In this document: piece by piece, positions 1 to 64,000 of the stretch | How positions within the stretch are numbered: the stretch's first letter is position 1 | Layout of the letters: every line of letters begins with the position of its first letter | DNA from: an uncultured Planctomycetia bacterium | GTDB lineage: Bacteria > Omnitrophota > Gorgyraeia > 2-02-FULL-51-18 | Length of the DNA stretch: 64,000 nucleotides | Reading direction: 5' to 3' | Assembly (NCBI GenBank): GCA_964642015.1 | Contig: CAZXLF010000002.1 | Location: 287,678-351,677, forward strand | The notes under the pieces: model-generated | Databases searched by the model: none | Told to the model about the DNA's origin: nothing | What the model saw: only the letters and a program-made list of their open reading frames with translations | Position numbers and translations under genes: made by a program

Positions 1-426
1 AGGAAGAAAAGGGTAGGCCGCGGCCGCGGTTCGGGTCATGGCAAAACGTCCGGCCGAGGGGAAAAAGGACAGAACGCTCGCGCATCGGGAGGTGTAAGGC
101 CGGGTTATGAAGGCGGACAAATGCCTTTGATCCGCCGTATTCCAAAGCGGGGATTCACATTTACTCCGAAACCAAAGTATGAGATCGTTTCTCTTGAATC
201 TCTGAACCGTTTCAGCGCGGGCACTGAAGTAACACCTGAACTTTTAAAGTCCGCTCGTCTTCTTGATAAGAAAAAACTTTATGTCAAAGTATTGGGGGAT
301 GGCGAATTAAAGCACGCATTGAAGATCCGGGCGCATGCATTTTCGAAATCGGCGCTTGAGAAGATCAAGAAAGCCGGTGGCCAAGCCAATGAGATCAAGC
401 CAGAACCGGTGAAGACGAACCCTTAA
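1..426 (+). CDS. rplO: 50S ribosomal protein L15 (5' end lies outside the window)
   Basis: Frame 1 translated from nt 1 gives RKKRVGRGRGSGHGKTSGRG.KGQNARASGGVRPGYEGGQMPLIRRIPKRGF, the conserved L15 Gly/Arg-rich N-region. It lies immediately upstream of secY, as in the spc operon. Confidence 0.9.
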   Translation, partial: RKKRVGRGRGSGHGKTSGRGEKGQNARASGGVRPGYEGGQMPLIRRIPKRGFTFTPKPKYEIVSLESLNRFSAGTEVTPELLKSARLLDKKKLYVKVLGDGELKHALKIRAHAFSKSALEKIKKAGGQANEIKPEPVKTNP

Positions 427-435
427 GGAATCCCG

Positions 436-1797
436 GTGCTTCAGGCATTTGCGAATTCATTTAAAATACCTGATCTCAGAAAAAAGATTCTTTTTACCTT
501 AGGTATCATCGCGGTTTATCGGTTAGGGACTTATATCCCGACTCCGGGAATTGATGGTGCTAAGTTATCGATGTTCTTTGAAAATATAGCAAGGACCCAA
601 GGTGGCACGCTGTTCGGTGTGATGAATCTGTTCTCAGGCGGCGCGATCCATCGCTTGACCATATTTGCTTTAGGCATCATGCCTTATATTTCAAGCTCGA
701 TCATCATGCAGCTTTTGACCGTGGTGATCCCTTCGCTTGAAAAATTGGCCAAAGAAGGCCAGACCGGCTACAAGAGGATCAATCAATATACTCGATACGG
801 CACGATCGCTTTGTCGGTGATCCAGTCTTTCTTTATTGCTTTGTGGCTTGAGAATCCGGCACATTTTGGCGGCCTTGAGATTGTTGAATTTCCCGGCTGG
901 TCTTTCAGATTGTTAACGGTCCTGACTTTGACGACAGGTTCCACATTTATTATGTGGCTTGGAGAGCAGATACAGGAAAAAGGCATCGGGAACGGCATGT
1001 CGCTTTTGATATCGGCCGGTATCTTATCGCGTATTCCTACGGCGTTTGGGCAGATCATTACGTTGGTCAGTCCCGGCCGTTCGGGGAAGGCTCAAATGGA
1101 TCCGCTAACCGCTGTTTTTATGCTGGCGATCATGGTTGTGGCGATCGTTTTCGTCGTTTTTCTGACTTTGGGAGAACGTAAGATACCCGTGCAGTACCCT
1201 AAACGTGTCGTTGGCCGTAAAGTCATGGGTGGACAATCCGTTTTTATTCCCTTCAAGGTGAATAATGGCGGTGTGATGCCGATCATTTTTGCCCAATCGA
1301 TCATTTTGTTCCCTGCGACGATAGGTGTTTTTGTCCCGAATACATTTATTCAACAAGCGGCTAATGCGTTGGCGCACGGGACGATCGCATATACGATCCT
1401 AATGGCTCTTTTGATCCTTTTCTTCAGTTATTTTTATACAGCGATCGCATTCAACCCGGTCGATGTTGCGGACAACATGAAAAAATACGGCGGTTTTATC
1501 CCGGGGGTCAGACCTGGTACGCCGACAGCAGACTATATCGACTTTATTATTAACCGTGTAACATTACCGGGTGGAATTTTTTTAGCAATCATTGCTGTGG
1601 CGCCTGATTTGCTTGCTAAATGGTTGAATGTTCCTCATCAAGTGGCCGATTTTTTTGGCGGCACAGCGCTTCTGATCGTCGTCGGTGTCAGTTTGGATAC
1701 GATCAAACAGATCGAGTCACAGCTCATGATGCGTCATTACGAAGGTTTCATGAAACGTGGACGGATACGCGGCAGACAGCAGCAGCGTAATTATTGA
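436..1797 (+). CDS. secY: preprotein translocase subunit SecY
   Basis: 453-aa polytopic membrane protein with the SecY-like N-terminus MLQAFANSFKIPDLRKKILFTLGIIAVYRLGTYIPTPGID. Canonical position between rplO and adk. Confidence 0.93.
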   Translation: MLQAFANSFKIPDLRKKILFTLGIIAVYRLGTYIPTPGIDGAKLSMFFENIARTQGGTLFGVMNLFSGGAIHRLTIFALGIMPYISSSIIMQLLTVVIPSLEKLAKEGQTGYKRINQYTRYGTIALSVIQSFFIALWLENPAHFGGLEIVEFPGWSFRLLTVLTLTTGSTFIMWLGEQIQEKGIGNGMSLLISAGILSRIPTAFGQIITLVSPGRSGKAQMDPLTAVFMLAIMVVAIVFVVFLTLGERKIPVQYPKRVVGRKVMGGQSVFIPFKVNNGGVMPIIFAQSIILFPATIGVFVPNTFIQQAANALAHGTIAYTILMALLILFFSYFYTAIAFNPVDVADNMKKYGGFIPGVRPGTPTADYIDFIINRVTLPGGIFLAIIAVAPDLLAKWLNVPHQVADFFGGTALLIVVGVSLDTIKQIESQLMMRHYEGFMKRGRIRGRQQQRNY

Positions 1798-1813
1798 GGG
1801 AAAGTTTAAAAAA

Positions 1814-2482
1814 TTGAGATTGGTTTTATTAGGTCCTCCAGGCGCGGGAAAAGGTACACAAGCGCAGGTTCTTTCTAAAGATTTGAATATACCGCATGTT
1901 TCCACAGGGGATATGCTCAGGGAAGCCTTGAAAGCCGCGACGCCGCTTGGCCTCAAAGCGAAAGAATATATGGAAAAGGGCGCTTTGGTTCCTGATGAAG
2001 TCGTGATCGCGCTGGTTTCCGAGCGTCTTTCCAAGGCTGACGCGAAAAAAGGTTTTATACTGGATGGTTTTCCCAGAACGCCTGAGCAGGCAGAGAATCT
2101 CGATGCGAGTTTAAAAAAACTCAAAATGCCTTTGGACCTGGTGCTGTATTTTAAGACAAGTCTGGCTGTGATCATTCGCCGCTTATCCGGGAGAAGGGTT
2201 TGCAGTCAGTGCGGTAAGAATTTTCATTTGACGAATTTCAAGCCGAAAGTCGATGGGGTCTGCGATGCGTGTGGCGGCAAGCTTTTTCAAAGGCCCGATG
2301 ACAAGGAAGAAACGATCGAAAATCGTCTGAAAGTATACGAACGGCAGACGGAACCGCTCATTGATTATTACAAGAAAAAAGGCACGTTGTACGAGACTTC
2401 CGGAGATCTGGAGGTTCAGCCTTTGAACGTTATTTTGCTGGATCTTTTCCAAAAAAGAGGGCTTTTGCCCGCGGCGGTATGA
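1814..2482 (+). CDS. adk: adenylate kinase with a Cys4 zinc-binding lid; probable TTG start
   Basis: The ORF contains (K)LRLVLLGPPGAGKGTQAQ (P-loop) and the lid motif CSQCGKNF...CDACGG. A TTG at 1814 is preceded by a GAGGG RBS. The ATG at 1757 would overlap the secY 3' end and add a non-conserved 19-aa leader. Confidence 0.85.
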   Translation: MRLVLLGPPGAGKGTQAQVLSKDLNIPHVSTGDMLREALKAATPLGLKAKEYMEKGALVPDEVVIALVSERLSKADAKKGFILDGFPRTPEQAENLDASLKKLKMPLDLVLYFKTSLAVIIRRLSGRRVCSQCGKNFHLTNFKPKVDGVCDACGGKLFQRPDDKEETIENRLKVYERQTEPLIDYYKKKGTLYETSGDLEVQPLNVILLDLFQKRGLLPAAV

Positions 2483-3228
2483 GCGGGATCGAGCTGAAAA
2501 CAGAGCAAGAGCTGAGCGTTATGCGCTCCGCGGGCCGTATTGTTTCGAAACTCCTCAAGCTAATGGAAAAGGAAGTAAAACCGGGGATAACCACAAAAAA
2601 GCTTGATGTGATTGCCGAAGCTTTTATACGTGGCGAAGGTGCGGAACCGGCATTTAAAGGTTATTATGGTTTTCCGGCAAGTATCTGCGCGTCTGTGAAT
2701 GAAGAAGTTGTTCACGGGATTCCCGGAACAAAAATTTTGAAAGAAGGCGACATCATCGGCATTGATGTCGGGGTGAAACTCGACGGCTTTTATTCAGATG
2801 CGGCGCGCACTTTCGCGGTCGGCCGTATCGATAAAGAAAGCCAGCGCTTGATTGATATTACACGTGAAGCGATGGTGCGCGGGATAAGCCAGGCTATTGA
2901 AGGAAATCGGCTGACTGATATCTCATGGGCGGTGCAGCAATTCGCCGAAGATAACGGCTTATCCGTCGTAAAACAATATGTCGGCCATGGTATTGGACGG
3001 AACCTGCACGAAGAACCGCAGGTCCCTAATTACGGGAAACCGCAGCAGGGTCCGAAGCTCGTAGAAGGTATGGCGCTTGCGATCGAGCCGATGCTGAATG
3101 TGGGTTCGGCCGATGTGGAGCTTCTGTCCGACGGGTGGACAGTGGTCACCAAAGACCGTAAAAGGTCCGGGCATTTTGAGCAGACAATTTTTGTCCGTAA
3201 AACAAAAGCGGAGGTCGTTACTGAGTAG
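2479..3228 (+). CDS. map: type I methionine aminopeptidase
   Basis: 249 aa. The pita-bread fold motifs [41 protein letters not shown] and [11 protein letters not shown] are present. Its ATGA start overlaps the adk stop. Confidence 0.9.
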
Positions 3229-3229
3229 T

Positions 3230-3448
3230 ATGGCTAAAGAAGAAGCAGTTCAGGTAGAGGGGACCGTTGTAGAATCATTGCCAAACGCAATGTTCCGCGT
3301 TGAACTGCAGAATCAGCATCTAGTGCTGGCGCATGTTTCAGGCAAGATGCGGATGAATTTTATCAGGATATTGCCGGGTGATAAAGTGATGCTGGAGTTG
3401 TCGCCTTACGATCTGACGCGCGGCCGCATCATTTATCGCGTGAAATAA
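3230..3448 (+). CDS. infA: translation initiation factor IF-1
   Basis: 72 aa: [70 protein letters not shown], an IF-1 S1-like fold. It is an internal ATG of the 3098..3448 ORF, located just after the map stop. Confidence 0.9.
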
Positions 3449-3475
3449 AGTTAAATTGAGGGGAGCAGAAATAAA

Positions 3476-3589
3476 ATGAAGGTTAGGTCCAGTGTTAAAA
3501 AAATTTGCGGTAATTGCAAGATTGTGCGGCGCAAGCGTGTGGTCCGCGTGATCTGCGATAACCCTAAACATAAACAAAGACAAGGATAA
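3476..3589 (+). CDS. rpmJ: 50S ribosomal protein L36 (37 aa, too short for the ORF track)
   Basis: Direct translation gives [37 protein letters not shown] with the C-x2-C...C-x-N zinc ribbon of L36. A GAGGGGAG RBS lies upstream. Canonical position between infA and rpsM. Confidence 0.9.
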
Positions 3590-3594
3590 GCAGC

Positions 3595-4008
3595 ATGCCG
3601 AGAATCGTAGGGGTGGATATCCCCAAAGAGAAAAAAATTTACGTTTCGCTCAGCTATATCTATGGCATCGGGCGCAACAATTCGATCAAGATCCTGCAAC
3701 AGGCAGGCATTAGCCCCGATGTGCGGGCCAAAAGTCTCACAGAGGATGAAATTTCGCGGATCGCAGCTATTATCCAAAAAGATTACCGGACCGAAGGTAT
3801 CCTGAAGCGTGAGCTTACGATGAACATTAAGCGTTTAATGGATATCCAGTCCTATCGCGGAATGAGGCATAAGCGCGGATTACCTGTGCGCGGACAGCGT
3901 ACACGCACGAACGCCCGAACCCGTAAAGGTCCAAAGAAGACTATCGGAGCTCAGCGTAAGAAAGAGACTGCTCCTGCAGCAAAACCGGCCGAAGCGAAGA
4001 AGGCCTAA
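3595..4008 (+). CDS. rpsM: 30S ribosomal protein S13
   Basis: [26 protein letters not shown]... with a basic C-terminal tail. Confidence 0.93.
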
Positions 4009-4029
4009 AAAGAAAGGGAGTTAAACGAG

Positions 4030-4422
4030 GTGGCGAAGTCTAAAAAATTCAAATCAAGAAAAAAAGTCGTGCGTCATGTGTCCGAAGGTATCGCGCATAT
4101 TTTGGCGACATTCAATAATACGATCGTGACCGTGACCGATCGTTCGGGTAATGTTATTGCGTGGGCAAGCTGTGGTTCAACCGGATTTTCAGGGTCCAAG
4201 AAATCTACACCATTTGCTGCGCAGGTCACAGCTGAAGCTGTAGGCAAAAAGGCAGTGGAGCATGGGATGAAGACGATAGAGGTTTTTGTAAAAGGTCCTG
4301 GATCTGGCAGAGAGTCAGCTATTCGAGCCCTTCAAGCCGCCGGTCTTTCGATCAGCGTGATCAAGGATGTCACGCCTATTCCGCACAACGGCTGCAGGCC
4401 TCCTAAGAGAAGGAGGGTCTGA
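4030..4422 (+). CDS. rpsK: 30S ribosomal protein S11
   Basis: [46 protein letters not shown] is a typical S11 core. Confidence 0.93.
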
Positions 4423-4424
4423 CG

Positions 4425-5051
4425 ATGGCTCGATACAATGCTTCTGTGTGCCGTCTTTGCCGCCGCGAAAAGGTTAAATTATTTCTCAAGGGAACACGTT
4501 GCTATACACCCAAATGTGCGGTTGAAAAACGCGAATATGCTCCGGGCATGCACGGTCAGGGCCGGCAAAAGTTGTCTGATTATGGCGTGCAGCTCAGGGA
4601 AAAACAAAAAGTAAAGCGCATTTATGGCGTGCTCGAAAGACAGTTTAAGTTTTATTTCAGGAATGCGACAAGGTCTAAGGGCGTTACCGGCGCCGCTTTA
4701 TTGGTATCACTGGAAAGACGCCTGGACAATGCAGTTTTTCGCATGGGCATCGTGGGTTCCAGGGCTGAGGCCCGGCAGGTCGTTCGTCATGGGCATGCTT
4801 GGGTGAACGACCGACAGGTAAACATCCCATCCTATCCGCTGAACGCCGGCGATAAAATACAAATTAAAGCGACCGATAAAATGAACGAGCGTTTTAAAAC
4901 TGTTTTAGAACAAAATAAGGATCAAAAGAAGGCTGAGTGGCTTGACATGGATGAGGCGAATTTTAAGGCCACCGTCAAGAAGCTTCCGGAGCGTTCCGAT
5001 ATTCAAATGCCAATTCAAGAGCAGTTGATTGTAGAACTTTATTCGAAATAA
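4425..5051 (+). CDS. rpsD: 30S ribosomal protein S4
   Basis: MARYNASVCRLCRREKVKLFLKGTRCYTPKC (zinc ribbon) followed by an S4 RNA-binding domain. Confidence 0.93.
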   Translation: MARYNASVCRLCRREKVKLFLKGTRCYTPKCAVEKREYAPGMHGQGRQKLSDYGVQLREKQKVKRIYGVLERQFKFYFRNATRSKGVTGAALLVSLERRLDNAVFRMGIVGSRAEARQVVRHGHAWVNDRQVNIPSYPLNAGDKIQIKATDKMNERFKTVLEQNKDQKKAEWLDMDEANFKATVKKLPERSDIQMPIQEQLIVELYSK

Positions 5052-5069
5052 ATCGAAGGGAGAGACCCA

Positions 5070-6074
5070 ATGGGAATTGTTTTAAGATCATTTGAAATAC
5101 CTAAGAAACTTGAGTGCGATGAGGAGTCGCTGACCAACGAATACGGCAAGTTCGTGGCCGAGCCGTTCGAAAGAGGTTACGGGGTTACGATCGGGAATTC
5201 ATTGCGGCGCGTACTTCTTTCATCTTTAGAAGGTGCTGCGGTGACGTCTATCAAAATTGATGGTGTTTCGCACGAATTCGGAACATTACCTGGTGTGGTT
5301 GAAGATGTTACTGAAATAGTTTTGAACGTTAAGAATCTTGTTTTAAGATCGCATACCCGGACGCCAAAAGTTCTCCGTATCGAGGTTGATCAGAAACAGG
5401 AAGTAACAGCCAAAGACATCATTACAGATGATACCGTGGAAGTCATCAACCCGGATCTTCATATTGCAACGGTCACCAAGAATGTCAAATTCCATATGGA
5501 GCTTGAAGTTCAGAAGGGCCGTGGATATGTTCCTGCCGACCGCAATAAGAAGGAAGGACAGCCTATAGGCGTGATCGCGATCGATTCTATTTTTACGCCT
5601 GTGAAGCGTGTGAATTTTCACGTTGAAGATACGCGCGTCGGGCAAATGACCGATTACGACAAGCTTATCATTGAGGTTTGGACGAACGGAAGCATTTCCC
5701 CTAAAGACTCGATGCTTTATGCCTCGAATATTTTGCAGAGGCACCTGGACGTGTTCGTGAATTTTGGCAAGCTGCCTGAGGAAGACATCGCGACCGAGCC
5801 GGCTGATAATAAAGAAGACGAGCTTTATAAGAGATTGGCTCAGCCGGTGTCCGAAATGGAGCTCTCAGTCCGCAGTGCGAACTGCTTGCGCGAAGCGCAT
5901 ATCAAGACGATCGGTGATCTTGTCAAAAAGACCGAAATGGAAATGCTCAAATACCGCAATTTCGGCAAAAAATCTCTGACCGAGATCACGAATATCTTGA
6001 AAGATATGGGCCTTGGATTCGGGATAACCGTTGACGAGAAAAAACTCAAAGAATATTCCGGAGAGTCTGAATGA
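5070..6074 (+). CDS. rpoA: DNA-directed RNA polymerase subunit alpha
   Basis: 334 aa. The N-terminal domain carries GYGVTIGNSLRRVLLSSLEGAAVT. The C-terminal domain carries ELSVRSANCLREAHIKTIGDLV (helix-hairpin-helix). Confidence 0.93.
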   Translation: MGIVLRSFEIPKKLECDEESLTNEYGKFVAEPFERGYGVTIGNSLRRVLLSSLEGAAVTSIKIDGVSHEFGTLPGVVEDVTEIVLNVKNLVLRSHTRTPKVLRIEVDQKQEVTAKDIITDDTVEVINPDLHIATVTKNVKFHMELEVQKGRGYVPADRNKKEGQPIGVIAIDSIFTPVKRVNFHVEDTRVGQMTDYDKLIIEVWTNGSISPKDSMLYASNILQRHLDVFVNFGKLPEEDIATEPADNKEDELYKRLAQPVSEMELSVRSANCLREAHIKTIGDLVKKTEMEMLKYRNFGKKSLTEITNILKDMGLGFGITVDEKKLKEYSGESE

Positions 6075-6652
6075 GACATAATCGCCAAACTCACCGCTTA
6101 GGAAGAAATTTCTCCGAGCGCCAAGCTTTACTTGAGAACTTGGTCACGAGTCTTTTGAAGCATCAGGAGATCAAGACGACGCTTCAGAAGGCCAAGGCCG
6201 CGAAGCGTCTGGCAGACCATGTTATTACGCTTGGCAAGAATGACACTCTGCATTCTCGCCGCCAGGTGTTTTCTTTCATTCAGGACCATCAGCTAACCTC
6301 GAAAGTTTTCAAAGAAGTCGCCCCGCGTTTTAAAAGCAGGAACGGCGGTTATACCCGCATCCTTCAGATCAACAAAAGGAAAGGGGATGGCGCGCAGCTA
6401 GCGATATTAGAGCTGACGGAGAAGGAGATCATCGTTAAAGAGCCCAAAAAGACCAAGAAAAAGGACGCCAAACCTCACAAAGGCCATGATCACGATCATG
6501 ACCATGAAGCTCACGAGGCGCGCGAAGAGCGGCCGAAAGCTAAGGAAAAGGAAGCGCAATTTCCGAAGCACGACGAGCCGAAGAAGGAAAAACCTAAGAC
6601 AGGGTTCTTCAAGAATCTTGGCAAGTTCTTCAGGAACAAAGGCGGGGGCTGA
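6071..6652 (+). CDS. rplQ: 50S ribosomal protein L17 with a ~70-aa Lys/Glu/His-rich C-terminal extension
   Basis: MRHNRQTHRLGRNFSERQALLENLVTSLLKHQEIKTTLQKAKA... is an L17 core of about 120 aa. It is followed by KKTKKKDAKPHKGHDHDHDHEAHEAREERPKAKEKEAQ..., a low-complexity tail. Confidence 0.9.
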   Translation: MRHNRQTHRLGRNFSERQALLENLVTSLLKHQEIKTTLQKAKAAKRLADHVITLGKNDTLHSRRQVFSFIQDHQLTSKVFKEVAPRFKSRNGGYTRILQINKRKGDGAQLAILELTEKEIIVKEPKKTKKKDAKPHKGHDHDHDHEAHEAREERPKAKEKEAQFPKHDEPKKEKPKTGFFKNLGKFFRNKGGG

Positions 6653-6686
6653 GGATAAAAAAGTAAGTTCATAGGAAGTTTGTCGA

Positions 6687-6721
6687 TTGCCTCTTTTGGA
6701 TTCAAAAGAGGCAATTTTTTT
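6687..6721 (+). terminator. rho-independent terminator closing the ribosomal protein/rpoA operon
   Basis: Stem TTGCCTCTTTTG / CAAAAGAGGCAA (12 bp, perfect) with loop GATT, then a TTTTTTT run, 35 nt downstream of the rplQ stop. Confidence 0.8.
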
Positions 6722-6768
6722 GGTACAATAACTCGTTATTTTTTGCAAAAGATCATGGGAAAAATGTC

Positions 6769-7935
6769 ATGAAAATCGCTTTGCGCATGTCGCAGGTCTC
6801 TCCGTCGGCGACCCTGAAATTGACCTCCAAAGCAAAGGAGATGAAGTTAAAGGGTCTGCCGGTGATCAATTTTGGAGCCGGAGAGCCGGATTTTGACACG
6901 CCTCAGGCAGTAAAAGATGAAGCTGTCAAATCTTTGAACGCGGGTTTTACTAAATATACTCCGACATCGGGCACGCCGGAACTGCGTGAAGCGGTTTGCA
7001 GAAAGTTTCAGGAAGATCAAGGTTTGGCGTATAAGCCCGAGAACGTTGTCATTTCCTGCGGCGCGAAACATTCTCTTTATAACCTGATGCAGGTGCTTTG
7101 CGATGCAGGGGATGAAATATTGATTCCCGCGCCTTATTGGGTGAGTTATCCTGAAATGGTTTATTTGGCCGGGGGAAAACCGGTTTTTATCCAGACTTCG
7201 CAGACTGAAGGTTTCCGGCTCACAGCTGAGAAATTAAAAGCTTCGATCACTCCAAAAAGCAAAATACTAATTTTGAACAGTCCTTCGAATCCAACCGGTG
7301 GGATTTTGGAGGAAAAAGATCTGAGAGCGATCGGAGAGATCGTTCTGAAAAATAATCTGATCGTTATCAGCGATGAAATTTATGAATATTATCTTTATAA
7401 AAATTTCAAGCACGTTTCGATCGCATCCTTGAGTGACGAGCTTAAAAGATGCACTTTTGTTGTGAATGGGACATCAAAAAGTTATTCAATGACGGGTTTG
7501 CGTATTGGTTATCTTGCCGGAGACGCCGAAGTCGTGAAAAAGATCGGCATTCTGCAGGATCATTCGACTTCCAATCCCACTTCGATCAGCCAAAAGATGG
7601 CTGTAGCTGCTTTGGCTCTTCCGAAAAGCTACAGGGAAAACGTCAGGCAGATCTTTGAGAAGCGAAGCCAGTTGATCGTGGATCTTCTTTCAAAGGCGCC
7701 GGGCTTTAAACCTTTCGCGCCTGAAGGCGCTTTTTACGTTTTTTGCGATATTGAAGGGACTAAACTTGCGTCGGAAGTGCTTTGTGACCGGTTGCTTGAG
7801 GAAATTTATGTTGCGGTGATCCCGGGGAAAAGTTTTGGATCGGATAAACACGTGCGTTTTAGTTTTGCATCCAGCGAAAAAGACATCGAAGAGGGTGTAA
7901 AAAAAATAATAGAATGGACGAAAAAAAAGGTATAA
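6769..7935 (+). CDS. pyridoxal-phosphate-dependent aminotransferase, class I (aspartate aminotransferase-like)
   Basis: 388 aa with [16 protein letters not shown] and the PLP-Lys context [16 protein letters not shown]. Confidence 0.8.
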
Positions 7936-7939
7936 CGCA

Positions 7940-9037
7940 ATGGCAAAGAGAAAAGTTACATTGATTCCCGGCGATGGTATAGGGCCCGAAGTCTCGCTTG
8001 CGGCACAGCGCTGCATCGAATCTACCGGTGTTGCGATCGAGTGGGAAGTCGTACAAGCCGGCGCCGAAGTAATGGTGGAAAAGGGCACGCCGCTTCCGGA
8101 TGAGGTATTGGAATCCATCCGCAAAAATAAATTGGCGATCAAAGGCCCGGTGACAACACCGATCGGTTCGGGTTTTCGCTCTGTCAATGTCGCTTTGAGA
8201 AAAGAGCTTGATCTGTTCGCTTGCCTCAGACCTTGCAAATTGTATCCTGGCGTGAAAAGCATCGATGATAAAGTGAATTTGATCATTGTCCGTGAAAATA
8301 CAGAAGATCTTTACGCCGGTATTGAATTCGATGCGCGTTCGAAAGAAGCGGACGCATTGGTGCACAAGATTAAGGAACTGGACCCGAAAGCGAAATTCAA
8401 CCCGCATCCGGCAATCAGTATCAAACCGATTTCGCAGAAGGCGACCGAACGTATCGTACGTTTTGCTTTTGAGACAGCGATCCAAAATAAGCGCAAGAAG
8501 GTGACGGCAGTTCATAAAGCAAATATCATGAAATGCACGGATGGTCTTTTTTTGAAAGTTGCCAAGGATGTTGCCAAAGAATATGAAGGAAAAATTTTAT
8601 TCGAAGATCGCATCGTGGACAACATGTGCATGCAGCTTGTTCAGCGGCCGACCGAATACGACGTTGTCGTACTGCCGAATTTATACGGTGATATTGTTTC
8701 TGATCTTTGCGCGGGTTTGATCGGAGGGTTAGGAGTGGCTCCAGGCGCGAACATCGGAGACGGAGTCGCATTGTTCGAAGCGACCCACGGAAGCGCTCCT
8801 AAGTACAAAGGCATGAATAAAGCAAATCCTACAGCCATGATTCTTTCGGGGATGCTGCTTTTGCGTTACATGGGAGAAAGCAAGGCTGCGGATCGTCTCG
8901 AAAATGCTGTAGCGCAAGTTTTAAAAGAAGGTCGTTCGGTGACGTATGATCTCAAAAAAGACCGAAATGATCCGACAGCCGTTGGTACGAGCCAAATGGC
9001 TGACGCCATCGTCAAAGCTGTCAAATCGATGCAATGA
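7940..9037 (+). CDS. isocitrate/isopropylmalate dehydrogenase family protein, most likely NAD-dependent isocitrate (or homoisocitrate) dehydrogenase
   Basis: [14 protein letters not shown]-terminus and the [27 protein letters not shown] metal/substrate motif. Length 365 aa. Confidence 0.75.
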
Positions 9038-10410
9038 CCGCCGAATTTGACCTTCTTGTTTTAGGAGGAGGGCCGGGCGGATATGTGGCTGCGTTGCGGA
9101 GCGCGCAACTGGGTTTGAAGGTTTGCCTTGTAGAGAAAGATTTTTTGGGAGGCGTTTGCCTTAATCGCGGCTGTATTCCTTCCAAAACGCTTTTGGCAGG
9201 GACAGAGCTTTTTTTTAAGATCGAAAAAGCATCCGAGTGGGGTATTCAGCTCAGCGGAAAGCCAGCTTGGAATATTCCAAAGCTCTTTGAAAAAAAGGAT
9301 GAGGTTATCCGGCGCATGCGTCAGGGCCTGGATGCCCTTTGCCAAAAAAGAAAAGTATTCATCGTAAAAGGCGCCGGTGTTTTGAAAAGTCCTACGCAAG
9401 TGCAGGTGGGAAACGAAGTTTATAAGGCAAAACACATTATCTTGGCCACCGGTTCGTCTTCGAGAGAACTTGATCTTGGTTTGAAGGATAAGAACGGCGT
9501 TTTTTCAAGCGAAGAAGCGCTATCTCCAAAAAGCATTCCTTCGAAACTTCTGATCCTGGGCGGAGGTCCGGAAGGATGTGAATTCGCGTTGATCTACCGA
9601 GGTCTCGGGTCAAAAGTTTTCTTGGTAGAAGCTAAAGACAGGCTTTTACCAGGTTTTGACCGCGACGCGAGCGCAGCGATCAAGCGTGCTCTTATTGCCA
9701 AAGGTATCGAAATCGAGACTGGAGAAACTTTGCTGCAGGCAGTCAAAGCAAAAGACGGCATTCAGGCAAAATTAAAATCGGGAAAAGAATTATCCGTCGA
9801 CGCGATCCTGGTTTCTGTGGGTCGAGTTCCGAATTCGTATGGAATAGGGCTTGAAATCGCTGGAGTGGCTTGTAATGAAAAAAAAGCTGTGACCACGGAT
9901 AAAAATCTCAAAACCAGCGTTGATTCGATCTATGCGATCGGCGACTTGGCGGGAAAATATATGATGGCGCATTCGGCATCCTATGAAGGGTATGCTGTTG
10001 CCAGCGGGCTTGCCGGAAAAAAAGAAAAATTAGATTACACGGCTGTCCCGTCAGTCGTTTATACTTATCCGGAAATCGCGGAAGTCGGTCTAAATGAAGA
10101 GAAAGCGGCAGCGCAGAATATTCCCTATGAGATCGGAAGGTTTTCTTTCATGGCGCTCGGTCGTGCGCAGGCTAAAGGGCAGACAGAAGGTTTTGTGAAG
10201 ATCATCGGACACTCCAAAACGAATCAAATACTTGGCGGAGTGATCGTGGGCGACGGGGGAGCGGAATTGATCAATATGATCTCGCTGGCGATCAAACATC
10301 AATTAAAAGTGGATGATCTGAGAGGGCATTTATCTCCTCATCCGAGTGCTTCTGAGGCCGTCGTTGAAGCAGCGCATTTATTTTTTAAGGAAGGACTGCA
10401 TTTTGCCTAG
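9034..10410 (+). CDS. lpdA: dihydrolipoyl dehydrogenase
   Basis: [17 protein letters not shown] (FAD), [13 protein letters not shown] (redox disulfide), a second GG motif for NAD, and a C-terminal dimerisation domain with HPSASE. Confidence 0.88.
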
Positions 10411-11347
10411 AGCGCTTGAAAATTTTAAAGAAAACCGTGCGACTGAGCGCCGTTTGCCGAATTGGCTTCGTATGAATTTGGCTGTAGGTCAGGAGGCCGT
10501 TCGGACGGATGCGGTATTAAAAGAGTTCGGGCTTCATACGATCTGTGAAAGCGGCAGGTGCCCAAACCGCGATCATTGTTATTCGCAAAAGACCGCGACG
10601 TTCATGATCATGGGCGATATTTGCACGAGGAGCTGTCACTTTTGCTCGGTGAGCACAGGGCGTCCGGATGCTTTGGATCTCGATGAGCCCAGACGCGTCG
10701 CCGAAGCGGTAAAGATTTTGGGCTTGAAGCACGTCGTTGTGACGTCAGTGAATCGTGACGATCTTCAAGATGAAGGTGCGGAGCATTTTGCGCAGGTAAT
10801 CCGTGCTTTGAGGGCGAATTCCAAAGACATGATTATCGAAATTTTGACGCCGGATTTTCGAAAAACACAGGCGGATGCGGTCAGGTTAATCTTGAAGGAG
10901 TTGCCGGATATTTTTAATCATAATACCGAAACGGTCCCGCGTCTCTATAAAGAAGTCCGGCCGCAAGGGGATTATAAACGGTCGCTTCAGATCTTTCGCG
11001 AAATTCGTAGGCAAAGCGACCGCGTGATCACGAAAAGCGGTTTGATGCTGGGGCTGGGTGAAACAAAACAGGAAGTACTTGAAGTGTTGAGAGATCTTAG
11101 ATTGGCTGATTGCGAAATGCTGACGTTGGGACAATATTTGAAATCCAGCGCCGCGGGCTTGCCCGTGGCCGAATACATCCATCCCCAGCAATTTTTATTT
11201 TATAAGAATGAAGCGTTGAAAATGGGGTTTACATGGGTCGAAAGCGCTCCCTTTGTAAGAAGCTCTTTTCACGCAAAAGAATCCTTTGAGGCGCTGCAAT
11301 CATCGCTGGCGGCACGCCGTCAGGCAAAATTAATAGAGAGGAATTAA
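10403..11347 (+). CDS. lipA: lipoyl synthase; start probably TTG at 10403
   Basis: Radical-SAM protein. The auxiliary cluster motif is CESGRCPNRDHC and the radical-SAM cluster motif is CTRSCHFCSV. The conserved RLPNWLRMNL N-terminal element lies upstream of the first in-frame ATG (10472). The ATG at 10346 lies inside lpdA. Confidence 0.8.
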   Translation: MPRALENFKENRATERRLPNWLRMNLAVGQEAVRTDAVLKEFGLHTICESGRCPNRDHCYSQKTATFMIMGDICTRSCHFCSVSTGRPDALDLDEPRRVAEAVKILGLKHVVVTSVNRDDLQDEGAEHFAQVIRALRANSKDMIIEILTPDFRKTQADAVRLILKELPDIFNHNTETVPRLYKEVRPQGDYKRSLQIFREIRRQSDRVITKSGLMLGLGETKQEVLEVLRDLRLADCEMLTLGQYLKSSAAGLPVAEYIHPQQFLFYKNEALKMGFTWVESAPFVRSSFHAKESFEALQSSLAARRQAKLIERN

Positions 11348-11348
11348 C

Positions 11349-12533
11349 ATGCAAGAAGCAAACCGGTTAAAAAGACTGCCGCTTTATCTTTTCACGATCA
11401 TCGATGAGTTGAAAAAGCGCGCCAGAGAAAAAGGTGTCGATGTCATTGATTTTGGGATGGGCAGTCCCGACCAGCCGACGCCGCGCCACATCGTGGATAA
11501 ATTATGCGAATCCGCGCAGATCACTGAAAATCACCGTTATTCTAGAGCGGACGGAGACGTTGAAAGAAGATTAAGACAGACGATCGCCAATTGGTACAAC
11601 CGCCATTTTGGTGTGAAACTCGACCCTAATACAGAAGTGCTTCCGTTGATCGGCTCGAAAGAAGGTATCGCGCATCTGTCGCTAGCGTACCTCAATAATG
11701 ATGATATTGCTTTGGTGCCGAATCCCGCCTATCCGGTGCACTTTAACGGCGTCATCATGGCCGGAGGGATCCTTTATAATATTCCCATTTCAGCAGAGAA
11801 TGGTTTCTTGCCGGATCTGAATTCTGTTCCCAAAGAAGTTGTTAAAATGGCAAAGCTGATGTTTATCAGCTATCCTCACAATCCAACTGGAGCGGTGTGC
11901 GACATCAAATTCTATGAAAAAGTAGTAGATTGGGCCAAAGGTAAAAATATTATTGTCGCGTCCGATCTGACCTATTCTGATATCGTATTCGACGGTTTTA
12001 AAGCACCAAGCTTTTTACAGGTCAAAGGCGCGAGGGATTTCGGGATAGAGTTCCATACTTTGTCCAAATCTTACAACATGGCTGGGTGGCGCATTGGTTT
12101 TGTTGTTGGCAATGCGGATATACTTAAAACGCTTGCGAAGACCAAAAGTTATCTTGATTTCGGGATCTTCCGCGCTGTTCAAGAGGCAGCGATCGCAGCT
12201 CTTGACGGTCCTCAGGACTGCGTGGCAAACATGGTCAAGTTGTATAAAGAAAGGCGCGATGTGTTGGTCGACGGTTTGAATGAGATCGGTTGGAAAACCG
12301 AGAAACCCAAAGCCACATTTTATGTATGGACGCGCATCCCGCATAAATATTCGGCATTGACAGCGCTAGAATTCGCGACGCTCATGGTAGACGAGATCGG
12401 GGTCGCTGTTGCGCCTGGTACCGGTTTTGGCGAATACGGAGAAGGTTATGTACGCTTCGCGCTCGTCGAACCTGTCGATCGTATTAAAATTGCGCTTAAA
12501 CAGATCAAAAAACTTCTGGAAGCCAAAGCTTAG
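11349..12533 (+). CDS. class I PLP-dependent aminotransferase (LL-diaminopimelate/alanine aminotransferase-like)
   Basis: 394 aa with the PLP-Lys motif LSKSYNMAGWRIGF and an N-terminal VIDFGMGSPDQPTP. Confidence 0.7.
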   Translation: MQEANRLKRLPLYLFTIIDELKKRAREKGVDVIDFGMGSPDQPTPRHIVDKLCESAQITENHRYSRADGDVERRLRQTIANWYNRHFGVKLDPNTEVLPLIGSKEGIAHLSLAYLNNDDIALVPNPAYPVHFNGVIMAGGILYNIPISAENGFLPDLNSVPKEVVKMAKLMFISYPHNPTGAVCDIKFYEKVVDWAKGKNIIVASDLTYSDIVFDGFKAPSFLQVKGARDFGIEFHTLSKSYNMAGWRIGFVVGNADILKTLAKTKSYLDFGIFRAVQEAAIAALDGPQDCVANMVKLYKERRDVLVDGLNEIGWKTEKPKATFYVWTRIPHKYSALTALEFATLMVDEIGVAVAPGTGFGEYGEGYVRFALVEPVDRIKIALKQIKKLLEAKA

Positions 12534-12538
12534 CCGTA

Positions 12539-13237
12539 ATGGCGACTTTGACCAACGCCGATTGTCTTGTCATTATCCCCGCCTACAATGCAGAGAGGGA
12601 TATTTCTGAATTAATTCAAGCGATCAGAGCATTTGGTTTCACAGTTCTTGTTATCGACGACGGATCAAAAGATGCGACCGCCGCAAAGGCTGAAAAAGCC
12701 GGCGCGACCGTTTTGATCTCAAAAGTCAACCAAGGCAAAGGCGCAGCGCTGAGGCGCGGTTTTGACTGGTTTCTTAAACAAAATTATTCCGCGGCCATTA
12801 TCATGGATTCCGACGGACAGCATGATCCGAAGGAATTAAGATTGTTTATCGATGCTCTAGGTCAAAATGACGGCCAGGTTTTTATCGGGAATCGTCTGGA
12901 CGATTCAAAAAATATGCCCTGGATCCGAAAGGCGACCAATCGTTTCATGTCTTGGATCGTTTCCTCTGTGGCTAAGCAAAGCATCCCTGATTCTCAATGC
13001 GGTTATCGAGCGATCAAACGCGAAGTCCTGGAAAAGATCTCTCTGACGACTTGCCGTTTTGAAATAGATTCCGAGATTCTTTTTGAGACGGCCCGTGCGG
13101 GATTCAAAATAATATCCGTTCCTATTCGCTGTGTGTACCGGAACGAAAAAAGTCATATCAATCCTTTCCGGGATACGATCCGATTTTTTAGATTTCTTTT
13201 TGGCTATATTTCACAGCCCGTATCAAAGACTGGGTGA
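12539..13237 (+). CDS. family 2 glycosyltransferase (polyprenyl-phosphate sugar transferase-like)
   Basis: LVIIPAYNAERDISELI...VLVIDDGSKDAT...DSDGQHDP are GT2 DxD-type motifs. Confidence 0.75.
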   Translation: MATLTNADCLVIIPAYNAERDISELIQAIRAFGFTVLVIDDGSKDATAAKAEKAGATVLISKVNQGKGAALRRGFDWFLKQNYSAAIIMDSDGQHDPKELRLFIDALGQNDGQVFIGNRLDDSKNMPWIRKATNRFMSWIVSSVAKQSIPDSQCGYRAIKREVLEKISLTTCRFEIDSEILFETARAGFKIISVPIRCVYRNEKSHINPFRDTIRFFRFLFGYISQPVSKTG

Positions 13238-13842
13238 TAAAGGTGAAGCCGCGCATTTTTAAATCCGCGCTTATTTTGGGATTCTTTCTTATTTTATCTG
13301 GACAGGCGAGTCTTGTCGCGGCACCTTCCACGGTTCCAACACAGGATGACTGGAAGGTTTATAAGAAGCAAGATTTTCATTTTGAATTTAAAGCCCCCGC
13401 AGGATCTTTCGGCGATGAAAATATTGATGCGACTCCGGGTTGGTTTATAGCCTCTGGAGCATTTGCGGATATTTTGGTGATGCCTGAAAAAGAAACGGTC
13501 GACCGCGCTGGCGCCCGCGTCCACTCCGCTAGCGCTGTATTCTATGCGGAGATCTTGATCAATGACGCAGTCAAATATGATAATGAAAAAGACGACCAAT
13601 TCGTCAAAGCAATCATTGAAAATATTTCGGTCAAGGATGGAGAAGGCCTGAAACTCACGATCGTTTATGATTTTGGAAACGCGCCGTGCGTGAGTCAGCC
13701 GGATGAAGAACCGTGCCCGTCCAGCGTTGAAACTTATTATATTTTTTACAAAGCACCTTATGTTTATCAGTTTTCTCTGCATGACGGCGCTGACAGCAAG
13801 ACCATGGATTCGATTGCTTCGACGTTTACATTTCTTTCCTAA
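13234..13842 (+). CDS. hypothetical secreted protein
   Basis: Signal peptide MIKVKPRIFKSALILGFFLILSGQASLVAA. No recognisable motifs. Start overlaps the GT2 gene stop. Confidence 0.5.
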   Translation: MIKVKPRIFKSALILGFFLILSGQASLVAAPSTVPTQDDWKVYKKQDFHFEFKAPAGSFGDENIDATPGWFIASGAFADILVMPEKETVDRAGARVHSASAVFYAEILINDAVKYDNEKDDQFVKAIIENISVKDGEGLKLTIVYDFGNAPCVSQPDEEPCPSSVETYYIFYKAPYVYQFSLHDGADSKTMDSIASTFTFLS

Positions 13843-13904
13843 AAAGCGTTTTGCTTGACAAACCAAAGCATCAAGCATAAACTTACACGCGACAACTGAA
13901 TATA

Positions 13905-14150
13905 CGAAGATAGTGGTTACCCTTAACCGGGTATTCCGCCACAAAGCGTGGCGGACCCGCCAAGAAATTTGGCGGAGAAAAGGGAAGGCTGTGATCCGCG
14001 TGACGCGGAGAATCAGACACGGTCCCGCCGCTGTAACCCCGTCTTTTTCCGAAAGGAAAAAGAAACCGATTGGTGATATCAGGCCACTGTCCGCTTCGAG
14101 CGGATGGGAAGGCGGACCAAAAGGCGGGGGAGTCAGAAGACCTGCCCTAT
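13905..14150 (+). promoter_or_regulatory. cobalamin (B12) riboswitch aptamer
   Basis: Matches conserved RF00174 elements: AAGGGAAGGCTGTGATCC...CGGTCCCGCCGCTGTAACC (13980-14038), GGCCACTG...GGGAAGGCGG (14082-14116), and the B12-box AGTCAGAAGACCTGCCC (14131-14147). Located upstream of a TonB-dependent receptor. Confidence 0.85.
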
Positions 14151-14233
14151 CTTGCGAAAAACATACGTTTCTTTTCGAGGCCGAAAGAATCGTCTATTTT
14201 TTTCTTAAGGGGCCATGAAATCCAGGACTTGCA

Positions 14234-14277
14234 CCCTTAAAAACTGCGAAATGCGGTTTTTAAGGGTTTTTTGTTTT
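14234..14277 (+). terminator. intrinsic terminator acting as the riboswitch expression platform (attenuator)
   Basis: 14-bp stem CCCTTAAAAACTGC / GCGGTTTTTAAGGG (one G-U pair), loop AAAT, then TTTTTTGTTTT. It sits between the aptamer and the receptor start codon. The upstream CTTAAGGGG (14205-14213) could form an alternative pairing. Confidence 0.7.
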
Positions 14278-14289
14278 AAAGGAACCCCT

Positions 14290-16464
14290 ATGACACACAA
14301 AACGATCGTATCCATCCTTCTTCTTTTCTTCGGGATCTCCGGTATTGTCAGCGCTGACACATCGAGCAATGACACGACCAAAAATAATAAACCGCAATTG
14401 AATATCGTCAAAGACGCGCTTGACCTTCCCTTTAAAGCTGCGCAAGGCGTTGTCGGCACCGTATTCGATCTTGGCAGCATTGCCGTCGGCGGTAAACGGC
14501 TTGGGAGCCCATTCCATGAATTTGTTACGAGTAGTGAAAGTTCGACAAGCGTTGTGACAAAAGAGGATATTGAATTATCCGGAGCCAAAAATGTGCCTGA
14601 AGCCCTTGGCGAAACTCCCGGCGTGATCTTATCGGACCTCGTCGGCAACGGTGAAGAGCCCACACTTGATTATCGCGGATTTAACGAAGGACAGGATTTT
14701 ACATTTTTACTCGACGGCGTGCGTTTGAACGAGCCGAAATCGAACAATATTAATTTTCCGCTGATACCTGTGAGCCTTATCGATAGGATCGAAGTGAGCC
14801 GCGGAGGCGCTTCATTTCTTTACGGAGAGGGTTCTATGGGAGGCGTCGCTAATATCGTGGGGCTTTTTCCAAAAGAGAACGGTTTCCATGCGGGCATCAA
14901 ATCGCTTGTAGGGAGTTTTGATGAATGGGGAGAAAATATCGATGTCAGCGCCAAACAAAATGGCATAGGTGTTTTTATGACAGGCGATACTTATCATACT
15001 GCTGGATTTCGTCAGAATACTTCGGTGGAAAAACAGGATTTTTACACGAAATTGGTCTGGGATATTTCTGACAAGGCGCAAGTGGGAATGACCTATCTTT
15101 ATGCCAATGCGGACCTGGACCGTTCAGGTAGCATTCGCGAGACGTATCTCAGAATGTTCGGCAGAGAAGCGACGGAACGGCCGAGAAATTTTGCTGACCT
15201 TGATTCGAACCTTGGGATCATAGATCTTAGTCTTAAACCGATCGACAGTGTGGCGCTGACTGGCAATTTGTATCTGCGCAGAAGCACCGAGCTTTCGGTG
15301 GCAAATTTTGCTACGTTCGACACCAACGATAATTTGTTGGATTTGGATATCAATACGTGGGGGTTCACGCTTCAGGCTGATCACTCGAAAGAGGTTATCT
15401 GGGACATTACGGAAGGTTTTCTGGTCGGAGCGGACTATGCGAATAATGACATCGACGAAGAGGACTATAATCGCTCCAAGGCAACTTTGCAGACGCTTGA
15501 TAAGACTGTGGACGCGAAATCCCGCAAGGAAGCGGCCGGTGTTTTTTCGAAAGTATCCTTATCCTGGAATGATCGGGCCGGTGCTTATTACGGCATCCGT
15601 TATGACGATATTCATTTCCATAACAACGATCTGATTAATTTGGATAATAACCAGCCCAGTGAGATTTCTAAGGTGAGCCAGTCTCTCGGCACTTCCTATC
15701 AGTTGTTCCAGCCGTTAGCGCTTTCAGCGACATACAGCCATTCGTTCAGATCTCCGACAATAGCCGATCTGTATGCCAACCCGCTTTTCGGAGGAAACCC
15801 GGCGTTGAAACCTGAAGAATCCTCGGATTATGAAGTCGGTGCAAAATGGCATCAGGATAAACTACTAGCATCTACGACTTTATTTCTTGACCGCAGAGTG
15901 AATGAAATTGGTTTTGATCCAAACCTTACTGATTCGACGCATCTTTTCGGAAGGAACAATAATCTCGGAAAAACTGAACGCGTTGGCGTGGAAAATTTTG
16001 TTGAGTCAAAGATAACTTCATGGGCCCGTTTACGAGGAAGCCATACCTACACCGAAGCTATCTTTAAATCGAATACTGCGACAGCCCAGATCAGTGGCGA
16101 CCATATTCCGATGGTTCCTAGAAATCGGTTCACAACAAGTTTACTGATCCAACCGGTGGCAGATCTTGACCTGAATCTAAGCATGGTCTCTGTATCCAAA
16201 CAAGTTCTGACCAATGATCTGACCAACGATCGCAATGGTGAGCGGCTACCTAGTTATACCGTATTTAATTTCAAAACGATCTACCGGTTTAAAGGTTGGG
16301 CTTTTTCGTTCGAAATAAGGAACCTGTTCGATGAGCAGTATGAGATCGGTGGGAGCATCGGCGCGCCGCCTTCAGCGTTCAATACGGATCACACTGTGGA
16401 GGACAATTTTTTCGTTCCTGCTCCGGGCCGTAGTTATCGGGGAACGGCTAGCTATTCCTGGTAA
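14290..16464 (+). CDS. TonB-dependent outer-membrane receptor (BtuB-like, riboswitch-controlled)
   Basis: Signal peptide MTHKTIVSILLLFFGISGIVSA. Plug domain with a TonB-box-like region. Long beta-barrel with alternating aromatic residues and a C-terminal YSW. The ORF-track start at 14215 lies inside the attenuator. An AAGGA RBS precedes the ATG at 14290. Confidence 0.8.
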   Translation: MTHKTIVSILLLFFGISGIVSADTSSNDTTKNNKPQLNIVKDALDLPFKAAQGVVGTVFDLGSIAVGGKRLGSPFHEFVTSSESSTSVVTKEDIELSGAKNVPEALGETPGVILSDLVGNGEEPTLDYRGFNEGQDFTFLLDGVRLNEPKSNNINFPLIPVSLIDRIEVSRGGASFLYGEGSMGGVANIVGLFPKENGFHAGIKSLVGSFDEWGENIDVSAKQNGIGVFMTGDTYHTAGFRQNTSVEKQDFYTKLVWDISDKAQVGMTYLYANADLDRSGSIRETYLRMFGREATERPRNFADLDSNLGIIDLSLKPIDSVALTGNLYLRRSTELSVANFATFDTNDNLLDLDINTWGFTLQADHSKEVIWDITEGFLVGADYANNDIDEEDYNRSKATLQTLDKTVDAKSRKEAAGVFSKVSLSWNDRAGAYYGIRYDDIHFHNNDLINLDNNQPSEISKVSQSLGTSYQLFQPLALSATYSHSFRSPTIADLYANPLFGGNPALKPEESSDYEVGAKWHQDKLLASTTLFLDRRVNEIGFDPNLTDSTHLFGRNNNLGKTERVGVENFVESKITSWARLRGSHTYTEAIFKSNTATAQISGDHIPMVPRNRFTTSLLIQPVADLDLNLSMVSVSKQVLTNDLTNDRNGERLPSYTVFNFKTIYRFKGWAFSFEIRNLFDEQYEIGGSIGAPPSAFNTDHTVEDNFFVPAPGRSYRGTASYSW

Positions 16465-16514
16465 AGCAATTCGTTTGCAGTCTGATAGGCGCTTGTCTAT
16501 AATAAAGGCAGATT

Positions 16515-17165
16515 ATGCCTTTTAAGACCACCGCTTTAGCCTTTATAGCCTCGCTGGCCGCGCATGCGCTTGTTGTGGCGTCCTTGGACCCGTCTTTTTG
16601 GGAAAATAAGGACATCAGTGACCGGCTTGTCGACATTTCCTATGTTCGTTACAAAGAAGATGTTCCGAATTATCAGCAGCTCAAATATCCGCCCGTTGTA
16701 AGGAATCCAAGCAAAGTAAAAAAACCTCAGATCGAAGCCCAGGTTTTAGAACAACATCGAGAGATCTCGCCGCTTAAAACCCAACCGTTACCTGCCGCAC
16801 CGGTTCTGGCACCTATCAGTCTTCCCAGAACAGGGAGCAGTGAGGAACTTGTAAGCGACCCGCACAAGGGCAAGGTTTTTTTGAACTATTTCGGACTGAT
16901 CAAACAAAGGGTGCGGCGCGTCGTGGAGAGGAAATATCCCGGCGAACAAATGGAGCACGGCGATGTTTCACTGATGTTCGTGCTGAAATCCGATGGTACG
17001 CTGGTCAACGTTTCCGCCGTTGAAAAAGATTCAAGCGCTGATGAGGTGATGAAAGACTTTGCAATACGGTGTGTCAAAGAGTGTGCGCCGTTCCCTCATT
17101 TTCCGAAAGAACTTGATATGGAAAGGATTTCCTTCAACCTCTCGATCTTGTTCGACGAATCCTGA
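16515..17165 (+). CDS. TonB family energy-transducer protein
   Basis: N-terminal TM helix, a Pro-rich linker (PLPAAPVLAPISLP) and a C-terminal TonB-C-like domain (VFLNYFGLIKQRV...GDVSLMFVLKSDGTLVNVSAVEKDSS...). Confidence 0.6.
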   Translation: MPFKTTALAFIASLAAHALVVASLDPSFWENKDISDRLVDISYVRYKEDVPNYQQLKYPPVVRNPSKVKKPQIEAQVLEQHREISPLKTQPLPAAPVLAPISLPRTGSSEELVSDPHKGKVFLNYFGLIKQRVRRVVERKYPGEQMEHGDVSLMFVLKSDGTLVNVSAVEKDSSADEVMKDFAIRCVKECAPFPHFPKELDMERISFNLSILFDES

Positions 17166-17168
17166 TCC

Positions 17169-19109
17169 ATGTCAAAAAATAAGTCAAAGAAGAAAATTCC
17201 ACGGGCTGTAAGCCTGCCAAAAAAGAATCCTTCCAATTTTCCAATTATATTCGCTTTGGTGTTGGGCCTAGCCGTCCGAGTGTTTTATCTTATTTTTTCT
17301 CAGAAAAGCCCGTTTTACGAACCGCTTCTTTTGGATCCGGCCTACTATCACCAGTGGGCGCAGAGGATCCTGAACGGTGATTGGGTAGGCGATCCCGTTT
17401 TTTACGGATTGCCGCTGTATCCTTTCTTTTTGGCGCTTTGTTACAAAGTTTTCAATGGCTCATTATTAGCCGTAAAGATCATTCAAGCGGCGCTTGGGAT
17501 TGTCACATTGTTTTTTATTTACAAGATCGGCGAGAAGATCGCTTCCCGGATAGTCGGAATCATCGCCGTATTTTTAGCGGCGCTTTATGGGCCGCTGTTT
17601 TTTCATGAAGGAATTCTTATTCCGGAAGCGTTAAGTCTCCCGCTTTATGCGATAAGTTTTTATCTTGCTGTCTCCTTTGAAGAAGAACCAACGTTTAGAA
17701 AAGGCGTGCTGTTGGGTTTGTCTTGCGGTTTGGCGGCGCTGACGAAAGCAGGCATCATCCCATTCGTGTTTATTTTTATTGGTTTAAATCTGATCCGAGA
17801 AATAAAAGGAAAGAAAGGGATGTATACCGCGATTTTTTCTATGCTCGCAGTTTTTCTTTTAACGCTTGTTCCGGTGACTTTGCACAATTTTATTTTAGGA
17901 AAAGACAGAGTGCTTTTGACCTCGCATTCCGGGTTTAATTTTTATATTGGCAATAACCCAAAAGCCGAGGGCGTTTTCACCGCGCCTGAAGGTGTGGGTT
18001 CGAATGTCGAATCCCAGATAGCGGATTCAAAAGCCGTAGCTGAAAAGGAACTTGGCAGAGAGCTTAAGCCGTCGGAAGTGTCCAAATACTGGTCCGACAA
18101 GGCGTGGGATTATATCAAAAATAATTCCGTAGATTTTTTAAGGCTGTGTCTAAGAAAAGTGGCGCTGTTTTTTGATGCCAGAGAAATATCTGACGTCGAC
18201 GACTATGTTTTTTGCGCTATTTTTAACCCGGCACTTCGCGTCCCATGGCTCAATTTTTCTATTTTAGGTCCGCTGTTTTTGCTCGGCTCATTGGTTTCAT
18301 TCGCGTTATTGCGGCATAAACCCTTGATCTATTCATGGACATTGTCTTACCTGGCGGGGATCATTTTATTCTTTGTGAACGCCCGCTATCGTTTGCCTCT
18401 TTTGAGCATTATGTTTCCGGTGGCTGCTGTAGCTGTTGTGGACCTTTACGAAAAAGCCAAAAACAAAGCGTGGTTTGGTCTTGGTTTGCGGATCGCCGTT
18501 TTGCTCTTAGGGATCGCTCTGACGCAAGCAAGGCTGGTCGGTATCGATCGCGCGCATGATTATGTAAATGCCGGTGACGCAGAATCCATCAAGAGCGATT
18601 ATGATCAAGCCGAATCGCTTTATAGAGAAGCGCTTAAAATAGACCCTCAATTCGTGAAGGCCAATCAGGCCATGGGGGTTTTATTAAGCCGGTTGGGGAA
18701 AACTGATGAAGCGATGGAATATTATCAAAAAGCGCTTCAAGAAGACCCTAACAATTATCAATCGCACAATAATATAGGACTTTGGTATGACAAAGAAGGA
18801 AACCTGGTCGAAGCAAAAAACCATTTTTTGAAAGCGATCGAATTAAAACCTACCTCTTCCCAGGCGCATAACAACCTGGGTATGGTCTATGGCAAAGAGG
18901 GTGAAGCTGAGAAAGCGGTGAAGGAGTTTGAAACCTCGTTAAAGCTGGATCCTAATAACGCAAGAACTGAAACTAACTTAGGGTTGGTTTTATACCATGT
19001 AGGTAAGATCGATCAGGCAAAAGAAGCATGGGAATCGGCGCTTAAGATCGACCCGGGATTTGAATTAGCCAAGAAAGCTTTAACTTTGCTAAAGGAGAGA
19101 CAATCTTAG
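17169..19109 (+). CDS. membrane glycosyltransferase family 39 (ArnT/PMT-like) fused to C-terminal TPR repeats
   Basis: About 11 TM helices in the first ~450 aa. Then at least four TPR units (AESLYREALKIDPQF, AMEYYQKALQEDPNN, AKNHFLKAIELKPTS, AVKEFETSLKLDPNN). Confidence 0.65.
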   Translation: MSKNKSKKKIPRAVSLPKKNPSNFPIIFALVLGLAVRVFYLIFSQKSPFYEPLLLDPAYYHQWAQRILNGDWVGDPVFYGLPLYPFFLALCYKVFNGSLLAVKIIQAALGIVTLFFIYKIGEKIASRIVGIIAVFLAALYGPLFFHEGILIPEALSLPLYAISFYLAVSFEEEPTFRKGVLLGLSCGLAALTKAGIIPFVFIFIGLNLIREIKGKKGMYTAIFSMLAVFLLTLVPVTLHNFILGKDRVLLTSHSGFNFYIGNNPKAEGVFTAPEGVGSNVESQIADSKAVAEKELGRELKPSEVSKYWSDKAWDYIKNNSVDFLRLCLRKVALFFDAREISDVDDYVFCAIFNPALRVPWLNFSILGPLFLLGSLVSFALLRHKPLIYSWTLSYLAGIILFFVNARYRLPLLSIMFPVAAVAVVDLYEKAKNKAWFGLGLRIAVLLLGIALTQARLVGIDRAHDYVNAGDAESIKSDYDQAESLYREALKIDPQFVKANQAMGVLLSRLGKTDEAMEYYQKALQEDPNNYQSHNNIGLWYDKEGNLVEAKNHFLKAIELKPTSSQAHNNLGMVYGKEGEAEKAVKEFETSLKLDPNNARTETNLGLVLYHVGKIDQAKEAWESALKIDPGFELAKKALTLLKERQS

Positions 19110-19150
19110 AGTTGGATATGGACATAAATCTTTAAAAAAGTTATAATTAA

Positions 19151-20272
<1,122 letters not shown>

Positions 20273-20275
20273 TCT

Positions 20276-21474
<1,199 letters not shown>

Positions 21475-21478
<4 letters not shown>

Positions 21479-22257
21479 GTCATTCCGCACGAAAAACGCT
21501 GATCGCCGGAAATTGGAAGCTTAACAAGACCATTCGCGAAGCGATCGATCTGGTTACTCTGCTCAAACGTCAACTGGGAGACCTTCAAAACGTCGATATT
21601 GTGGTTTGCCCTCCTTACACGGCTTTAAGTGAAGCGGCCGAGATCCTTTCCGAATCCGATATTCAATTGGGAGCACAGGATCTTTACTGGGAAGAGAAAG
21701 GCGCTTTTACCGGCGAAATCTCGGGTAGCATGATCAAAGAGGCCGGAGCGCAGTTTGTGATCATCGGCCATTCCGAACGCCGGCAATTTTTCCATGAAAC
21801 CAACGAAACGGTGAACAAAAAAACCAAAGCCGCGCTGAAGAATAATCTGACACCGATCGTATGCGTGGGCGAGATGCTTTCCGAGCGCGAAAACGGAAAA
21901 ACTTTTCAGATCATTCAATCGCAGTTCGCCGGCGCTTTTTCGCATTTTACAGCCGAGGAAATGAAAAAGCTTGTAATCGCTTATGAACCGGTTTGGGCCA
22001 TTGGGACCGGTAAGGTAGCGACGCCTCAGCAGGCCGAAGAGGTTCATGCGTTCATCCGCAAAGAAATCTCAAAGGCTTTTGGCGATGAGGTCGCGGCAGG
22101 ATTGCGAATATTGTACGGCGGTAGCGTGAAACCTGACAATATTTCTAGTCTGATGAATGAACCGGATATCGATGGCGCTCTTGTAGGCGGCGCAAGTCTT
22201 GAGGCGGCGCAATTTTCCGATATTGTGAAACATGCGGCTACGGTCGCGATAAAATAA
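21475..22257 (+). CDS. tpiA: triosephosphate isomerase
   Basis: IAGNWKLN, IGHSERR and AYEPVWAIGTGK catalytic motifs. Overlaps the pgk stop. Confidence 0.93.
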
Positions 22258-22267
22258 AGAGGATAAA

Positions 22268-22729
22268 ATGCAGATTTTTTTGATCATTATTCATGTCATC
22301 GCATGTCTTTTCTTGATCGCCGTGATCCTTTTACAGGCCGGCCGCGGAGGCGGACTTTCTGATATTGCCGGCGGTTCTCAAGCTCAAAGTATTTTGGGAA
22401 CCGAAACGAATACTTTCATGAAGCGCCTTACCGAAATATTCGCGATCGTTTTTATCGTTACATCGCTTTCGCTTGGAATTATTTCAACGCATAAAGGCAA
22501 GTCGCTTATCGAGCAGAGAAGAATGGCTCAAAACCTGGGGAAGAAATTTCCTTTGCCTGTGCAATCTTCAGCATCTGAAGTTGCTGTCAAAGAATCTTCG
22601 CCTGGACCTGTGGCTGTCGCACCTATTGCTAAAGCTGAGTCCAAACCAGTTGCCGTTCCTGCGGCTCCGGCTGCTCCAGTGAGTGCAGCACCCGCGGCAA
22701 AAGCATCTCCAGAGGGTAATGCGAAATAA
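22268..22729 (+). CDS. secG: preprotein translocase subunit SecG with an Ala/Pro-rich C-terminal extension
   Basis: MQIFLIIIHVIACLFLIAVILLQAGRGGGLSDIAGG is the SecG signature. Canonical position after tpiA. Confidence 0.85.
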   Translation: MQIFLIIIHVIACLFLIAVILLQAGRGGGLSDIAGGSQAQSILGTETNTFMKRLTEIFAIVFIVTSLSLGIISTHKGKSLIEQRRMAQNLGKKFPLPVQSSASEVAVKESSPGPVAVAPIAKAESKPVAVPAAPAAPVSAAPAAKASPEGNAK

Positions 22730-24332
22730 AGGCGCTGCTTTTTTATCAGGCCTTTTCCTTTTTTTAGCAGTATTTATTAGTGATCAATCCAATCTTTATC
22801 CGGACGCACCCGTCTACGGTGATTCTTTTGTTGTTTCTTCGATAGGCGAGCCTTCAAATCTCATTCCTTTTTTTGCCAGCGACACAGCGTCCGCGGATAT
22901 TTCGTCGCTTATTTTTAACGGTTTGGTCAAATACGATAAAAATCTAAAGCTGGTCGGCGATTTGGCGGAAAGTTGGGATATTGCGGACAATGGTTTGCGT
23001 ATCATTTTTCATCTCCGAAAGAATGTGCTTTGGCAGGATGGCAAGCCGTTTACGGCCAAAGATGTCGAGTTCACCTTCAAAAAACTGACAGATCCTTCTG
23101 TGGCAACGCCGTACGGAGGGGATTTTGAAAAAGTGAAGTCAGTTAATGTCATTGATCCTTACACGGTCGAAGTGCTTTATAAGGAACCGTTTTCTCCTGG
23201 GTTGGCAAGCTGGGGCATGGGCATCGTTCCTGAGCATTTACTTGCGAATCAGGATCTTATGAGTACGGATTTTGTGCGCCATCCGATCGGTACAGGCCCT
23301 TACATTTTAAAAAAATGGAAAACCGGCGAAAAACTAGAGCTCGAAGCCAATCCTGTTTATTTCGAAGGAAAACCTTTCATCGATAGGTACATATATAGGA
23401 TAATTCCTGACCAAGCCACGACCTTTCTTGAGCTTGAAACTGAAAATCTAGACATGATGTCTTTGACGCCGCTGCAGGCAAAAAAACAGACAGACTCCTT
23501 ATTTTTTAGAACGAAATACAGGAAATTCAAATACCCCAGTTTCGGTTATGTCTATGTGGGGTACAACCTGGAAAACCCGTTGTTTGCCGATAAGAAAGTC
23601 CGCAAGGCCATTGGCATGGCGATCAATAAGCAGGAGATCGTGGATGTGTCGCTTTTAGGATTGGGTCATGTTGCCACGGGACCTTTTTTGCCAGGGACAT
23701 GGGCATATAATGACGATGTGAAGCCGTCATTATTCGATCCTGAAAAAGCCAGGCGATTGTTGGCTGAGGCGGGCTGGCGAGACACGGACGGCGACGGTAT
23801 TTTAGATAAGAACGGCAAAAAATTCTCTTTTACGATCTTGACCAATCAAGGCAATGACCAGCGAAAAATGGCCTGTGAGATGATCCAAAAGCGGTTAAAG
23901 GACGTCGGCATTGAGATGCATATCCAGATTGTGGAGTGGAGCACATTCCTTAAAGAATTTATTGATAAAAAAAGATTTGAAGCGGTTCTGTTGGCATGGC
24001 AACTCGGAAGAGAACCGGATTGCTTTGATATTTTTCATTCATCCAGAACAGCACCCGGAAATTTTAATTTTGTCTCTTACAAAAACGATGAAGTGGACCG
24101 GCTTTTGATTGAGGGAAGACGCGTATTTGAAGAGGATAAGCGGGTATTGATTTATCACCGCATCCATGAAATATTGAACGAGGATGAGCCGTATACTTTT
24201 CTTTATGTGCCGGATGCTGTTCCGATCGTGCATCAGAGGTTTAAAGGTATCGAATTAGCACCGGCCGGTATCGGTCACAATTTCATCAAATGGTACGTGC
24301 CTCAGGACGAGCAGAGATACAAACGGTCATGA
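22719..24332 (+). CDS. ABC transporter substrate-binding protein, family 5 (oligopeptide/dipeptide/nickel, OppA/DppA-like)
   Basis: Signal peptide MRNKGAAFLSGLFLFLAVFIS. Family-5 SBP size and motifs (e.g. LVKYDKNLKLVGDLAESWDI). The start chosen avoids the overlap with secG. Confidence 0.8.
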   Translation: MRNKGAAFLSGLFLFLAVFISDQSNLYPDAPVYGDSFVVSSIGEPSNLIPFFASDTASADISSLIFNGLVKYDKNLKLVGDLAESWDIADNGLRIIFHLRKNVLWQDGKPFTAKDVEFTFKKLTDPSVATPYGGDFEKVKSVNVIDPYTVEVLYKEPFSPGLASWGMGIVPEHLLANQDLMSTDFVRHPIGTGPYILKKWKTGEKLELEANPVYFEGKPFIDRYIYRIIPDQATTFLELETENLDMMSLTPLQAKKQTDSLFFRTKYRKFKYPSFGYVYVGYNLENPLFADKKVRKAIGMAINKQEIVDVSLLGLGHVATGPFLPGTWAYNDDVKPSLFDPEKARRLLAEAGWRDTDGDGILDKNGKKFSFTILTNQGNDQRKMACEMIQKRLKDVGIEMHIQIVEWSTFLKEFIDKKRFEAVLLAWQLGREPDCFDIFHSSRTAPGNFNFVSYKNDEVDRLLIEGRRVFEEDKRVLIYHRIHEILNEDEPYTFLYVPDAVPIVHQRFKGIELAPAGIGHNFIKWYVPQDEQRYKRS

Positions 24333-25300
24333 CCGCTTATTTTTTTAAACGGATCTTTAATCTTATCCCTCAATTGATCGGTATTACGCTGATCAGTTTT
24401 GCCGTGATCCATCTCGCCCCCGGAGGTCCCGTGGATGCAAGGGCGGATCTCAATCCAAAAATGTCGATGGAGGCCAAAGAAAAATTGGCGAAACTTTACG
24501 GTCTTGATAAACCGGTGATCGTGCAATATAAGGATTGGCTTAAGCGCCTATTGCGTTTTGATCTAGGAAATTCTTTTGTTGATGGCGAAAAAGTGACAAA
24601 AAAGATCAGTCACACGATCCCCGTTACGCTCTTGATCAACATTTTATCGCTTTTCTTGATCTTTGTTATCGGAATCCCTTTGGGTGTGTATGGAGCGCTC
24701 AAGGAGAACACGGTAACTGATCAAGCACTCACTTTATTTGTAATGGTGGGTTTTGCTGTTCCCACATTTTGGATATCTTTGCTTTTAATGCATTTATTCG
24801 GCGTGCAATTTCACATTTTCCCAGTCTCCGGGCTCACTTCGGTCAATTTTGAGGATATAAACAAAGTTGATAAGATCCTGGATATTTCCAAACACCTTGT
24901 GTTGCCGCTTATCGTCTCATCGATCACCGGAGTTGCGGGAATTTCGCGTTTTATGAGATCAGGCATGATTGAAGCGTTGAGATCGGATTATATCCGTACG
25001 GCACGCGCTAAAGGCCTGCCCGAAAATAAAGTGATCTATCATCACGCGCTTAGAAACGCACTTTTACCGATCGTGACAATTCTTGGCTTGTCGGTGCCGT
25101 CGCTTTTGGGCGGCAGTGTTGTTTTTGAAAGTATTTTTTCGATACCCGGCATGGGGCGCCTTTTTTTTAATTCGGTTTTTACAAGAGATTATCCGGTGAT
25201 CATGGGCATTTTAGTGTTGGGAGCGTTCCTGACTCTTTTAGGCAATCTTTTGGCGGATATTGCGTACGGCCTGGCAGATCCGAGGATTAGACTTCGGTGA
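24329..25300 (+). CDS. ABC transporter permease (OppB/DppB-like)
   Basis: Six TM helices. EAA-like loop SDYIRTARAKGLPENKVIYHHALRNALLP. ATGA overlap with the SBP gene. Confidence 0.85.
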   Translation: MTAYFFKRIFNLIPQLIGITLISFAVIHLAPGGPVDARADLNPKMSMEAKEKLAKLYGLDKPVIVQYKDWLKRLLRFDLGNSFVDGEKVTKKISHTIPVTLLINILSLFLIFVIGIPLGVYGALKENTVTDQALTLFVMVGFAVPTFWISLLLMHLFGVQFHIFPVSGLTSVNFEDINKVDKILDISKHLVLPLIVSSITGVAGISRFMRSGMIEALRSDYIRTARAKGLPENKVIYHHALRNALLPIVTILGLSVPSLLGGSVVFESIFSIPGMGRLFFNSVFTRDYPVIMGILVLGAFLTLLGNLLADIAYGLADPRIRLR

Positions 25301-26118
25301 GCATGAAGCCTGTCATAAACAAAAACAGTGTGCGATTGTCTTTTTTGTGGCTAGCCGCGATAGGGATCCTATCAATGGCATCGCCATTTGTATTGCACGA
25401 CAGATATCTATCGATGAATTTTTCACATATTTTAGAACCACCCTCAACACAGTATTTTTTGGGCACAGATTCTTTGGGCCGGGATCTTTTGAGCCGAATT
25501 TTAGCCGGAGCAGGTATTTCGCTCAGCGTCGGATTGTTGGCGGTGGGCATTGCCATTTTTTTGGGAATGTGCATCGGTGTGGTCGCCGGCTATTACGGCG
25601 GGCGGATCGATAAATGTCTGATGGCGTTCGTTGACCTCATGCTTTGTTTTCCGACGTTTTTTCTTATCTTAGCTGTGATCGCAATTTTGGGAACAAATAT
25701 GATGAATGTGGTGATCATCATCGGAGCTACAAGCTGGATGGGGACCGCAAGATTGGTCCGTGCAGAGGTGTTAACACTTAAAGAAAGAGAATTCGTTTTG
25801 GCGGCGCGTGCGATCGGCGCCGGCGATGCACGCATTATGTTTCTGCATTTGGTACCAAATGCTTTAGGCCCGGTGATCGTGAACGCGATCCTGGGTATTT
25901 CATCCGCGGTGCTTACCGAAACCGCTTTGAGTTTTCTCGGGATCGGGGTCCAGCCGCCGATGCCGAGTTGGGGCAATATTTTGATGGACGGAAAAGCGAC
26001 GTTGGGCGTTGCGTGGTGGTTAACGTTATTCCCGGGCATGATGATCTTATTGACGGTCCTTTCTACGAATACGATAGGGGAAGAATTCCATCAATCGATC
26101 CAAGGGCAGGACTCATGA
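25297..26118 (+). CDS. ABC transporter permease (OppC/DppC-like)
   Basis: N-terminal motif YFLGTDSLGRDLLSRIL and EAA loop EFVLAARAIGAGDARIMFLHLVPNALGP. Confidence 0.85.
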   Translation: MSMKPVINKNSVRLSFLWLAAIGILSMASPFVLHDRYLSMNFSHILEPPSTQYFLGTDSLGRDLLSRILAGAGISLSVGLLAVGIAIFLGMCIGVVAGYYGGRIDKCLMAFVDLMLCFPTFFLILAVIAILGTNMMNVVIIIGATSWMGTARLVRAEVLTLKEREFVLAARAIGAGDARIMFLHLVPNALGPVIVNAILGISSAVLTETALSFLGIGVQPPMPSWGNILMDGKATLGVAWWLTLFPGMMILLTVLSTNTIGEEFHQSIQGQDS

Positions 26119-26948
26119 GCGCTATTCTTGAAATACGTGATCTTGAGATTATATTTTCAGGCCGTGAAAGGCAGGCTCATCAGCTGATAAGGGCCGTAGA
26201 TAAAGCCAGTTTTTCAATAGGAAACAATTCTTTCGTATCGGTTGTCGGCGAATCTGGATCGGGAAAAACTGTCACGGCGCTCGCGATAGGAGGTCTCATC
26301 AAAGCGCATGAGATAAAAGGGCATATTTTTTATCAATACAAAGATCAGGTTCGAATCGACCTATTGGGGATTTCGGAGAAAAAACTACAAAAAATCCGAG
26401 GAAAAGAAATAGCGTATATATTTCAAGATCCAGCTCGAGCGCTTAATCCGGTTCTAAGAATAGGGGATCAGATCGCTGAGGCTTACCGGGTGCATTTCGA
26501 GGCCTCTGAATTTGAAGCAAAAAAGAAAGTTTTAGATTACTTGACGGCGGTCAAAATAAAAGAGTGTGAGCGAGTTTACTGCAGTTTTCCGCATGAACTT
26601 TCCGGCGGCATGAAACAGCGCGCGATGATCGCGATGACTTTGATCTTGGAGCCGCGGATCCTCATTGCTGATGAACCGACGACGGCGCTTGATTCGGTCA
26701 CCGAGTCGGAAATCATGACACTTTTAACTGATTCAAAAAAATCGAAAGGGTTTTCAGTGTTGTTCATCACTCATGATCTGGCCTTAGCGGTGAAGTTCTC
26801 GGATCATATTTATGTGATGCAGAAAGGTAGAATCGCTGAACAGATGGCCGAAGAGGGTGGGCAGTTTAAAGCCAAAGAGGCATACACTAAAAAACTTTTT
26901 AATGCCCAATTAGCCGGTTTAAAACCGAAAAGCTTCATAGAGGTTTAA
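26115..26948 (+). CDS. ABC transporter ATP-binding protein (OppD/DppD-like)
   Basis: Walker A GESGSGKT, signature LSGGMKQR, Walker B LILADEPTTALD. The ATG at 26115 overlaps the permease stop. Confidence 0.88.
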   Translation: MSAILEIRDLEIIFSGRERQAHQLIRAVDKASFSIGNNSFVSVVGESGSGKTVTALAIGGLIKAHEIKGHIFYQYKDQVRIDLLGISEKKLQKIRGKEIAYIFQDPARALNPVLRIGDQIAEAYRVHFEASEFEAKKKVLDYLTAVKIKECERVYCSFPHELSGGMKQRAMIAMTLILEPRILIADEPTTALDSVTESEIMTLLTDSKKSKGFSVLFITHDLALAVKFSDHIYVMQKGRIAEQMAEEGGQFKAKEAYTKKLFNAQLAGLKPKSFIEV

Positions 26949-26951
26949 TTC

Positions 26952-27698
26952 ATGTTGCTCGAAGTGAAAAATTTAAAAAAATACTTCCACAGCTCACGCG
27001 TAAAAGCCGTGGATGGTATTTCTTTTTCCGTTGAAGAGGGGCAAACATTTGGGGTCGTCGGTGAGTCCGGTTCAGGGAAATCCACGTTGGCCAAATTGAT
27101 TTTGAGGTTTCTCGATCCCGATGACGGACAGATCCTGTTCGAAGGGAAGGATATAAGCCACGCGAAAGAAAATGAACTCAAGGATTTTAGAAGAAAAACT
27201 CAAATCATATTCCAAGAACCGTATCATTCACTTGATCCGCATATGAGGATCGGGGATATTTTAAAAGAAGTTTTTATTCTGTCAGGTGAACGCCAAAAAG
27301 CTATTTTGATCAACAAAGCTTCGGAACTGCTCCGTCATGTCGAATTACCGGAATCTTTTCTTACACGCTACCCTCGCGAACTTAGTGGCGGAGAATGTCA
27401 AAGAATAGCTATTGCGCGTGCCATAAGCCTGAAACCTAAGCTGATCATATGTGATGAGGCGGTCTCGTCGCTTGATGCATTGGTGAGAGCTCAAATTCTC
27501 AACCTTTTTTTAAAATTGCAAAGAGAAAAACAGCTTTCGTATCTTTTTATTTCACATGATTTGAAAGTCATTCGCCATATGAGTGATATGGTCATGGTCA
27601 TAAGAGATGGGCAGGTTTGCGAAATGGGGGCAGCGGATGATGTTTTTCACGAACCAATCAATGCTTATACAAAAGAGCTCATCGCTTGCCAACTTTAA
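26952..27698 (+). CDS. ABC transporter ATP-binding protein (OppF/DppF-like)
   Basis: Walker A GESGSGKST, signature LSGGECQR, Walker B LIICDEAVSSLD. Confidence 0.88.
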   Translation: MLLEVKNLKKYFHSSRVKAVDGISFSVEEGQTFGVVGESGSGKSTLAKLILRFLDPDDGQILFEGKDISHAKENELKDFRRKTQIIFQEPYHSLDPHMRIGDILKEVFILSGERQKAILINKASELLRHVELPESFLTRYPRELSGGECQRIAIARAISLKPKLIICDEAVSSLDALVRAQILNLFLKLQREKQLSYLFISHDLKVIRHMSDMVMVIRDGQVCEMGAADDVFHEPINAYTKELIACQL

Positions 27699-27807
27699 GA
27701 GTTATATCTATATATTATATCCATTAACAATTATGACATCTGTTTTAATTCAATTTTGTATTTATTATTGATTTTTATTAAATATTGTGTATAATTGTTA
27801 ATAAATC

Positions 27808-28830
27808 ATGAATATCAATATTCGAAAAACCATATTCTTATTGCTCAGTTTGTACCTTGCTACTTTCTCTCTCAGAGGCGCAAAAGCCGAAGATATCTAT
27901 TGTGAAGTAATGAGCGTAAAAGGTGAAGTGACCGTTGTCCAAAATGGTGCGGTCAGCGCGGTTAAACAGGGCGACCACTTAAAAGCTGGAGACGCGATTA
28001 AGGTAGGTGAAAACAGCTTCGTAGATCTTGCATATGACAAACTTTGGAGCAATGTGACAAGGATACGCGAAAACTCTGAAGTCAAGATCGGTTCCATTGA
28101 GCCAACGCATATTGATATGAAACAGGGTGATATTTTTTCAAAAATCAAGGCGCTATCCACTAATTCCTCATTCGAGATTCAGACCCCCACCGCTGTAGCA
28201 TCCGTCCGCGGCACCGAATTCGATGTGTTTGCCGGAAGGGACGGATCTACGGTGGTATCCAATTTTTCGCCAACGCCTAATTCTATAGTTGAAGTCGCAG
28301 GTTTGGATGTGGCCGGCAACAAACAACCGGCTCCTCCCGTGATGTTGACCGTAGGAAATAAAACAGAGATCCCTGAATTAGGTAAAGCGCCCACACCTCC
28401 GCAACCGATTTCTCCGGAGTTAATGGCTAAGAACGCTCAGGATTCGGTAGGCACAAAAGATAAAGGCTCCGATGACAAAAAAATAGGACAAGGTCCGGGC
28501 GGGCCGGGCAATGGTCCTGAAGATGTTTCGTCCAATACTTCTGATTCGACGATGACGGGAGGGATCAAGCCGATTACTTCGAATCCGGAACCACCAAATT
28601 CGCTGCCCACAATGCCTGCGGATGTCAATATACCGAAGCCTCCCACGGATTTTTCGCCCCCACAAATTCCTGACAGAATTGACACCATTCAGAACATTGC
28701 CGATAATGTGCAAAATAAGACAGCTACGATAACTGACAGTATTCAAAACCAAACTTTTTCTTCTCCTCCGCCGACTCCCGATATGAACATGCAATCTCCG
28801 CCTCCGACACCGTCCCCTTCCCCGAGTTGA
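27808..28830 (+). CDS. FecR-domain secreted protein with a Pro-rich C-terminal tail
   Basis: Signal peptide. FecR-like core VTVVQNGAVSAVKQGDHLKAGDAIKVGENSFVDL...TPTAVASVRGTEFDV. C-terminal ~130 aa rich in P/S/T (PPTPDMNMQSPPPTPSPSPS). Confidence 0.65.
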   Translation: MNINIRKTIFLLLSLYLATFSLRGAKAEDIYCEVMSVKGEVTVVQNGAVSAVKQGDHLKAGDAIKVGENSFVDLAYDKLWSNVTRIRENSEVKIGSIEPTHIDMKQGDIFSKIKALSTNSSFEIQTPTAVASVRGTEFDVFAGRDGSTVVSNFSPTPNSIVEVAGLDVAGNKQPAPPVMLTVGNKTEIPELGKAPTPPQPISPELMAKNAQDSVGTKDKGSDDKKIGQGPGGPGNGPEDVSSNTSDSTMTGGIKPITSNPEPPNSLPTMPADVNIPKPPTDFSPPQIPDRIDTIQNIADNVQNKTATITDSIQNQTFSSPPPTPDMNMQSPPPTPSPSPS

Positions 28831-28848
28831 TTCAGGCCGGAGTCTAAT

Positions 28849-29955
28849 TTGATTAAAAGATCTTTAGTGAATTATAAATCGGCAACAAGTCAAAAATGCA
28901 TCCCAGTTTTGATAATATTTTTAGGTCTTATTTTATCAGCTCAATCAGTTGATGCTGACGATGCGTTGACTGATCAGCAGAAGGCTGAAAGACGCCAAGA
29001 ACTTGATCAGGCGGTTCGCTTGTCCGACTACATGAAAGCACAAAAGAAAAAGGCGGAAGCCGCTGCCAAAAATCCATGGAGCGTGAACGTGGTTACGAAC
29101 CTAGGCTATGACAGGAATGTCACGTTCGATTCACGCCGTCTCGCTGATACGTTTCACCAGGAAACAGCGACGGTTACTTATACGGAGGATCATGGCGAGC
29201 TGGCCGGTTTTATCCCTGGAGGCAGATACGGATTTTCGGGTAATCTGGACGAATTGGATTATTCCAGGCGCAACGAATCCGATTACCGCAATTATAAGGT
29301 CAACCCTTTTTTTACGACAAATCTTACTCCATTCGAATCTTTGAGAACTGAGTATACGTTCAAGAATGTCCGCTATCTCAAAAACGATCAGATCAATTAT
29401 TTGAGCCACGAAATAAAGAATTCACTGATCGAAGCGCGTTTTTCTCATTGGCTGCATACCGCTTACACAAAGATCGAATTCAAGGATTACACCGATCGAT
29501 TCGCATTGGACGCATCGGCGCTTTCATCTTCGGACAAACGTTTTGATACGTTATGCGAATACGGTTATACCGCGATCTATTTTCCGTCGGACAAACTGGT
29601 CTTCGGGGCCACCGGTGCTTACCATGTCAACGACTCCAATGATAATTTTCAGAATTACAGTGATTATGACGGCTACAAAGTGACTGGTTTTGTTTACGCG
29701 GTTTTATCGGACCGAATCAATTTGGTTGAAGCAGCCGGTTGGGATCAGAAATATTATAAAGCAAAAACTTTAAGCGCTGATCCTTCCAAAAATGAGCAGG
29801 ATGGATTCCTTTATTTTGCTACATATCTTTATTACAATCTTACTCCAAAAACGCAGATCGTGTTCTCGTATCTGTGGGATCAGGATTTTTCAAACAATCC
29901 ATTGCTTCAATTCACCGGCACTATGGCGACTGTCGGTTTCTCGGTCAAAATTTAG
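28849..29955 (+). CDS. hypothetical outer-membrane/secreted protein (beta-rich, Tyr/Asp-rich)
   Basis: N-terminal signal-like hydrophobic segment. Alternating aromatic/polar pattern throughout, consistent with a beta-barrel. Immediately downstream of the FecR-like gene. Confidence 0.45.
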   Translation: MIKRSLVNYKSATSQKCIPVLIIFLGLILSAQSVDADDALTDQQKAERRQELDQAVRLSDYMKAQKKKAEAAAKNPWSVNVVTNLGYDRNVTFDSRRLADTFHQETATVTYTEDHGELAGFIPGGRYGFSGNLDELDYSRRNESDYRNYKVNPFFTTNLTPFESLRTEYTFKNVRYLKNDQINYLSHEIKNSLIEARFSHWLHTAYTKIEFKDYTDRFALDASALSSSDKRFDTLCEYGYTAIYFPSDKLVFGATGAYHVNDSNDNFQNYSDYDGYKVTGFVYAVLSDRINLVEAAGWDQKYYKAKTLSADPSKNEQDGFLYFATYLYYNLTPKTQIVFSYLWDQDFSNNPLLQFTGTMATVGFSVKI

Positions 29956-30073
29956 TAACTTCTTGCCAAGATACCCTAGTAGTTTTATAATGATTGCCTT
30001 GTAATAAAAGGTCTCTTCCGGTTTTTCCTGAATGCGACCGTCAATGTTAACCCTATTAAATTTAATCGGTTAA

Positions 30074-31297
30074 ATGAAAAAGTTACTTACATTTCTCATG
30101 GCCGGAGGAAAAGGCGAGCGTCTTTATCCGCTTACCAAGGACCGCGCAAAGCCTGCGGTGCCGTTTGGCGGGATTTACCGGATCGTGGATTTCACGCTTT
30201 CAAACTGCATTAATTCCGGTATCCGCCGGATCCATATCCTGACGCAATATAAATCAATGTCCTTGTCCAGGCATATCCGCATGGGCTGGAACGTCTTAAA
30301 TTCAGAAGTGGGTGAGTATATCGACGTTGTGCCGGCTCAACAGCGTATTGATGAGCATTGGTACCAAGGTACGGCTGATTCGATCTATCAGAATATTTAT
30401 TCGATCCGCATTGAGAATCCAGAGCAGATCTTGATCCTTGCCGGGGACCATATTTATAAAATGAACTATCGGCTGATGCTTGAAGCGCATCGGCAGGCAA
30501 AGGCGGATCTGACGATCGGTGTTGTGCCGATGCCCAAAGAAGAATCGCCGAACGTCGGCGTGATCGAGGTGAATGCAGAGAACATGGTCGTGGGCTTCGA
30601 AGAAAAGCCGAAAGTCCCAAAGACCGTTCCGGGTGATCCGGAAAATCTTTACGGATCAATGGGTATCTATATTTTTGACAGAAAGATCTTAGAAGAAGAG
30701 TTGAGTGAAGATTCAAAAAAAGATTCCACACATGATTTTGGAAAAGATATTATTCCTCAGATGATCCAGAAAGGCCAGCGCCGCATTTTGGCGTATAAAT
30801 TCGTTGATGAAAATAACAAAGCCGCTCTGTATTGGAGAGATGTCGGGACTTTGGACGCTTATTATGAAGCGAACATGGACCTGATCCAGGTATCACCGCA
30901 TTTTAATCTGTATGACCGCGAATGGCCTATCCGTACATATCAGCCGCAATATCCGCCGGCAAAATTCGTGTTTGCTCAGGCCTTCGGCGGACGCCGCGGA
31001 ACGGCTTTGGATTCTATCGTCGGCGACGGTTGCATCATTTCAGGCGGTTTGGTGCAGCGTTCTATTTTGTCTCCCAACGTGCGTGTCAACAGTTACGCGG
31101 AAGTTGAGGACTCGCTCATCATGGAAGGCGTGGATGTGGGACGTCACGCGAAGATCAAGAACGCGATCATCGACAAACACGTGAAAATTATGCCGAACGC
31201 GGAGATTGGCATCAATAGAGCAAAAGACGAAAAGCGCTTTATGGTCACACCCAAAGGCATTGTCGTGGTGGAAAAGGGCGCGGTGGTTGAAGAATAA
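30074..31297 (+). CDS. glgC: glucose-1-phosphate adenylyltransferase
   Basis: [25 protein letters not shown] nucleotide-binding N-terminus and a C-terminal left-handed beta-helix region. 407 aa. Confidence 0.88.
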
Positions 31298-32079
31298 TGA
31301 GCGCCGATGTTTTAAAAATTGGCAGTTTTGAATTAAAGTCCCGCCTGATTGTCGGAACGGGTAAGTACGCTTCGTTTCAGGAAATGACGGAAGCGCTTGA
31401 GGCCTCGGGCACCGAGATGGTCACCGTTGCTGTCAGACGGATCAATCTCGACCGCACAAAAGAATCTTTACTCGATTTTGTTGATCCCAAAAAATATATT
31501 CTTTTACCGAACACAGCCGGCTGCTATACCAAAGAAGACGCGGTCCGCATCGCACGTCTCGGCCGCGCGGCGGGTCTTTCGAATCTTGTGAAGCTTGAGG
31601 TCATCGGAGATGAAAAGACTTTGTTGCCGGATACTTTAGCGCTTTTGGAAGCGACGAAAGAATTGGTCAAAGATGGATTCATCGTGATGCCGTATACGAA
31701 TGACGATCCGATCATGGCCAAACGCCTTGAAGATGCGGGAGCGGCGTGCGTGATGCCTCTTGCAGCACCGATCGGTTCAGGACAAGGAGTGATGAACCGT
31801 TTAAATATCGAGCTTTTGATAGAAAAAATAAGCGTACCGGTTATCGTGGATGCCGGTGTTGGCACTGCTTCGGACGCGGCGATCGCGATGGAACTGGGTG
31901 CGGACGGCGTTTTAATGAATACGGCGATCGCTGGCGCAAAAGAGCCGGTCAAAATGGCCGAAGCAATGAAATTGGCGGTACGCGCCGGTCGTCTTGCATT
32001 TCAAGCGGGAAGAATTGAGAAAAAACGGCATGCAAATGCATCAAGCCCTGTTACGGGATTAGTTGGAGCTATTGAATGA
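31297..32079 (+). CDS. thiG: thiazole synthase
   Basis: [19 protein letters not shown], Schiff-base Lys region, [32 protein letters not shown]. Confidence 0.88.
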
Positions 32080-33170
32080 AAAAAAATACAAATCATAAAA
32101 GGCATTATCGTATCGCGGTTATTCCGGGAGATGGCACAGGTCCGGAAGTTGTCACTGAAGCGTTGAAAGTTTTGGAGGCTTCCTCAAAGACTAGCGGTTA
32201 TTCTTTGGAATTGGAGCATTTTGATTTTGGAGGTGAGCGTTATCTCAAGACTAAAAAAGTTTTGACGGACAAGGAGGTCTCGGCGCTTAAAAAATTCGAT
32301 GCGATCCTTTTAGGGGCGGTCGGTCATCCGGATGTCAAACCGGGCATTCTTGAAAAGGGATTGCTTTTAAAGATCCGTTTTGATCTTGAGCAATATATCA
32401 ATCTGCGCCCTGTCAAACTTTATCCCGGGGTTTGGACTCCTTTAAGAGACAAAGGCCCCGAAGACATTGATTTTGTCGTTGTCCGCGAAAATAACGAAGG
32501 ACTGTATGTCGGTGAAGGCAAATTCATTAATAAAGGAAAGAAGAACGAAGTTGCACTCCAGGTTTCCCGCAATACTAGAAAAGGCGTCGAACGTTGCATT
32601 CGCTATGCGTTTGAGTTAACTCGCAAGCGAGATAAAAGAAAGAAACTGACGCTGTGTGCCAAAACCAATGTGCTGACTTATGCGCACGACCTTTGGTGGA
32701 GGGTGTTTAATGAAATTGCCAAGGAATATAAGGACGTCCAGACTGATTATGCGCATGTTGATGCCACCTGCATGTGGATGGTGAAGAATCCCGAATGGTT
32801 TGATGTGATCGTGACCGACAACATGTTCGGCGATATCATTACGGATCTTGGCGCAATGATCCAAGGCGGAATGGGGATCGCGGCCGGCGGGAATTTGAAT
32901 CCCGAAGGAGTTTCTATGTTCGAGCCGATCGGCGGTTCAGCTCCCAAATATACCGGCCAAAACGTGATCAATCCGTTGGCTGCGATCTGTGCGGCGGGCA
33001 TGATGATCGATCATTTAGGTGAGAACGAGGCGGCAGCGGAGATCGAGAATGCCGTGATGAATGTGACAAAGAATAAATTGAAATCTCTCGCGGCGGGAAA
33101 GATGGGTTATGGGACCCGCGAAGTCGGCGATCTGGTCGTCGACTCATTGAGACAGACGGTGAATAGATAG
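32076..33170 (+). CDS. 3-isopropylmalate/tartrate dehydrogenase family protein
   Basis: [53 protein letters not shown] second member of the beta-decarboxylating dehydrogenase family in this window. Confidence 0.75.
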
Positions 33171-33178
33171 GAAAAAGA

Positions 33179-34201
33179 ATGAAGAAGAAATCAAAATACA
33201 ATGTCGCTGTGATGGGCGCTACAGGCGCTGTCGGCGAGGAGATGTTGAAGATCCTTGAGCAGAGAAATTTTCCGGTAGATAAACTTGTTCTGCTTGCATC
33301 GGCGCGTTCGGTCGGAAAAAAATATCGATTTAAAGACAAAGAGATCGCGGTCCAAGAATTGAAAGAGGATTCGTTCAAGGATATCGACATTGTCCTGGCG
33401 AGCGCCGGTGGATCGATCTCAAAAAAATTCGCTCCATTCGCATTAAAAGAAGGCGCTGTGGTTATCGACAATACAAGCGCCTTCCGCATGGACCCTGCGG
33501 TGCCTCTTGTGGTACCCGAGATCAACCCGCAGGATATCAAAAAACATAAAGGCATTATCGCCAATCCCAATTGCTCGACGATCATCATGCTAGTGCCTAT
33601 TTTTCCGATACATCGTGTGAACCGGATCAAACGTATACTCGTTTCTACTTATCAGGCTGCTTCAGGCGCCGGCGCCAAAGCAATGAAGGAGCTTGAAGAT
33701 CAATCGCGTGATGTACTGGCTGGCCGAACTCCAAAAAAAGAGGTATTCCCTCATCAGATCGCGTTCAACCTTTTCTCTCACAATAGCGCCATTAAAGATG
33801 AGGGGTACAACGAAGAAGAAATTAAGATGATCAAGGAAACGAAAAAGATCTTTCACGACGATAAAATAAAGATCGTCTCAACGACCGTGCGTGTGCCGGT
33901 TTTCAGGGCTCATTCTGAATCGATCTATCTTGAGCTAGCGAAGAAGCCGGATCTAAACCGCATTTCAAAGCTTTTGTCCAAAGCGCCCGGCGTGAAAGTC
34001 GTCGATGATAGGGAAAAGAATTATTTCCCGATGCCACTTGAGGCCTCCGGCAATGATGATGTGCTGGTGGGGCGCATCCGTAAAGATCTTTCGTCCCCGA
34101 ATGGTCTTTGTCTTTTTGTCGCGGGGGATCAGCTGAGAAAAGGCGCTGCGCTCAATGCGGTGCAGATCGCTGAAATACTGTGCGGATTAAAAACCCGCTG
34201 A
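33179..34201 (+). CDS. asd: aspartate-semialdehyde dehydrogenase
   Basis: VAVMGATGAVGEEMLKIL (NADP), active-site IANPNCSTIIM, C-terminal dimerisation domain. Confidence 0.9.
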   Translation: MKKKSKYNVAVMGATGAVGEEMLKILEQRNFPVDKLVLLASARSVGKKYRFKDKEIAVQELKEDSFKDIDIVLASAGGSISKKFAPFALKEGAVVIDNTSAFRMDPAVPLVVPEINPQDIKKHKGIIANPNCSTIIMLVPIFPIHRVNRIKRILVSTYQAASGAGAKAMKELEDQSRDVLAGRTPKKEVFPHQIAFNLFSHNSAIKDEGYNEEEIKMIKETKKIFHDDKIKIVSTTVRVPVFRAHSESIYLELAKKPDLNRISKLLSKAPGVKVVDDREKNYFPMPLEASGNDDVLVGRIRKDLSSPNGLCLFVAGDQLRKGAALNAVQIAEILCGLKTR

Positions 34202-34208
34202 AATATTC

Positions 34209-34943
34209 GTGCGGACTGTCCGGCTGACAATCGGCTTTCAGGGCACCCGCTACGAGGGCTGGCAAAGTCAGAAAAAAGGCAATACAGTCCAGGAGATATT
34301 CGAGAAGTATCTCCAAAAGATCCTCAAAGAAAAAACAGATCTTATTTCAAGCTCCCGTACCGACAGCGGAGTCCATGCGCTGGGACTTGTCGCTCACTTC
34401 AGCACTTCATCCAAGCTTCCGGACCAAAAGATCAAACATGCGCTAAATTTTTATCTTCCGCGCGATATCGTGGTGCATTCGACTCAAACAGCGACCCACA
34501 GATTTCACGCGCGCTATCACGCCAGATCAAAGATCTACCGTTACGATATATACAATAAAAAAACTCGCCCGCTTTTTGAGGCGCCTTATGTGCTTTGGCA
34601 TCCGGATTTTTTGGATGTACGTGCAATGAGCAAAGCCGCCGTATATTTAAAAGGAAAACATGATTTCAGCACGTTCCATGATAAGGGGGATGATAAAAAA
34701 AGTTCCGTTCGCACGATCAAACGACTGACGATCAGGAGAACCAAAGGCCTTATCCGTATCGAGATCGAGGCTGACGGTTTTCTGCGGCACATGGTGCGTG
34801 TGATCGCAGGGACTTTGATTGAAGTCGGCCGAAAAAAGATCGCACCGGAGAAAGTGAAAGATATTCTTCATTCAAAGGACCGCTCCCAGGCCGGTCCAAC
34901 TGCCAAACCCCATGGCTTAATGCTCGTGAAGGTGAAATACTGA
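34209..34943 (+). CDS. truA: tRNA pseudouridine(38-40) synthase
   Basis: Catalytic Asp context SSSRTDSGVHALGLVAHF and RHMVRVIAGTL. 244 aa. GTG start. Confidence 0.85.
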   Translation: MRTVRLTIGFQGTRYEGWQSQKKGNTVQEIFEKYLQKILKEKTDLISSSRTDSGVHALGLVAHFSTSSKLPDQKIKHALNFYLPRDIVVHSTQTATHRFHARYHARSKIYRYDIYNKKTRPLFEAPYVLWHPDFLDVRAMSKAAVYLKGKHDFSTFHDKGDDKKSSVRTIKRLTIRRTKGLIRIEIEADGFLRHMVRVIAGTLIEVGRKKIAPEKVKDILHSKDRSQAGPTAKPHGLMLVKVKY

Positions 34944-35088
34944 CGGGGCATTTTTTCGCTTAACTTGTCTTTAGGAGCCTGCTAGCCATTCGGCACTTGG
35001 CAGCGAATCAACACATTTAAATCTATTTAAGCAAAACCTATCGGATGTTATATTATCAAAATAAATATGATTATTTATCAAATTCGGC

Positions 35089-35117
35089 TTGACAAAAGCG
35101 AAAGAGGCATGTAATCT
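35089..35117 (+). promoter_or_regulatory. sigma70-like promoter for the giant gene
   Basis: TTGACA (35089-35094), 17-nt spacer, TAATCT (35112-35117), in an AT-rich 225-nt intergenic region about 50 nt upstream of the 35169 start. Confidence 0.45.
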
Positions 35118-35168
35118 TCGATGCATGACCATCAAACACATTCAAGAAAGCCAACCCAGAGGACTTGA

Positions 35169-38100
35169 GTGATGAAAATAAAAACCCGCCTGATAGAGAA
35201 ATTATGTCTGAAAAGTGTCGCCGTTTCTTTGATCCTATCTTTTTCGTTCTCTCAGCTTGTTTGGGCCGTCGATGTGCGACAGATGATCCTGGATGCCGAG
35301 AGCTCATTTGACCAAGATACGCGCAGATCAGGAAATTTGACGCCGACGAATCTTACGACCGCTCAGACACAGGCCCAGACCACAGTTGACCAACAGCAAG
35401 CGCTGCAAGATCTGCAGAACACAAATTTCAGTCTCACCACCAAGAACGGGGATGTTCTCCAATACGTAGGGAATGTTTTAAACAAAGTACAGCGTCCTGA
35501 CGGTACTTTGCTGAACAATATACAAGTCGACGCCAATGGGAATATCACGAATGCCAACCTGAAACTTTCTGATGGATCTATTCAAATATTTCAAAATGGG
35601 CAGGTGATTGGCTACGGAACACCGGATGGAAACACGGTAGTTTATTCTGCCGGTCAAATTCAACAAGTCATATCCAAAACCGGCATCGTGACGAACTATT
35701 CCTATATCAAAGATTCGTTGGGCAATGTTATCGAGACAGATCTGGATAATACTTCCTATACCACTAAATACGACGCCAATAATAAGTTGAAAGAAGTTTA
35801 TGATAAGGTAGCGGGTTCAAGGACTACCTACACGAACGGCGTTATCCAAAAAACCGTTAAATCTGACGGAAGCCAGATCCTTTATAATAGTGCGGTCCAG
35901 CCCAATGGTGATATTATCGTCACACCCCCCAATTCCAATTCAAGCACTTATACCGATACCCAGGGCAATATTTTCACATTTATTTCCGGCAACGTTTCAA
36001 CAATAAAGCTTAAAGATGGATCTATTCTCGATAGCATTGTTTGGGACGCTTCCAATGCTGTTCAAAGTGCGAACCTCACGGCGGCGGACGGGACTAAATA
36101 TGTTTATCAAAATAAACAATTAACTCGTTCGACCGATCCAACAGGCGTGGTTACTAATTACACATACACATCAACAAATATTGTCGTTGCTTCAGCGGGA
36201 AGCACATGGGTTTATGATCCGAATAAAAATCCGATCTCTTATACGGATCTTTCAGGAAATACAACGACCTATCTTACGTCGGGTGCTTTTAAGGGTTTAA
36301 AAGACAGGGATATCTTGTCAACAGGTCAGACTTTTGTTTATGAATATTCGCAGAATTCTTCCGGCGTTATCTCGGTGCAAAAAAGAGAAGTCCATTTACA
36401 GACGTACAATGTGACTACTTATTCGGGAACGGCTCTTTTGGCTTCAAATAATCCCTATCTTTTATTCGACGCGCGATTTGAAAATGACAATAGCTTTGAT
36501 CCCAAGATCAGCGCCAGCGCCACTGGCACCGGCAAAAGTCTGGCTGTAAACCTAGTAGCGGGATCTACGGGGTCTAGTTTTACTTTCAATGGAGTGGTCA
36601 CTGCATTAAATGTGTCAGTCGCGAAAGGCACGACTTATAACGTAGAGATACGTTGGGAGACAGGCAGGATAGGCATTTATGTTTATCCCAAAGGGACGAC
36701 CCGACCTTCAACTCCCCAGGGTATCGTGACGGATCGAAGCTGGGACCCCACATTTAAATTTAGCGGCCAAAACGCATATGTCGGGTATACCTATGATTCC
36801 GCTACGTGGCCTTGGAGTCAACGGGGCGCGTTCAGTGTGGTCACTACATCCAACGCTCAGAGTTATGCTTATCTTCCGGGAACTCCGGCAGAAAAAATCA
36901 CTCTGAATTTAAATGGCAGTTATCAAGCTATTTCATTGACGACCAAGCAATATCTATCCGGAATTTACAGGACTATTACGTTCGGTTGGAATGCCAGTAA
37001 TAGTATTTGGAACACAAAAGTATCCGACTGGAATTCTTCGACGAATGTGACCACTATTGTTTCTACCGGCACCGTGGCTCAGACGCTGACCTCGGGCACG
37101 GATTATGTGTTTGACCTTAGGATCGAGGGCGCTTACTTGAACGGTTATGTTTATTTGAAAGGGCAAGCCAGACCGTCTACGCCCACATTGTCGGTATCAG
37201 CGCTGAGCGCCTCGACGGATTACGAGGCGATCGTGTGGGGCTCCGCTTCTACCAAGACCGAGCTTTATAAAAATCTGACAGCGCCGACTTACTCAGCGGC
37301 TGCTTTTCAGGCGAAGCCGGTGACCGCTCTGATCGATACAGTTAAAAATCTTACGATCACAAAACCCGCGGCGCCATCTTCGAATCCTACGGATTATTCA
37401 TCTATCACTTACAGTTCGGATTCAAAGATCAAACAAATAGTCAAGACCGACAACTCAAAATATATTTTCCAAAACGGCCTTTTAACGCAAGTGCTGGATC
37501 CTTCCGGAAATCCGACAAATTTCAATTTTACCCAAAGCATTTTTTCTAACATTACCGGCTCTGAGATTGTTCAAAATAATCTGGATTCAAAATATGACGG
37601 TTCGGGTAATCTGTCGCAGATAAAAATTAATGACATCACGATCCATTACCTGCCCGGCTCGACTCAGATCGATTACATCGAGAAAACCGACGGCACTCAG
37701 CTTCATAATTTGGTTTTCGATGCCTCGGGCAATATTATAGGCGCGGACATCACCGCGCCAACGGGGGAGATAAGAAGTTATCAAAACGGCCAGCTTATTG
37801 ATCTGACGCAAACGGATAATTCGCAGATCTTTTATGCGAATGCCAAACCTTTGAAGATAGTCACGCCGGATAAGCTGACTTACAATTTCGACTACACGAC
37901 GCCGAATATCGTTCAAGCGGTCTTGGATCCCTCGATTGTACCCTCCGACGCGCTTACTCCGGTAAAGATGCAGTATGACACAAATTTTAATCTGACAAAA
38001 GTTATCCGGCAGAATAATCAGATCTTGAATTATTTAAACAATAGTTTGACCGAGATCGATGCACCCTCTGCGGCGCCGCAGATCTTTGCTTATCAGAAAG

Positions 38101-41100
38101 ATGCAAATGGGAATATTCTTTCTTACACGGTGACACAGGGGAACATAGTGACCACCTATGATCCGAACAATAATCCGGTCAGCGCTGTGGTTAACCCAAC
38201 GTCGGATAACCCTCATACGTTGGCAGCGGCTTATCAATACGGAAAGATCCGTCAGATCAAAAAGGACGGTGTTGTGACCTTCAATTATACTTATGCATTC
38301 GATGCGTCAAACAATGAAATAACACAGGTTGACGACCTGGAAGAAAACACTTTCAGAACTTATCAGAGCGGAAATCTTGTGACTTCGCTCGATAGGAGCA
38401 CCTCTTTATTATCCACTTACGTTTATGTCGGCGGTCAGGTTTCTCAGGTCCAGGTTTCACGCCTGGGAAGGAATTTGCATATTTACAATTATAGTTATAG
38501 CGGCGGAATGACGGTTGTGACGGACGACGAGGGAACGATCCGGACTTATGATGCCAATAAACAGCTTTTGTATCTTGAAAAGAATGGACAAAAATTCCAG
38601 TATATTTACACAACTTCCACCAAGACGAATCCTATAACGATACAAACCGTTCTGCCTGTGACTACGCTCAGTCAGGTTTCTCAAAGTACGGGCTCTAATT
38701 CCTGGCAGCAGTGGCAAGTCAATTCTTCAGAAGGTTCTTTGGGTATCGCTTCTTGGGGATGGGTGACGTACAACGCGACGCTTTCGCAGGCGTCGGACTT
38801 AAAAATAGAATTTGATTCCTCAAATTTCAGCGGCAATGTGCCGTCGGGGTATCAATTCAATCTGGACATCGCCGTTGACGGAGTATCAAAGACCCAATAT
38901 TGGACTCCTGTCGTTGTTGCCGGTTGGACGGCCAATTCATTAACGCTGACCGGTCTGAGCTCCGGTACGCACGCGGTCAAGATCACCTGGCTCAATGATT
39001 ATTACGTCGCGAATCAATACGATGCTAATTTTAAATTCCGTAATCTCAAGATGACGCAGATCAACACGACGACCACGACGACCAGTGACCCGATCACGCA
39101 AGAGAACTTGATCGAACAAAAGCTTTCCGACGGTTCGGTCGCTCATTATAGCAATGGGGCCATTTCTTCAATTACGAGACCGGATGGTTCAGTGATATCA
39201 GACCTTACGCTTGATTCGAACGGCCAGGTTACAAAAGGGACCGTCACTTTGTCTAATGGCATCAAAAAAATATTTAATGGCACTTCTATTTTGGAAGAGA
39301 TCGATCCTGATGGAACGCACTTTTATTTTTCCAATAACGAAATTTCCAAAGTCGTTGATACTTTGGGTAAGACATTCAATTACACTTACGACACAGATGC
39401 CGCCGGAAATGTGATAGATGCTTGGCTGGATTCCGGGAGCGGAGCGTTATTAAAATACGATCCGAACGGAAATTTGCTCGGGTTTAAACCGAATAATCTG
39501 TCTCCTTATATCAATGGTCAGGTGAGTTTCAGTGATTCAAGCAGTGCTCAATATGCGATCACCAGATCCGCAACCGCGCGTTTGGATGCCGGACTTCCTG
39601 TTTTTGGATCTGGCTCGGCTTATTTTGACGGAACAAGTTATCTATCGGTCCCGCATACTGGTGATTGGGATTTTGGGACAGGCGATTTTACGGTAGATTT
39701 TCAGGCAAGATTTCGCGATACAACCTCCACCCAAGCTTTATTCTCGATCGGTGATTATGCGTCCAATGGTTTGACGCTTTACTATACAAACGGGAATTTA
39801 AATATCCATATTAACAGTGCCGCCGTTAGCAAGTCCATCGCATGGACGCCCGTCCAGAACCAGTGGTATCACTTTGCTTTGGTGCGCACGGGCGCTGCCG
39901 TAAAATTATTCGTTAATGGCACTCAAGCCGGAACAGATCTTACAAATTCATCAAATATATCCGGTTCGGCAACCGGCGTATATATCGGAGCGCTTTACAG
40001 CGGCGGCACCGGAAATTATTTGAATGGAAATATTGATGAATTCAGGATATCAAAAGGTATCGCGCGTTGGACGTCCAATTTCACTCCGTCGACTCAAGCC
40101 TACACGGCGGATAGTAACGCAAAGCTTTTGCTGCATTTCGACGGTACAGAGGACAAATATTTTTATAAGTTCAATGTCCAGAAAGACGCTTCCGGAAATC
40201 TTACAGGATATTCTTTTGACGGAGCCGGAGGAAAAATGTCTTATGATGCCCAGGGAAATTTTATTTCTACGACATTGAGTTCTTCTGACCCCGGTCTGAC
40301 GTATTTTGCCGATTCCAGTCTGACCAAATATACCTCGATGCCCTTTGGGAATGTGCATCTGGATCCTACTCAATCTAAGCTGGGTTCATCGTCGGTGCTT
40401 TTTGACGGTTCAAGTTATATTGCCGTTCCAAATAGTGATGACTGGGACCTTGGGACCGGAGATTTTACGATAGACAGCTTTGTGAAGTTTAAAAGCACGG
40501 CCGGTACTCAGTGGCTTGCGCAGATCGGTAATTACAGCTCTCACGGGGTCGGTCTTTATTTTGTATCCAATACGATCTATGCGCATGTGACAAGCTTGAC
40601 CTACACCTTGTCGGCGGCCTGGACGCCCAGCGTAAACACTTGGTATCACGTAGCGTTGCTGAGAAGCGGATCGGCGCTGAATATCTACATCAACGGGGTG
40701 CAGCTCCCCGGAACGTCTAATTCGACAAATGTCACCGGAGTGACTGAAGGTGTCGGTGTCGGCGGTTCCAGCATCATGAATTCTTTTAATGGTTGGATGG
40801 ACGAATTCAGGATATCAAAAGGCCTCGCGCGTTGGACGGGGAATTTCACTCCGCCCACTCAACCGGATGTCGCGGACAGTTACACGAAACTTCTGATGCA
40901 TTTCGAGGATCAGGTGAGTGCGGATCTTTCCGGTATTTCGCAAAGCATGTCAGTCGTCAAATCGTCTACGATCACGCTGCCTTATAAATTGGTGCTCACT
41001 AATTTTTTGCCTGATGTGACCGCATGGTACGGGGATGCGCAGACGGCTTTACTTGATAACCAAACCGTTATAGCCAATGAATATTCTTCGGATGGCACGC

Positions 41101-44100
41101 TTCAAACTCAGACGAAAGCCGATGGGACTGTGACGCTATTTGACAATAACAAACCCTCCGAAGTTTTGAGTGCTGCCGGAGCGATCCTGATCCAATACAG
41201 TTATGACGCTGACGGAAATCCTTCGAGAGTCTATCTCAAAAATGCGCGCGACACCTTGCCGGAGGAGGTTTTAAAAGCCAAGCAATCCATCGAGCAGCAG
41301 CGCGCCTCATCTCTTCAGGCTCTTGCCGCTCAGAAAAATCTCGCATACCAATCGATCCAGACCCAAGTACAAGCTCAGAGGCAAGCGCTGCAGCAAAATC
41401 TAACCGATCTTCAAAATCAATATAATCAAGTCGCCAATACGCCCGCCAGCGGCAAAAGCGCCAAAAATGCCAGAGGCAATGTTTTAAATCAGATCGGCAC
41501 TCAAATGGATCTGGTGCGTTCCGCTCTGGTCACTTCATATCAGCAGGAGGCCGATGCCTATGCCGCGCTTGATGCGCAGGTGAAAGCCTCATCCGACAAA
41601 ATAGAAGCAGATTCACAGAGCGCTTTCACGGCACTCGCCACCCAAGAGGCGAATTTAAAGCAGCAGATCCTTCAGCAGGAAGTTTCGCCGATCGTTTATG
41701 ATTATTATCGCCGTTTGTTGGGCCGTGACCCTGCGACTATGGAATACAACTCTTGGATTGGAAAGGTCGATTATTCCTCAGGCAACACATTTGTAGAAGT
41801 AAAGACCACTGACGGCTCGCTCCTTACCGCGGCACTCAAGTCATCGATCAATTCTTCGCAGGAGCTCATTGACCGGCAGACTTACGTTCAAAATATCAAG
41901 AATGCTGTTACTTCATCGATCAACAGTTATCTGGCGATGACTCAAGCCAATCAACAGGCATTTGCCGCTTCGCTGGGATTATCAACGAACGACGTAATCA
42001 ATCTCACGTCGAGTGACGCCCAGAAAATTTTGACATGGCTTAATTCACGTTCGTTACATTTCGGACAGTCGGCTTTCTTATCTCTCGAATCACTCCTTGA
42101 CCAGAAGGGCATCACATATGACCGCCAGGATCTCGCCAAAAAATGTATCCTGGTCGATGTTCTCTCGGGAGTGATCACACCTTTGGATGATGGGGACCTT
42201 GTGATCTCGGTATTTGCGTTGAATAAAGTCGCCTCACTGTATGGCACGGGGCTTACCGCCGCCAATGTCAGTTACGACGATCTTTTAAGTTTATATGTCT
42301 CTCAGCCGACGGCACGCACGATCGCGCACATCAACGGTGATCATTTTGTGGTCATTACGGCTGTAACCAAAGACAACGTTACCTATATTGATCCCGGCAA
42401 AGGGGTGGATAAGCAAAATGAATCCGTGACGGTCTCCAAGATGGATTTTATGAAAACATTCAAAGGCAACGTGACTTTAGACAATTCAAAAGCGCAAGCT
42501 ATTGCGAATATTTCTTCCAAAACTCTATCGGTCGAACAGACTAAGAAGATCCGTGGAGCGTTTTTACCGCTTCTTATTGCAGCGATCTTCAGCGCGATCT
42601 CGTCCATTGGAAGCGCGGTTTTCGCGGTCGCCAACGGTATAGGGACTATCATTGCCGGCGTCGGCACGATTGTAAGCGGCGCTTTGAATGGCATCGGCCA
42701 GGCACTTTCTATTTTGGGGCAGAACCTGTCCTATATCGGCCAGGCGGTTTTTAACGGGATCAAATTTGCCGCGAGTACGATCTATAACCTTGGAAGTCAG
42801 ATCTTCGCGTCTTTTGCGGGCCAGACGCTTTTCCCGAGCTTGACGCAAGTGAGCTTCGGCAGCCAGCTTTTCCAGACTGCCGTAAATATTGGCGTTAATT
42901 TCGCCACGCAAAAAGGCCTTGATGCATTGGGCATAAATCCTCAGATCGCAAGTCTGGCTTCCGCATTTGTATCGGGAGGAACCGTCGGAAGTTTCAATAG
43001 CGGATTTAACGCGGCAAATTTCATCCAAAATGGGATCAAGACGCTTGCTTTAGTCAGTTCTCAAACACTGCTTCAGCGCGTGGGCCTCGACGCAAATCTT
43101 TCTTCAACGCTTTCTTTGATCGTGAGCCCGCTGGTGAATGGCATTCAGTCAGGGAATATCGGCGGTAGCCTTGTCAAAATAATCCCTGACCTGACAAAGA
43201 ATCTCTCGCTTTACGGAGTGGATAAATTAGGCACAAGCTTGGGTCTGGATGCGGGGATCTCATCCTTGGCCGGAGTTTCGCTGGTCAATGGGCTAAACGC
43301 GGCGTTTGGGGGAGGAACGAACGTTGGGCAGAGTGTTATCCAATCGATCCAAAGCGGACTAACTCAAGGCATCGTTCAATATGGATTGAATTTTGTAGGA
43401 AACTCAAACCCTATATTTGGTTCTTTGTTGAGTAGTGATATGGCTAAAAATATCGAGCTTGCGATTGGACGCGACGGATTATTTCAAACTGTATTCAATG
43501 TTCTCCAAAATACCGTATTGAATGCGGTGAATGTTGTTGGGGGAACGGTCCAATCGATCTTTACAGGCATCACTGATTTTGGTTCGCTCATCCAGCAAAA
43601 AGGTCTGCCCGGAGCTTTGCAGTATTATCTGAATTCCGTATTTAGTCGGAATACTCAAGAGACGATCCTGGCAGAAGGCGGGATACAATCAATATTCAAC
43701 AACACCGCGAAGACCGCGACTACACTGCCCGACGGAACAGCGGGTCAAGAGCTTAAGATCAGCGACTCGGCGTCATTGCTGTTTGATAATGCAGGAAATC
43801 TGAAAGGTAAAAAAGAAAACGGTGTTATTGAGTTAGGAACTTTCGGATTGGACTCTACGGGCAAATTTGGCCTTACAGCCGGACAGGTGACAGCTGTGTT
43901 GGCGCCGGACCTTAATTTAAGCGCACAAGTAAATGGCGGACAACTACAAACCGCGAGCGTCAAAGGTTCGGATGGGACTTCTGTTGTGGATATAAATCCA
44001 GAAAACACTAATCAACCGATTTATATCGAAGGCCCACAAACACAAACCTCAAACGCATCCCAGTCGTTTGATTTTTGGGGGGCGGTGTTGAAGCTTGTTC

Positions 44101-45230
44101 CGTATGGACTTTCTTTATGGTTAGGGGATGCTTCGGTCCAAGCTGCCCAGCAGACAGCTAGCCCTAATACAACAATACAGTCGATACAAGATTCTACTCG
44201 ATTAGTTTATGCGTTAGCCAATGGCATAGCGAATCCTAATAGTGACGAAACAAAAGCCCCAGACTATATACAAAATCTGGAGCAAAATCTTAAAAACCAG
44301 GGTAATGGTCAGATATCAGATTCAGATTTGCTACCTATTCCTCTTTATCAACATTTATTTCAGTTTACACATATTAATCAGAGCATAGATGCAATTAAAT
44401 GGATTATGGAATCGCAGGACCCGACAGTCCATGGAACGCTTGTGAATCAAGCGTTTGATAATCTACACAACTTCTTTTGGAAGAACGGCCTAGACCCTTA
44501 TTATATGCAACGGCCAATTGTGGGTATGGGATATTCAGGCGGATTTATGCCGCTCGTGGAAGCAATAGCAGCGACAGGGGGTATTTATAATTTCAAATCT
44601 CTAGTCGCCTTAGGTGCAGCCACCATTAGTTTGAGTCAAGACTTGGCAGACGCTGTCGTCAAGACCATTCAATATATTGAACAGGTCCAGGTAAGCGATA
44701 TTGCAAAAAACTTTGGTTTAATATTCGGTTCCGCAAGCAACATCATTCAGCAATTTATTAACGATGTGCAAAATAATTTAATTGACCCAGCGTTTACTTT
44801 GCTGGAGAATCAACTTGAAAGTATCACTCGGCAGAGCGACCCTAATAACGTTGAAAATTTACCAGATCTTTCCAATACGAATGTCCAACAGATAGTGAAC
44901 GTTTGGGGTACAAAAGATATCCTAGCTCAGACAGGTATTGGGGGACAAAAAAGCGCACTATGCGGACTATCAGGACAAAAATTAATTAATGTCGAAATTG
45001 TTGGCGCGACGCATTTTGACTATATGTTGCGCGGTGCAAATGATCCAAATCTACCAGACACTTGGAACTATAATGTAAGCAATTTTGTGACGGCGTTAAT
45101 TCGGAACAGTGATAATTCTAGTGATTTAAACGGATTCTTAGCTCAACAACAGAGTATAAATGTGACTTTTTTTGATAGCACACGCCAAGTATGGGTTGTT
45201 AAACTATCTGGCTGGGAGAGTCATCAATGA
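35169..45230 (+). CDS. giant secreted multidomain protein (3353 aa). Domains in order: signal peptide, YD/Rhs-like beta repeats, two tandem LamG/ConA-like domains, Gln-rich coiled coil, DUF4214-like motif, C39-like peptidase-like domain, long Gly/Ala/Ser-rich hydrophobic segment, C-terminal GxSxG alpha/beta-hydrolase-like region
   Basis: A single uninterrupted 10,062-nt ORF. Signal peptide MMKIKTRLIEKLCLKSVAVSLILSFSFSQLVWA. Recurrent YxYDxxGN-type repeats (NYTYAFDASNNEI, NYTYDTDAAGNVI, QYSYDADGNPS). Duplicated ~160-aa modules FDG(T/S)SY(L/I)(S/A)VP..DWD(F/L)GTGDFT(V/I)D...WYH(F/V)AL(V/L)R(T/S)G(A/S)...DEFRISKG(I/L)ARWT(S/G)NFTP, LamG-like. YDYYRRLLGRDPATMEYNSWIGKV (DUF4214-like). HFVVITAV...YIDPGKG (C39 His motif). 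PIVGMGYSGGFMP...WGTKD...GATHFDYM (Ser-Asp-His order). Confidence 0.8.
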   Translation: MMKIKTRLIEKLCLKSVAVSLILSFSFSQLVWAVDVRQMILDAESSFDQDTRRSGNLTPTNLTTAQTQAQTTVDQQQALQDLQNTNFSLTTKNGDVLQYVGNVLNKVQRPDGTLLNNIQVDANGNITNANLKLSDGSIQIFQNGQVIGYGTPDGNTVVYSAGQIQQVISKTGIVTNYSYIKDSLGNVIETDLDNTSYTTKYDANNKLKEVYDKVAGSRTTYTNGVIQKTVKSDGSQILYNSAVQPNGDIIVTPPNSNSSTYTDTQGNIFTFISGNVSTIKLKDGSILDSIVWDASNAVQSANLTAADGTKYVYQNKQLTRSTDPTGVVTNYTYTSTNIVVASAGSTWVYDPNKNPISYTDLSGNTTTYLTSGAFKGLKDRDILSTGQTFVYEYSQNSSGVISVQKREVHLQTYNVTTYSGTALLASNNPYLLFDARFENDNSFDPKISASATGTGKSLAVNLVAGSTGSSFTFNGVVTALNVSVAKGTTYNVEIRWETGRIGIYVYPKGTTRPSTPQGIVTDRSWDPTFKFSGQNAYVGYTYDSATWPWSQRGAFSVVTTSNAQSYAYLPGTPAEKITLNLNGSYQAISLTTKQYLSGIYRTITFGWNASNSIWNTKVSDWNSSTNVTTIVSTGTVAQTLTSGTDYVFDLRIEGAYLNGYVYLKGQARPSTPTLSVSALSASTDYEAIVWGSASTKTELYKNLTAPTYSAAAFQAKPVTALIDTVKNLTITKPAAPSSNPTDYSSITYSSDSKIKQIVKTDNSKYIFQNGLLTQVLDPSGNPTNFNFTQSIFSNITGSEIVQNNLDSKYDGSGNLSQIKINDITIHYLPGSTQIDYIEKTDGTQLHNLVFDASGNIIGADITAPTGEIRSYQNGQLIDLTQTDNSQIFYANAKPLKIVTPDKLTYNFDYTTPNIVQAVLDPSIVPSDALTPVKMQYDTNFNLTKVIRQNNQILNYLNNSLTEIDAPSAAPQIFAYQKDANGNILSYTVTQGNIVTTYDPNNNPVSAVVNPTSDNPHTLAAAYQYGKIRQIKKDGVVTFNYTYAFDASNNEITQVDDLEENTFRTYQSGNLVTSLDRSTSLLSTYVYVGGQVSQVQVSRLGRNLHIYNYSYSGGMTVVTDDEGTIRTYDANKQLLYLEKNGQKFQYIYTTSTKTNPITIQTVLPVTTLSQVSQSTGSNSWQQWQVNSSEGSLGIASWGWVTYNATLSQASDLKIEFDSSNFSGNVPSGYQFNLDIAVDGVSKTQYWTPVVVAGWTANSLTLTGLSSGTHAVKITWLNDYYVANQYDANFKFRNLKMTQINTTTTTTSDPITQENLIEQKLSDGSVAHYSNGAISSITRPDGSVISDLTLDSNGQVTKGTVTLSNGIKKIFNGTSILEEIDPDGTHFYFSNNEISKVVDTLGKTFNYTYDTDAAGNVIDAWLDSGSGALLKYDPNGNLLGFKPNNLSPYINGQVSFSDSSSAQYAITRSATARLDAGLPVFGSGSAYFDGTSYLSVPHTGDWDFGTGDFTVDFQARFRDTTSTQALFSIGDYASNGLTLYYTNGNLNIHINSAAVSKSIAWTPVQNQWYHFALVRTGAAVKLFVNGTQAGTDLTNSSNISGSATGVYIGALYSGGTGNYLNGNIDEFRISKGIARWTSNFTPSTQAYTADSNAKLLLHFDGTEDKYFYKFNVQKDASGNLTGYSFDGAGGKMSYDAQGNFISTTLSSSDPGLTYFADSSLTKYTSMPFGNVHLDPTQSKLGSSSVLFDGSSYIAVPNSDDWDLGTGDFTIDSFVKFKSTAGTQWLAQIGNYSSHGVGLYFVSNTIYAHVTSLTYTLSAAWTPSVNTWYHVALLRSGSALNIYINGVQLPGTSNSTNVTGVTEGVGVGGSSIMNSFNGWMDEFRISKGLARWTGNFTPPTQPDVADSYTKLLMHFEDQVSADLSGISQSMSVVKSSTITLPYKLVLTNFLPDVTAWYGDAQTALLDNQTVIANEYSSDGTLQTQTKADGTVTLFDNNKPSEVLSAAGAILIQYSYDADGNPSRVYLKNARDTLPEEVLKAKQSIEQQRASSLQALAAQKNLAYQSIQTQVQAQRQALQQNLTDLQNQYNQVANTPASGKSAKNARGNVLNQIGTQMDLVRSALVTSYQQEADAYAALDAQVKASSDKIEADSQSAFTALATQEANLKQQILQQEVSPIVYDYYRRLLGRDPATMEYNSWIGKVDYSSGNTFVEVKTTDGSLLTAALKSSINSSQELIDRQTYVQNIKNAVTSSINSYLAMTQANQQAFAASLGLSTNDVINLTSSDAQKILTWLNSRSLHFGQSAFLSLESLLDQKGITYDRQDLAKKCILVDVLSGVITPLDDGDLVISVFALNKVASLYGTGLTAANVSYDDLLSLYVSQPTARTIAHINGDHFVVITAVTKDNVTYIDPGKGVDKQNESVTVSKMDFMKTFKGNVTLDNSKAQAIANISSKTLSVEQTKKIRGAFLPLLIAAIFSAISSIGSAVFAVANGIGTIIAGVGTIVSGALNGIGQALSILGQNLSYIGQAVFNGIKFAASTIYNLGSQIFASFAGQTLFPSLTQVSFGSQLFQTAVNIGVNFATQKGLDALGINPQIASLASAFVSGGTVGSFNSGFNAANFIQNGIKTLALVSSQTLLQRVGLDANLSSTLSLIVSPLVNGIQSGNIGGSLVKIIPDLTKNLSLYGVDKLGTSLGLDAGISSLAGVSLVNGLNAAFGGGTNVGQSVIQSIQSGLTQGIVQYGLNFVGNSNPIFGSLLSSDMAKNIELAIGRDGLFQTVFNVLQNTVLNAVNVVGGTVQSIFTGITDFGSLIQQKGLPGALQYYLNSVFSRNTQETILAEGGIQSIFNNTAKTATTLPDGTAGQELKISDSASLLFDNAGNLKGKKENGVIELGTFGLDSTGKFGLTAGQVTAVLAPDLNLSAQVNGGQLQTASVKGSDGTSVVDINPENTNQPIYIEGPQTQTSNASQSFDFWGAVLKLVPYGLSLWLGDASVQAAQQTASPNTTIQSIQDSTRLVYALANGIANPNSDETKAPDYIQNLEQNLKNQGNGQISDSDLLPIPLYQHLFQFTHINQSIDAIKWIMESQDPTVHGTLVNQAFDNLHNFFWKNGLDPYYMQRPIVGMGYSGGFMPLVEAIAATGGIYNFKSLVALGAATISLSQDLADAVVKTIQYIEQVQVSDIAKNFGLIFGSASNIIQQFINDVQNNLIDPAFTLLENQLESITRQSDPNNVENLPDLSNTNVQQIVNVWGTKDILAQTGIGGQKSALCGLSGQKLINVEIVGATHFDYMLRGANDPNLPDTWNYNVSNFVTALIRNSDNSSDLNGFLAQQQSINVTFFDSTRQVWVVKLSGWESHQ

Positions 45231-46003
45231 AAAAACCGATAGTATTAACAGCCCTTTCTTTAATGACAACCTTTATCTTTAGTCATCATCTTTGTGCTGA
45301 TAATAAGAATCAGAATGGTAAACCGATCTATACCGTTGTTGGCGGACAAGGTTTAACACCTTTTCCGAATAATGAAAATACGAGGAGAATTATTAAAAGA
45401 ACTGACTTAATTCGAGAAGGCAATAAATTGGCCCATTCAGCTTTATATGATCAGGCTATAATAAAATTCCAAGAAGCAATGGATCCTTCTTTGTTTAATG
45501 ATCCAAGAGATGAGGCAGAAGGGCGTTATGGAATAATGAAGGCACGTATACGTCAGAGCAGATTTAAAGATGCCCTTAATGAGAATCAATGGTTTATCCA
45601 AAAATTTGGTCTTAATGAAAGCAATAAAGAAACGCGCCAGGAAATATTGGCTCTAATTGATTTTCAGACGACAGGCACAGCCAAATTTATTTATAACCAT
45701 GTTGAGAGTTTAAAGAATAAATATTCCGATCAACTTCCGCCTCGAAATTTTGTTGGCAACGGGCCTATAGTTTCGTCGGAAATTATTCATCTTTACGATT
45801 ACATTAACGATTCAGATAAGGCAATCGCGTTTCTAAATGAGTTTTTGACTTATCTAAAAAAACGCAGCAATGCTAGCAATTCCGACAAATCAGAAATTGC
45901 CGAATACGAAGCTGCCAAGCAAGCCTTCAAAGAGGATAAGCAGACTGGCCTAAAAGGCCATCTTCAAAAAGTTATAGCAACTTCAGAGTATATTGGGTGG
46001 TGA
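45227..46003 (+). CDS. hypothetical secreted protein translationally coupled to the giant gene (candidate immunity/accessory protein)
   Basis: Its ATG overlaps the giant-gene TGA (ATGA). N-terminal signal peptide MKKPIVLTALSLMTTFIFSHHLCA. 258 aa, helical-looking, no enzymatic motifs. Confidence 0.55.
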   Translation: MKKPIVLTALSLMTTFIFSHHLCADNKNQNGKPIYTVVGGQGLTPFPNNENTRRIIKRTDLIREGNKLAHSALYDQAIIKFQEAMDPSLFNDPRDEAEGRYGIMKARIRQSRFKDALNENQWFIQKFGLNESNKETRQEILALIDFQTTGTAKFIYNHVESLKNKYSDQLPPRNFVGNGPIVSSEIIHLYDYINDSDKAIAFLNEFLTYLKKRSNASNSDKSEIAEYEAAKQAFKEDKQTGLKGHLQKVIATSEYIGW

Positions 46004-46143
46004 ATTTAATCGCATAATCGCATACCGGACGCAGTCCGGAAGGGAAGCCTTAGATAATTAAAGATGCCTATGAAAAAGAGATTAGCCCTTAAATTCGATC
46101 CAAATTATGACCAACCGTTGCAAGAGCCATAAAATTCAAATAA

Positions 46144-46554
46144 TCACTTATTTTCCAGCAACGAATGAGGATTCCCCTGAGCATCCGTGTAATGAATGAA
46201 CGGCGTTTCATCCGCGCCGGAATAATTTAGTCCGATCACCATTTTGTCGGAGCCGTTCTTATCCTTAAATATCAATAATGGCGAAGCATCCGGTCCGGCA
46301 AGACGCAGAAGCAGACGTATATGTTCGCTGGCATCGGAAAGGCCGATAAGCGGTTGGCCTTCTTCGCCGGCGCTGGGGTAAGTGCCCATTTGCAGGCGAT
46401 ATTTTCCGTCCTGAGCATATATCCAAAGCTGGTCCGCTTGAAGGATACGCGGTTCGGCATGGACCGATTGCACCGGGAAAAAGTAATGTGAAGCCAATCC
46501 TCCGAATAAGCCGGTCATGAACATCAGAAAAAATCGAAAGGTTTTCTTTGACAC
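46144..46554 (-). CDS. hypothetical small membrane-anchored/periplasmic protein
   Basis: 136 aa, N-terminal hydrophobic helix (FRFFLMFMTGLFGGLASHYFF). Transcribed divergently from the next gene. GGAGG RBS upstream. Confidence 0.45.
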   Translation of the reverse strand: MSKKTFRFFLMFMTGLFGGLASHYFFPVQSVHAEPRILQADQLWIYAQDGKYRLQMGTYPSAGEEGQPLIGLSDASEHIRLLLRLAGPDASPLLIFKDKNGSDKMVIGLNYSGADETPFIHYTDAQGNPHSLLENK

Positions 46555-46642
46555 AGGGACCTCCTTTTGTTTTTAGGATACAGCTTCCTGATGTTGACGC
46601 CAAGAACTTTTCCTTGCGAATTGCCGATCCGTCCATTAATTT

Positions 46643-48028
46643 ATGATTATGCCCAAGCGTCTGGCGATCTTATTTTTCTTATTAATTTCCTCAGCCAATG
46701 TTTATGCCGACTCATCTGCACCCACCGCTTTGGACGCTTACGTCCGCACACCCGACGAACATTTCAATTATTCCTTGCAGAAGACCGTGCGTGGAAATGG
46801 CTACACGACCTATGTGATAAATCTGACGTCCCAGCAATGGTTGACCAAAGAACAGGTCGATCGTCCGATCTGGAGACATTGGCTTACGATCATCGAACCG
46901 GACAAAGTACGCAGTAATAAAGCACTGCTCCTTATCTACAGCGGTATTTACGGCGCCTTGGAAAAAGGAATGATGGAGAAAATAGCGCAGGATACCGGTT
47001 CGGTCGTGGCATGTGTCGAGCCGCTTCCGGAGATGCCGCTTACTTTTACCGACAAAAATGGAAAGAGCGGCCAATTGGCTGAAGATACGCTTATCGCCGA
47101 CAGTTGGGCACGATATTTGAGGACCGGTGACACAAAGCGCCTGGTGCGATTACCGATCGTAAAAAGCGTTGTCAGCGCAATGGACGCGGTGAGCCGGTTT
47201 TGCGCCAATGACGCCGATCATAAGATAACCGTCGATCAATTTGTGCTTGCGGGCCAATCCAAGCGCGGATGGGCCGTGTGGCTTGCGGCATCGGTGGATA
47301 AGAGGGTGGTCGCGGTTATTCCCATGGTCATCGATATATTGAATGTCGTACCCTCATTGAAGCATCAGTACGAATCTTACGGACACTGGGAAGAAGCGAT
47401 GGGAGACTATGAGAGCGCGGGAGTTTTAGGTCAAATAAACGCGAAGCAATTCGCGGAATTAATAAAGATCGAAGACCCTTATTCCTATAAAGAGCGTTTG
47501 ACAATGCCGAAATATATCATTAATTCAGCTGACGATGAATTTTTCCCTCCGGATTCTTCGCGATTTTACTTTGATGACCTTTTGGGTGAAAAATATTTGA
47601 GGTATGTGCCGAATAGCAGCCACCACTTGTATGGAACAGATGTGATGCGGTGTGTTGAGTCGTTTTATTGGTCGATTCTTGAAGGGAAGGTGAGACCGCG
47701 GTTTTCGTGGAAGATCCAAGCCGATGGATCCATACGACTTCTAGTGATAGATAAACCTTTGAAGGTGAAGCTCTGGCAGGCCACCAACCCTGAAGGGCGC
47801 GATTTCCGGCTTCACGTCGTCGGAAACGCTTGGACGAGCAAAGAGATCTCTGAAACGGGACCGGGCGTTTATATCGGCAGTGTGCCTGCACCCGCGAAAG
47901 GTTGGACAGCATTTTTTTTGGAGCTGACCTATAATAATGGAGATGGTTCGACTCCGCTTAAATTCACCACTTCTGTGAGCGTGGTGCCGGATAGAATGCC
48001 GTTTGAGTATCGCGAGAATTCACAATAA
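46643..48028 (+). CDS. secreted alpha/beta-hydrolase-like protein resembling the PhoPQ-activated pathogenicity-related (PqaA-type) family
   Basis: Signal peptide MIMPKRLAILFFLLISSANVYA. N-terminal ALDAYVRTPDEHFNYSL...YVINLTSQQWLT...WRHWLTIIEP resembles my recollection of that family's conserved N-region. GQSKRGW is a nucleophile-elbow-like motif. Assignment from memory only. Confidence 0.4.
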   Translation: MIMPKRLAILFFLLISSANVYADSSAPTALDAYVRTPDEHFNYSLQKTVRGNGYTTYVINLTSQQWLTKEQVDRPIWRHWLTIIEPDKVRSNKALLLIYSGIYGALEKGMMEKIAQDTGSVVACVEPLPEMPLTFTDKNGKSGQLAEDTLIADSWARYLRTGDTKRLVRLPIVKSVVSAMDAVSRFCANDADHKITVDQFVLAGQSKRGWAVWLAASVDKRVVAVIPMVIDILNVVPSLKHQYESYGHWEEAMGDYESAGVLGQINAKQFAELIKIEDPYSYKERLTMPKYIINSADDEFFPPDSSRFYFDDLLGEKYLRYVPNSSHHLYGTDVMRCVESFYWSILEGKVRPRFSWKIQADGSIRLLVIDKPLKVKLWQATNPEGRDFRLHVVGNAWTSKEISETGPGVYIGSVPAPAKGWTAFFLELTYNNGDGSTPLKFTTSVSVVPDRMPFEYRENSQ

Positions 48029-48145
48029 TCCCAGTTAAATACCCAGCACGCCTCTTAATACAACCCCACTTGGCACTACATCTTGTATAAAATAGTAAAT
48101 ATATGCACAATATATTGAAATCTGATAAATATTGTTAAAAATATA

Positions 48146-48174
48146 TTGACAAAAGATAATTCATAATATATTTT
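48146..48174 (+). promoter_or_regulatory. candidate sigma70-like promoter within an AT-rich direct-repeat region, upstream of the HTH/fab-like operon
   Basis: TTGACA (48146-48151), 17-nt spacer, TATTTT (48169-48174). Embedded in three imperfect direct repeats AAATAT(AT)TG(A/T)(A/C)AAA at 48109-48154. Confidence 0.35.
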
Positions 48175-48279
48175 ATTCGTCACCTGCGGGAGTACAAAAA
48201 GAATGGCTTTTGTTTCAAATACCGCAAAGCAGGGCAGTAAACATAAGCGCGGATAAAGCCAGAATAAAGGAGGCCGTAT

Positions 48280-48489
48280 TTGAAAGACGCGGAAGGCGTC
48301 TTTACGGTCCGAGAACTCGCGAAGTACCTGCGGATGAAGCCGCTGACGATCTACAAGCATGCTTCATCGGGCAAACTGCCCGGTTTTAAGGTCGGATCGC
48401 ATTGGCGCTTCAAGAAACAGACGATTGATAGCTGGATCGAGTCGCAAGAGCAATCTAATATCAATCATAAAACTTTAATAAATGCATAA
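48280..48489 (+). CDS. excisionase-family (MerR-like) helix-turn-helix DNA-binding protein; TTG start
   Basis: FTVRELAKYLRMKPLTIYKHASSGKLPGFKVGSHWRFKKQTIDSWI is the characteristic HTH_17/excisionase-family motif. AAGGAGG RBS 8 nt upstream of the TTG. Confidence 0.65.
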   Translation: MKDAEGVFTVRELAKYLRMKPLTIYKHASSGKLPGFKVGSHWRFKKQTIDSWIESQEQSNINHKTLINA

Positions 48490-48520
48490 CCCAAGCTGAA
48501 AAGCTTGGGTTTTTCATTTT
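48489..48520 (+). terminator. rho-independent terminator/attenuator after the HTH gene
   Basis: ACCCAAGC-TGAAAA-GCTTGGGT perfect 8-bp stem followed by TTTTCATTTT. Confidence 0.6.
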
Positions 48521-48566
48521 ACATGCTTTGTTTGTGTTCATAATGAAGCGGGTCGGATAATGCCAT

Positions 48567-49316
48567 ATGTTAGAAGGTTTAATAGGTAGGACGGCGATAG
48601 TTACGGGCGGGAGCCGTGGCATAGGCAAAGCTATCGTCTTGGATTTAGCCCGAAACAAAGTAAATGTGGCATTTAATTATGTTGCCAGCAAAGACGCTGC
48701 CGATGATGTTGTCGCTGAGGTTGAGAAATTGGGAGCAAAGACTCTTGCTGTTAAGGCGGACGTGAAAAACCCTGATCAAGCCAAATTATTTGTGGATGAA
48801 GCAAAAAAGAAATTCGGAAAGATAGATTTTTTAGTTAATAACGCGGGAATTTTAAAGGATAAAACCTTGATGTTTATGTCTGACGCGGATTGGAAGGATG
48901 TGATTGAAACAAACCTATATGGATCCTTTGTGTTAACGCGTCTTATGATCATGAGCTTTCTCAAGCAAAATAGCGGAGGCATTGTAAATATTTCTTCGAC
49001 TGCCGGTTTGATTGGAAATGCCGGCCAGGTGAATTACAGCGCTAGCAAAGCCGGGCTTATTGGTTTTACGAAGGCGCTTGCAAAAGAAGTGGCTTCTTAT
49101 GGGGTGAGAGTAAATGCGGTGGCGCCAGGATTTATTGAGACAGATATGGTTAAAACTATTCCCGAAAATAAGATGCAAGAAGCTGTAAAAACAATTCCCA
49201 TGCAGCGTCTTGGAAAGCCGGACGAAGTTGCTAAAGTTGTTACGTTTTTACTTTCCGAAGAGTCTGCGTACATCACGGGCCAGGTACTGCCTATTGATGG
49301 AGGGCTGGCCATTTGA
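48567..49316 (+). CDS. fabG: 3-oxoacyl-[acyl-carrier-protein] reductase (SDR family)
   Basis: TGGSRGIGKAI (NAD(P) binding), NNAG, catalytic S...YSASKAG, PGFIETDM. 249 aa. Confidence 0.85.
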   Translation: MLEGLIGRTAIVTGGSRGIGKAIVLDLARNKVNVAFNYVASKDAADDVVAEVEKLGAKTLAVKADVKNPDQAKLFVDEAKKKFGKIDFLVNNAGILKDKTLMFMSDADWKDVIETNLYGSFVLTRLMIMSFLKQNSGGIVNISSTAGLIGNAGQVNYSASKAGLIGFTKALAKEVASYGVRVNAVAPGFIETDMVKTIPENKMQEAVKTIPMQRLGKPDEVAKVVTFLLSEESAYITGQVLPIDGGLAI

Positions 49317-50551
49317 AGACCGACGATCAGAGGATAGTCATAACTGGAATAGGCGTTGTTTCACCGATCGGGATCGGAAAAGATGCTTTTTGGCAAGGCC
49401 TAAAAGAGGGCAGATCAGGAATAAAGCCGGTCACCCTTTTTGATACGTCAACAACACGGTCGAAGCTGGCCGGAGAAATAACCGATTTTAAACCGGAAGA
49501 AATTCTCGGCCCTAAAGGGCTAAGAAATTTGGACCGCACTACTAAACTGGCTTTATGCGCGGCTCAATTAGCATTGGACGACGCGAATTTTAAAATAACT
49601 GAAGAAAATTCAAATGATGTTGGTGTGGTATTAGGCTCGACGATGGGGAGCGTGTGGAGCATTAGTGAATATGATAAACAAACGTTAAAAGAGGGCCCCA
49701 GATCTGTTAATCCGGCCTTGTTTGCGAATACTGTTATCAATTCACCGGCGAGTCAGATATCGATTCGGTTTGGAATCCAAGGATTCAATTCAACTATTTC
49801 GACAGGATTTTCATCCGCATTTGATGCGCTGAAATACGCGTCAGATTTCATTAAATGGGGAAAAGCAAGCGCTGTATTGGTTGGAAGCGCAGAGGAGCTT
49901 TGCGAACAATTCTTCAAGGGTTTTTACAAATTAGGCATTCTTTCTAAGTCTCAAGAAAACAGTGAAGAAATGTTACGTCCTTTCGATAGGAGACGTAATG
50001 GCATGATTTTGGGGGAAGGTGCCGCAGTGTTTCTCCTAGAATCTTTACAACATGCCAGGCAAAGAAATGCGCCTATTTATGCGGAAATAGGATCTATTGC
50101 ATCTACCTTTAATAGACGATCCATGAATAGATATAACTTAAAGGCAACTGGTGAGATCGACAGTATGAAGAAAACATTATCTTTAGCAGAGTTAGATGCT
50201 AAGCATATTGATTGTATCGTGGCTTCGGCCAATTCTACCGTAAAAGGAGATTTAACCGAGAGTATAGCCATAACCCAAGTTTTTGATCAAGACAAACCGT
50301 CGGTCACAGCCTGTAAGTCGATGTTTGGTGAGACCTTTAGCGCGGCTGGCGCCATGAATCTTGCGGCGGGAATATTTATTCTAAAAAATCAATTTATTCC
50401 CCCAACGCTTAATGTAGAGCAAAAAGATAATGAATGTGGCGTAGAGTGTGTCAAAAATACCGGAGTATCCAAAAAAGTTGATCATATTTTGATCAATTCA
50501 TTCGGAGCGTCGGGACAAAATTCAAGCCTAGCTTTGGTAAGGAGTAGCTGA
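49313..50551 (+). CDS. beta-ketoacyl synthase-like protein lacking the catalytic Cys-His-His triad (chain-length-factor/KS-beta-like)
   Basis: Thiolase-fold KAS homolog, 412 aa. The active-site Cys position reads ISTGFSSAF rather than TAC(S/A)S. The His motifs read ASANSTVKGD and KSMFGETFSAAG, with no His in either. Confidence 0.75.
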   Translation: MKTDDQRIVITGIGVVSPIGIGKDAFWQGLKEGRSGIKPVTLFDTSTTRSKLAGEITDFKPEEILGPKGLRNLDRTTKLALCAAQLALDDANFKITEENSNDVGVVLGSTMGSVWSISEYDKQTLKEGPRSVNPALFANTVINSPASQISIRFGIQGFNSTISTGFSSAFDALKYASDFIKWGKASAVLVGSAEELCEQFFKGFYKLGILSKSQENSEEMLRPFDRRRNGMILGEGAAVFLLESLQHARQRNAPIYAEIGSIASTFNRRSMNRYNLKATGEIDSMKKTLSLAELDAKHIDCIVASANSTVKGDLTESIAITQVFDQDKPSVTACKSMFGETFSAAGAMNLAAGIFILKNQFIPPTLNVEQKDNECGVECVKNTGVSKKVDHILINSFGASGQNSSLALVRSS

Positions 50552-51759
50552 TGGAGCGTGTGGTTATTACAGGATTGGGTGTTATTACATCCATTGGCAT
50601 TGGTAAAGATGCTTTTTGGTCCAATCTGGTTCGAGGTAAGTCAGGAATAAATCCCGTTTCTCTAATTGATACCACTGATCATAAGAATAAAAACGGAGGA
50701 GAAATTAGAAATTTTAATCCTGATGATTTTATAGATTCCAAGAAACGAGAAATGTATGGTCGAGGGTCTCAGCTTGCCATTGCTGCCGCTAAACTTGCTC
50801 TAAAGGAAGCTAATATGAATTTTAAAAAAATAAATTCTGAAAATTCAGCCGTTATTATTGGCACTACTATGGCGAATATACGAGAGTTGGAAGAAGCAAA
50901 TAAGGTCTGGCTTACAAGCGGTGAAGATAAAGTAAATGCTGCCCTTATTACTAAATATCCAGGCAGCTCCCTTGCTTTTAACGTGGCTTACGAGTTAGGT
51001 TTAAAATCTCTTTGTTATTGTATCCCTACCGCTTGTGCGGCCGGCAATTATTCTATAGGTTATGGGTTTGATCTCATTCGGCACGGCGAGATTGATTTTG
51101 CATTGGTTGGCGGCGCAGATCCTTTTTCCAGAATAAGTTTTACAGGATTCGGAAATCTTTTTGCGATGGCGCCTGAAAAGTGTCAGCCTTTCGATAAAAA
51201 TAGAAAAGGTATGATGGTTGGCGAAGGCGGCGGAATGCTTGTTATTGAAAGTTTGAAACATGCTCAATTGCGAAATGCGCCTATTTATGCGGAAATATTA
51301 GGATATGGCTTAAGTTGCGACGCCAAACATATGACGCTTCCAAGTGTTGAAGGTTTGGGCAGTGTGATGAGGAAAGCTGTACAAGAGACTGGCATCAAAC
51401 AAGAAGATATTGACTATATAAGTGCCCATGGCACAGGTACAAAGACCAATGATTCCACGGAGGCGCAGGCGATCAATAGGGTTTTTCCCAAAGAGAAGAA
51501 AAAGATACCCGTGAGCTCTATAAAATCCATGCTTGGTCACACGATGGGCGCTGCGAGCGCTATCGAAGCTATTACTTGTGTGTTAGCGATCAAAAACTCT
51601 ATTATTCCACCGACTATTAATTTTGAAGAACCAGACAGTGAATGCGATATCGATTGTGTTCCGAATAGAGCTAGAAAACAGAACGTGAGAATAGCTCTCA
51701 ACAATTCTTTTGCTTTTGGCGGCAATAATGCATGCTTGGTGCTCAGCCGATTTAATTGA
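50551..51759 (+). CDS. beta-ketoacyl-[ACP] synthase (FabF/KS-alpha-like, catalytically intact)
   Basis: IPTACAAGNYSIGYG (Cys), ISAHGTGTKTND (His), KSMLGHTMGAASAIEAI (His), C-terminal NSFAFGGNNACLVL. Start overlaps the preceding KS-like stop. Confidence 0.85.
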   Translation: MERVVITGLGVITSIGIGKDAFWSNLVRGKSGINPVSLIDTTDHKNKNGGEIRNFNPDDFIDSKKREMYGRGSQLAIAAAKLALKEANMNFKKINSENSAVIIGTTMANIRELEEANKVWLTSGEDKVNAALITKYPGSSLAFNVAYELGLKSLCYCIPTACAAGNYSIGYGFDLIRHGEIDFALVGGADPFSRISFTGFGNLFAMAPEKCQPFDKNRKGMMVGEGGGMLVIESLKHAQLRNAPIYAEILGYGLSCDAKHMTLPSVEGLGSVMRKAVQETGIKQEDIDYISAHGTGTKTNDSTEAQAINRVFPKEKKKIPVSSIKSMLGHTMGAASAIEAITCVLAIKNSIIPPTINFEEPDSECDIDCVPNRARKQNVRIALNNSFAFGGNNACLVLSRFN

Positions 51760-51886
51760 AAGAAATGAATTTATGATAAAAGACCTTAACAAATGAAAAA
51801 TACAAAAGTCGTTTTTATTGCTCATTCGTTAAAAAATTTTATAAGCGTCAAAAATAGTGTCCAAACTAATGAGGAGACAGTTCAAT

Positions 51887-52144
51887 ATGCCGAAAAGCGC
51901 TAATGCAGCCCCAATAGAAAGCGATATAAGAAATCTTATCGCAAAAATTATCGAAGTAGAACCGGAGAAAATAGGTTCCGAAACGGGTTTTGTCGAAGAG
52001 CTCGGCGCAGATTCAATGATGGCGCTTGAGATCATGGCTTCTCTCGAAAAACAATTCAACATTACGATTCCCGAAGAAGATTTGCCGAAAATTACAAATT
52101 TAAGGCAAACCATTTATCTCGTTAAGTCGCTTATGAAAAAATGA
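51887..52144 (+). CDS. acyl carrier protein
   Basis: 85 aa with the 4'-phosphopantetheine attachment motif EELGADSMMALE. GGAGA RBS before the ATG at 51887, which is an internal Met of the 51857 ORF. Confidence 0.8.
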   Translation: MPKSANAAPIESDIRNLIAKIIEVEPEKIGSETGFVEELGADSMMALEIMASLEKQFNITIPEEDLPKITNLRQTIYLVKSLMKK

Positions 52145-52159
52145 TCATTGGAATAGAAG

Positions 52160-53626
52160 ATGTCAAATAAATATGATGTTGCAATTATTGGAGCGGGCAT
52201 TTCTGGACTGATAGCAGGAAATTACTTGGCACAGTCTGGCTTAAAAGTATTCATAGCGGAACAACATTACGCTGTTGGCGGATGTTGCTCATATTTTAAG
52301 CGAAATGGCTACACATTTGAATGTGGCGCCCATTCTCTTGGGAGCTGTCGAAATCCTGATGGATATCTATATAAAATTTTTAATGAACTTGGTATATATG
52401 ATGTTTTGGACATAAAGCGAGCGGAATGCTCCGACACATTAATATCAAATAAATACACGATTAATTTTTTAGATAACGCCTACCAAATGGCAAATAGTTT
52501 GGCTTATGAATTTGAACAATACAAAGGCCAGATTCACAGTTTTTTTGAGGAAGTGGAGGGATTTGGCGCAAAATCATTTCTTCGGTATTATGCGCGTTAT
52601 AAAAACATGACATTTGATATGTTTCTTTCTAAATATTTTGATAATGTCGAAATTAGAGAAATTTTAAGTATTTTCTTAGGAAATTTAGGTGTTGCTTCAA
52701 ACCAAATCAGTACCATAACAGCGCTTGCGTTATATAGAGAATTCGTGATGGATGGCGGATATTATGTTGAGGGCGGTATGAAAAAATTAGGTGATGTTCT
52801 AAAATGGAATTTTCAAAAAAATGGCGGCGTGGTTTCTTTAAAGGATAAAACAATCAAAATCATTTTAAAAAATGGGTATGCCTCAGGACTTGATACTGAA
52901 AGAAGCGGTATCATTGAATCAAAATATGTTATTTCGACAGCCGGCATCAAGCAAACATTCTTGGAGCTTATTAACGAAGAATTGATGCCGCTCGACTTTA
53001 TTTGCAAAGTTAAAAATTCAAAGCCGTCGGTATCCGCGCTGATACTTTATTTGGGTTTAAAAGGACGCAGCATTAAAGATGAGAAGTGGGGAAGGACAGT
53101 CTGGTACATACCAAATCTCAATCCAAACGAAGTGTATAGGAAAGCATTTGATGGTCAATGTGATGAAAATATCGAGGCGATGCTCATGGGGTTTCCTTCC
53201 AAGTATGATGAATCGTTAGTCCCACCGAATTGTGAAAGTTTAATGTGTATATTAAGTGCACCATATAAAAGTAACGATTTTTGGTCTACAAACAAAGCAA
53301 GATATAGAGAGGCCATAATCAATAGAATATCAACGCTCATCCCCAATATTAAAGATAGGATTGAGGTGTGCGAATTAGCAACACCTCCAACTATTGTTAA
53401 GTTCACGCTGAATGATGCAGGCGCAATTTATGGATTAGCATCAACTTCGGATCAGATAGATATTGACTATATGCCATTTAAAACACCTATTAAAAATCTA
53501 TTTTTATCGAGTCATTGGACAACCCAGGGTTATGGGCAAGCCGGGGTACCTGTCGTTGCACTAGCAGCCAAACAGGTGGCGTTTGCTATTCAAAAGAAAG
53601 AAAATCAGATCAAAGTAGTGATTTAA
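52160..53626 (+). CDS. FAD-dependent oxidoreductase of the phytoene desaturase (CrtI/CrtD-like) family
   Basis: N-terminal dinucleotide-binding fold KYDVAIIGAGISGLIAGNYLAQSGLKVFIAEQHYAVGGCCSYF...GAHSL. Length 488 aa, typical for the family. Confidence 0.75.
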   Translation: MSNKYDVAIIGAGISGLIAGNYLAQSGLKVFIAEQHYAVGGCCSYFKRNGYTFECGAHSLGSCRNPDGYLYKIFNELGIYDVLDIKRAECSDTLISNKYTINFLDNAYQMANSLAYEFEQYKGQIHSFFEEVEGFGAKSFLRYYARYKNMTFDMFLSKYFDNVEIREILSIFLGNLGVASNQISTITALALYREFVMDGGYYVEGGMKKLGDVLKWNFQKNGGVVSLKDKTIKIILKNGYASGLDTERSGIIESKYVISTAGIKQTFLELINEELMPLDFICKVKNSKPSVSALILYLGLKGRSIKDEKWGRTVWYIPNLNPNEVYRKAFDGQCDENIEAMLMGFPSKYDESLVPPNCESLMCILSAPYKSNDFWSTNKARYREAIINRISTLIPNIKDRIEVCELATPPTIVKFTLNDAGAIYGLASTSDQIDIDYMPFKTPIKNLFLSSHWTTQGYGQAGVPVVALAAKQVAFAIQKKENQIKVVI

Positions 53627-53766
53627 TTAGATTATCATCCATATTAATAATAAACATGGCGTCAATCTGGCGGTTTCTGATTGAGGGCAGAGGTTTGATG
53701 ACCATTACAAAAAATTCAGAAGTTATTTGATTAACAAATAATGGAAAACTAAAAGAAAGGTATCCT

Positions 53767-54843
53767 ATGACTACTAAACTTTCGACCGCACATTCAGAAA
53801 AAGATATAGCAATATACACATCAGCAAGGGGAAACTTGACGAAGCAGAAAATAGTTAATTTTTGTGATTTTTTAAGGGATCATTACCCTTCGGCAAAGAA
53901 ACGCAAGGGACATGACATTGAAAACTATAAATTTTTTTCAAGAGAATTAGACACACTTCTTTTTGAGTGCGAAAAAGCCATTTCCGAAACAAACAATAAG
54001 GTTCTACAACGAGAACATAAAGAATTTTTTAGAGCCGCTTTAAATTCATGGCTTACTAAGAATGACTTTGTGAGGCGATGCATGGAAAAACCGAGAGGTT
54101 ATCCTGGGGACTATTTAATGATGGAACACGGTTATCAGGATGAGGTTGATGGAAATAAATTGAACGCCAATTTTTTTGATAGATATTTCTTTGACAAATA
54201 TCAATCAATTATCTTTCGAAAGGAGAAGCTGAAACAAATATTAGTGACATTAATTAAAGATTCAAATAAATTATCAAACAAAGGGATGCAGCCAGTCGTC
54301 AAAATTATGACACTTGGTGGTGGGCCTGCGAGGGAATGGTTCGAACTCGATAAAGAGATGCGAAATCAGAAAATCAAAGCCGTTCATTTAACGTATCTCG
54401 ATCAAGATGAAGAAGCCATGGACTTTGCTAAGAAACGATTAAATTCAAACCGATTGATTAAAAGACGATGCTTTGTGCGAACAAGCCTGATTGAATTTTC
54501 AAAGGCTGCCCCTTTAACGCTCAATGTAGATGACTCGTTTGATGTTATCTACGGCTTGGGTATTGCTGATTATTTTCATGATCAATTCCTTTCGGCTATC
54601 ATTGCAAAAGCATGGTTGCTCCTAAAAAAAGGCGGTAAATTTATTCTAACTCATAAAGACAGTAAATCTTTTCCAATGGAACCGGCTGATTGGTTGTGTG
54701 ATTGGAGTTTTGTGCACAGATCGAAAGAACAATTTGAAGCATTAATTAAATCAGCTTTAGGCGCACCGAGCTCTAAGTTTAATTTAGAAATAAGCTGGGA
54801 GTCATCTGGACAGATTCTTTTTGGAATAGTCAGCAAGAATTAA
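53767..54843 (+). CDS. putative class I SAM-dependent methyltransferase with an N-terminal extension
   Basis: Motif I VKIMTLGGGPA, motif II-like FDVIYGLGIADYF, motif III-like LLKKGGKFILT in the C-terminal 200 aa. The N-terminal 150 aa are unassigned. Confidence 0.5.
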   Translation: MTTKLSTAHSEKDIAIYTSARGNLTKQKIVNFCDFLRDHYPSAKKRKGHDIENYKFFSRELDTLLFECEKAISETNNKVLQREHKEFFRAALNSWLTKNDFVRRCMEKPRGYPGDYLMMEHGYQDEVDGNKLNANFFDRYFFDKYQSIIFRKEKLKQILVTLIKDSNKLSNKGMQPVVKIMTLGGGPAREWFELDKEMRNQKIKAVHLTYLDQDEEAMDFAKKRLNSNRLIKRRCFVRTSLIEFSKAAPLTLNVDDSFDVIYGLGIADYFHDQFLSAIIAKAWLLLKKGGKFILTHKDSKSFPMEPADWLCDWSFVHRSKEQFEALIKSALGAPSSKFNLEISWESSGQILFGIVSKN

Positions 54844-54859
54844 TGCACAGAGCAAAGAG

Positions 54860-56998
54860 ATGACAATATTTATTTATTCATTACCTCAGCTATTAGGCTC
54901 TTTCATTGCCGCTATCCTTGGTTTGTTTGTGCTATCCAGAAATTGGAAGCGTCCTCTCAATCGCACATTTTCAAGTTTCGGGTTTCTTGCATCGCTATGG
55001 CTCGGGTCCGCTTCGATAGCTTATTCACTTGGATCTGAGCAAAAGATGATAATATTTAAGTTGATGCAAGTTAGCTACTCTGCGGTTATATGCATGGTCA
55101 TCCCTTATCTGAGACTAACTACTCTTATTACGCAGTCTAAGAGCCTCCAGCGGTGGGCAAATCTCTCAACTTTCATTGCCATCTTTTTTGTAGCCACAGT
55201 ATGGTTAACAAATTGGTTTATCAAAGACCTATATTATTTTCACTTTGGTTTGTATCCCAATGTTGGCTGGATTCATCCATTTTTTCTAGCATGGCTCTTC
55301 GTGTCAATGACACTTATTCATCTGATTTTGTTCCAGGGATCCAGGGACGAGAAACGCGATAGCAGAGATAGAAACCAAGCTAAATATATATGGTTGGCTT
55401 TTATTGCTGTTACGCCTGTGATAGTAGATTTTATCCCTAATTATGGAATCGACACATATCCAGCTGGTTACCTATTCGTTCTAGTGTTTGGGGCAGTAAG
55501 TGCTTACGCGATTGTTCGCCATCAATTGATGGATATTGAAGTAGTTATAAAACGAACAGCCGTATTTGCCGGCCTCTTTGCATTTGTTTATGGAACATTT
55601 ACCGTTGTGACAATATTAGGCCAGGAATTTTTCAAGAGCACTTTAGGTTGGAACCAATGGATTGCAACGATCCCAACCGTTTTAATTATTACATTTTCGT
55701 TAAGGCCGCTTGAGACCTTTCTTACAAATTTTACGGAAAGATGGCTATTCCAAAAAAAATACGATTATCGAGAGCTGCTTAGAACCTTTACGAACGAAAT
55801 CCTCACGGTTTTAGATCTAAGCAAATTAACAGAACAGACGGTCGCCGGTCTTATCAAGATCATCAAATTAGAATCCGCGGCGGTGCTTTTGCTCGATAAA
55901 GATATTAAAACGTACAAAATGGTCGCCGGGAGCGGCGTTAAAGAAAAAGAGATCGTTTTTAAGGAAAATGATTTGATCGTCTCTTACCTTAAACAGACCA
56001 ACCAACATATTTTAAAAGACAAGAGTGTCGACAAAATGGAAGGCGATGGGGAGCTTAAGGATGCCTTTAAAAAACTAAATGCCCGGATCTGTCTGCCTAT
56101 CGAGCTTCACGATAATCTGATAGGCATCCTGTCGTTAGGCATGAAGAAATCAGGCGAAGATTTCACTCAGGAAGATATCGATATCCTTAATACGCTGGTC
56201 CGCACGGAAGCGATCGCTATTTCAAACGCCCAGCTTTTCGATGAGCTGTCCAAAACGCAGGCCGAGGCGGCTCAGCGTGAAAAGATGGCGGTTATCGGGA
56301 CTCTGGCGGCAGGGATCAATCACGAGATCTGCAATCCGCTTGGGATCGTACGAGGACAGTGCGAGATGTTTCTTTTAAACCAGCGAGATGGATTTTATGA
56401 CGGAAAATCTACCGAGGACATTTTGAAAATATCCAGTGATATCATGAATAAAGTCATAAAAGAAACTGATAGGGCGACCGGCATCACAAAGAAATTATCG
56501 AGTTTTGCGAAGCCGTCAAAGCGTTCCGATCTCGAAGAAGTGCAGGTTGAAAAAGAGGTGGATGAGGTGGTCGGGCTTATTGGACATGACCTGAAGCTGA
56601 ATAACATCGACATCCAAAAAGATTTTCCCAATAATTTTCCGATCATACTGGCTGATAAGAAACAGATCCAGGAAGTGCTTTTCAATATTATCCGCAACGC
56701 TGCTCAGGCCATGGATAAAAAAAGCGGTAAGATAGTCGTGTCAGGTTTTGCGGATAACGGAAACGCCGTGGTACGCATCGCGGACAACGGCAGCGGGATC
56801 CCGAAAGACAAGATAGGGCAGATATTCAACCCATTTTATACGACCAAAGCTCCGGGTAAGGGCACAGGATTGGGTCTTTTTATCGTCAAACAGGTTGTCG
56901 AGAAGAACAGAGGGACAATATCTCTAGATAGCGAGGTAGGTGTCGGTACGACGTTTACGCTGAGATTTCCTGCAGCGGTATCACTTGTCGCGGCATAA
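54860..56998 (+). CDS. membrane sensor histidine kinase (multi-TM sensor, GAF-like linker, HisKA, HATPase_c)
   Basis: About 8 TM helices in the first 290 aa. H-box AAGINHEICNPLGIV. N/G boxes NIIRNAAQAM, DNGSGIPKD, GLGLFIVKQVV. Confidence 0.85.
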   Translation: MTIFIYSLPQLLGSFIAAILGLFVLSRNWKRPLNRTFSSFGFLASLWLGSASIAYSLGSEQKMIIFKLMQVSYSAVICMVIPYLRLTTLITQSKSLQRWANLSTFIAIFFVATVWLTNWFIKDLYYFHFGLYPNVGWIHPFFLAWLFVSMTLIHLILFQGSRDEKRDSRDRNQAKYIWLAFIAVTPVIVDFIPNYGIDTYPAGYLFVLVFGAVSAYAIVRHQLMDIEVVIKRTAVFAGLFAFVYGTFTVVTILGQEFFKSTLGWNQWIATIPTVLIITFSLRPLETFLTNFTERWLFQKKYDYRELLRTFTNEILTVLDLSKLTEQTVAGLIKIIKLESAAVLLLDKDIKTYKMVAGSGVKEKEIVFKENDLIVSYLKQTNQHILKDKSVDKMEGDGELKDAFKKLNARICLPIELHDNLIGILSLGMKKSGEDFTQEDIDILNTLVRTEAIAISNAQLFDELSKTQAEAAQREKMAVIGTLAAGINHEICNPLGIVRGQCEMFLLNQRDGFYDGKSTEDILKISSDIMNKVIKETDRATGITKKLSSFAKPSKRSDLEEVQVEKEVDEVVGLIGHDLKLNNIDIQKDFPNNFPIILADKKQIQEVLFNIIRNAAQAMDKKSGKIVVSGFADNGNAVVRIADNGSGIPKDKIGQIFNPFYTTKAPGKGTGLGLFIVKQVVEKNRGTISLDSEVGVGTTFTLRFPAAVSLVAA

Positions 56999-57006
56999 TC
57001 ATTTTT

Positions 57007-57372
57007 ATGACCAAGATACTGACCATTGATGACGAAACCGAATTCACGAGTTTGATCCAGAGCTATTTTGGAGCAAGAGGCTATGAGGTGCTGATCGCCA
57101 ACGACGGCAACGCCGGCGTGACGCTTGCGAAAGCAGAAAATCCCGACGTTTGCCTTATCGACCTTAAAATGCCGGGTCTTCATGGGGATGAAGTGCTTCG
57201 GGAGGTGCTTCTTCATAAACCTAATACCAAATGCATCATGATCACGGCCTCAGAAGGCGAGGGAAAGACTAGAGAGAAGCTGATCTCGATGGGCGCGTAT
57301 ACTTGCTTTGACAAACCGATCACGTCTTTGAGAAATTTGGAATCAAAGATCAAAGAGGCATTGGATTCATGA
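57007..57372 (+). CDS. single-domain response regulator (REC only)
   Basis: ILTIDDE, phospho-acceptor context CLIDLKMPG, conserved T/K positions. 121 aa. Confidence 0.8.
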   Translation: MTKILTIDDETEFTSLIQSYFGARGYEVLIANDGNAGVTLAKAENPDVCLIDLKMPGLHGDEVLREVLLHKPNTKCIMITASEGEGKTREKLISMGAYTCFDKPITSLRNLESKIKEALDS

Positions 57373-57758
57373 CAAAAAAACACAAACTCATGGTCGTTGA
57401 CGACGAACGCGATATCTGTAATTTTGTGAAGTCATTTTTTGAAATGAGAGGCTTTCAAGTCAGCATGGCTTTGAATGGTGATGATGCCATGTCAATCCTT
57501 ACGAAAGAAAAGCCGGATATCGTGATCCTCGATGTCATGATGCGCCGCAGCCGTGAAGGATTGGAATATCTTCCTCAGATCAAAAAGGCGCTGCCTGCCT
57601 CGAAGGTTTTGATGGTGACAGGCGTCGAGGACGCGGAGACCATTGAGACGGCAAAAAAACTCGGTGCGGACGACTATATTACGAAGCCGCTGGTATTGGA
57701 GTATCTCGAAAATACGGTGATGAAGAAGATCGGAGCATTAACTAAAGTAGGGCAATGA
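57369..57758 (+). CDS. single-domain response regulator (REC only)
   Basis: LMVVDDE...IVILDVMM...LMVTG...ADDYITKP. 129 aa. Overlaps the previous gene's stop. Confidence 0.8.
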   Translation: MTKKHKLMVVDDERDICNFVKSFFEMRGFQVSMALNGDDAMSILTKEKPDIVILDVMMRRSREGLEYLPQIKKALPASKVLMVTGVEDAETIETAKKLGADDYITKPLVLEYLENTVMKKIGALTKVGQ

Positions 57759-57815
57759 CAAATGTCAAAATCCGAATGACAAAACAAATTCAAATATTCA
57801 AAAGACAAGACAGGA

Positions 57816-58175
57816 ATGAATAAAAGATATGATCTGGAAGATCGGACATTAAAATTTTCGAAAGAATGTATTGATTTAAGTAAGCTACTCGTTCGCGATT
57901 TGATTAACATCGAGCTTGTTAGCCAATTTATTAGAGCTGCAGGTTCAATCGGAGCAAATTATAGAGAAGCTAATGATTCGATCTCAAAGAAGGATTTTTA
58001 TTATCGAATCGGAATTTGCAGACGTGAAGCCAAGGAAACCAAATATTGGATCGATTTATTGCTTCATGCCAATCCAAAGCACTCTGAAAAAATAGAGCCT
58101 CTTTTGGATGAAGCGTTGCAATTATCTCGAATATTTGCAGCAATTTCTCATCAGAATGGAAAACCAAATGATTAA
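57816..58175 (+). CDS. four-helix-bundle protein (23S rRNA intervening-sequence protein family, PF05635-like)
   Basis: 119 aa, all-helical, with the family-typical IRAAGSIGANYREAN...SKKDFYYRIGICRREAKETKYWIDLL core. Confidence 0.7.
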   Translation: MNKRYDLEDRTLKFSKECIDLSKLLVRDLINIELVSQFIRAAGSIGANYREANDSISKKDFYYRIGICRREAKETKYWIDLLLHANPKHSEKIEPLLDEALQLSRIFAAISHQNGKPND

Positions 58176-58246
58176 TTTTAATGTTGGGATCTTGCACGTG
58201 TTTTGTCATTTGTGCTTTGGTATTTGAGTTTCGGTAAATCGGAGTT

Positions 58247-59473
58247 TTGATGTATACCCGTTTAGATTACCAAGAAGCGCTGATGAATGCCTCCAAAGGC
58301 ATGATCCGCGTCAAAGATCCGGTGACGCTTTTAAGGATCATCACACGCTTCATCGACCGCCAGATGGGCGTGACGCACGTCGCGATCATGCTTTATGATA
58401 AGGCCCGCGACGCGTATGTGCTGATCGACTCGAAGGGCGAAGGCGGTGTCAAGATCCCTGTCGGCTATGTGAAAGTACCGGTTGATAATCCGATCGTCAG
58501 GTTTTTTCAGGCCTCGAACAACGGCGCATTTGCTCCCAAGGAAGCGCTGGTCTACAACGAGATCGACCATCTGCAGAATTTTGAGATCCTCGTAAATAAA
58601 AAAGAATCCCGTGCGATCCATTACGAGGATATCCGGAAACAAATGACGTATCTCAGGGCGGCGGTCTGTGTGCCGAGTTTTTACAAAAAGGAATTGATCG
58701 GTGTATTGGTCCTCGGTGATAAATTGTCCGGCGAGAAATATCAGGAAGAAGAGATCAGTCTTTTTGTGACGCTCGCCAATGACGTCGCGATGGCCGTGAA
58801 GAACGCCGAACTGATCAAAGATTTAAAGAGCGCCTATGAAAAAGAACATTTTCTTTTTATTCAGACTTCAGTGGCTCTGGCGACCGCGATCGATGCACGC
58901 GATCGCTATACACACGGGCACTCCGAGCGCGTATCGCATTACAGCTTGGTGATCGCCAAACAATTGATAGACAGCGGCCGGATTGAATTTGAACGTGAAT
59001 TCATGGAGACCGTACAGCTTTCAGCGCTTTTGCATGATGTGGGCAAGATCGGTATTCGCGATCAGATCCTGAATAAGCCCGATAAACTGACCGCTGAAGA
59101 ATATGAAACCATGAAAACGCATGTGATGATCGGCGCGTCGATCGTGAAGCCTGTCAAGGGATTGACACATTTAATGGATGGGATCATGTACCATCATGAA
59201 AGATTTGACGGGAAAGGTTATCCTCAAGGCCTGAAAGGGAAAGATATCCCTATCATTGGCCGCATCGTGCATGTCGCCGATGCATATGACACGATCATGA
59301 CGGCGCGATCTTACAAAGAAGCTTCGTCATCAGAACCCGCATTCAAGGAACTGATGCGCTGTAAGGGTACTCAATTTGATCCCGATATGGTGGATGCTTT
59401 TTATGAGGCTTATAAATTGGGACGTCTCACCAAGCGCGACTACACTAGTTTTGATTTTTCAAAGTTACACTAA
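58247..59473 (+). CDS. GAF domain-containing HD-GYP phosphodiesterase (c-di-GMP signalling)
   Basis: N-terminal GAF-like region. HD-GYP motifs HGHSERVSHYS, LLHDVGKIGI and HHERFDGKGYPQGL. Confidence 0.8.
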   Translation: MMYTRLDYQEALMNASKGMIRVKDPVTLLRIITRFIDRQMGVTHVAIMLYDKARDAYVLIDSKGEGGVKIPVGYVKVPVDNPIVRFFQASNNGAFAPKEALVYNEIDHLQNFEILVNKKESRAIHYEDIRKQMTYLRAAVCVPSFYKKELIGVLVLGDKLSGEKYQEEEISLFVTLANDVAMAVKNAELIKDLKSAYEKEHFLFIQTSVALATAIDARDRYTHGHSERVSHYSLVIAKQLIDSGRIEFEREFMETVQLSALLHDVGKIGIRDQILNKPDKLTAEEYETMKTHVMIGASIVKPVKGLTHLMDGIMYHHERFDGKGYPQGLKGKDIPIIGRIVHVADAYDTIMTARSYKEASSSEPAFKELMRCKGTQFDPDMVDAFYEAYKLGRLTKRDYTSFDFSKLH

Positions 59474-59483
59474 CGATCCTAAT

Positions 59484-59856
59484 GTCATTCTGAGCGAGCT
59501 TTAGCGAGCCAAGAATCTCATCACCAGATTGATGTCAATGCATGTACGCGGCGGCTATGTTTATATAGTTACAAATAGCTTCAATAGCGTGATTTATACT
59601 GGAGTTACCAGCGATCTGAAAAAGAGGGCATTTCAGCATCGACAAAAAGAAATAGAAGGTTTTAGTAAGAGATACAATCTTACAAAATTAGTTTATTATG
59701 AAGTAGCTGATAGGATTGAAAGCGCGATCTTAAGAGAGAAACAGATAAAGGGATTACTTAGAAAGAAAAAGATCGATTTAATTGAAGGCATGAATCCTTC
59801 ATGGAGAGATTTATTTCATGATCTATGATGAGATTCTTCGCTTCGCTCAGAATGAC
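59484..59856. mobile_element. GIY-YIG gene bracketed by inverted repeats (candidate miniature homing/mobile cassette)
   Basis: Left arm 59484-59523 GTCATTCTGAGCGAGCTTTAGCGAGCCAAGAATCTCATCA. Right arm 59826-59856 TGATGAGATTCTTCGCTTCGCTCAGAATGAC. The 14- and 13-bp terminal arms (GTCATTCTGAGCGA / AAGAATCTCATCA) are perfect inverted matches. The gene stop TGA lies in the right arm. Confidence 0.55.
59529..59828 (+). CDS. GIY-YIG nuclease family protein (small, stand-alone)
   Basis: GGYVYIVTNSFNSVIYTGVTSDLKKRAFQHRQ carries the GIY...YIG core and the conserved Arg/His region. 99 aa. Confidence 0.8.
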   Translation: MMSMHVRGGYVYIVTNSFNSVIYTGVTSDLKKRAFQHRQKEIEGFSKRYNLTKLVYYEVADRIESAILREKQIKGLLRKKKIDLIEGMNPSWRDLFHDL

Positions 59857-59885
59857 GGATGGCGTGAATTTCGTTTCACTCAGTG

Positions 59886-61511
59886 TTAGGATGACAGTGG
59901 AGCTGGTAAAGTTACCGTGATACTCGTCCCTTTTAAATTTTCACTCCCTACCTCGATCTTCCCGCCATGCTTTGTAATGATCCCGTGAACGATAGAAAGT
60001 CCTAGGCCTGTCCCGTCTTCCTTAGTGGAGAAGAAAGGATCAAAGATATGCTCTAGTTGGTCTTTGGGGATGCCTGAACCGGTGTCGGAGATAGTTATCA
60101 GCAGACAGGAGTCAGTAGACAGCAGACTCGTGCCAACACTCAACATCCCGCCATTGGGCATAGCTTGGATGCTATTGATGAAGATATTCAGGAAGGCCTG
60201 CTTCAGCTGGTTTTTGTCCACTGCGATGACAGGACGGATCTTGTAGTTTTTGGTAACTTCTATCTTGTTCTTCAAAAGATTACTATTTAGCAAATTCAAT
60301 GTATCATCCAATATATCTGTGATGGATTCGGGCTTAAGCTCAAGCTCTTTAGGTTTTGAAAACTCCAAAAGCTGCTTCACAATGTTATTTACTCGATCTA
60401 CTTCATCCACGACTATCCTTGAGAACTTCTCTCTAAAACCGGGATCATCATACTTTTGAGGCAGATACTCGGCAAAGGTCTTGATGGACGTGAGAGGATT
60501 CTTTATCTCATGAGCCATGCCTGCAGCTAAGGTAGCTACGGCTTTCATTTGATCAGCTTTTTGGACGAAGCCCTTTAATTTGATATTTTCTTCCATGATT
60601 TTTTCAGGGTCTATTTTGAAGAAATATTTATCCAAGACTTTTTGAATTTTTGATCTCAACGGATTAAAGACAATAGCAATGACCAAAGATGCGATGATGG
60701 CAATGAATATTGAGCGATAACCTATATATGATTGGAAAATATATTCGCTAATCAGAATTATTGAGAGATAAATAAAAGTTAAAATAAATATGAGCAAAGA
60801 ATAAACAAAACTTCTTCGGATGATAATATCAACGTCAAGTAGTTTGTGCCTGACGATTGCGTATGTGGTTATAGTGGCAAAACCTGTAACAAGGATATAG
60901 CCAAAAGGATAGATCTCTAGACCGAATTTTGGTAAGTAATCGGCAGCTCCAATAATAAAAATACATAGAGATATCGCGTAATATTTAAAGCGCTGGTAAT
61001 CATCCACATTCAAATCTTTATAAGCTATCTTGGCGGTGCCATAGAAAACAACGATGCATCTAACCGCAATGAAAAATGTCCAAAATGCATAAATGATCAT
61101 CAATGGACCGCCTATTGGATAATAACCCCAATAGTGTTTAATAAGTCGAGGCAGATAAGAGGGTAGTGTCCAAACTAAAATAGAGGAAGTCATAGCATAT
61201 ACCAGCCCGAAACCAGCTAATATAACATCTATTTTTTTCTTATAAGATCCAACAATAGCTAACATAAAGAAATAAACGGCTGGTGAAACATAAATAGCGG
61301 ATGTATGGCCCACTTTTCCAAAGATCATCGCGTCGTAATAATTATTCATTGAATACATAACACCATAGGAAAATAACCACATAAAACTGAAAAATGTCAG
61401 GAGAAAGCAGGCTTGGTTTTTTTTAGATCTAGGATTTGAAATAAGAACAAATATACCCAGCGAAAGTGTATATATTGAAACAACAAAATTCGGGATAGAG
61501 TATGGGTTCAT
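59886..61511 (-). CDS. membrane sensor histidine kinase, paralog A
   Basis: 541 aa. About 8 N-terminal TM helices. H-box AAGMAHEIKNPLTSI. HATPase_c with DTGSGIPKD and GTGLGLSIVHGII. Confidence 0.85.
   Translation of the reverse strand: MNPYSIPNFVVSIYTLSLGIFVLISNPRSKKNQACFLLTFFSFMWLFSYGVMYSMNNYYDAMIFGKVGHTSAIYVSPAVYFFMLAIVGSYKKKIDVILAGFGLVYAMTSSILVWTLPSYLPRLIKHYWGYYPIGGPLMIIYAFWTFFIAVRCIVVFYGTAKIAYKDLNVDDYQRFKYYAISLCIFIIGAADYLPKFGLEIYPFGYILVTGFATITTYAIVRHKLLDVDIIIRRSFVYSLLIFILTFIYLSIILISEYIFQSYIGYRSIFIAIIASLVIAIVFNPLRSKIQKVLDKYFFKIDPEKIMEENIKLKGFVQKADQMKAVATLAAGMAHEIKNPLTSIKTFAEYLPQKYDDPGFREKFSRIVVDEVDRVNNIVKQLLEFSKPKELELKPESITDILDDTLNLLNSNLLKNKIEVTKNYKIRPVIAVDKNQLKQAFLNIFINSIQAMPNGGMLSVGTSLLSTDSCLLITISDTGSGIPKDQLEHIFDPFFSTKEDGTGLGLSIVHGIITKHGGKIEVGSENLKGTSITVTLPAPLSS
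59943..60566. repeat. ~625-bp near-identical duplicate (copy 1) covering the HisKA/HATPase_c-coding 3' part of kinase A
   Basis: Base-by-base comparison with 61554-62186 shows only scattered mismatches. The + strand ORFs 60025..60246 and 61638..61859 translate identically except I/M and a few residues. Confidence 0.85.
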
Positions 61512-63130
61512 GTTTTAAGAAAAGATATTTTAAATATTGTGTGTTTATTTATTTCACTTCCTACCTCGATCTCTCCGCCATGCTTAGTAATGATCCCATG
61601 AACGATAGAAAGTCCTAGGCCTGTCCCGTCTTCCTTAGTGGAGAAGAAAGGATCAAAGATATGCTCTAGTTGGTCTTTGGGGATGCCTGAACCGGTGTCG
61701 GAGATAGTTATCAGCAGACAGGAGTCAGTAGACAGCAGACTCGTGCCAACACTCAACATCCCGCCATTGGGCATGGCCTGGATGCTGTTGATGAAGATAT
61801 TGAGGAACGCCTGCTTTAGCTGGTTCTTATCGACGGAAATAGTAGGGGTGTATTTGTAGTTCTTTACCACCTCTATTTTGTTCTTTAAGAGATTGCTGTT
61901 CAGTAGATTAAGCGTATCATCCAATATATCCGTAATGGATTCTGGCTTAAGCTCAAGCTCTTTAGGTTTTGAAAACTCCAAAAGCTGCTTTACAATGTTA
62001 TTTACTCGATCTACTTCATCCACGACAATCCTTGAGAACTTCTCTCTAAAACCGGGATCATCATACTTTTGAGGCAGATACTCGGCAAAGGTCTTGATGG
62101 ACGTGAGAGGATTCTTTATCTCATGAGCCATGCCTGCAGCTAAGGTAGCTACAGCTTTCATTTGATCGGCTTTTTGGACAGTTTCCATAAGTTTCATGTT
62201 CTGTTCCGCCAATTCTACAGGAGAGGCTTTAAAAAAAATTTGGTTTAATGATTTCATCAAAAAATTGTGAAGAGGTATAAAAACGATAGAGATGATTAAA
62301 GTGACGAGATAAGTAAAAAATATTGATGAGTGTCCAAAATATATTTTCGAAAGAGCATTAGCTGCGAGAATTAAAAATATCAGGACGAATGATATCAAGC
62401 TGAAGATAGCGGAATATAAAAAACCTTTTTTAATGGCGAGGTTTATATCCATCAATCGATGTTTAATGATTGCATAAAAAGTAATCACCGAAAATAAGAT
62501 CATGAATATAAACCCAAGCGGGTAATAATCTACACCGTAAGTCGATAAGTAATCAGTAGATCCGCACAGGGCAATTGCAAATGTGAAAAACACATATTTA
62601 ATTTTATTAGCAAAATCCGTATTTTGTTCCTTATGCTTTTTATAAGCTTGATATAGCTCGATAAAAGAAGTTGTGAAGACGCCGAAGAAAAAAATTAAGT
62701 AAATGCCATGCAGCCAGTTGGCTCGACTGGAGTAGCCCCATGGATAATGAATATTTCCGCTTAATAACATTCTTGAAAACCATAGGAATAAAATAAATAT
62801 GAGCGATACGATATAAAAATATTTTAAAATTCTGTGGCGGCTTTTTAACTCTAAGAAATTAATGATGAAGCCATAATAAAAGACGGGAATCAGAACAACG
62901 CCTGTATATAAGATTTTGCTGAATATAAATGCGTCGGATTCGTAGGCCATCAAATTCATTAAAGAAAAACCCATTTGCCAAACCATGCAGGCCAGTGCAA
63001 AGAGAGCAAAGTATTTGTTGGTCGATGAATATGGATTTTTATAAAAAGCGAATAGACCTAGAAATAATACGATGAGCGAACTAAAAAATGGTGGAGCAGC
63101 GTAAGGTATTAAAGAAGTTTCAATCCTCAT
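61508..63130 (-). CDS. membrane sensor histidine kinase, paralog B (tandem with A, overlapping stop/start)
   Basis: 540 aa. Same architecture as paralog A. The C-terminal ~210 aa are almost identical to A. The N-terminal TM sensor is only about 40% identical. Confidence 0.85.
   Translation of the reverse strand: MRIETSLIPYAAPPFFSSLIVLFLGLFAFYKNPYSSTNKYFALFALACMVWQMGFSLMNLMAYESDAFIFSKILYTGVVLIPVFYYGFIINFLELKSRHRILKYFYIVSLIFILFLWFSRMLLSGNIHYPWGYSSRANWLHGIYLIFFFGVFTTSFIELYQAYKKHKEQNTDFANKIKYVFFTFAIALCGSTDYLSTYGVDYYPLGFIFMILFSVITFYAIIKHRLMDINLAIKKGFLYSAIFSLISFVLIFLILAANALSKIYFGHSSIFFTYLVTLIISIVFIPLHNFLMKSLNQIFFKASPVELAEQNMKLMETVQKADQMKAVATLAAGMAHEIKNPLTSIKTFAEYLPQKYDDPGFREKFSRIVVDEVDRVNNIVKQLLEFSKPKELELKPESITDILDDTLNLLNSNLLKNKIEVVKNYKYTPTISVDKNQLKQAFLNIFINSIQAMPNGGMLSVGTSLLSTDSCLLITISDTGSGIPKDQLEHIFDPFFSTKEDGTGLGLSIVHGIITKHGGEIEVGSEINKHTIFKISFLKT
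61554..62186. repeat. ~630-bp near-identical duplicate (copy 2) in kinase B
   Basis: See copy 1. Identity stops abruptly at both ends (the extreme C-termini ...ENLKGTSITVTLPAPLSS and ...EINKHTIFKISFLKT differ). Confidence 0.85.
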
Positions 63131-63161
63131 TTATTGAGGCAGGGAAGAACAAGCATTTAAA

Positions 63162-63530
63162 CTATAAAACCTGCGCGACGGCTTTCAAAATTTGCTTCGA
63201 CTCGAATGGCTTTGGAATGTAATCCGCCGCGCCGTTTTTGATCGCTTCCTGCGCGGTCTCGACACTCTGGTAGCCGGTCACGATAATGACGGGAAGTTTT
63301 GGTTTCAGCTTTTTGATCTGTTTTAAGACCTCAAGGCCGTTGATCTTTGGCATCTTAATATCTAAAAGCATCGCGTCCGGTGTGAAAGTTTTTAAAAGGT
63401 CGATGGCCTGAAGTCCATTGCTCACGAATTTGAGCTGATAGTTATCGGATAAAATTAGCTTGAAGGATTCACGGATGCCTTCTTCGTCGTCGCACACTAG
63501 TAATATAGGTTTTTTATTCGAAACGGTCAT
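63162..63530 (-). CDS. single-domain response regulator (REC only)
   Basis: PILLVCDDEEG...MLLDIKMP...IVTGY...ADYIPKP. Start placed at the internal Met (MTVSNKK), which is preceded on the minus strand by an AAGGAGG RBS. Confidence 0.8.
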   Translation of the reverse strand: MTVSNKKPILLVCDDEEGIRESFKLILSDNYQLKFVSNGLQAIDLLKTFTPDAMLLDIKMPKINGLEVLKQIKKLKPKLPVIIVTGYQSVETAQEAIKNGAADYIPKPFESKQILKAVAQVL

Positions 63531-63550
63531 GTGGGCCTCCTTATTTAAAT

Positions 63551-64000
63551 TGAGCACCAGAACACTAGAGCACCAGCGCGCTGAAACACCAGAATGCTAG
63601 ACACTAGTTAAAGGCTTTTATAGAATCTCCATAAGAGATTTCCGACCTCTTTTCTTAGGCCTTGCAATTTGTTGTGTTCGTTTTGATCTAAATATTTCAA
63701 CCTTAATATGAAATCCAGCAAATATTCAGTTTCTGCCAGCGACCCTAATGCTATATTAACAAACTGTTTTAGCTCCCTTTTTCCTTGCCTTCCATAACCT
63801 TCGACTATATTTGCAGGCACTGATAGAGAGGCTCGTCTGATTTGAGAAATAAGTCCGTACGTTTCTTCTTTGGGCAATGATTTTGTAGAGATATAAATTT
63901 GATAGGCCAGTTCATCAGCTTTTTGCCATACGATCAGTTTTCTGTACCCGTTTGCTATTACTTTTTCTTCTGGTGCTCTAGTAGCCAAGTGCTCTGGTGT
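63551..64000. repeat. inverted CACCAG-rich repeats bracketing the second four-helix-bundle gene
   Basis: 63551-63600 has GAGCACCAGAACACTAGAGCACCAGCGCGCTGAAACACCAGAATGCTAG. 63961-64000 has TCTGGTGCTCTAGTAGCCAAGTGCTCTGGTGT, whose reverse complement contains ACTAGAGCACCAGAAG. They share a 13-bp inverted match ACTAGAGCACCAG, and the CACCAG unit is repeated 4 times at one end and 2 times at the other. The right copy lies in the first codons of the gene. The window ends here, so the element may be truncated. Confidence 0.5.
63608..63988 (-). CDS. four-helix-bundle protein (23S rRNA intervening-sequence protein family), second copy
   Basis: YRKLIVWQKADELAYQIY...SLPKEETYGLISQIRRASLSVPANIVEGYGRQ...EYLLDFILRLKYL is the canonical family pattern. 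Probable TTG start. Confidence 0.75.
   Translation of the reverse strand: MATRAPEEKVIANGYRKLIVWQKADELAYQIYISTKSLPKEETYGLISQIRRASLSVPANIVEGYGRQGKRELKQFVNIALGSLAETEYLLDFILRLKYLDQNEHNKLQGLRKEVGNLLWRFYKSL

Follow-up and report, generated by a model that had tools for sequence, protein, structure and literature searches.

The closest described relatives of the genes analysed here come from Cluster I of anammox bacteria (kuste3603-3608), a proposed ladderane cluster encoding amxACP, amxFabZ, amxFabF2, amxFabFmut, a phytoene-dehydrogenase homologue and a B12-radical SAM enzyme. Cluster I is thought to feed membrane lipids. A preprint on the Brocadia enzymes reports that a heterodimer forms, that malonyl-ACP is decarboxylated and that C6/C8 chains are preferred over C16; expression of the anammox cassette in E. 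coli gave no new fatty acids (PMC4790861). A second reference point is the phcBSRQ system of Ralstonia, where the product of PhcB, methyl 3-hydroxymyristate or methyl 3-hydroxypalmitate, is sensed by PhcS, and PhcR and PhcQ are devoid of DNA-binding domains (PMC8578825). Such 'ladderane' genes are supposedly anammox-specific, and close relatives are found here in an uncultured Omnitrophota bacterium. Because genes for a PhcB-like methyltransferase and a membrane sensor kinase adjoin the cassette, a lipid signal is probably made and sensed at this locus.

The stretch analysed (the window) comprises 64,000 nucleotides. A preliminary description had placed a candidate biosynthetic cluster on the plus strand at 48280-54843, and all of its genes are present there. 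It had ended the cluster at the methyltransferase (MT; 54843), and this boundary has to be moved: a histidine kinase (HK) and two response regulators (RR) continue the same conserved unit. The region is better described as one two-part module, with a biosynthetic part running from a ketoreductase (KR) through a dead ketosynthase (CLF), an active ketosynthase (KS) and an acyl carrier protein (ACP) to a CrtI-family enzyme (PDH; 48567-53626), and a signalling part with the order MT-HK-RR-RR (53767-57758), to which an HD-GYP protein and convergent 7TM kinases also count. KR and CLF overlap by 4 nt and CLF and KS by 1 nt, while gaps of 127 and 15 nt separate KS from ACP and ACP from PDH. The expected gap of some 140 nt before the MT gene measures exactly 140 nt after PDH and holds a promoter-like site; only 16 nt then separate MT from the kinase. 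By this spacing MT is a member of the MT-HK-RR-RR block, and the most constant neighbour of the cassette is the kinase. The AT-richness described earlier is also evident, GC content falling from 0.43 in KR to 0.37 in PDH and 0.36 in MT (window, 0.447; first 35 kb, 0.465).

Upstream of KR lies a gene for a 69-residue HTH_17 (excisionase/MerR-like) DNA-binding protein (48280..48489, plus strand; PF12728, 2.2e-15; TIGR01764, 52 bits), which starts at a TTG codon preceded by an AAGGAGG ribosome-binding site and is a probable local regulator. A homologue (41-67% identity) is the first gene of the cassette in five related loci (L005, L010, L012, L061 and L066). Directly 3' of its stop codon, in the interval before fabG, is the terminator or attenuator anticipated in the preliminary description (48488..48511, plus strand), an intrinsic-terminator-like hairpin with a 10-bp stem containing five GC pairs, followed by the T-run TTTTTCATTTT (dG -19.1 kcal/mol, z -5.5); no Rfam element was found at 48488-48511. 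Since this strong terminator splits the HTH gene from fabG, one transcript for all of the genes is unlikely.

The KR (249 aa; 48567..49316, plus strand) is a FabG-type 3-oxoacyl-ACP reductase that scores 305 bits on TIGR01830 (cut-off 297.75) and shares 50-60% identity with its counterparts in related cassettes. The chain-length-factor-like CLF (412 aa; 49313..50551, plus strand), an amxFabFmut orthologue, has Phe, Ser and Glu where the aligned active KS has Cys, His and His, bearing out the proposal of a dead partner. Its best PDB match is 9s5h_C at 342 bits, the next scoring about 233, and it retains Phe135/Thr138/Val139, residues that line the Brocadia tunnel near C8. The active KS (402 aa; 50551..51759, plus strand), an amxFabF2 orthologue with an intact Cys-His-His triad, scores 493 bits against 9s5h_B, 351 against Iga11 and 340 against B. 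subtilis FabF. It is 56% identical to the crystallised B. fulgida amxFabF2, with triad, Phe gate and metal-site residues kept. In a phylogeny with Bacillus and Synechocystis FabF as outgroup, KS forms a clade with amxFabF2 (100% bootstrap) and CLF with Brocadiales amxFabFmut (99.5%), Iga11 being the next relative, so that both proteins fall outside canonical FabF. On sequence grounds the pair is orthologous to amxFabF2/amxFabFmut. The earlier view of it as specialised therefore holds, while its kinship with the anammox 'ladderane' cluster had gone unnoticed.

These data bear directly on the idea that the genes are redundant housekeeping fatty-acid paralogues (FabG, FabF, FabF, AcpP) with unrelated neighbours. 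KR does score above the cut-off of the FabG equivalog, and KS satisfies NF005589, a FabF subfamily model. Yet one KS has lost all three catalytic residues, the gene set and order, kinase included, are conserved across phyla, and fabD, fabH, fabZ and fabI are not adjacent to the cassette. The KS phylogeny, with its high bootstrap values, and the dead active site refute this idea, and we give it next to no probability.

The dedicated ACP (85 aa; 51887..52144, plus strand; PF00550) carries a DSM serine motif, and its start is better set at the ATG at 51887, preceded by GAGGAG; its best PDB match is a tie between amxACP (7auf) and an ordinary ACP. PDH (488 aa; 52160..53626, plus strand; PF01593, PF13450) is a CrtI/amine-oxidase-family FAD oxidoreductase that falls under every NCBIfam equivalog cut-off and shares 30% identity with PDH of Brocadiales Cluster I; its roughly 30 clear relatives all come from MAGs or metagenomes. 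Of the 'CrtI-like desaturase' named previously the family stands and 'desaturase' was a guess, as the anammox PDH homologues kuste3336 and kuste3607 do not desaturate phytoene and their activity is not known (PMC4790861).

The window shares with Cluster I an active-KS/dead-KS pair (51-56% and 49% identical to the anammox proteins), in which the second His of the dead KS is Glu and the tunnel residues are common to both, together with a dedicated ACP and a CrtI-family flavoenzyme directly after the KS/ACP genes. It differs in possessing a KR, in lacking a FabZ-type dehydratase and a B12-radical SAM enzyme, and in the replacement of the dead-KS catalytic Cys by Phe rather than Val or Thr. A PhcB-like MT and a two-component system follow the window cassette, whereas unrelated genes follow that of the Brocadiales locus L059. 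The antiSMASH 'ladderane' label would suggest a ladderane or ladderane-precursor pathway, and the homology of the KS/CLF pair and PDH to Cluster I is what speaks for it. However, the host is an Omnitrophota bacterium and not an anammox planctomycete, and the window lacks two genes of Cluster I, amxFabZ and that for the B12-radical SAM enzyme; we regard this pathway as very improbable and close to refuted.

Pfam and tblastn searches, the latter using dehydratase, reductase and radical SAM proteins of related loci as queries, were negative throughout the cassette for dehydratase, enoyl reductase, acyltransferase, thioesterase, cyclase and radical SAM genes, confirming the three absences (dehydratase, acyltransferase, cyclase) already described. 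Nor is an exporter or uptake gene present at the locus. Most related cassettes do contain a dehydratase, and the window has none. This gene content weighs on a further possibility, that of a polyene or reduced polyketide (aryl-polyene, flexirubin or ishigamide-like), either secreted or bound to the cell, with a defence or pigment role, whose synthesis the two-component system merely regulates. A KS/CLF pair and KR without enoyl reductase follow highly reducing type II PKS logic, Iga11 is the next-closest solved KS and a sister group in the tree, and KR also scores 267 bits on the flexirubin FlxB model, under that model's cut-off. Without a dehydratase, however, a polyene cannot form from the window gene set alone. 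There is also no aryl/amino starter-loading enzyme, ApeI/ApeP pair, LolA/MMPL export gene, acyl- or glycosyltransferase or amide synthase, and the CLF tunnel residues are those restricting the Brocadia enzyme near C8. The ishigamide system itself (Iga10-Iga13, Iga16) differs in having dehydratase, amide-forming and tailoring enzymes, and the window KS is far nearer the amx clade (493 vs 351 bits). A product of this kind is accordingly improbable.

MT (358 aa; 53767..54843, plus strand) matches Pfam below cut-off, and its AlphaFold2 model (pLDDT 85) adopts a class I SAM-dependent methyltransferase fold. Its homologues include an 'EF 3-hydroxypalmitic acid methyl ester biosynthesis protein', and BLASTP aligns it with PhcB-type proteins encoded in phcBSR-like operons (25% over 266 aa, 3e-22; 24% over 271 aa, 2e-18). 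A JGI metagenome and a Paraburkholderia plasmid each carry PhcB-type relatives within MT-HK-RR operons. The motif KPxGYPGDY is invariant and is shared by the window MT and PhcB, and the N-terminal extension of PhcB-type proteins (about 100-140 aa) is missing from the window protein. Judged by this homology MT is a distant relative of PhcB, the Ralstonia quorum-signal synthase, and we propose it as a putative carboxyl O-methyltransferase forming the signal. A same-strand kinase lies directly downstream of the MT homologue in 34 of 37 metagenomic loci with at least 2 kb of downstream sequence, while, where 3 kb or more of upstream sequence is available (37 loci), KS/ACP/PDH genes precede the MT homologue in only 5. 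In L118, MT is followed by a 44%-identical HisKA_7TM-GAF kinase, two RRs, an HD-GYP protein and convergent kinase/RR/cupin genes, and only housekeeping genes lie upstream.

The kinase (712 aa; 54860..56998, plus strand; Pfam GAF, HATPase_c) is a 7TM-GAF-HisKA-HATPase sensor with seven hydrophobic segments within residues 7-253; its homologues, 26-48% identical over the full length, carry PF16927 (HisKA_7TM). It is our proposed receptor. Two single-domain response regulators (both PF00072, plus strand) follow: RR1 (121 aa; 57007..57372), 8 nt after the kinase and kept in L010, L061 and L066 at 48-50%, and RR2 (129 aa; 57369..57758), overlapping RR1 by 4 nt and kept in L010 and L061 at 48-54%. 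Downstream lies a GAF-HD-GYP protein (58247..59473, plus strand; PF13487, PF01966, PF01590), a probable c-di-GMP phosphodiesterase and the likely output of the kinase module. L033, L061 and L118 encode homologues (41-49%) downstream of the same kinase; in L008 a part of the protein is matched at 45%, and L066 encodes a REC-HD-GYP relative. Convergent to the operon, on the minus strand, are two paralogous HisKA_7TM kinases assigned by Pfam, the first with HisKA-HATPase domains (541 aa; 59886..61511) and the second of 540 aa (61508..63130), the former arranged similarly in L012, L033, L063 and L118. A single-domain response regulator heads this operon (ORF and translation, 63162..63557, minus strand; 40% to RR2 by tblastn).

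A search for synteny revealed the same gene order in many genomes and metagenomes of several phyla, so that the KS/CLF-ACP-KR cassette with a CrtI-like enzyme and MT is supported as non-housekeeping and conserved as a cluster. The 7TM-GAF-type kinase follows the last biosynthetic gene in the window and in 15 related non-anammox loci (L004-L012, L033, L035, L061, L063, L065 and L066), from Omnitrophota, Planctomycetia, Nitrospirales, a Rhodocyclaceae-labelled MAG and unbinned metagenomes. It is full length in 13 loci, and cut by a contig end or matched partly in L011, L035 and L065. Single-domain response regulators usually follow, sometimes with an HD-GYP protein. Tailoring genes differ by locus: a second PDH, a nitroreductase, an NAD-dependent reductase, or MT.

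The main rival, which we consider possible though unlikely, is a kinase-regulated specialised envelope lipid, in which the cell would equip its own membrane or outer-membrane lipids with an acyl chain made unusual by unsaturation, hydroxylation or methylation. MT would then modify the lipid instead of releasing it, and the multi-pass kinase would read membrane state like DesK/DesR and tune expression. The membrane-lipid role ascribed to Cluster I favours this, as do the seven membrane helices of the kinase (typical for membrane-state sensors), the lack of a thioesterase and exporter, and the small HTH regulator heading the cassette in six loci. Against it, the response regulators carry no DNA-binding outputs and the conserved output is the HD-GYP protein; the same kinase chassis occurs in L118 with MT alone and no lipid-synthesis genes; MT homologues are paired with a kinase in nearly all loci counted; the kin of MT is a signal synthase and not the cyclopropane synthases or phospholipid methyltransferases; and there is no acyltransferase to pass chains from the dedicated ACP into glycerolipids or lipid A.

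We return to a signal, which, and not a ladderane or ordinary membrane lipid, is probably the product here. Building on the gene identities, KS/CLF orthology, synteny, remote PhcB homology and MT-kinase adjacency, we tentatively propose, at close to an even chance, a dedicated pathway to a medium-chain modified fatty-acid methyl ester sensed by the adjacent kinase; we infer the heterodimer, the chain length, the methyl-ester product and its identity with the kinase ligand. By its predicted functions the biosynthetic part is a dedicated type II assembly line, similar to those for fatty acids and polyketides. Active and dead KS would pair as a heterodimer, as the crystallised Brocadia orthologues suggest, prime by malonyl-ACP decarboxylation and elongate an acyl chain of short to medium length on the cassette's own ACP, with the FabG-like KR reducing the beta-keto group. 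Any dehydration or enoyl reduction would be borrowed from housekeeping fatty-acid synthesis; otherwise the chain would remain 3-hydroxylated. The CrtI-family flavoenzyme, a candidate desaturase, isomerase or saturase, would modify the chain, and the PhcB-like MT would methylate the acyl product, giving a diffusible methyl ester. On sensing this ester, the 7TM-GAF kinase would signal through the single-domain response regulators to the HD-GYP (c-di-GMP) output, and possibly also to the HTH_17 regulator. An MT is missing from most HK-linked cassettes, so release by methyl esterification cannot be general, and a kinase regulating the neighbouring biosynthetic genes on another cue would fit its position equally well.

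As to known systems, expression of antiSMASH 'ladderane'-type clusters, of unknown function, has been reported for Omnitrophota and no fewer than seven further phyla (bioRxiv 10.1101/2022.12.20.521206). The window is probably an instance of these clusters in non-anammox phyla, for which the reports give no gene-level anatomy and do not mention the link to a sensor kinase or PhcB-like MT. The DSF/Rpf system consists of the synthase RpfF, the kinase RpfC and the HD-GYP protein RpfG. It resembles the window by analogy only, the parallels being a signal derived from a fatty acid, a sensor kinase in the membrane and, as output, a c-di-GMP phosphodiesterase of the HD-GYP type; the window has no RpfF-type crotonase, and its HD-GYP protein carries a GAF rather than a receiver domain. 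Closest in its signalling half is Ralstonia phcBSRQ, which has the same order of MT, membrane histidine kinase and two receiver proteins without DNA-binding domains, an MT of which the window enzyme is a remote homologue sharing KPxGYPGDY, and a signal class, the fatty-acid methyl esters, to which the window product would belong. The differences are considerable: MT-PhcB identity is only about 25% (24-25%) and the N-terminal extension is missing; the window sensor is of the HisKA_7TM + GAF type, whereas a MASE8-type domain adjoins the PhcB-like protein P0158; both window receivers are single-domain, with no PhcR-type receiver-kinase fusion; and no PhcA-type LysR regulator was seen, the output in the window appearing to be HD-GYP. 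Finally, the phc operon is without fatty-acid synthesis genes, and we infer that in the window the dedicated KS/CLF-ACP-PDH line replaces the housekeeping fatty-acid pool in supplying the acyl chain.

All of the genes named in the preliminary description are found by Pfam and NCBIfam searches on the forward strand between positions 48280 and 54843, and its observation was borne out in every particular. The cassette opens with a gene for an HTH_17/excisionase-type protein (48280–48489; Pfam/NCBIfam), followed by genes for a FabG-type ketoreductase (KR; 48567–49316; TIGR01830, 305 bits, above cut-off), a dead β-ketoacyl synthase homologue resembling a chain-length factor (CLF; 49313–50551), an active β-ketoacyl synthase with its Cys-His-His triad intact (KS; 50551–51759), an acyl carrier protein (ACP; likely start ATG at 51887, with GAGGAG on its 5' side), a CrtI/amine-oxidase-family flavoprotein falling under all equivalog cut-offs (52160–53626) and a 358-residue methyltransferase-like protein with only sub-threshold methyltransferase matches (MT; 53767–54843). 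The genes are indeed tightly spaced, with overlaps of 4 and 1 nt and then gaps of 127, 15 and 140 nt, and alignment confirms that one synthase of the pair has lost its triad, with Phe, Ser and Glu replacing Cys, His and His. GC content drifts down across the block, starting at 0.43 and ending at 0.36 (window mean 0.447), in line with the AT-richness noted by eye. The proposed terminator-like element is a 10-bp hairpin with a T-run directly 3' of the HTH stop codon (ΔG −19.1 kcal/mol, z −5.5), and Rfam returned no riboswitch or leader in the region upstream of fabG. As described, the cassette includes no dehydratase, acyltransferase or cyclase gene, and it also has no enoyl reductase, thioesterase or radical SAM gene (Pfam; tblastn with queries from related loci). 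Independent assemblies of three sequencing runs each contain the cassette with its upstream neighbour, which speaks against a chimera; the contig recurs in SRR12313477, SRR12313479 and SRR12313480.

The two ketosynthase-like proteins have their best PDB matches in one and the same entry. Searched against all PDB sequences, the active KS matches chain B of 9s5h best (493 bits), followed by Iga11 (351 bits) and Bacillus subtilis FabF (340 bits), while the dead KS matches chain C of the same entry (342 bits; runner-up about 233 bits). Entries 9s5h and 9s5i show the amxFabF2/amxFabFmut heterodimer of Brocadia fulgida, which belongs to the putative ladderane 'Cluster I' of anammox bacteria, kuste3603–3608 (2026 preprint). 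These two proteins form a KS/chain-length-factor-like heterodimer which decarboxylates malonyl-ACP only when both are present and prefers C6 and C8 probes to C16, with a tunnel shaped near C8 by Phe135 and Val139 of the dead subunit (2026 preprint). The window pair is orthologous to this biochemically characterised heterodimer. The active KS is 56% identical to amxFabF2 and shares its triad, Phe gate and metal-site residues; in the dead KS the three tunnel residues are likewise retained as Phe, Thr and Val, and in both dead subunits the second His has become Glu. In a neighbour-joining tree (Kimura-corrected p-distances, 200 replicates, 48 sequences), the window KS shares a clade with amxFabF2 and with the KSs that related cassettes encode (100% bootstrap), and the dead KS shares one with a Brocadiales amxFabFmut (99.5%). 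Iga11 is the next relative, with the canonical Bacillus and Synechocystis FabFs as the outgroup. The tree supports these clades rather than the branching order within them, such that the anammox pair is either nested in or sister to the related, kinase-linked cassettes described below.

The preliminary description had named placement of both synthases inside ordinary FabF as a result that would overturn it; both lie outside. A housekeeping FabF or FabB would lie in the canonical clade and be homodimeric with an intact triad; one window synthase is triad-less, and both score below the 493.75-bit cut-off of the fabF equivalog TIGR03150 (434 and 352 bits). Housekeeping fatty acid synthesis is therefore refuted by the dead active site and the phylogeny, and we regard it as scarcely credible. 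A polyene or reduced polyketide natural product would fit the KS/CLF/KR logic and the proximity to Iga11, but the window is without dehydratase, loading or export genes, making such a product rather improbable.

Ladderane synthesis, the role suggested by the Brocadia relatives, is contradicted by both the gene content and the host. In a Brocadiales metagenome-assembled genome (MAG; L059), Cluster I reads ACP-FabZ-KS-KS-PDH-B12 radical SAM, where PDH is the CrtI-family flavoenzyme, and is followed by unrelated genes. It shares with the window an active FabF2-type KS and a triad-less FabFmut partner, and the window flavoenzyme (52160–53626) takes the same place as the Brocadiales PDH, to which it is 30% identical; the window differs in having a KR and in having neither FabZ nor the radical SAM gene. 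The dehydratases of L059 and of the related locus L061, used as tblastn queries, had no match anywhere in the window, which also contains no FabA/FabZ domain by Pfam. Nor did the L059 B12 radical SAM query match, and the sole radical SAM protein of the window is a lipoyl-synthase-like gene (10346–11347). The best PDB match of the ACP is a tie between amxACP (7auf) and an ordinary ACP, both at 48.3 bits; we take the amxACP-type carrier to be marked by an unusual long 3-10 helix. RpoA shares 84–92% identity with proteins assigned by name to Candidatus Omnitrophica/Omnitrophota, which places the host in Omnitrophota rather than among the anammox planctomycetes. With two defining genes missing and the wrong host, the window falls outside the ladderane cluster family, although it has that family's KS/CLF-ACP-flavoenzyme core, and we consider ladderane synthesis very improbable. 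Neither anammox PDH homologue, kuste3336 or kuste3607, is a phytoene desaturase, and expression of kuste3603–3608 in E. coli yielded no new fatty acids (PMC4790861). Clusters called 'ladderane' by antiSMASH are reported to be expressed in Omnitrophota and other non-anammox phyla, with their function unexplained (bioRxiv 10.1101/2022.12.20.521206); the window is very probably one of these. A separate non-anammox locus, L020 (Candidatus Omnitrophica bacterium CG1_02_40_15, about 800–16800), combines two B12-radical-SAM-like genes with a KR, a dehydratase, a CrtI-family gene and an active KS paired with a dead one. Its gene content is nearer to Cluster I than that of the window, and it bears on the question of which genes are truly ladderane-specific.

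The conserved unit extends past position 54843 into kinase and response-regulator genes. A 712-residue histidine kinase with seven N-terminal hydrophobic segments, a GAF domain and a HisKA/HATPase core begins 16 nt 3' of the MT gene (54860–56998), and is followed by two single-domain response regulators (57007–57758) and a GAF-HD-GYP protein (58247–59473). Convergent to this operon, two HisKA_7TM kinases and a further single-domain response regulator occupy the reverse strand (59886–63557). Small 23S_rRNA_IVP (four-helix bundle) and GIY-YIG genes are scattered among the signalling genes (57816–58175 and 59529–59828 on the forward strand, 63608–63988 on the reverse), and GIY-YIG genes also lie between the KR and ACP genes of two related cassettes (L005, 6343–6645; L063, 4380–4625); they look like selfish or mobile genes which land repeatedly in these loci.

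Related loci were collected from the contigs of flavoenzyme relatives, from a scan of one genome per species and from tblastn panels. Only about 30 proteins are clearly related to the flavoenzyme, each from a MAG or a metagenome, and a scan of genome contigs with the PDH alignment recovered neither the window's own genome nor any cultured organism above 34% identity. Besides the window, the cassette architecture recurs in 15 non-anammox loci (L004–L012, L033, L035, L061, L063, L065 and L066), so that the synteny which the preliminary description wished to see in other genomes is present. Most of these are metagenomic fragments with no reliable taxonomy, whose architecture was judged as far as each contig reaches; those that are labelled belong to Omnitrophota, Planctomycetia, Nitrospirales and one Rhodocyclaceae-labelled MAG. 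HTH_17 often comes first, accompanied by a dead KS, KR, ACP, usually a FabA/ApeI-like dehydratase, an active KS and one or two CrtI-family genes (none in L065), with nitroreductase, NAD-dependent reductase and methyltransferase as optional tailoring genes. In all 15 loci, as in the window, a 7TM-GAF-type kinase comes next after the cassette. The kinase is full length in 13 loci, counting the window (the others 26–48% identical to the window kinase), whereas L011, L035 and L065 give a match that is partial or cut by the end of the contig. Single-domain response regulators usually follow; a GAF-HD-GYP homologue (41–49% identical) follows in L033, L061 and L118, a locus with the MT but not the cassette, and additional convergent HisKA_7TM kinases are found in L012, L033 and L063. 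The kinase is the most constant neighbour of the cassette, while the tailoring genes vary. It is absent from the more distant KS/CLF and PDH loci (L015, L019, L020 and L029) and from the anammox loci. There is no sign that sensor and tailoring enzyme co-vary: kinases of the MT-bearing cassettes are 41, 41 and 26% identical to the window kinase, versus 45–48% for those of cassettes with no MT.

On its 5' side the cassette is flanked by a gene for a PhoPQ_related protein (PF10142, 379 bits; 46643–48028, forward strand), 251 nt upstream of the HTH gene, and then by one for a 3353-residue RHS/Laminin_G_3/Peptidase_C39 protein (35169–45230, forward strand), 3 kb upstream. The PhoPQ_related protein was considered as a possible esterase partner and placed outside the unit, since it adjoins the cassette only in contigs of the same organism. 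A 258-residue ORF (45227–46003) with no family match overlaps the stop codon of the giant gene and was assigned to it rather than to the cassette. A homologous giant gene lies just downstream of a related cassette (L061, 19139–21434; L062, 11052–13347), encoding 4297 residues with the same domain set and 26% identity over 525 residues, and a SpvB/TcdB/RHS giant gene follows the cassette in L005 (16933–21473). Their proximity to cassettes could be coincidence, or they could be a regulatory target of the signalling module. A prophage or mobile-element origin suggested by the 'excisionase' HTH was rejected, as this small HTH gene stands at the start of the cassette in six loci (the window, L005, L010, L012, L061 and L066) whose neighbours, where the flanks are annotated, differ. 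A defence-system reading was likewise discarded (MADS1 match 66 bits, cut-off 80). The first 35 kb of the window is housekeeping (SecY, Adk, RpoA, S4, L17, GapA, Pgk, Tpi and others). This part also holds two paralogues of the isocitrate/isopropylmalate dehydrogenase family (7940–9037 and 32076–33170, forward strand) and a cobalamin riboswitch (RF00174, 74 bits; 13932–14163, forward strand) immediately 5' of a TonB-dependent receptor gene (14215–16464), which is probably a BtuB-type B12 uptake gene.

The methyltransferase belongs to a family for which there is no NCBIfam or Pfam model. An AlphaFold2 model (pLDDT 85, pTM 0.86) predicts a class I methyltransferase with a helical cap, and a PDB fold search with this model returned the generic class I fold, the best match being an uncharacterised Bordetella protein (3ocj). 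One homologue of the window MT carries the JGI name 'extracellular factor 3-hydroxypalmitic acid methyl ester biosynthesis protein', which denotes PhcB, the quorum-signal synthase of Ralstonia. The homology is remote: pairwise BLASTP gives 25% identity over 266 residues (E = 3e-22). In an alignment of 32 sequences the P-x-G-Y-x-G-D core, part of a KPxGYPGDY motif, is invariant, as is the SAM-binding glycine. The JGI-named protein is encoded in an operon of MT, membrane kinase and receiver-kinase. A 35%-identical relative, on a Paraburkholderia graminis plasmid, lies in an MT, kinase, RR, RR operon (RR, response regulator) and matches the window MT at 24% over 271 residues (E = 2e-18). A metagenome scan with the MT alignment found at least 526 loci, of which 80 were fetched. 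Within these 80, a same-strand kinase directly follows the MT in 34 of the 37 loci with at least 2 kb downstream, and, of the 37 loci that reach 3 kb or more upstream, only 5 have KS/ACP/PDH genes there. In L118, the MT gene overlaps that of a HisKA_7TM-GAF kinase 44% identical to the window kinase, and is followed by RR, RR, HD-GYP and convergent kinase, RR and cupin genes; this is the same chassis as in the window, but the upstream genes are housekeeping only. The gap between the flavoenzyme and MT genes in the window contains a promoter-like site. Elsewhere in the family, a metagenomic locus (L083, 7227–14500) holds three tandem response-regulator/PhcB-like-MT units, the second and third each followed by a kinase, which suggests paralogous expansion of MT-kinase signalling pairs. 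Homologues P0148, P0157, P0163 and P0164 are fused to PilZ and/or receiver domains (PF07238, PF00072), hinting that c-di-GMP or a phosphorelay may control the activity of the synthase itself.

We propose, at a little short of even confidence, that the cassette makes a methyl-ester signal sensed by the 7TM-GAF kinase, all functional roles being assigned from homology and gene neighbourhood. The KS/CLF pair would prime from malonyl-ACP and build a short to medium chain on the dedicated ACP, with the KR reducing the β-keto group. Housekeeping FabZ and FabI could complete the cycles, or the chain could remain 3-hydroxylated, which would suit a PhcB-type enzyme. The flavoenzyme might introduce, move or remove a double bond, and the MT would form a methyl ester which leaves the cell and is detected by the kinase, with the single-domain receivers relaying the signal to the HD-GYP protein and possibly also to the HTH_17 regulator. 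Alternatively, the product may be a specialised envelope lipid whose synthesis is regulated by the kinase in response to membrane state or some other cue. The window has no thioesterase or exporter and the anammox relatives are thought to supply membrane lipids, as this would predict, but the outputs are non-DNA-binding, modules with the MT alone exist and the MT is related to PhcB; we judge an envelope lipid unlikely, if a serious contender. The link to a sensor kinase, together with the PhcB-like methyltransferase in the window, points to lipid signalling.

More speculatively, the 'ladderane-like' KS/CLF-ACP-PDH clusters of uncultivated phyla (Omnitrophota, Planctomycetota, Nitrospirota and others) may provide the biosynthesis for a large and as yet unrecognised family of cell-cell signalling systems based on lipids, a generalisation that we hold only tentatively. 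Its constant core would be the 7TM-GAF histidine kinase, single-domain response regulators and HD-GYP output, and exchange of the tailoring or release enzymes would diversify the signal (PhcB-like methyltransferase, second flavoenzyme, nitroreductase or NAD-dependent reductase). If so, fatty-acid-methyl-ester signalling of the Phc type would not be specific to the genus Ralstonia, and anammox Cluster I would be a derived offshoot with a B12-radical SAM enzyme in place of the signalling genes. Confirmation would carry a quorum-sensing chemistry known only in Ralstonia and related bacteria into lineages that branch deeply, are largely uncultured and may be host-associated. It also offers a testable function for the non-anammox 'ladderane' clusters that recur, unexplained, in metagenome mining.

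A recent structural study describes Cluster I as unique to ladderane producers and its dead subunit as the first chain-length factor in a fatty-acid pathway (2026 preprint). Orthologues of the amxFabF2/amxFabFmut pair and the flavoenzyme, with a probable counterpart of the ACP, occur in Omnitrophota and several other phyla with no radical SAM enzyme, which narrows the truly ladderane-specific part to the B12-radical SAM enzyme and perhaps amxFabZ, and supplies many natural variants for working out the roles of the KS/CLF pair and the CrtI-like enzyme. Aromatic type II polyketide synthases differ in having a CLF with an active-site Gln, where the window CLF has Phe at the Cys position, and Pfam detects no cyclase or aromatase. 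With respect to aryl-polyene and flexirubin clusters, no ApeI/ApeP, aryl starter activation, LolA/MMPL export or acyl-/glycosyltransferase domains were found between 44 and 64 kb of the window, and the FlxB model gives 267 bits against a cut-off of 340. In Ralstonia, PhcB produces methyl 3-hydroxymyristate or methyl 3-hydroxypalmitate, which is sensed by the kinase PhcS; PhcR and PhcQ are receiver proteins with no DNA-binding domains, and the system has been called genus-specific (PMC8578825). The window resembles phcBSRQ in its gene order, its remotely homologous putative synthase and the sensor kinase directly 3' of the MT, and its two single-domain receivers resemble PhcQ, but there is no PhcR-type receiver-kinase fusion. 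Membership of phcBSRQ cannot be claimed, because identity is 25% and the sensor domain is different. In the literature searched we found no description of the constant kinase coupling of these cassettes or of the PhcB-like methyltransferase.

Follow-up and report, generated by a model that had tools for sequence, protein, structure and literature searches.

A FabF-fold protein without the Cys-His-His triad, encoded beside an intact ketosynthase in an Omnitrophota gene cluster, shares ancestry with the anammox subunit amxFabFmut

Gene content of the cluster and its surroundings

The window, by which we mean the whole 64,000-nucleotide stretch of DNA analysed here and assigned to the Omnitrophota through named RpoA homologues, holds a forward-strand cluster built around two neighbouring ketoacyl-synthase (KS) genes, of which the upstream one encodes a protein that has lost its catalytic residues and is referred to here as the dead KS (Table 1). 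Both ketoacyl-synthase domains of Pfam are matched in it from end to end (PF00109, E 4e-43; PF02801, E 1.3e-20). The TGA stop of FabG (49314-49316) overlaps the dead-KS TTG start (49313-49315), which is preceded by GGAGGG, and the dead-KS TGA (50549-50551) overlaps the ATG of the following KS (50551-50553) by 1 nt with AGGAG 6 nt upstream, bearing out the translational coupling to an intact KS that a preliminary description of this DNA had proposed. The second protein is indeed intact, with C-H-H-K-F at the catalytic positions of the alignment, and Ala, Phe, Met, the gate Phe, Thr and Thr, its tunnel and PPant residues, are preserved.

Table 1 Features of the cluster and of its downstream flank in window coordinates.
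Feature	Position	Strand	Length and evidence
HTH_17-type DNA-binding protein, small	48280..48489	+	69 aa; conserved first cluster gene; PF12728 on identical Logan contig
FabG-type 3-oxoacyl-ACP reductase	48567..49316	+	249 aa; TIGR01830, E 3.7e-91, above curated cutoff; Pfam adh_short_C2
Dead KS, catalytically dead FabF-fold protein	49313..50551	+	412 aa; TTG start; predicted chain-length-factor-like partner
Dead-KS helix-loop-helix, residues 111-142	49643..49738	+	contains Phe137, Thr140, Val141 (nt 49721-49735)
Intact KS, predicted catalytic subunit	50551..51759	+	402 aa; Cys162, His293, His330, gating Phe389
Dedicated acyl carrier protein (ACP)	51887..52144	+	85 aa; PF00550, E 1.9e-14
FAD-dependent oxidoreductase, phytoene-desaturase family	52160..53626	+	488 aa; PF01593 and crtI family matches, below equivalog cutoffs
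358-aa protein	53767..54843	+	weak class I methyltransferase matches, all below Pfam gathering score
GAF histidine kinase, two response regulators, small PF05635 protein, GAF-HD protein	54860..59473	+	Pfam

For comparison, 84 loci were assembled from the window, three identical Logan contigs and 80 species-representative genomes, the latter being 80 of 410 candidate matches and dominated by Omnitrophota. FabG is found in 76 of these loci, and in 51 of the 84 an HTH_17 gene immediately precedes the dead KS or FabG (tblastn with a Velamenicoccus HTH_17 query). Dead KS and KS occur as a pair within 10 kb in 59/84. About 13 Omnitrophota loci carry the dead KS with FabG and FabZ but lack both a KS and an ACP in the 10 kb around it; adjacency of the two KS genes is therefore not universal, and we assume that the partner KS is encoded elsewhere in those genomes. 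Downstream of the cluster, the arrangement of histidine kinase, two response regulators and, variably, the GAF-HD protein recurs in about 15 loci, other Omnitrophota included.

The window ACP shares 40% identity with the amxACP of Brocadia, the alignment having a gap of two residues on the window side, and its ranking against other ACPs of the PDB is marginal. The FAD-dependent oxidoreductase aligns over its full length with the ‘PDH’ of Brocadia Cluster I (31% identity, E 8e-66; best solved desaturase, E 6e-15), and sequence comparison thus identifies it as a homologue of this anammox protein. Neither a dehydratase nor an obvious enoyl reductase was found in the window cluster, and FabZ is absent from the whole 64 kb. 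The 358-aa gene belongs to this lineage's version of the cluster only, as tblastn across the 84 loci finds it solely in the window and its three identical Logan contigs; its product has no NCBIfam or PDB match, and the single-sequence AlphaFold model reaches a pLDDT of 37.6. A 3353-aa open reading frame further upstream (35169-45230) was considered as the NRPS/PKS of a hybrid cluster and rejected, as it encodes a giant RHS-repeat / Laminin_G_3 / Peptidase_C39 protein.

Loss of the catalytic triad and swapped conservation

The translation of the dead KS contains the motifs ISTGFSSAF, SANSTVKGD and KSMFGETFSAAG, and its catalytic positions were placed by HMMER against Pseudomonas aeruginosa FabF (8cn8) and by MAFFT against Escherichia coli FabF. 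The Cys163/164 position of FabF is taken by Phe166 (nt 49808-49810), the first His by Ser305 (nt 50225-50227) and the second by Glu340 (nt 50330-50332), whereas the active-site lysine is kept as Lys335. Loss of the entire triad, as described earlier, is thereby upheld, including the exchanges of Cys to Phe and of His to Glu. Of the two residues previously offered for the first His, Ser is correct and Asn is not, the Asn of SANSTVKGD occupying the FabF Thr position two residues further on. No shift of register brings a Cys or His to these positions, and the same alignment returns C-H-H for the downstream KS. The fold and the glycine-rich C-terminus had likewise been described as retained. This holds for the fold, to judge from both Pfam domains, but only in part for the C-terminus, because the gating Phe of the GFGG loop is replaced by Ala399 (GASG). 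The AlphaFold monomer (pTM 0.88) is confident apart from the helix-loop-helix of residues 111-142, where pLDDT falls below 50, and in a Foldseek search of the PDB to April 2026, in which 9S5H was absent, its nearest fold was that of Bacillus subtilis FabF (TM 0.90), the structure to which amxFabFmut is also closest (Granatino et al., bioRxiv 10.64898/2026.05.19.726425).

The triad is degenerate in the same manner in 120/120 of the closest database homologues and in all 84 loci, the Cys being replaced by Phe in nearly every case. Across the 81 non-redundant loci, bulky hydrophobic residues take the Cys position, Phe in 76 of them. Hence Phe, called unusual in the preliminary description, is so only against textbook chain-length factors (CLFs); within the family it is the consensus, and it is tabulated for Kuste2805 (PMC2649909). 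The first-His position varies freely (N/S/T/G/A/C/D), the second is always acidic (E in 71 and D in 10 of the 81 loci), all 81 retain Lys335, and the gating loop carries Pro or Ala instead of Phe. Around the old active site Asn307, Thr309, Asp313, Glu316, Lys335 and Glu/Asp340 are near-invariant, and these residues may have a residual binding or catalytic role.

The helix-loop-helix belongs, together with residues 143-160 and 161-172, to the most conserved segments of the dead KS. Its Phe137, Thr140 and Val141 are equivalent to Phe135, Thr138 and Val139 of amxFabFmut, which line the tunnel of the partner (preprint numbering mapped by anchoring on the DFPNTV and PTACAAG motifs), and this F-T-V triplet is present in 84/84 loci. 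In the dead KS the entropy of the helix-loop-helix is 0.69 bits against 2.00 bits in the live KS, while the His2 motif (0.77 versus 0.13 bits) and the His1 motif (1.15 versus 0.68 bits) are the more variable in the dead KS. Conservation is swapped, i.e. the dead KS holds the helix-loop-helix and relaxes its old active site, and the live KS does the opposite. This is the conservation pattern of a dimer with a single active site.

A comparable arrangement occurs within single chains. The best 150 representatives include 46 two-domain proteins, and in 42 of these an intact KS precedes a degenerate domain, the N-terminal halves matching the window KS best and the C-terminal halves the window dead KS. 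Natural KS-CLF didomain proteins of this kind, known from metagenomes and about 810-830 aa long, combine an N-terminal C-H-H domain with a C-terminal degenerate domain that often carries F-T-V. They differ from the window pair in forming one fused chain, in an identity of only ~30-35% and in their very diverse dead-site residues.

Kinship with the anammox subunits and proposed role of the dead KS

The dead KS shares ancestry with amxFabFmut, and the neighbouring KS with amxFabF2. The closest solved structure to the dead KS is amxFabFmut of Brocadia fulgida (PDB 9S5H chain C; E 3e-101, 342 bits, 43% identity), ahead of ordinary FabFs at about 230 bits and the actinorhodin CLF (1tqy_B) at 149 bits. 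The intact KS matches amxFabF2 best (9s5h_B; 493 bits, 56% identity), followed by the ishigamide KS Iga11 (351 bits). In a neighbour-joining tree of 50 sequences, built by a distance method and including one anammox sequence but no PKS CLFs, the Omnitrophota dead KSs and amxFabFmut form one clade in 100/100 bootstraps, apart from the partner KSs. In the anammox system, amxFabFmut (Kuste3606 / Broful02170 orthologues) and amxFabF2 co-purify and are active only together, and the crystal structures reveal a KS/CLF-like heterodimer with one catalytic tunnel (9S5H/9S5I); mutation of Val139, or of Phe135 and Val139 together, shifts the chain-length preference, and the helix-loop-helix is described as disordered without the partner (10.64898/2026.05.19.726425). 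Heterodimerisation is explained there by electrostatic asymmetry, the two subunits carrying opposite surface charge on their helix-loop-helix and contact helix. A simple count of charged residues over these elements, a crude measure, gave no clear asymmetry between subunits, even in the Brocadia pair.

Like amxFabFmut, the dead KS combines the full FabF fold with loss of three catalytic residues, Glu at the second His, a retained lysine (Lys335) and the F/T/V triplet. The two differ at the Cys position (Phe versus Val/Thr), at the first His (Ser versus Asn) and at the gating position (Ala/Pro in Omnitrophota versus Arg), so that Brocadia amxFabFmut reads V/N/E with K and the window protein F166/S305/E340 with K335. 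A second anammox protein, Kuste2805 of Kuenenia stuttgartiensis, has Phe163, Asn298, Asn300, Lys328, Glu333 and Gln342 (Rattray et al. 2009, PMC2649909, Table 2). Compared with Kuste3606, it agrees at more of these tabulated residues with the consensus of the Omnitrophota (F / N or S / N / K / E / Q or N), but unlike the Omnitrophota dead KS it keeps the gating Phe392 and has a Cys at position 302. A homologue search seeded with amxFabFmut returned no Kuste2805-type paralogues, only anammox Kuste3606 orthologues of at least 64% identity.

Based on this kinship, the F-T-V triplet and the conservation pattern, we consider it likely that the dead KS is a non-catalytic, chain-length-factor-like subunit forming an obligate heterodimer with the neighbouring KS and shaping its acyl tunnel, as anticipated by the earlier reading of a structural or chain-length-gating partner. 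Both the physical heterodimer and the tunnel role of the window pair are what we infer from the anammox structures and assays, and the heterodimer has indirect support from the swapped conservation, the natural fusions and the low pLDDT of the helix-loop-helix in the monomer. The heterodimer model and tunnel inspection that the preliminary description called for are in practice supplied by the experimental work on the anammox orthologues. The KS subunit alone would bear the active site (Cys162/His293/His330), loading acyl groups from, and condensing malonyl units on, the dedicated ACP. The helix-loop-helix of the dead subunit, with Phe137, Thr140 and Val141, would contribute to lining the acyl tunnel of the KS and would therefore help to determine which chain lengths fit. 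The former pocket of the dead subunit is presumably filled by Phe166 and probably held together by pairing of Glu340 with Lys335. The beta-keto product would then be reduced by FabG, before the phytoene-desaturase-like flavoprotein acts on the chain. Priming by malonyl-ACP decarboxylation is possible for the window pair; the anammox pair has been shown only to decarboxylate malonyl-ACP and to make acetoacetyl-ACP, and no elongation was observed (10.64898/2026.05.19.726425). Since the dead KS is an orthologue-level relative of the anammox subunit explained in 2026, the mechanism itself is not new.

Established KS/CLF systems offer further points of comparison. The CLFs (KS-beta) of aromatic type II PKSs carry Gln at the Cys position, and to our knowledge this rule holds only for them. 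The preliminary description had taken it as usual for chain-length factors; it stands for the aromatic type II PKS members but does not extend to the dead KS, which scores 149 bits to the actinorhodin CLF against 342 to amxFabFmut. Like the actinorhodin CLF (PDB 1TQY chain B), the dead KS would be a KS-fold protein that is itself inactive, partners an active KS and defines the tunnel at the dimer interface. The actinorhodin type differs in its proposed decarboxylase role and acts on unreduced poly-beta-keto chains together with cyclases and aromatases. Iga11-Iga12 (ishigamide) and ApeO-ApeC (aryl polyene) pair a KS/CLF heterodimer with a stand-alone ketoreductase (and dehydratase) and an ACP to make reduced chains, as seems to be the case here. 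Yet ApeC, a CLF of half size, has a single thiolase domain (PMC8358021), whereas the dead KS is full length with both domains, and in Iga12 Asp113 expels the product.

Alternative readings and the relation to ladderane Cluster I

Loss of all three catalytic residues could also mark the dead KS as a functionless, decaying duplicate of its neighbour. This reading is refuted by the conservation data, and we give it practically no credence: the frame is intact and full length in 84/84 loci, 57 positions are near-invariant, the predicted fold is confident, and dead and live KS evolve at the same overall rate, with a mean pairwise identity of 0.588 for both (r 0.74, 49 species). The dead KS is thus neither unique nor decaying, and its pattern is not due to chance. 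The near-invariant residues may instead point to an enzyme with a new activity mediated by Glu340, Lys335, Asp313, Glu316 and Asn307, e.g. a priming malonyl-ACP decarboxylase of the kind suggested for Gln-type KS-beta, an acyl-ACP binding or transfer protein, or a coupling enzyme as once proposed for Kuste3606 (Rattray et al., PMC2649909). The invariably acidic second-His position (Glu also in Brocadia), the universal Lys335, the nearly invariant Asn307 and Thr309, and the need for both subunits in anammox malonyl-ACP decarboxylation are compatible with this possibility. We nevertheless regard it as unlikely, as Phe can serve neither as nucleophile nor as oxyanion-hole amide in the way of Cys or Gln, the first-His position is unconstrained, the gating loop has changed to Pro/Ala, and the strongest constraint falls on the partner-serving helix-loop-helix and not on the old site. 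In addition, the tunnel of the anammox dead subunit reaches no catalytic triad, and ACP docking at its entrance is not predicted (10.64898/2026.05.19.726425).

Alternatively, as an antiSMASH-style ‘ladderane’ call would suggest, the cluster could be a true ladderane pathway and the host a producer of ladderane lipids. The ACP, the KS pair and the PDH are common to the window and anammox Cluster I, most other Omnitrophota add an amxFabZ-like FabZ, and ‘ladderane’ gene clusters have been reported in Omnitrophota MAGs. Against this, an orthologue of the Cluster I B12 radical-SAM protein is absent from the window and the 80 loci, where only superfamily matches of 21-26% identity occur, off-cluster, in 5 loci; accessory genes vary among Omnitrophota lineages (acyl reductase, nitroreductase, Shikimate_DH-like); and to date ladderanes are known from no group other than the anammox Planctomycetota. 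Ladderane production is therefore very improbable. Marginally less probable still is that the dead KS acts as KS-beta/CLF in a type II PKS for aromatic compounds or polyenes, of the actinorhodin, ishigamide or aryl-polyene type. The combination of KS, dead KS, ACP and ketoreductase genes would suit such a system, and Iga11 is the second-best solved relative of the live KS. The dead KS itself is far closer to amxFabFmut than to the actinorhodin CLF, Iga12 and ApeC are not among its best 60 PDB matches, its Cys position is not Gln, the neighbouring genes include no cyclase, aromatase or ApeC-like half-size CLF, and the locus sits amid housekeeping genes.

Returning to the chain-length-factor-like subunit as the preferred reading, the window resembles anammox Cluster I in uniting an adjacent intact KS, a dedicated ACP and a phytoene-desaturase-like gene in one cluster. 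Of the Cluster I set (amxACP, amxFabZ, amxFabF2, amxFabFmut, PDH homologue, B12 radical-SAM) only the ACP, the KS pair and the PDH are present. In the window the dead KS precedes the KS and the operon includes FabG, in contrast to ACP-FabZ-KS-deadKS-PDH-rSAM in Brocadia, and the host is a member of the Omnitrophota, which are not known as ladderane makers, whereas Cluster I belongs to anammox bacteria. Across the 80 species genomes the shared core consists of the KS pair together with a dedicated ACP and an amxFabZ-like dehydratase, to which a phytoene-desaturase-like gene is often added.

We tentatively suggest, as one possibility short of an even chance, that the KS/dead-KS pair, FabG, the amxFabZ-like dehydratase and the ACP constitute an ancient, Omnitrophota-wide fatty-acid-type synthase, and that Cluster I corresponds to this module plus a B12 radical-SAM enzyme. 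The pair may then be the main elongating ketosynthase of the phylum, because it often sits among housekeeping genes, and it is tempting to speculate that the phytoene-desaturase-like flavoprotein is the missing enoyl reductase, or a desaturase, of the synthase. If so, the Cluster I core would not be confined to ladderane producers. Its product would be an ordinary acyl-ACP precursor, perhaps unsaturated or of short or medium chain length, leaving the ladderane-specific chemistry to the radical-SAM step. A core that lacks the radical-SAM gene in all 80 genomes narrows the candidate genes for cyclobutane formation. The Omnitrophota proteins also provide non-anammox homologues for studying a chain-length factor inside a fatty-acid-type synthase, and the swapped conservation is a simple sequence signature that could flag other KS dimers with one active site.

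A C8-limited synthase feeding lipoate synthesis was also considered and is kept as a lead only. The idea stems from Velamenicoccus-type loci, in which genes for Lpd, a LipB/LplA-like protein and a lipoyl-domain protein lie immediately upstream. Only one subclade, of 15 loci, shows this synteny, and the window has Lpd and LipA at a distance of 38 kb.

Catalytic positions of the dead KS and its homologues

The product of ORF 49313-50551 (dead KS) is covered end to end by PF00109 (E 4e-43) and PF02801 (E 1.3e-20) in Pfam, and scores under all NCBIfam FabF equivalog cutoffs. Catalytic positions were assigned by aligning the protein with P. aeruginosa FabF (HMMER) and with E. coli FabF (MAFFT), the C/H/H/K/F anchors of the latter being as expected. 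Both agree on Phe166 at the catalytic Cys position, Ser305 at the first His and Glu340 at the second, with the active-site Lys kept (Lys335) and Ala399 in place of the gating Phe, while the next ORF (partner KS) displays Cys162, His293 and His330. The three FabF-type motifs quoted in the preliminary description are present in the ORF, and the triad loss it reported is confirmed, the sole correction being that Ser rather than Asn occupies the first His position. Coupling to an intact KS holds as well, as the dead-KS stop overlaps the ATG of the partner KS (TGATG), with AGGAG 6 nt upstream; the FabG stop likewise overlaps the TTG start of the dead KS, with GGAGGG upstream.

The dead KS represents a conserved family. 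In each of the 120 closest homologues (54-100% identity), Phe occupies the Cys position, the first His has given way to a small or polar residue, and the second to Glu or Asp. Scanning a single genome for each species yielded 410 matching loci, the best 80 of which were compared; all 80 share the same degeneration. Nearly all of these 80 are labelled Omnitrophota, including the complete Velamenicoccus archaeovorus genome, and several are labelled 'uncultured Planctomycetia' yet have Velamenicoccus synteny. Across 81 non-redundant loci, the Cys position is occupied by F (76), Y (3), L (1) or M (1), the first His position by N (34), S (29), T (8), G (6), A (2), C (1) or D (1), and the second by E (71) or D (10), with the Lys kept in all 81 and Pro at the gating Phe position in most. 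Phe at the Cys position is the rule within this family, and was tabulated in 2009 for the Kuenenia paralogue Kuste2805 (PMC2649909). Asn307, Thr309, Asp313, Glu316, Lys335 and Glu340 near the dead site stay invariant; most simply these residues are structural, and a residual function is conceivable.

Relationship to the anammox KS pair

Among all PDB sequences, the dead KS best matches 9s5h chain C (E 3e-101, 342 bits), as compared to ~230 bits for ordinary FabFs and 149 bits for the actinorhodin CLF, and the partner KS best matches 9s5h chain B (493 bits), followed by ishigamide Iga11 (351 bits). These chains are amxFabFmut and amxFabF2 of Brocadia fulgida, the dead and live anammox KS partners, which are each inactive alone, co-purify, and as a pair decarboxylate malonyl-ACP and form acetoacetyl-ACP (bioRxiv 10.64898/2026.05.19.726425). 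The crystallized pair is a heterodimer with a single catalytic tunnel, lined in part by Phe135, Thr138 and Val139 of the amxFabFmut helix-loop-helix, which is disordered without the partner; mutation of Val139, or of Phe135 and Val139 together, alters the reactive acyl-probe lengths (10.64898/2026.05.19.726425). The dead KS is 43% identical to amxFabFmut and the partner KS 56% identical to amxFabF2. In all sequence-level respects tested, the dead KS matches the amxFabFmut type. An aromatic KS-beta is disfavoured by the absence of Gln and by low similarity, and ApeC by being half-size.

Neighbour joining of 50 sequences unites all degenerate KSs, amxFabFmut included, in one group (100/100 bootstraps) and places amxFabF2 among the Omnitrophota partner KSs. 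The triad would then have been lost before the Omnitrophota/anammox split, or the KS pair would have moved between lineages as a unit.

The tunnel triplet corresponds to Phe137/Thr140/Val141 in the window and is F-T-V in all 84 loci (the window, three identical contigs and 80 species-representative genomes), and the partner KS retains the Ala, Phe, Met, gating Phe and two PPant-binding Thr named in the anammox paper. Measured as entropy, where lower values denote stronger conservation, the helix-loop-helix (residues 111-142) has 0.69 bits in the dead KS versus 2.00 in the partner KS, with the reverse order at the His1 motif (1.15 versus 0.68), the His2 motif (0.77 versus 0.13) and the C-terminal gating region (1.64 versus 1.03). 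The dead KS is most strongly conserved over the helix-loop-helix, residues 143-160 and the Cys motif, and this is also where the partner KS is least conserved; the two proteins evolve at an equal overall rate (mean pairwise identity 0.588 in both; 49 species). Such swapped conservation would be expected if each helix-loop-helix covers the pocket of the other subunit and only one pocket works. The AlphaFold monomer model of the dead KS is confident (pLDDT 83.8, pTM 0.88), save for residues 111-142, where pLDDT drops below 50. Its closest solved fold, in a library older than 9S5H, is B. subtilis FabF (TM 0.90), as for amxFabFmut (10.64898/2026.05.19.726425). The charge-asymmetry argument of the anammox paper was not reproduced by simple charge counting, which gave no signal for the Brocadia pair either.

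Of the 150 top-ranking representatives of 1.84 billion clustered proteins, 89 consist of a single degenerate KS domain (34 of them with Phe in place of Cys) and 46 have two domains; in 42 of the latter, an intact KS precedes a degenerate domain. The N-terminal half of these fusions is most similar to the window KS and the C-terminal half, in which F-T-V is frequently retained, to the dead KS. By analogy with the anammox pair, we infer that the dead KS forms a heterodimer and controls chain length. The natural fusions, of ~810-830 aa (P0365, P0371, P0372, P0375 and ~40 other proteins), have very diverse dead-site residues (R, G, A, Q, E, V and others).

Gene neighbourhood of the KS pair

From 48280 to 59473 the genes form an operon-like run, all on the plus strand.

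Features of the window around and beyond the KS pair
Feature	Position	Strand	Remarks
Lpd and lipoyl synthase	9034-11347		38 kb from cluster
3353-aa ORF	35169-45230	+	RHS repeats, Laminin_G_3, Peptidase_C39
258-aa ORF	45227-46003		no family match; precedes PF10142 ORF
PhoPQ-activated pathogenicity-related protein family PF10142	46643-48028	+	E 2e-113, full-length match
HTH_17 regulator	48280-48489	+
FabG	48567-49316	+
Dead KS	49313-50551	+	TTG start, 412 aa
Partner KS	50551-51759	+	intact
ACP	51887-52144	+
Phytoene-desaturase-family flavoprotein	52160-53626	+
358-aa protein	53767-54843	+	methyltransferase matches, all sub-threshold
GAF histidine kinase, two single-domain response regulators, GAF-HD (HD-GYP-like) protein	54860-59473	+	kinase/regulator module
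PF05635 (23S rRNA intervening-sequence protein)	57816-58175		inserted in module
Two tandem paralogous histidine kinases	59886-63130	-	each with N-terminal 7TM (HisKA_7TM) sensor region

The Brocadia locus reads ACP, FabZ, KS, dead KS, PDH, B12 radical-SAM. Over its full length, the window flavoprotein shares 31% identity with the Brocadia 'PDH', and the window ACP is 40% identical to amxACP (ranking only marginally above other ACPs in the PDB). Omnitrophota FabZ proteins have amxFabZ as their closest solved structure and share 46-52% identity with the Brocadia gene. No B12 radical-SAM orthologue occurs in the window or the 80 Omnitrophota-dominated loci, and no FabZ homologue anywhere in the 64-kb window, which places the window locus outside the definition of Cluster I, the putative anammox ladderane cluster. 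The window cluster has neither a dehydratase nor a recognised enoyl reductase. The main value of the dead KS lies in comparison: the Cluster I core occurs widely in Omnitrophota, a phylum without known ladderane production, which argues for an ordinary acyl precursor as the product of this core, with the chemistry specific to anammox bacteria residing elsewhere. 'Ladderane'-type antiSMASH clusters have been reported, uninterpreted, in Omnitrophota MAGs, and the KS cluster goes unmentioned in the main Omnitrophota genomics paper.

Elsewhere the common order is HTH_17, dead KS, FabG, ACP, FabZ, KS, followed by variable extras (NAD_binding_4-type acyl reductase, Shikimate_DH-like protein, nitroreductase-family protein, flavoprotein, in some loci a third, divergent KS) and frequently by the kinase/regulator module. 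In the window lineage (with loci L004 and L005), FabG comes first and FabZ is absent. The 358-aa protein, without match in PDB and NCBIfam searches, is confined to the cluster of this lineage and absent from the 80 other loci. The third KS, intact and very divergent (L007 14024-15352; also L024, L027, L032, L039, L040, L042, L053), is ~27% identical to the partner KS and has its own long branch in the tree. The module also lies downstream of the KS cluster in L005, L011, L014, L020, L021, L030, L033, L035, L039, L046 and L057; its retention across distant Omnitrophota points to either a regulatory connection or highly stable synteny.

In ~13 loci (L045, L049, L050, L056, L058, L063, L068, L070-L072, L075, L081, L083) FabG and then, except in L083, FabZ come after the dead KS, with no intact KS or ACP found within 10 kb, and the partner KS must be elsewhere or absent. 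The trio in L056 is flanked by a riboflavin operon and DNA ligase.

Upstream of the window cluster, by ~3.3 kb, the 3353-aa ORF encodes a giant surface- or toxin-like protein; its domains rule out an NRPS or PKS. The remainder of the window consists of core chromosomal genes (SecY, Adk, RpoA, Lpd, LipA, GAPDH, PGK, TIM, ThiG, Asd, TruA). RpoA is 90-92% identical to proteins named Candidatus Omnitrophica/Omnitrophota, which assigns the window to an Omnitrophota genome.

In L019 (Velamenicoccus archaeovorus; 6332-9928) and 14 similar loci, genes for malate/lactate dehydrogenase, dihydrolipoyl dehydrogenase, a LipB/LplA-type lipoyl ligase and a lipoyl-domain protein immediately precede the cluster, a synteny limited to one Omnitrophota subclade. 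As the anammox pair favours C6-C8 probes, these lipoyl genes raise the idea that the cluster supplies octanoyl-ACP for lipoate in this subclade.

Follow-up and report, generated by a model that had tools for sequence, protein, structure and literature searches.

A GIY-YIG nuclease gene between inverted hairpin repeats in an uncultured Omnitrophota bacterium: a putative Ssn-type cassette inserted between signalling genes

Introduction

REP/RAYT units comprise tyrosine transposases of the HUH/Y1 type, related to IS200/IS605, which are flanked by GTAG-tagged REPs. Hairpin repeats also accompany SsnA of N. meningitidis, a 94-aa single-domain GIY-YIG nuclease described by Chenal et al. (Nat Commun 2025; PMC11893778). 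SsnA binds its hairpin only as single-stranded DNA (ssDNA), on one strand only, and its cut lies a few nucleotides upstream. Cleavage is governed by the three bases ahead of the palindrome (GTC) and binding by the C past it, while the variants Y6A, Y17A and E64A keep binding and lose cleavage (PMC11893778). The Neisseria hairpin, termed NTS (CGTCATTCCCGCGMAVGCGGGAATCYRG), and related SRM hairpins flank ssnA-type genes in many phyla, and most Ssn genes are flanked by hairpin repeats of 20–50 nt (PMC11893778). SRMs on both sides of the gene were found for only 42% of homologues (PMC11893778), so that SRM is an associated, rather than a defining, feature of the Ssn protein family. The NTS-ssnA-NTS architecture was called “identical to” that of an insertion sequence and likened to REP/RAYT, although mobility was unproven (PMC11893778). 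Members of the Ssn family are GIY-YIG proteins of about 94–100 aa without a further domain, and their top CDD assignment is cd10448 (GIY-YIG_unchar_3). A literature search revealed no later paper on the family.

CGTC-tagged REPs were described by Di Nocera et al. (BMC Genomics 2013; PMC3733652). These repeats carry an unpaired CGTC or TGTC end, start their stem with A-T and are mostly found as inverted dimers; they include Neisseria dRS3 and Rickettsia RPE-4 and RPE-6, and were concluded to be without a dedicated transposase (PMC3733652).

The locus reported here lies in a 64-kb stretch of DNA, all of which was analysed and which is termed the window below, from an uncultured Omnitrophota bacterium. 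An earlier interpretation made from the letters of the DNA (the sequence-only reading) had pointed to a small GIY-YIG gene bracketed by inverted repeats, had suggested a mobile or homing cassette and had remarked on how poorly the mobility of small orphan GIY-YIG genes has been characterised. The remark still holds, even though a description of the gene-plus-hairpin architecture appeared in 2025 (PMC11893778). The locus is an ordinary member of the nuclease-hairpin kind published in that year, and the known picture is unchanged by it.

Results

The GIY-YIG gene and its product

The ssn gene extends from 59538 to 59828 on the (+) strand and encodes a 96-aa protein, identical (100%) to the database form P0001, which starts at ATG 59538. 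The sequence-only reading had described a 99-aa gene whose upstream arm ended 5 nt before the start codon and whose downstream arm overlapped the stop codon. The GIY-YIG identity and the overlap with the stop are borne out, but the 99-aa reading from TTG 59529 is a mechanical ORF and the likely start is ATG 59538, which lies 14 nt past the end of the left arm, against 5 nt for the TTG. The stop codon, TGA (59826–59828), constitutes the first bases of the right arm. The G+C content of the ssn ORF is 34%, compared with 45% for the window and 38% for the adjacent kinase gene; since the neighbouring gene is also low, the value is uninformative.

Pfam family GIY-YIG (PF01541) matches the ORF with an E value of 1.4e-14 and covers residues 9–82, and the protein consists of this domain alone, with no extra domain. 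The predicted catalytic residues Y9, Y20, R30, H34, E67 and N86 are all kept; across 25 homologues Y20, R30, H34, E67 and N86 are invariant and Y9 nearly so. The AF2 model (pLDDT 86) displays a GIY-YIG fold, the closest PDB structures being 1zg2 (UPF0213 protein BH0048), the N-terminal domain of UvrC (1yd6) and Slx1; no Ssn structure was found in the PDB copy searched. An identity as YhbQ/UPF0213 was considered and rejected, the PDB sequence match to UPF0213 (1zg2) being only marginal (E 0.059). The NCBIfam and PADLOC profile libraries gave no meaningful match for the protein, and TIGR01453 scored 18 bits against a cutoff of 56.

Comparison with SsnA was made through the N. gonorrhoeae orthologue, not N. 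meningitidis SsnA itself; the gonococcal locus came from two N. gonorrhoeae chromosomes mis-filed in a plasmid collection searched by tblastn. A single locus was recovered, with an E value of 2e-22 and 52.8% identity, which lies within the homology threshold of tblastn E < 1e-10 used by the authors of the family description (PMC11893778). BLASTP aligned the window protein and the gonococcal orthologue with 47 of 89 residues identical and zero gaps. Around the gonococcal ssnA orthologue, the published NTS pattern is matched exactly at least seven times. Residues Y9, Y20 and E67 of the window protein align with the positions of SsnA Y6, Y17 and E64, with identical spacing (11 and 47). On the tests run, sequence comparison assigns the window protein to the Ssn family, and by analogy it would cut ssDNA site-specifically beside a hairpin.

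The protein also resembles the free-standing GIY-YIG homing endonucleases, such as I-TevI and the T4 Seg enzymes, in its GIY-YIG catalytic domain, in the intergenic position of its gene and in its patchy distribution. One proposal of the sequence-only reading was a homing gene of this kind lodged in a palindromic target, the arms being the halves of the target or a footprint, and the insertion of ssn between two host genes would suit it. The protein itself argues against such an enzyme. It is a catalytic domain alone, without the DNA-binding domain of I-TevI and the Seg endonucleases, and it matches I-TevI (PDB 1mk0; E 1) and the group I intron endonuclease model (E 0.0018, far below cutoff) only marginally. 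Phage or intron context is lacking, with no relative of the protein found among 50,697 phage genomes, and characterised members of the Ssn family do not cut double-stranded DNA (PMC11893778).

Hairpin repeats at the locus

The inverted repeats that the sequence-only reading had placed on either side of the gene were recovered by a repeat finder as two pairs of arms, one of 14 nt that is 100% complementary (59484–59497 and 59843–59856) and one of 17 nt that is 94% complementary (59507–59523 and 59826–59842). Compared with the right arm, the left has nine additional bases in its centre (GCTTTAGCG) and a single G-to-C change. In the 64-kb window the exact 14-mer is confined to the two arms, and at three mismatches its matches are as many as expected by chance.

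Each arm displays the hairpin unit GTC-AT-NNN-GA[variable stem-loop]GA-N'N'N'-AT-C, which in both takes the form GTC-ATTCT...AGAAT-C, with GTC directly 5' and C directly 3' of the palindrome. The layout comprises a 5-bp stem, a tandem G.A, a variable distal stem of at least 2 bp, a loop of 3–4 nt and a CTC tail, and the head tags are TGTC-AT in the left arm and CGTC-AT in the right. The left hairpin (59484–59523, (+) strand), an SRM-like or CGTC-tagged REP unit that reads GTCATTCTGAG-CGAGCTTTAGCGAGC-CAAGAATCTC(ATCA), is a slightly degenerate copy in which the 3' GA is replaced by CA and the distal part is 9 nt longer. The right hairpin (59826–59856, (−) strand), GTCATTCTGAGCGAAGCGAAGAATCTC(ATCA), reads GTCATTCTGAGCGAAGCGAAGAATCTCATCA on the strand that carries GTCAT, and its tail overlaps the ssn stop. 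The GTC heads of the two hairpins both point away from ssn. A relic third hairpin (59858–59896, (−) strand) retains a recognisable head half only, TGTCATCCT at 59888–59896, a degenerate 5' half of the arm located 40 nt beyond the right arm; the convergent histidine-kinase gene takes its final codons (..LSS) and its stop from the relic. Beyond these three at ssn, no further hairpin copies were found within the 64-kb window. The arrangement is not an assembly artefact, since over 58400–60003 a second, independent assembly of the organism (L001) shows 99.94% identity.

Nearest-neighbour folding of both arms, as RNA and as DNA, gave weak energies that were no better than those of shuffled sequences. 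Tandem G.A is poorly captured by the nearest-neighbour parameters. Accordingly, what supports the hairpins is covariation, described below, and not stability. A permissive Rfam scan of 59300–60000 yielded only sub-threshold matches, to a lncRNA region and two snoRNAs, all eukaryotic and far below the gathering scores. A hammerhead-like or other ribozyme core, prompted by the string CUGA...GAA, was tried and rejected on account of core misfit and the lack of an Rfam match.

The published SRM pattern, HGTCWYN(0-2)YYVSBRHN(0-5)WNVSBRGN(0-2)RNCYNB, to be found on both sides of the gene within 500 bp, matched the positive controls NTS and NTSvar. It gave zero matches in the window and, of 80 related loci, matched near the gene in two and on both sides in none. 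The pattern misses the arms because of the tandem G.A that follows the 5-bp stem and the variable length of the distal stem. The arm hairpin is a variant outside the published SRM search pattern and a putative Ssn substrate. Literature searches with arm sequence strings returned matches to primers and vectors only, and the supplements of PMC3733652 contain no hairpin sequences with which the arm variant could be compared.

Hairpins at homologous loci

A sample of 80 loci encoding homologues of the window protein (51–63% identical) spans Omnitrophota, Chloroflexota, Bacteroidota, cyanobacteria, alpha-, gamma- and deltaproteobacteria, CPR and other groups. Across them, hairpins identified by a strict definition reach a density of 4.4 per kb up to 200 nt from the gene, against 0.13 per kb farther away, a 33-fold enrichment. 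Their orientation is ordered as well. Of 47 loci, 37 have their closest upstream hairpin in the orientation of the gene (+); downstream, the closest hairpin runs against the gene (−) in 33 of 45 and often adjoins the stop codon, as it does in the window. Where hairpins are present on both sides, the window-type architecture (+ gene −) is seen in 21 of 34 loci. The hairpins next to N. gonorrhoeae ssnA are oriented (− gene +), opposite to the window, so that outward-facing heads, though common, are not a universal trait.

Stems of the window type, ATTCT/AGAAT, ATCCT/AGGAT and ATGCT/AGCAT, are present in some of the homologous loci, and the majority carry the sister variant GTCATTGCGAG...CGAAGCAATCTC. 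When heads and tails were picked without requiring complementarity, 207 of 249 head-tail pairs proved complementary at all three variable positions of the stem, compared with a shuffled expectation of 90 and a maximum of 107 in 1000 shuffles of the tails; twelve complementary stem types were seen. These compensatory changes across copies support the view that each arm is a self-contained hairpin repeat that folds independently, and speak against the long-range stem, looping out the gene, that had been supposed. A chance inverted repeat, for which nothing speaks except that the arms are short, is of negligible probability given the confinement of the 14-mer to the two arms, the recurrence of the same motif beside homologues in many phyla and the complementarity of the stems.

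Alternatively, the arms could be RNA elements (a terminator, an mRNA stabiliser or a translational regulator of the neighbouring genes) beside which the position of ssn is incidental. REP-type hairpins commonly follow convergent genes and can be transcribed (PMC3733652). The left hairpin starts 10 nt past the stop of the HD-GYP gene, and a relative, L086, has a different hairpin there. No intrinsic-terminator-like site and no T-run were found at the locus, however. The arms fold as RNA no better than shuffles and belong to no Rfam family, and SsnA does not bind RNA (PMC11893778). Moreover, RNA elements would leave the enrichment at ssn, with its fixed orientation, unexplained, and we give this alternative a very slight probability, somewhere between coincidence and the homing endonuclease.

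Hairpins without the gene

Exact copies of the right arm's 27-mer are present in more than 120 metagenome contigs, and most of the matches listed have no ssn gene nearby. Among the 80 match loci listed, an ssn homologue lies within 200 nt in only four; in 46 the flanks are free of one for at least 450 nt in both directions, and 29 are too near a contig end for the gene to be called. Adjacent hairpins are mostly arranged as gene-less (+,−) doublets (41 of 63 adjacent pairs) with a spacing of 5–58 nt, which is the arrangement around ssn minus the gene. Relatives carry hairpins inside and beside other genes too. In L083 a hairpin doublet lies in frame within both kinase paralogues, adding 38 residues in the ATPase domain, and resembles the in-gene insertion of Rickettsia palindromic elements.

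These scattered copies bear on a reading in which the nuclease has a domesticated host function, restricting or trimming incoming or exposed ssDNA at hairpin marks dispersed over the genome; the copies next to ssn would on this view belong to that population like any other, or act as autoregulatory sites. Such a function agrees with the lowered transformation of N. meningitidis by NTS-containing DNA that SsnA brings about (PMC11893778), with the identical hairpin being mostly away from ssn genes among the metagenome matches listed, and with the hairpins inside and beside other genes in relatives. It agrees poorly with the window, where only three hairpins are present and all are at ssn; the absence of others in 64 kb fits a solitary selfish unit better than genome-wide marking. 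The distribution of the gene among relatives, presented next, likewise fits an accessory element better. A host function, which concerns the biological role and leaves the family assignment undisputed, appears rather unlikely.

Insertion polymorphism

Eight contigs bearing close orthologues of the HD-GYP gene were compared with the window. The HK(7TM)-RR-RR-HD-GYP operon is kept in all the relatives compared, and in the window ssn lies between the convergent HD-GYP and histidine-kinase genes. The gene is missing in five of the eight syntenic relatives and occupies a different site in two others. The empty site sought in the sequence-only reading is displayed by L082 (HD-GYP 89% identical), which lacks the GIY-YIG gene, the hairpins and any palindrome, and in which the HD-GYP gene and the convergent kinase gene overlap tail to tail by 29 nt. 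No ssn gene is present in L085, L089, L090 and L091 (HD-GYP identity of 86%, 84%, 79% and 79%, respectively); the hairpin scan within this group covered L085 and found none. In L083/L084 (89%) and L086/L087 (80%), a (+) hairpin, ssn and a (−) hairpin are located between the response regulator and HD-GYP genes, in the place of the window's PF05635 gene, and toxin-antitoxin genes fill the slot that ssn has in the window. In L086 a different hairpin follows the HD-GYP stop, at the place of the window's left hairpin.

Alignment with L082 delimits an inserted segment of 433 bp (59474–59906). It starts just past the HD-GYP stop codon, where the left homology to L082 ends, and homology on the right is regained at the Leu codon in the tail of the kinase gene. 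The tail consequently reads ...VTLKNQS* in L082 and ...VTLPAPLSS* in the window, the new codons and the stop being supplied by the insert. An 8-bp direct repeat, AAAGTTAC, flanks the insert with copies at 59461–59468 and 59908–59915, the minus strand of the right copy encoding V-T-L of the kinase tail; in L082 the 8-mer is single-copy and lies in the overlap of the two genes. The repeat could represent a target-site duplication or could be a by-product of selection that kept both overlapping gene ends.

The window thus carries the cassette as an insertion that is absent or located elsewhere in relatives. The empty site also completes the comparison with homing endonucleases. Its existence is to be expected of a homing gene, and the gene-less (+,−) doublets with short spacers could in principle be targets, but both arms are complete hairpin units and not half-sites, and L082 has neither hairpin nor palindrome. 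An insertion into a palindromic target is therefore not upheld and, the protein belonging to the Ssn family on the tests run, a homing endonuclease retains a small probability.

Discussion

The locus very probably comprises an Ssn-family nuclease gene and two cognate hairpin repeats that were inserted as a selfish unit of the REP/RAYT type, with the GIY-YIG nuclease in the place of the tyrosine transposase. In ssDNA each arm would fold alone into the 5-bp stem ATTCT/AGAAT, the tandem G.A/A.G and a variable distal stem-loop, exposing an unpaired GTC head and the C directly past the palindrome. If it acts as Neisseria SsnA does, the nuclease would bind the hairpin on the strand reading GTCAT and nick about 3 nt 5' of GTC. 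The two copies occupy different strands, the left one (+) and the right one (−), which puts the predicted nicks near 59480 and 59860, one on each strand and a short way outside the cassette. In this lineage the 433-bp unit, made up of hairpin, gene, hairpin and relic hairpin, was inserted where the HD-GYP and histidine-kinase genes converge. More speculatively, the nicks might leave 3'-OH ends that prime strand-displacement synthesis across the cassette, a possible basis of copying.

The system described here shares with the Ssn/NTS system a single-domain GIY-YIG protein, oriented hairpins on both sides, the GTC head, the AT start of the stem and the C after the palindrome, as well as hairpins that far outnumber genes and form doublets and arrays. 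It differs in the hairpin itself, which has a 5-bp stem and a tandem G.A where NTS has a perfect 8-bp stem, and in its outward heads (+ gene −), opposite to those of N. gonorrhoeae (− gene +). In contrast with pathogenic Neisseria, which have hundreds of copies, the 64 kb hold the cassette's own copies only, and the host, unlike Neisseria, is an uncultured Omnitrophota bacterium. The arms also conform to the CGTC-tagged REPs in the (C/T)GTC tag, the A-T and T-A first pairs and the short unpaired tail, and share with them inverted dimers, the position after convergent genes and in-frame copies within genes (the L083 kinases). The CGTC-tagged REPs, however, have a stem of 8–9 bp, a loop of 4–5 nt and a tail near CCA, whereas the arms have a 5-bp stem, a 3–4-nt loop and a CTC tail. 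At variance with the view that these repeats lack a dedicated enzyme (PMC3733652), a GIY-YIG gene is their constant companion both here and in the 2025 study (PMC11893778).

The likeness to REP/RAYT and REPIN lies in one small nuclease gene between two inverted hairpins, with gene-less doublets dispersed elsewhere and, in all likelihood, recognition of the hairpin in ssDNA. The resemblance is one of architecture only, as a hydrolytic GIY-YIG nuclease stands against an HUH/Y1 transesterase and a GTC against a GTAG tag. No covalent intermediate is expected for GIY-YIG, so a cut-and-rejoin mechanism cannot be assumed. Judged from the sequences compared, the cassette appears to be evolutionarily mobile in a REP/RAYT-like manner, the mechanism of transposition being unproven, and the mobile cassette of the sequence-only reading is sustained to this extent: a discrete insert with an empty site in L082 exists. 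The nuclease itself may drive the movement of the cassette or of the hairpins, or it may serve a host role such as trimming incoming ssDNA.

In a further-reaching reading, the Ssn cassette would move as an autonomous element whose nuclease, a hydrolytic GIY-YIG ssDNA nickase, also mobilises in trans the gene-less (+,−) doublets, which descend from it as non-autonomous derivatives. We regard this as conceivable and hold it tentatively, leaning against it rather than for it. If true, it would establish a REPIN/RAYT-like system on an unrelated enzyme, and the CGTC-tagged REPs, among them the Rickettsia palindromic elements with their in-frame insertions in genes, would have their ‘missing transposase’. 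The window and L082 would in that case document a single insertion event directly (433 bp, with an 8-bp AAAGTTAC duplication), and the insertion mechanism would be one that leaves a short target duplication.

For the family, the locus extends Ssn-hairpin pairs to Omnitrophota and adds a hairpin variant with a tandem G.A and a variable distal stem. As this variant flanks most of the 80 closest homologues and is missed by the SRM pattern, surveys based on the pattern undercount the association of gene and hairpin. The clean pair of occupied and empty sites, together with relatives that carry the cassette elsewhere, is the type of evidence that the question of mobility needs, and every further pair of protein and hairpin offers a candidate reagent for cutting ssDNA with a new specificity.

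Intergenic sites around the HD-GYP gene

The junction between the HD-GYP and histidine-kinase genes, which in the window harbours the ssn nuclease gene and its flanking hairpin repeats, is occupied instead by toxin-antitoxin genes in two syntenic relatives, namely a PhdYeFM antitoxin gene in L083 (5254-5514) and an 85-aa gene together with a ParE toxin gene in L086 (5342-5867). L086 also carries a solitary long hairpin (GTCATTGCGAG...GGAAGCAATCC; 5200-5271), which starts 8 nt past the HD-GYP stop codon and matches the position of the left hairpin of the window. Small selfish genes appear to have a hotspot at the HD-GYP/kinase junction.

The window encodes two small PF05635 proteins (23S rRNA-intervening-sequence/four-helix-bundle family), one at 57816-58175 on the plus strand, flanked by the response-regulator gene and the HD-GYP gene, and one at 63608-63988 on the minus strand. 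The slot of the former is empty in five syntenic relatives and holds an ssn cassette in two others, suggesting that this PF05635 gene is another small accessory gene gained and lost at the same intergenic sites. Clear flanking hairpins were not seen at the PF05635 genes, where only isolated GTCATT-like heads, which could be chance occurrences, were identified.

Tandem histidine kinases

The two tandem histidine-kinase paralogues of the window (59886-61511 and 61508-63130, both on the minus strand) overlap by 4 nt at stop and start codons. Their membrane halves differ, but a segment of ~200 residues that begins at KADQMKAVATLAAGMAHEIKNPL... is nearly the same in both, a pattern indicative of recent duplication or gene conversion. 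In L083, both tandem kinase paralogues of that relative contain an in-frame hairpin doublet, an adjacent pair in (+,-) orientation (5995-6087 and 7752-7844), also present in the relative L084. When compared with the window's kinase, the L083 doublet adds 38 residues (HPERSKNVIPTELNRKTREWRDLALDSSTRPIGLARND) to the ATPase domain, resembling the Rickettsia palindromic elements, which are similarly located inside genes.

Repeats associated with Ssn homologues

The ssnA orthologue of the N. gonorrhoeae sequence NZ_CP119142.1 (1880219-1883485), a 2.17-Mb chromosome listed as a plasmid in PLSDB, has no annotated protein and no in-frame ATG. Its conserved reading frame runs from position 1501 of the locus, whereas an ATG at 1494 lies in another frame and reaches a stop after 10 codons. 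Thus, despite the many NTS repeats surrounding it, ssnA may be a pseudogene in this strain.

Hairpin arrays of alternating orientation (+ - + gene - + - +) lie near some ssn homologues (loci L069, at ~2800-3450, L023, L013 and L051). In L069, the upstream three-hairpin array recurs directly downstream of the gene, suggesting duplication of, or recombination between, arrays. In Methylococcaceae locus L008, which encodes a close Ssn homologue (60% identical), a canonical NTS-like hairpin (CGTCATTCCGGCATGGATTGCCGGAATCCAG) precedes the ssn match by 28 nt. This hairpin fits the published SRM pattern (Chenal et al. 2025, PMC11893778), while nearly all other loci of this protein clade do not. Evidently, closely related Ssn nucleases can pair with different hairpin types.
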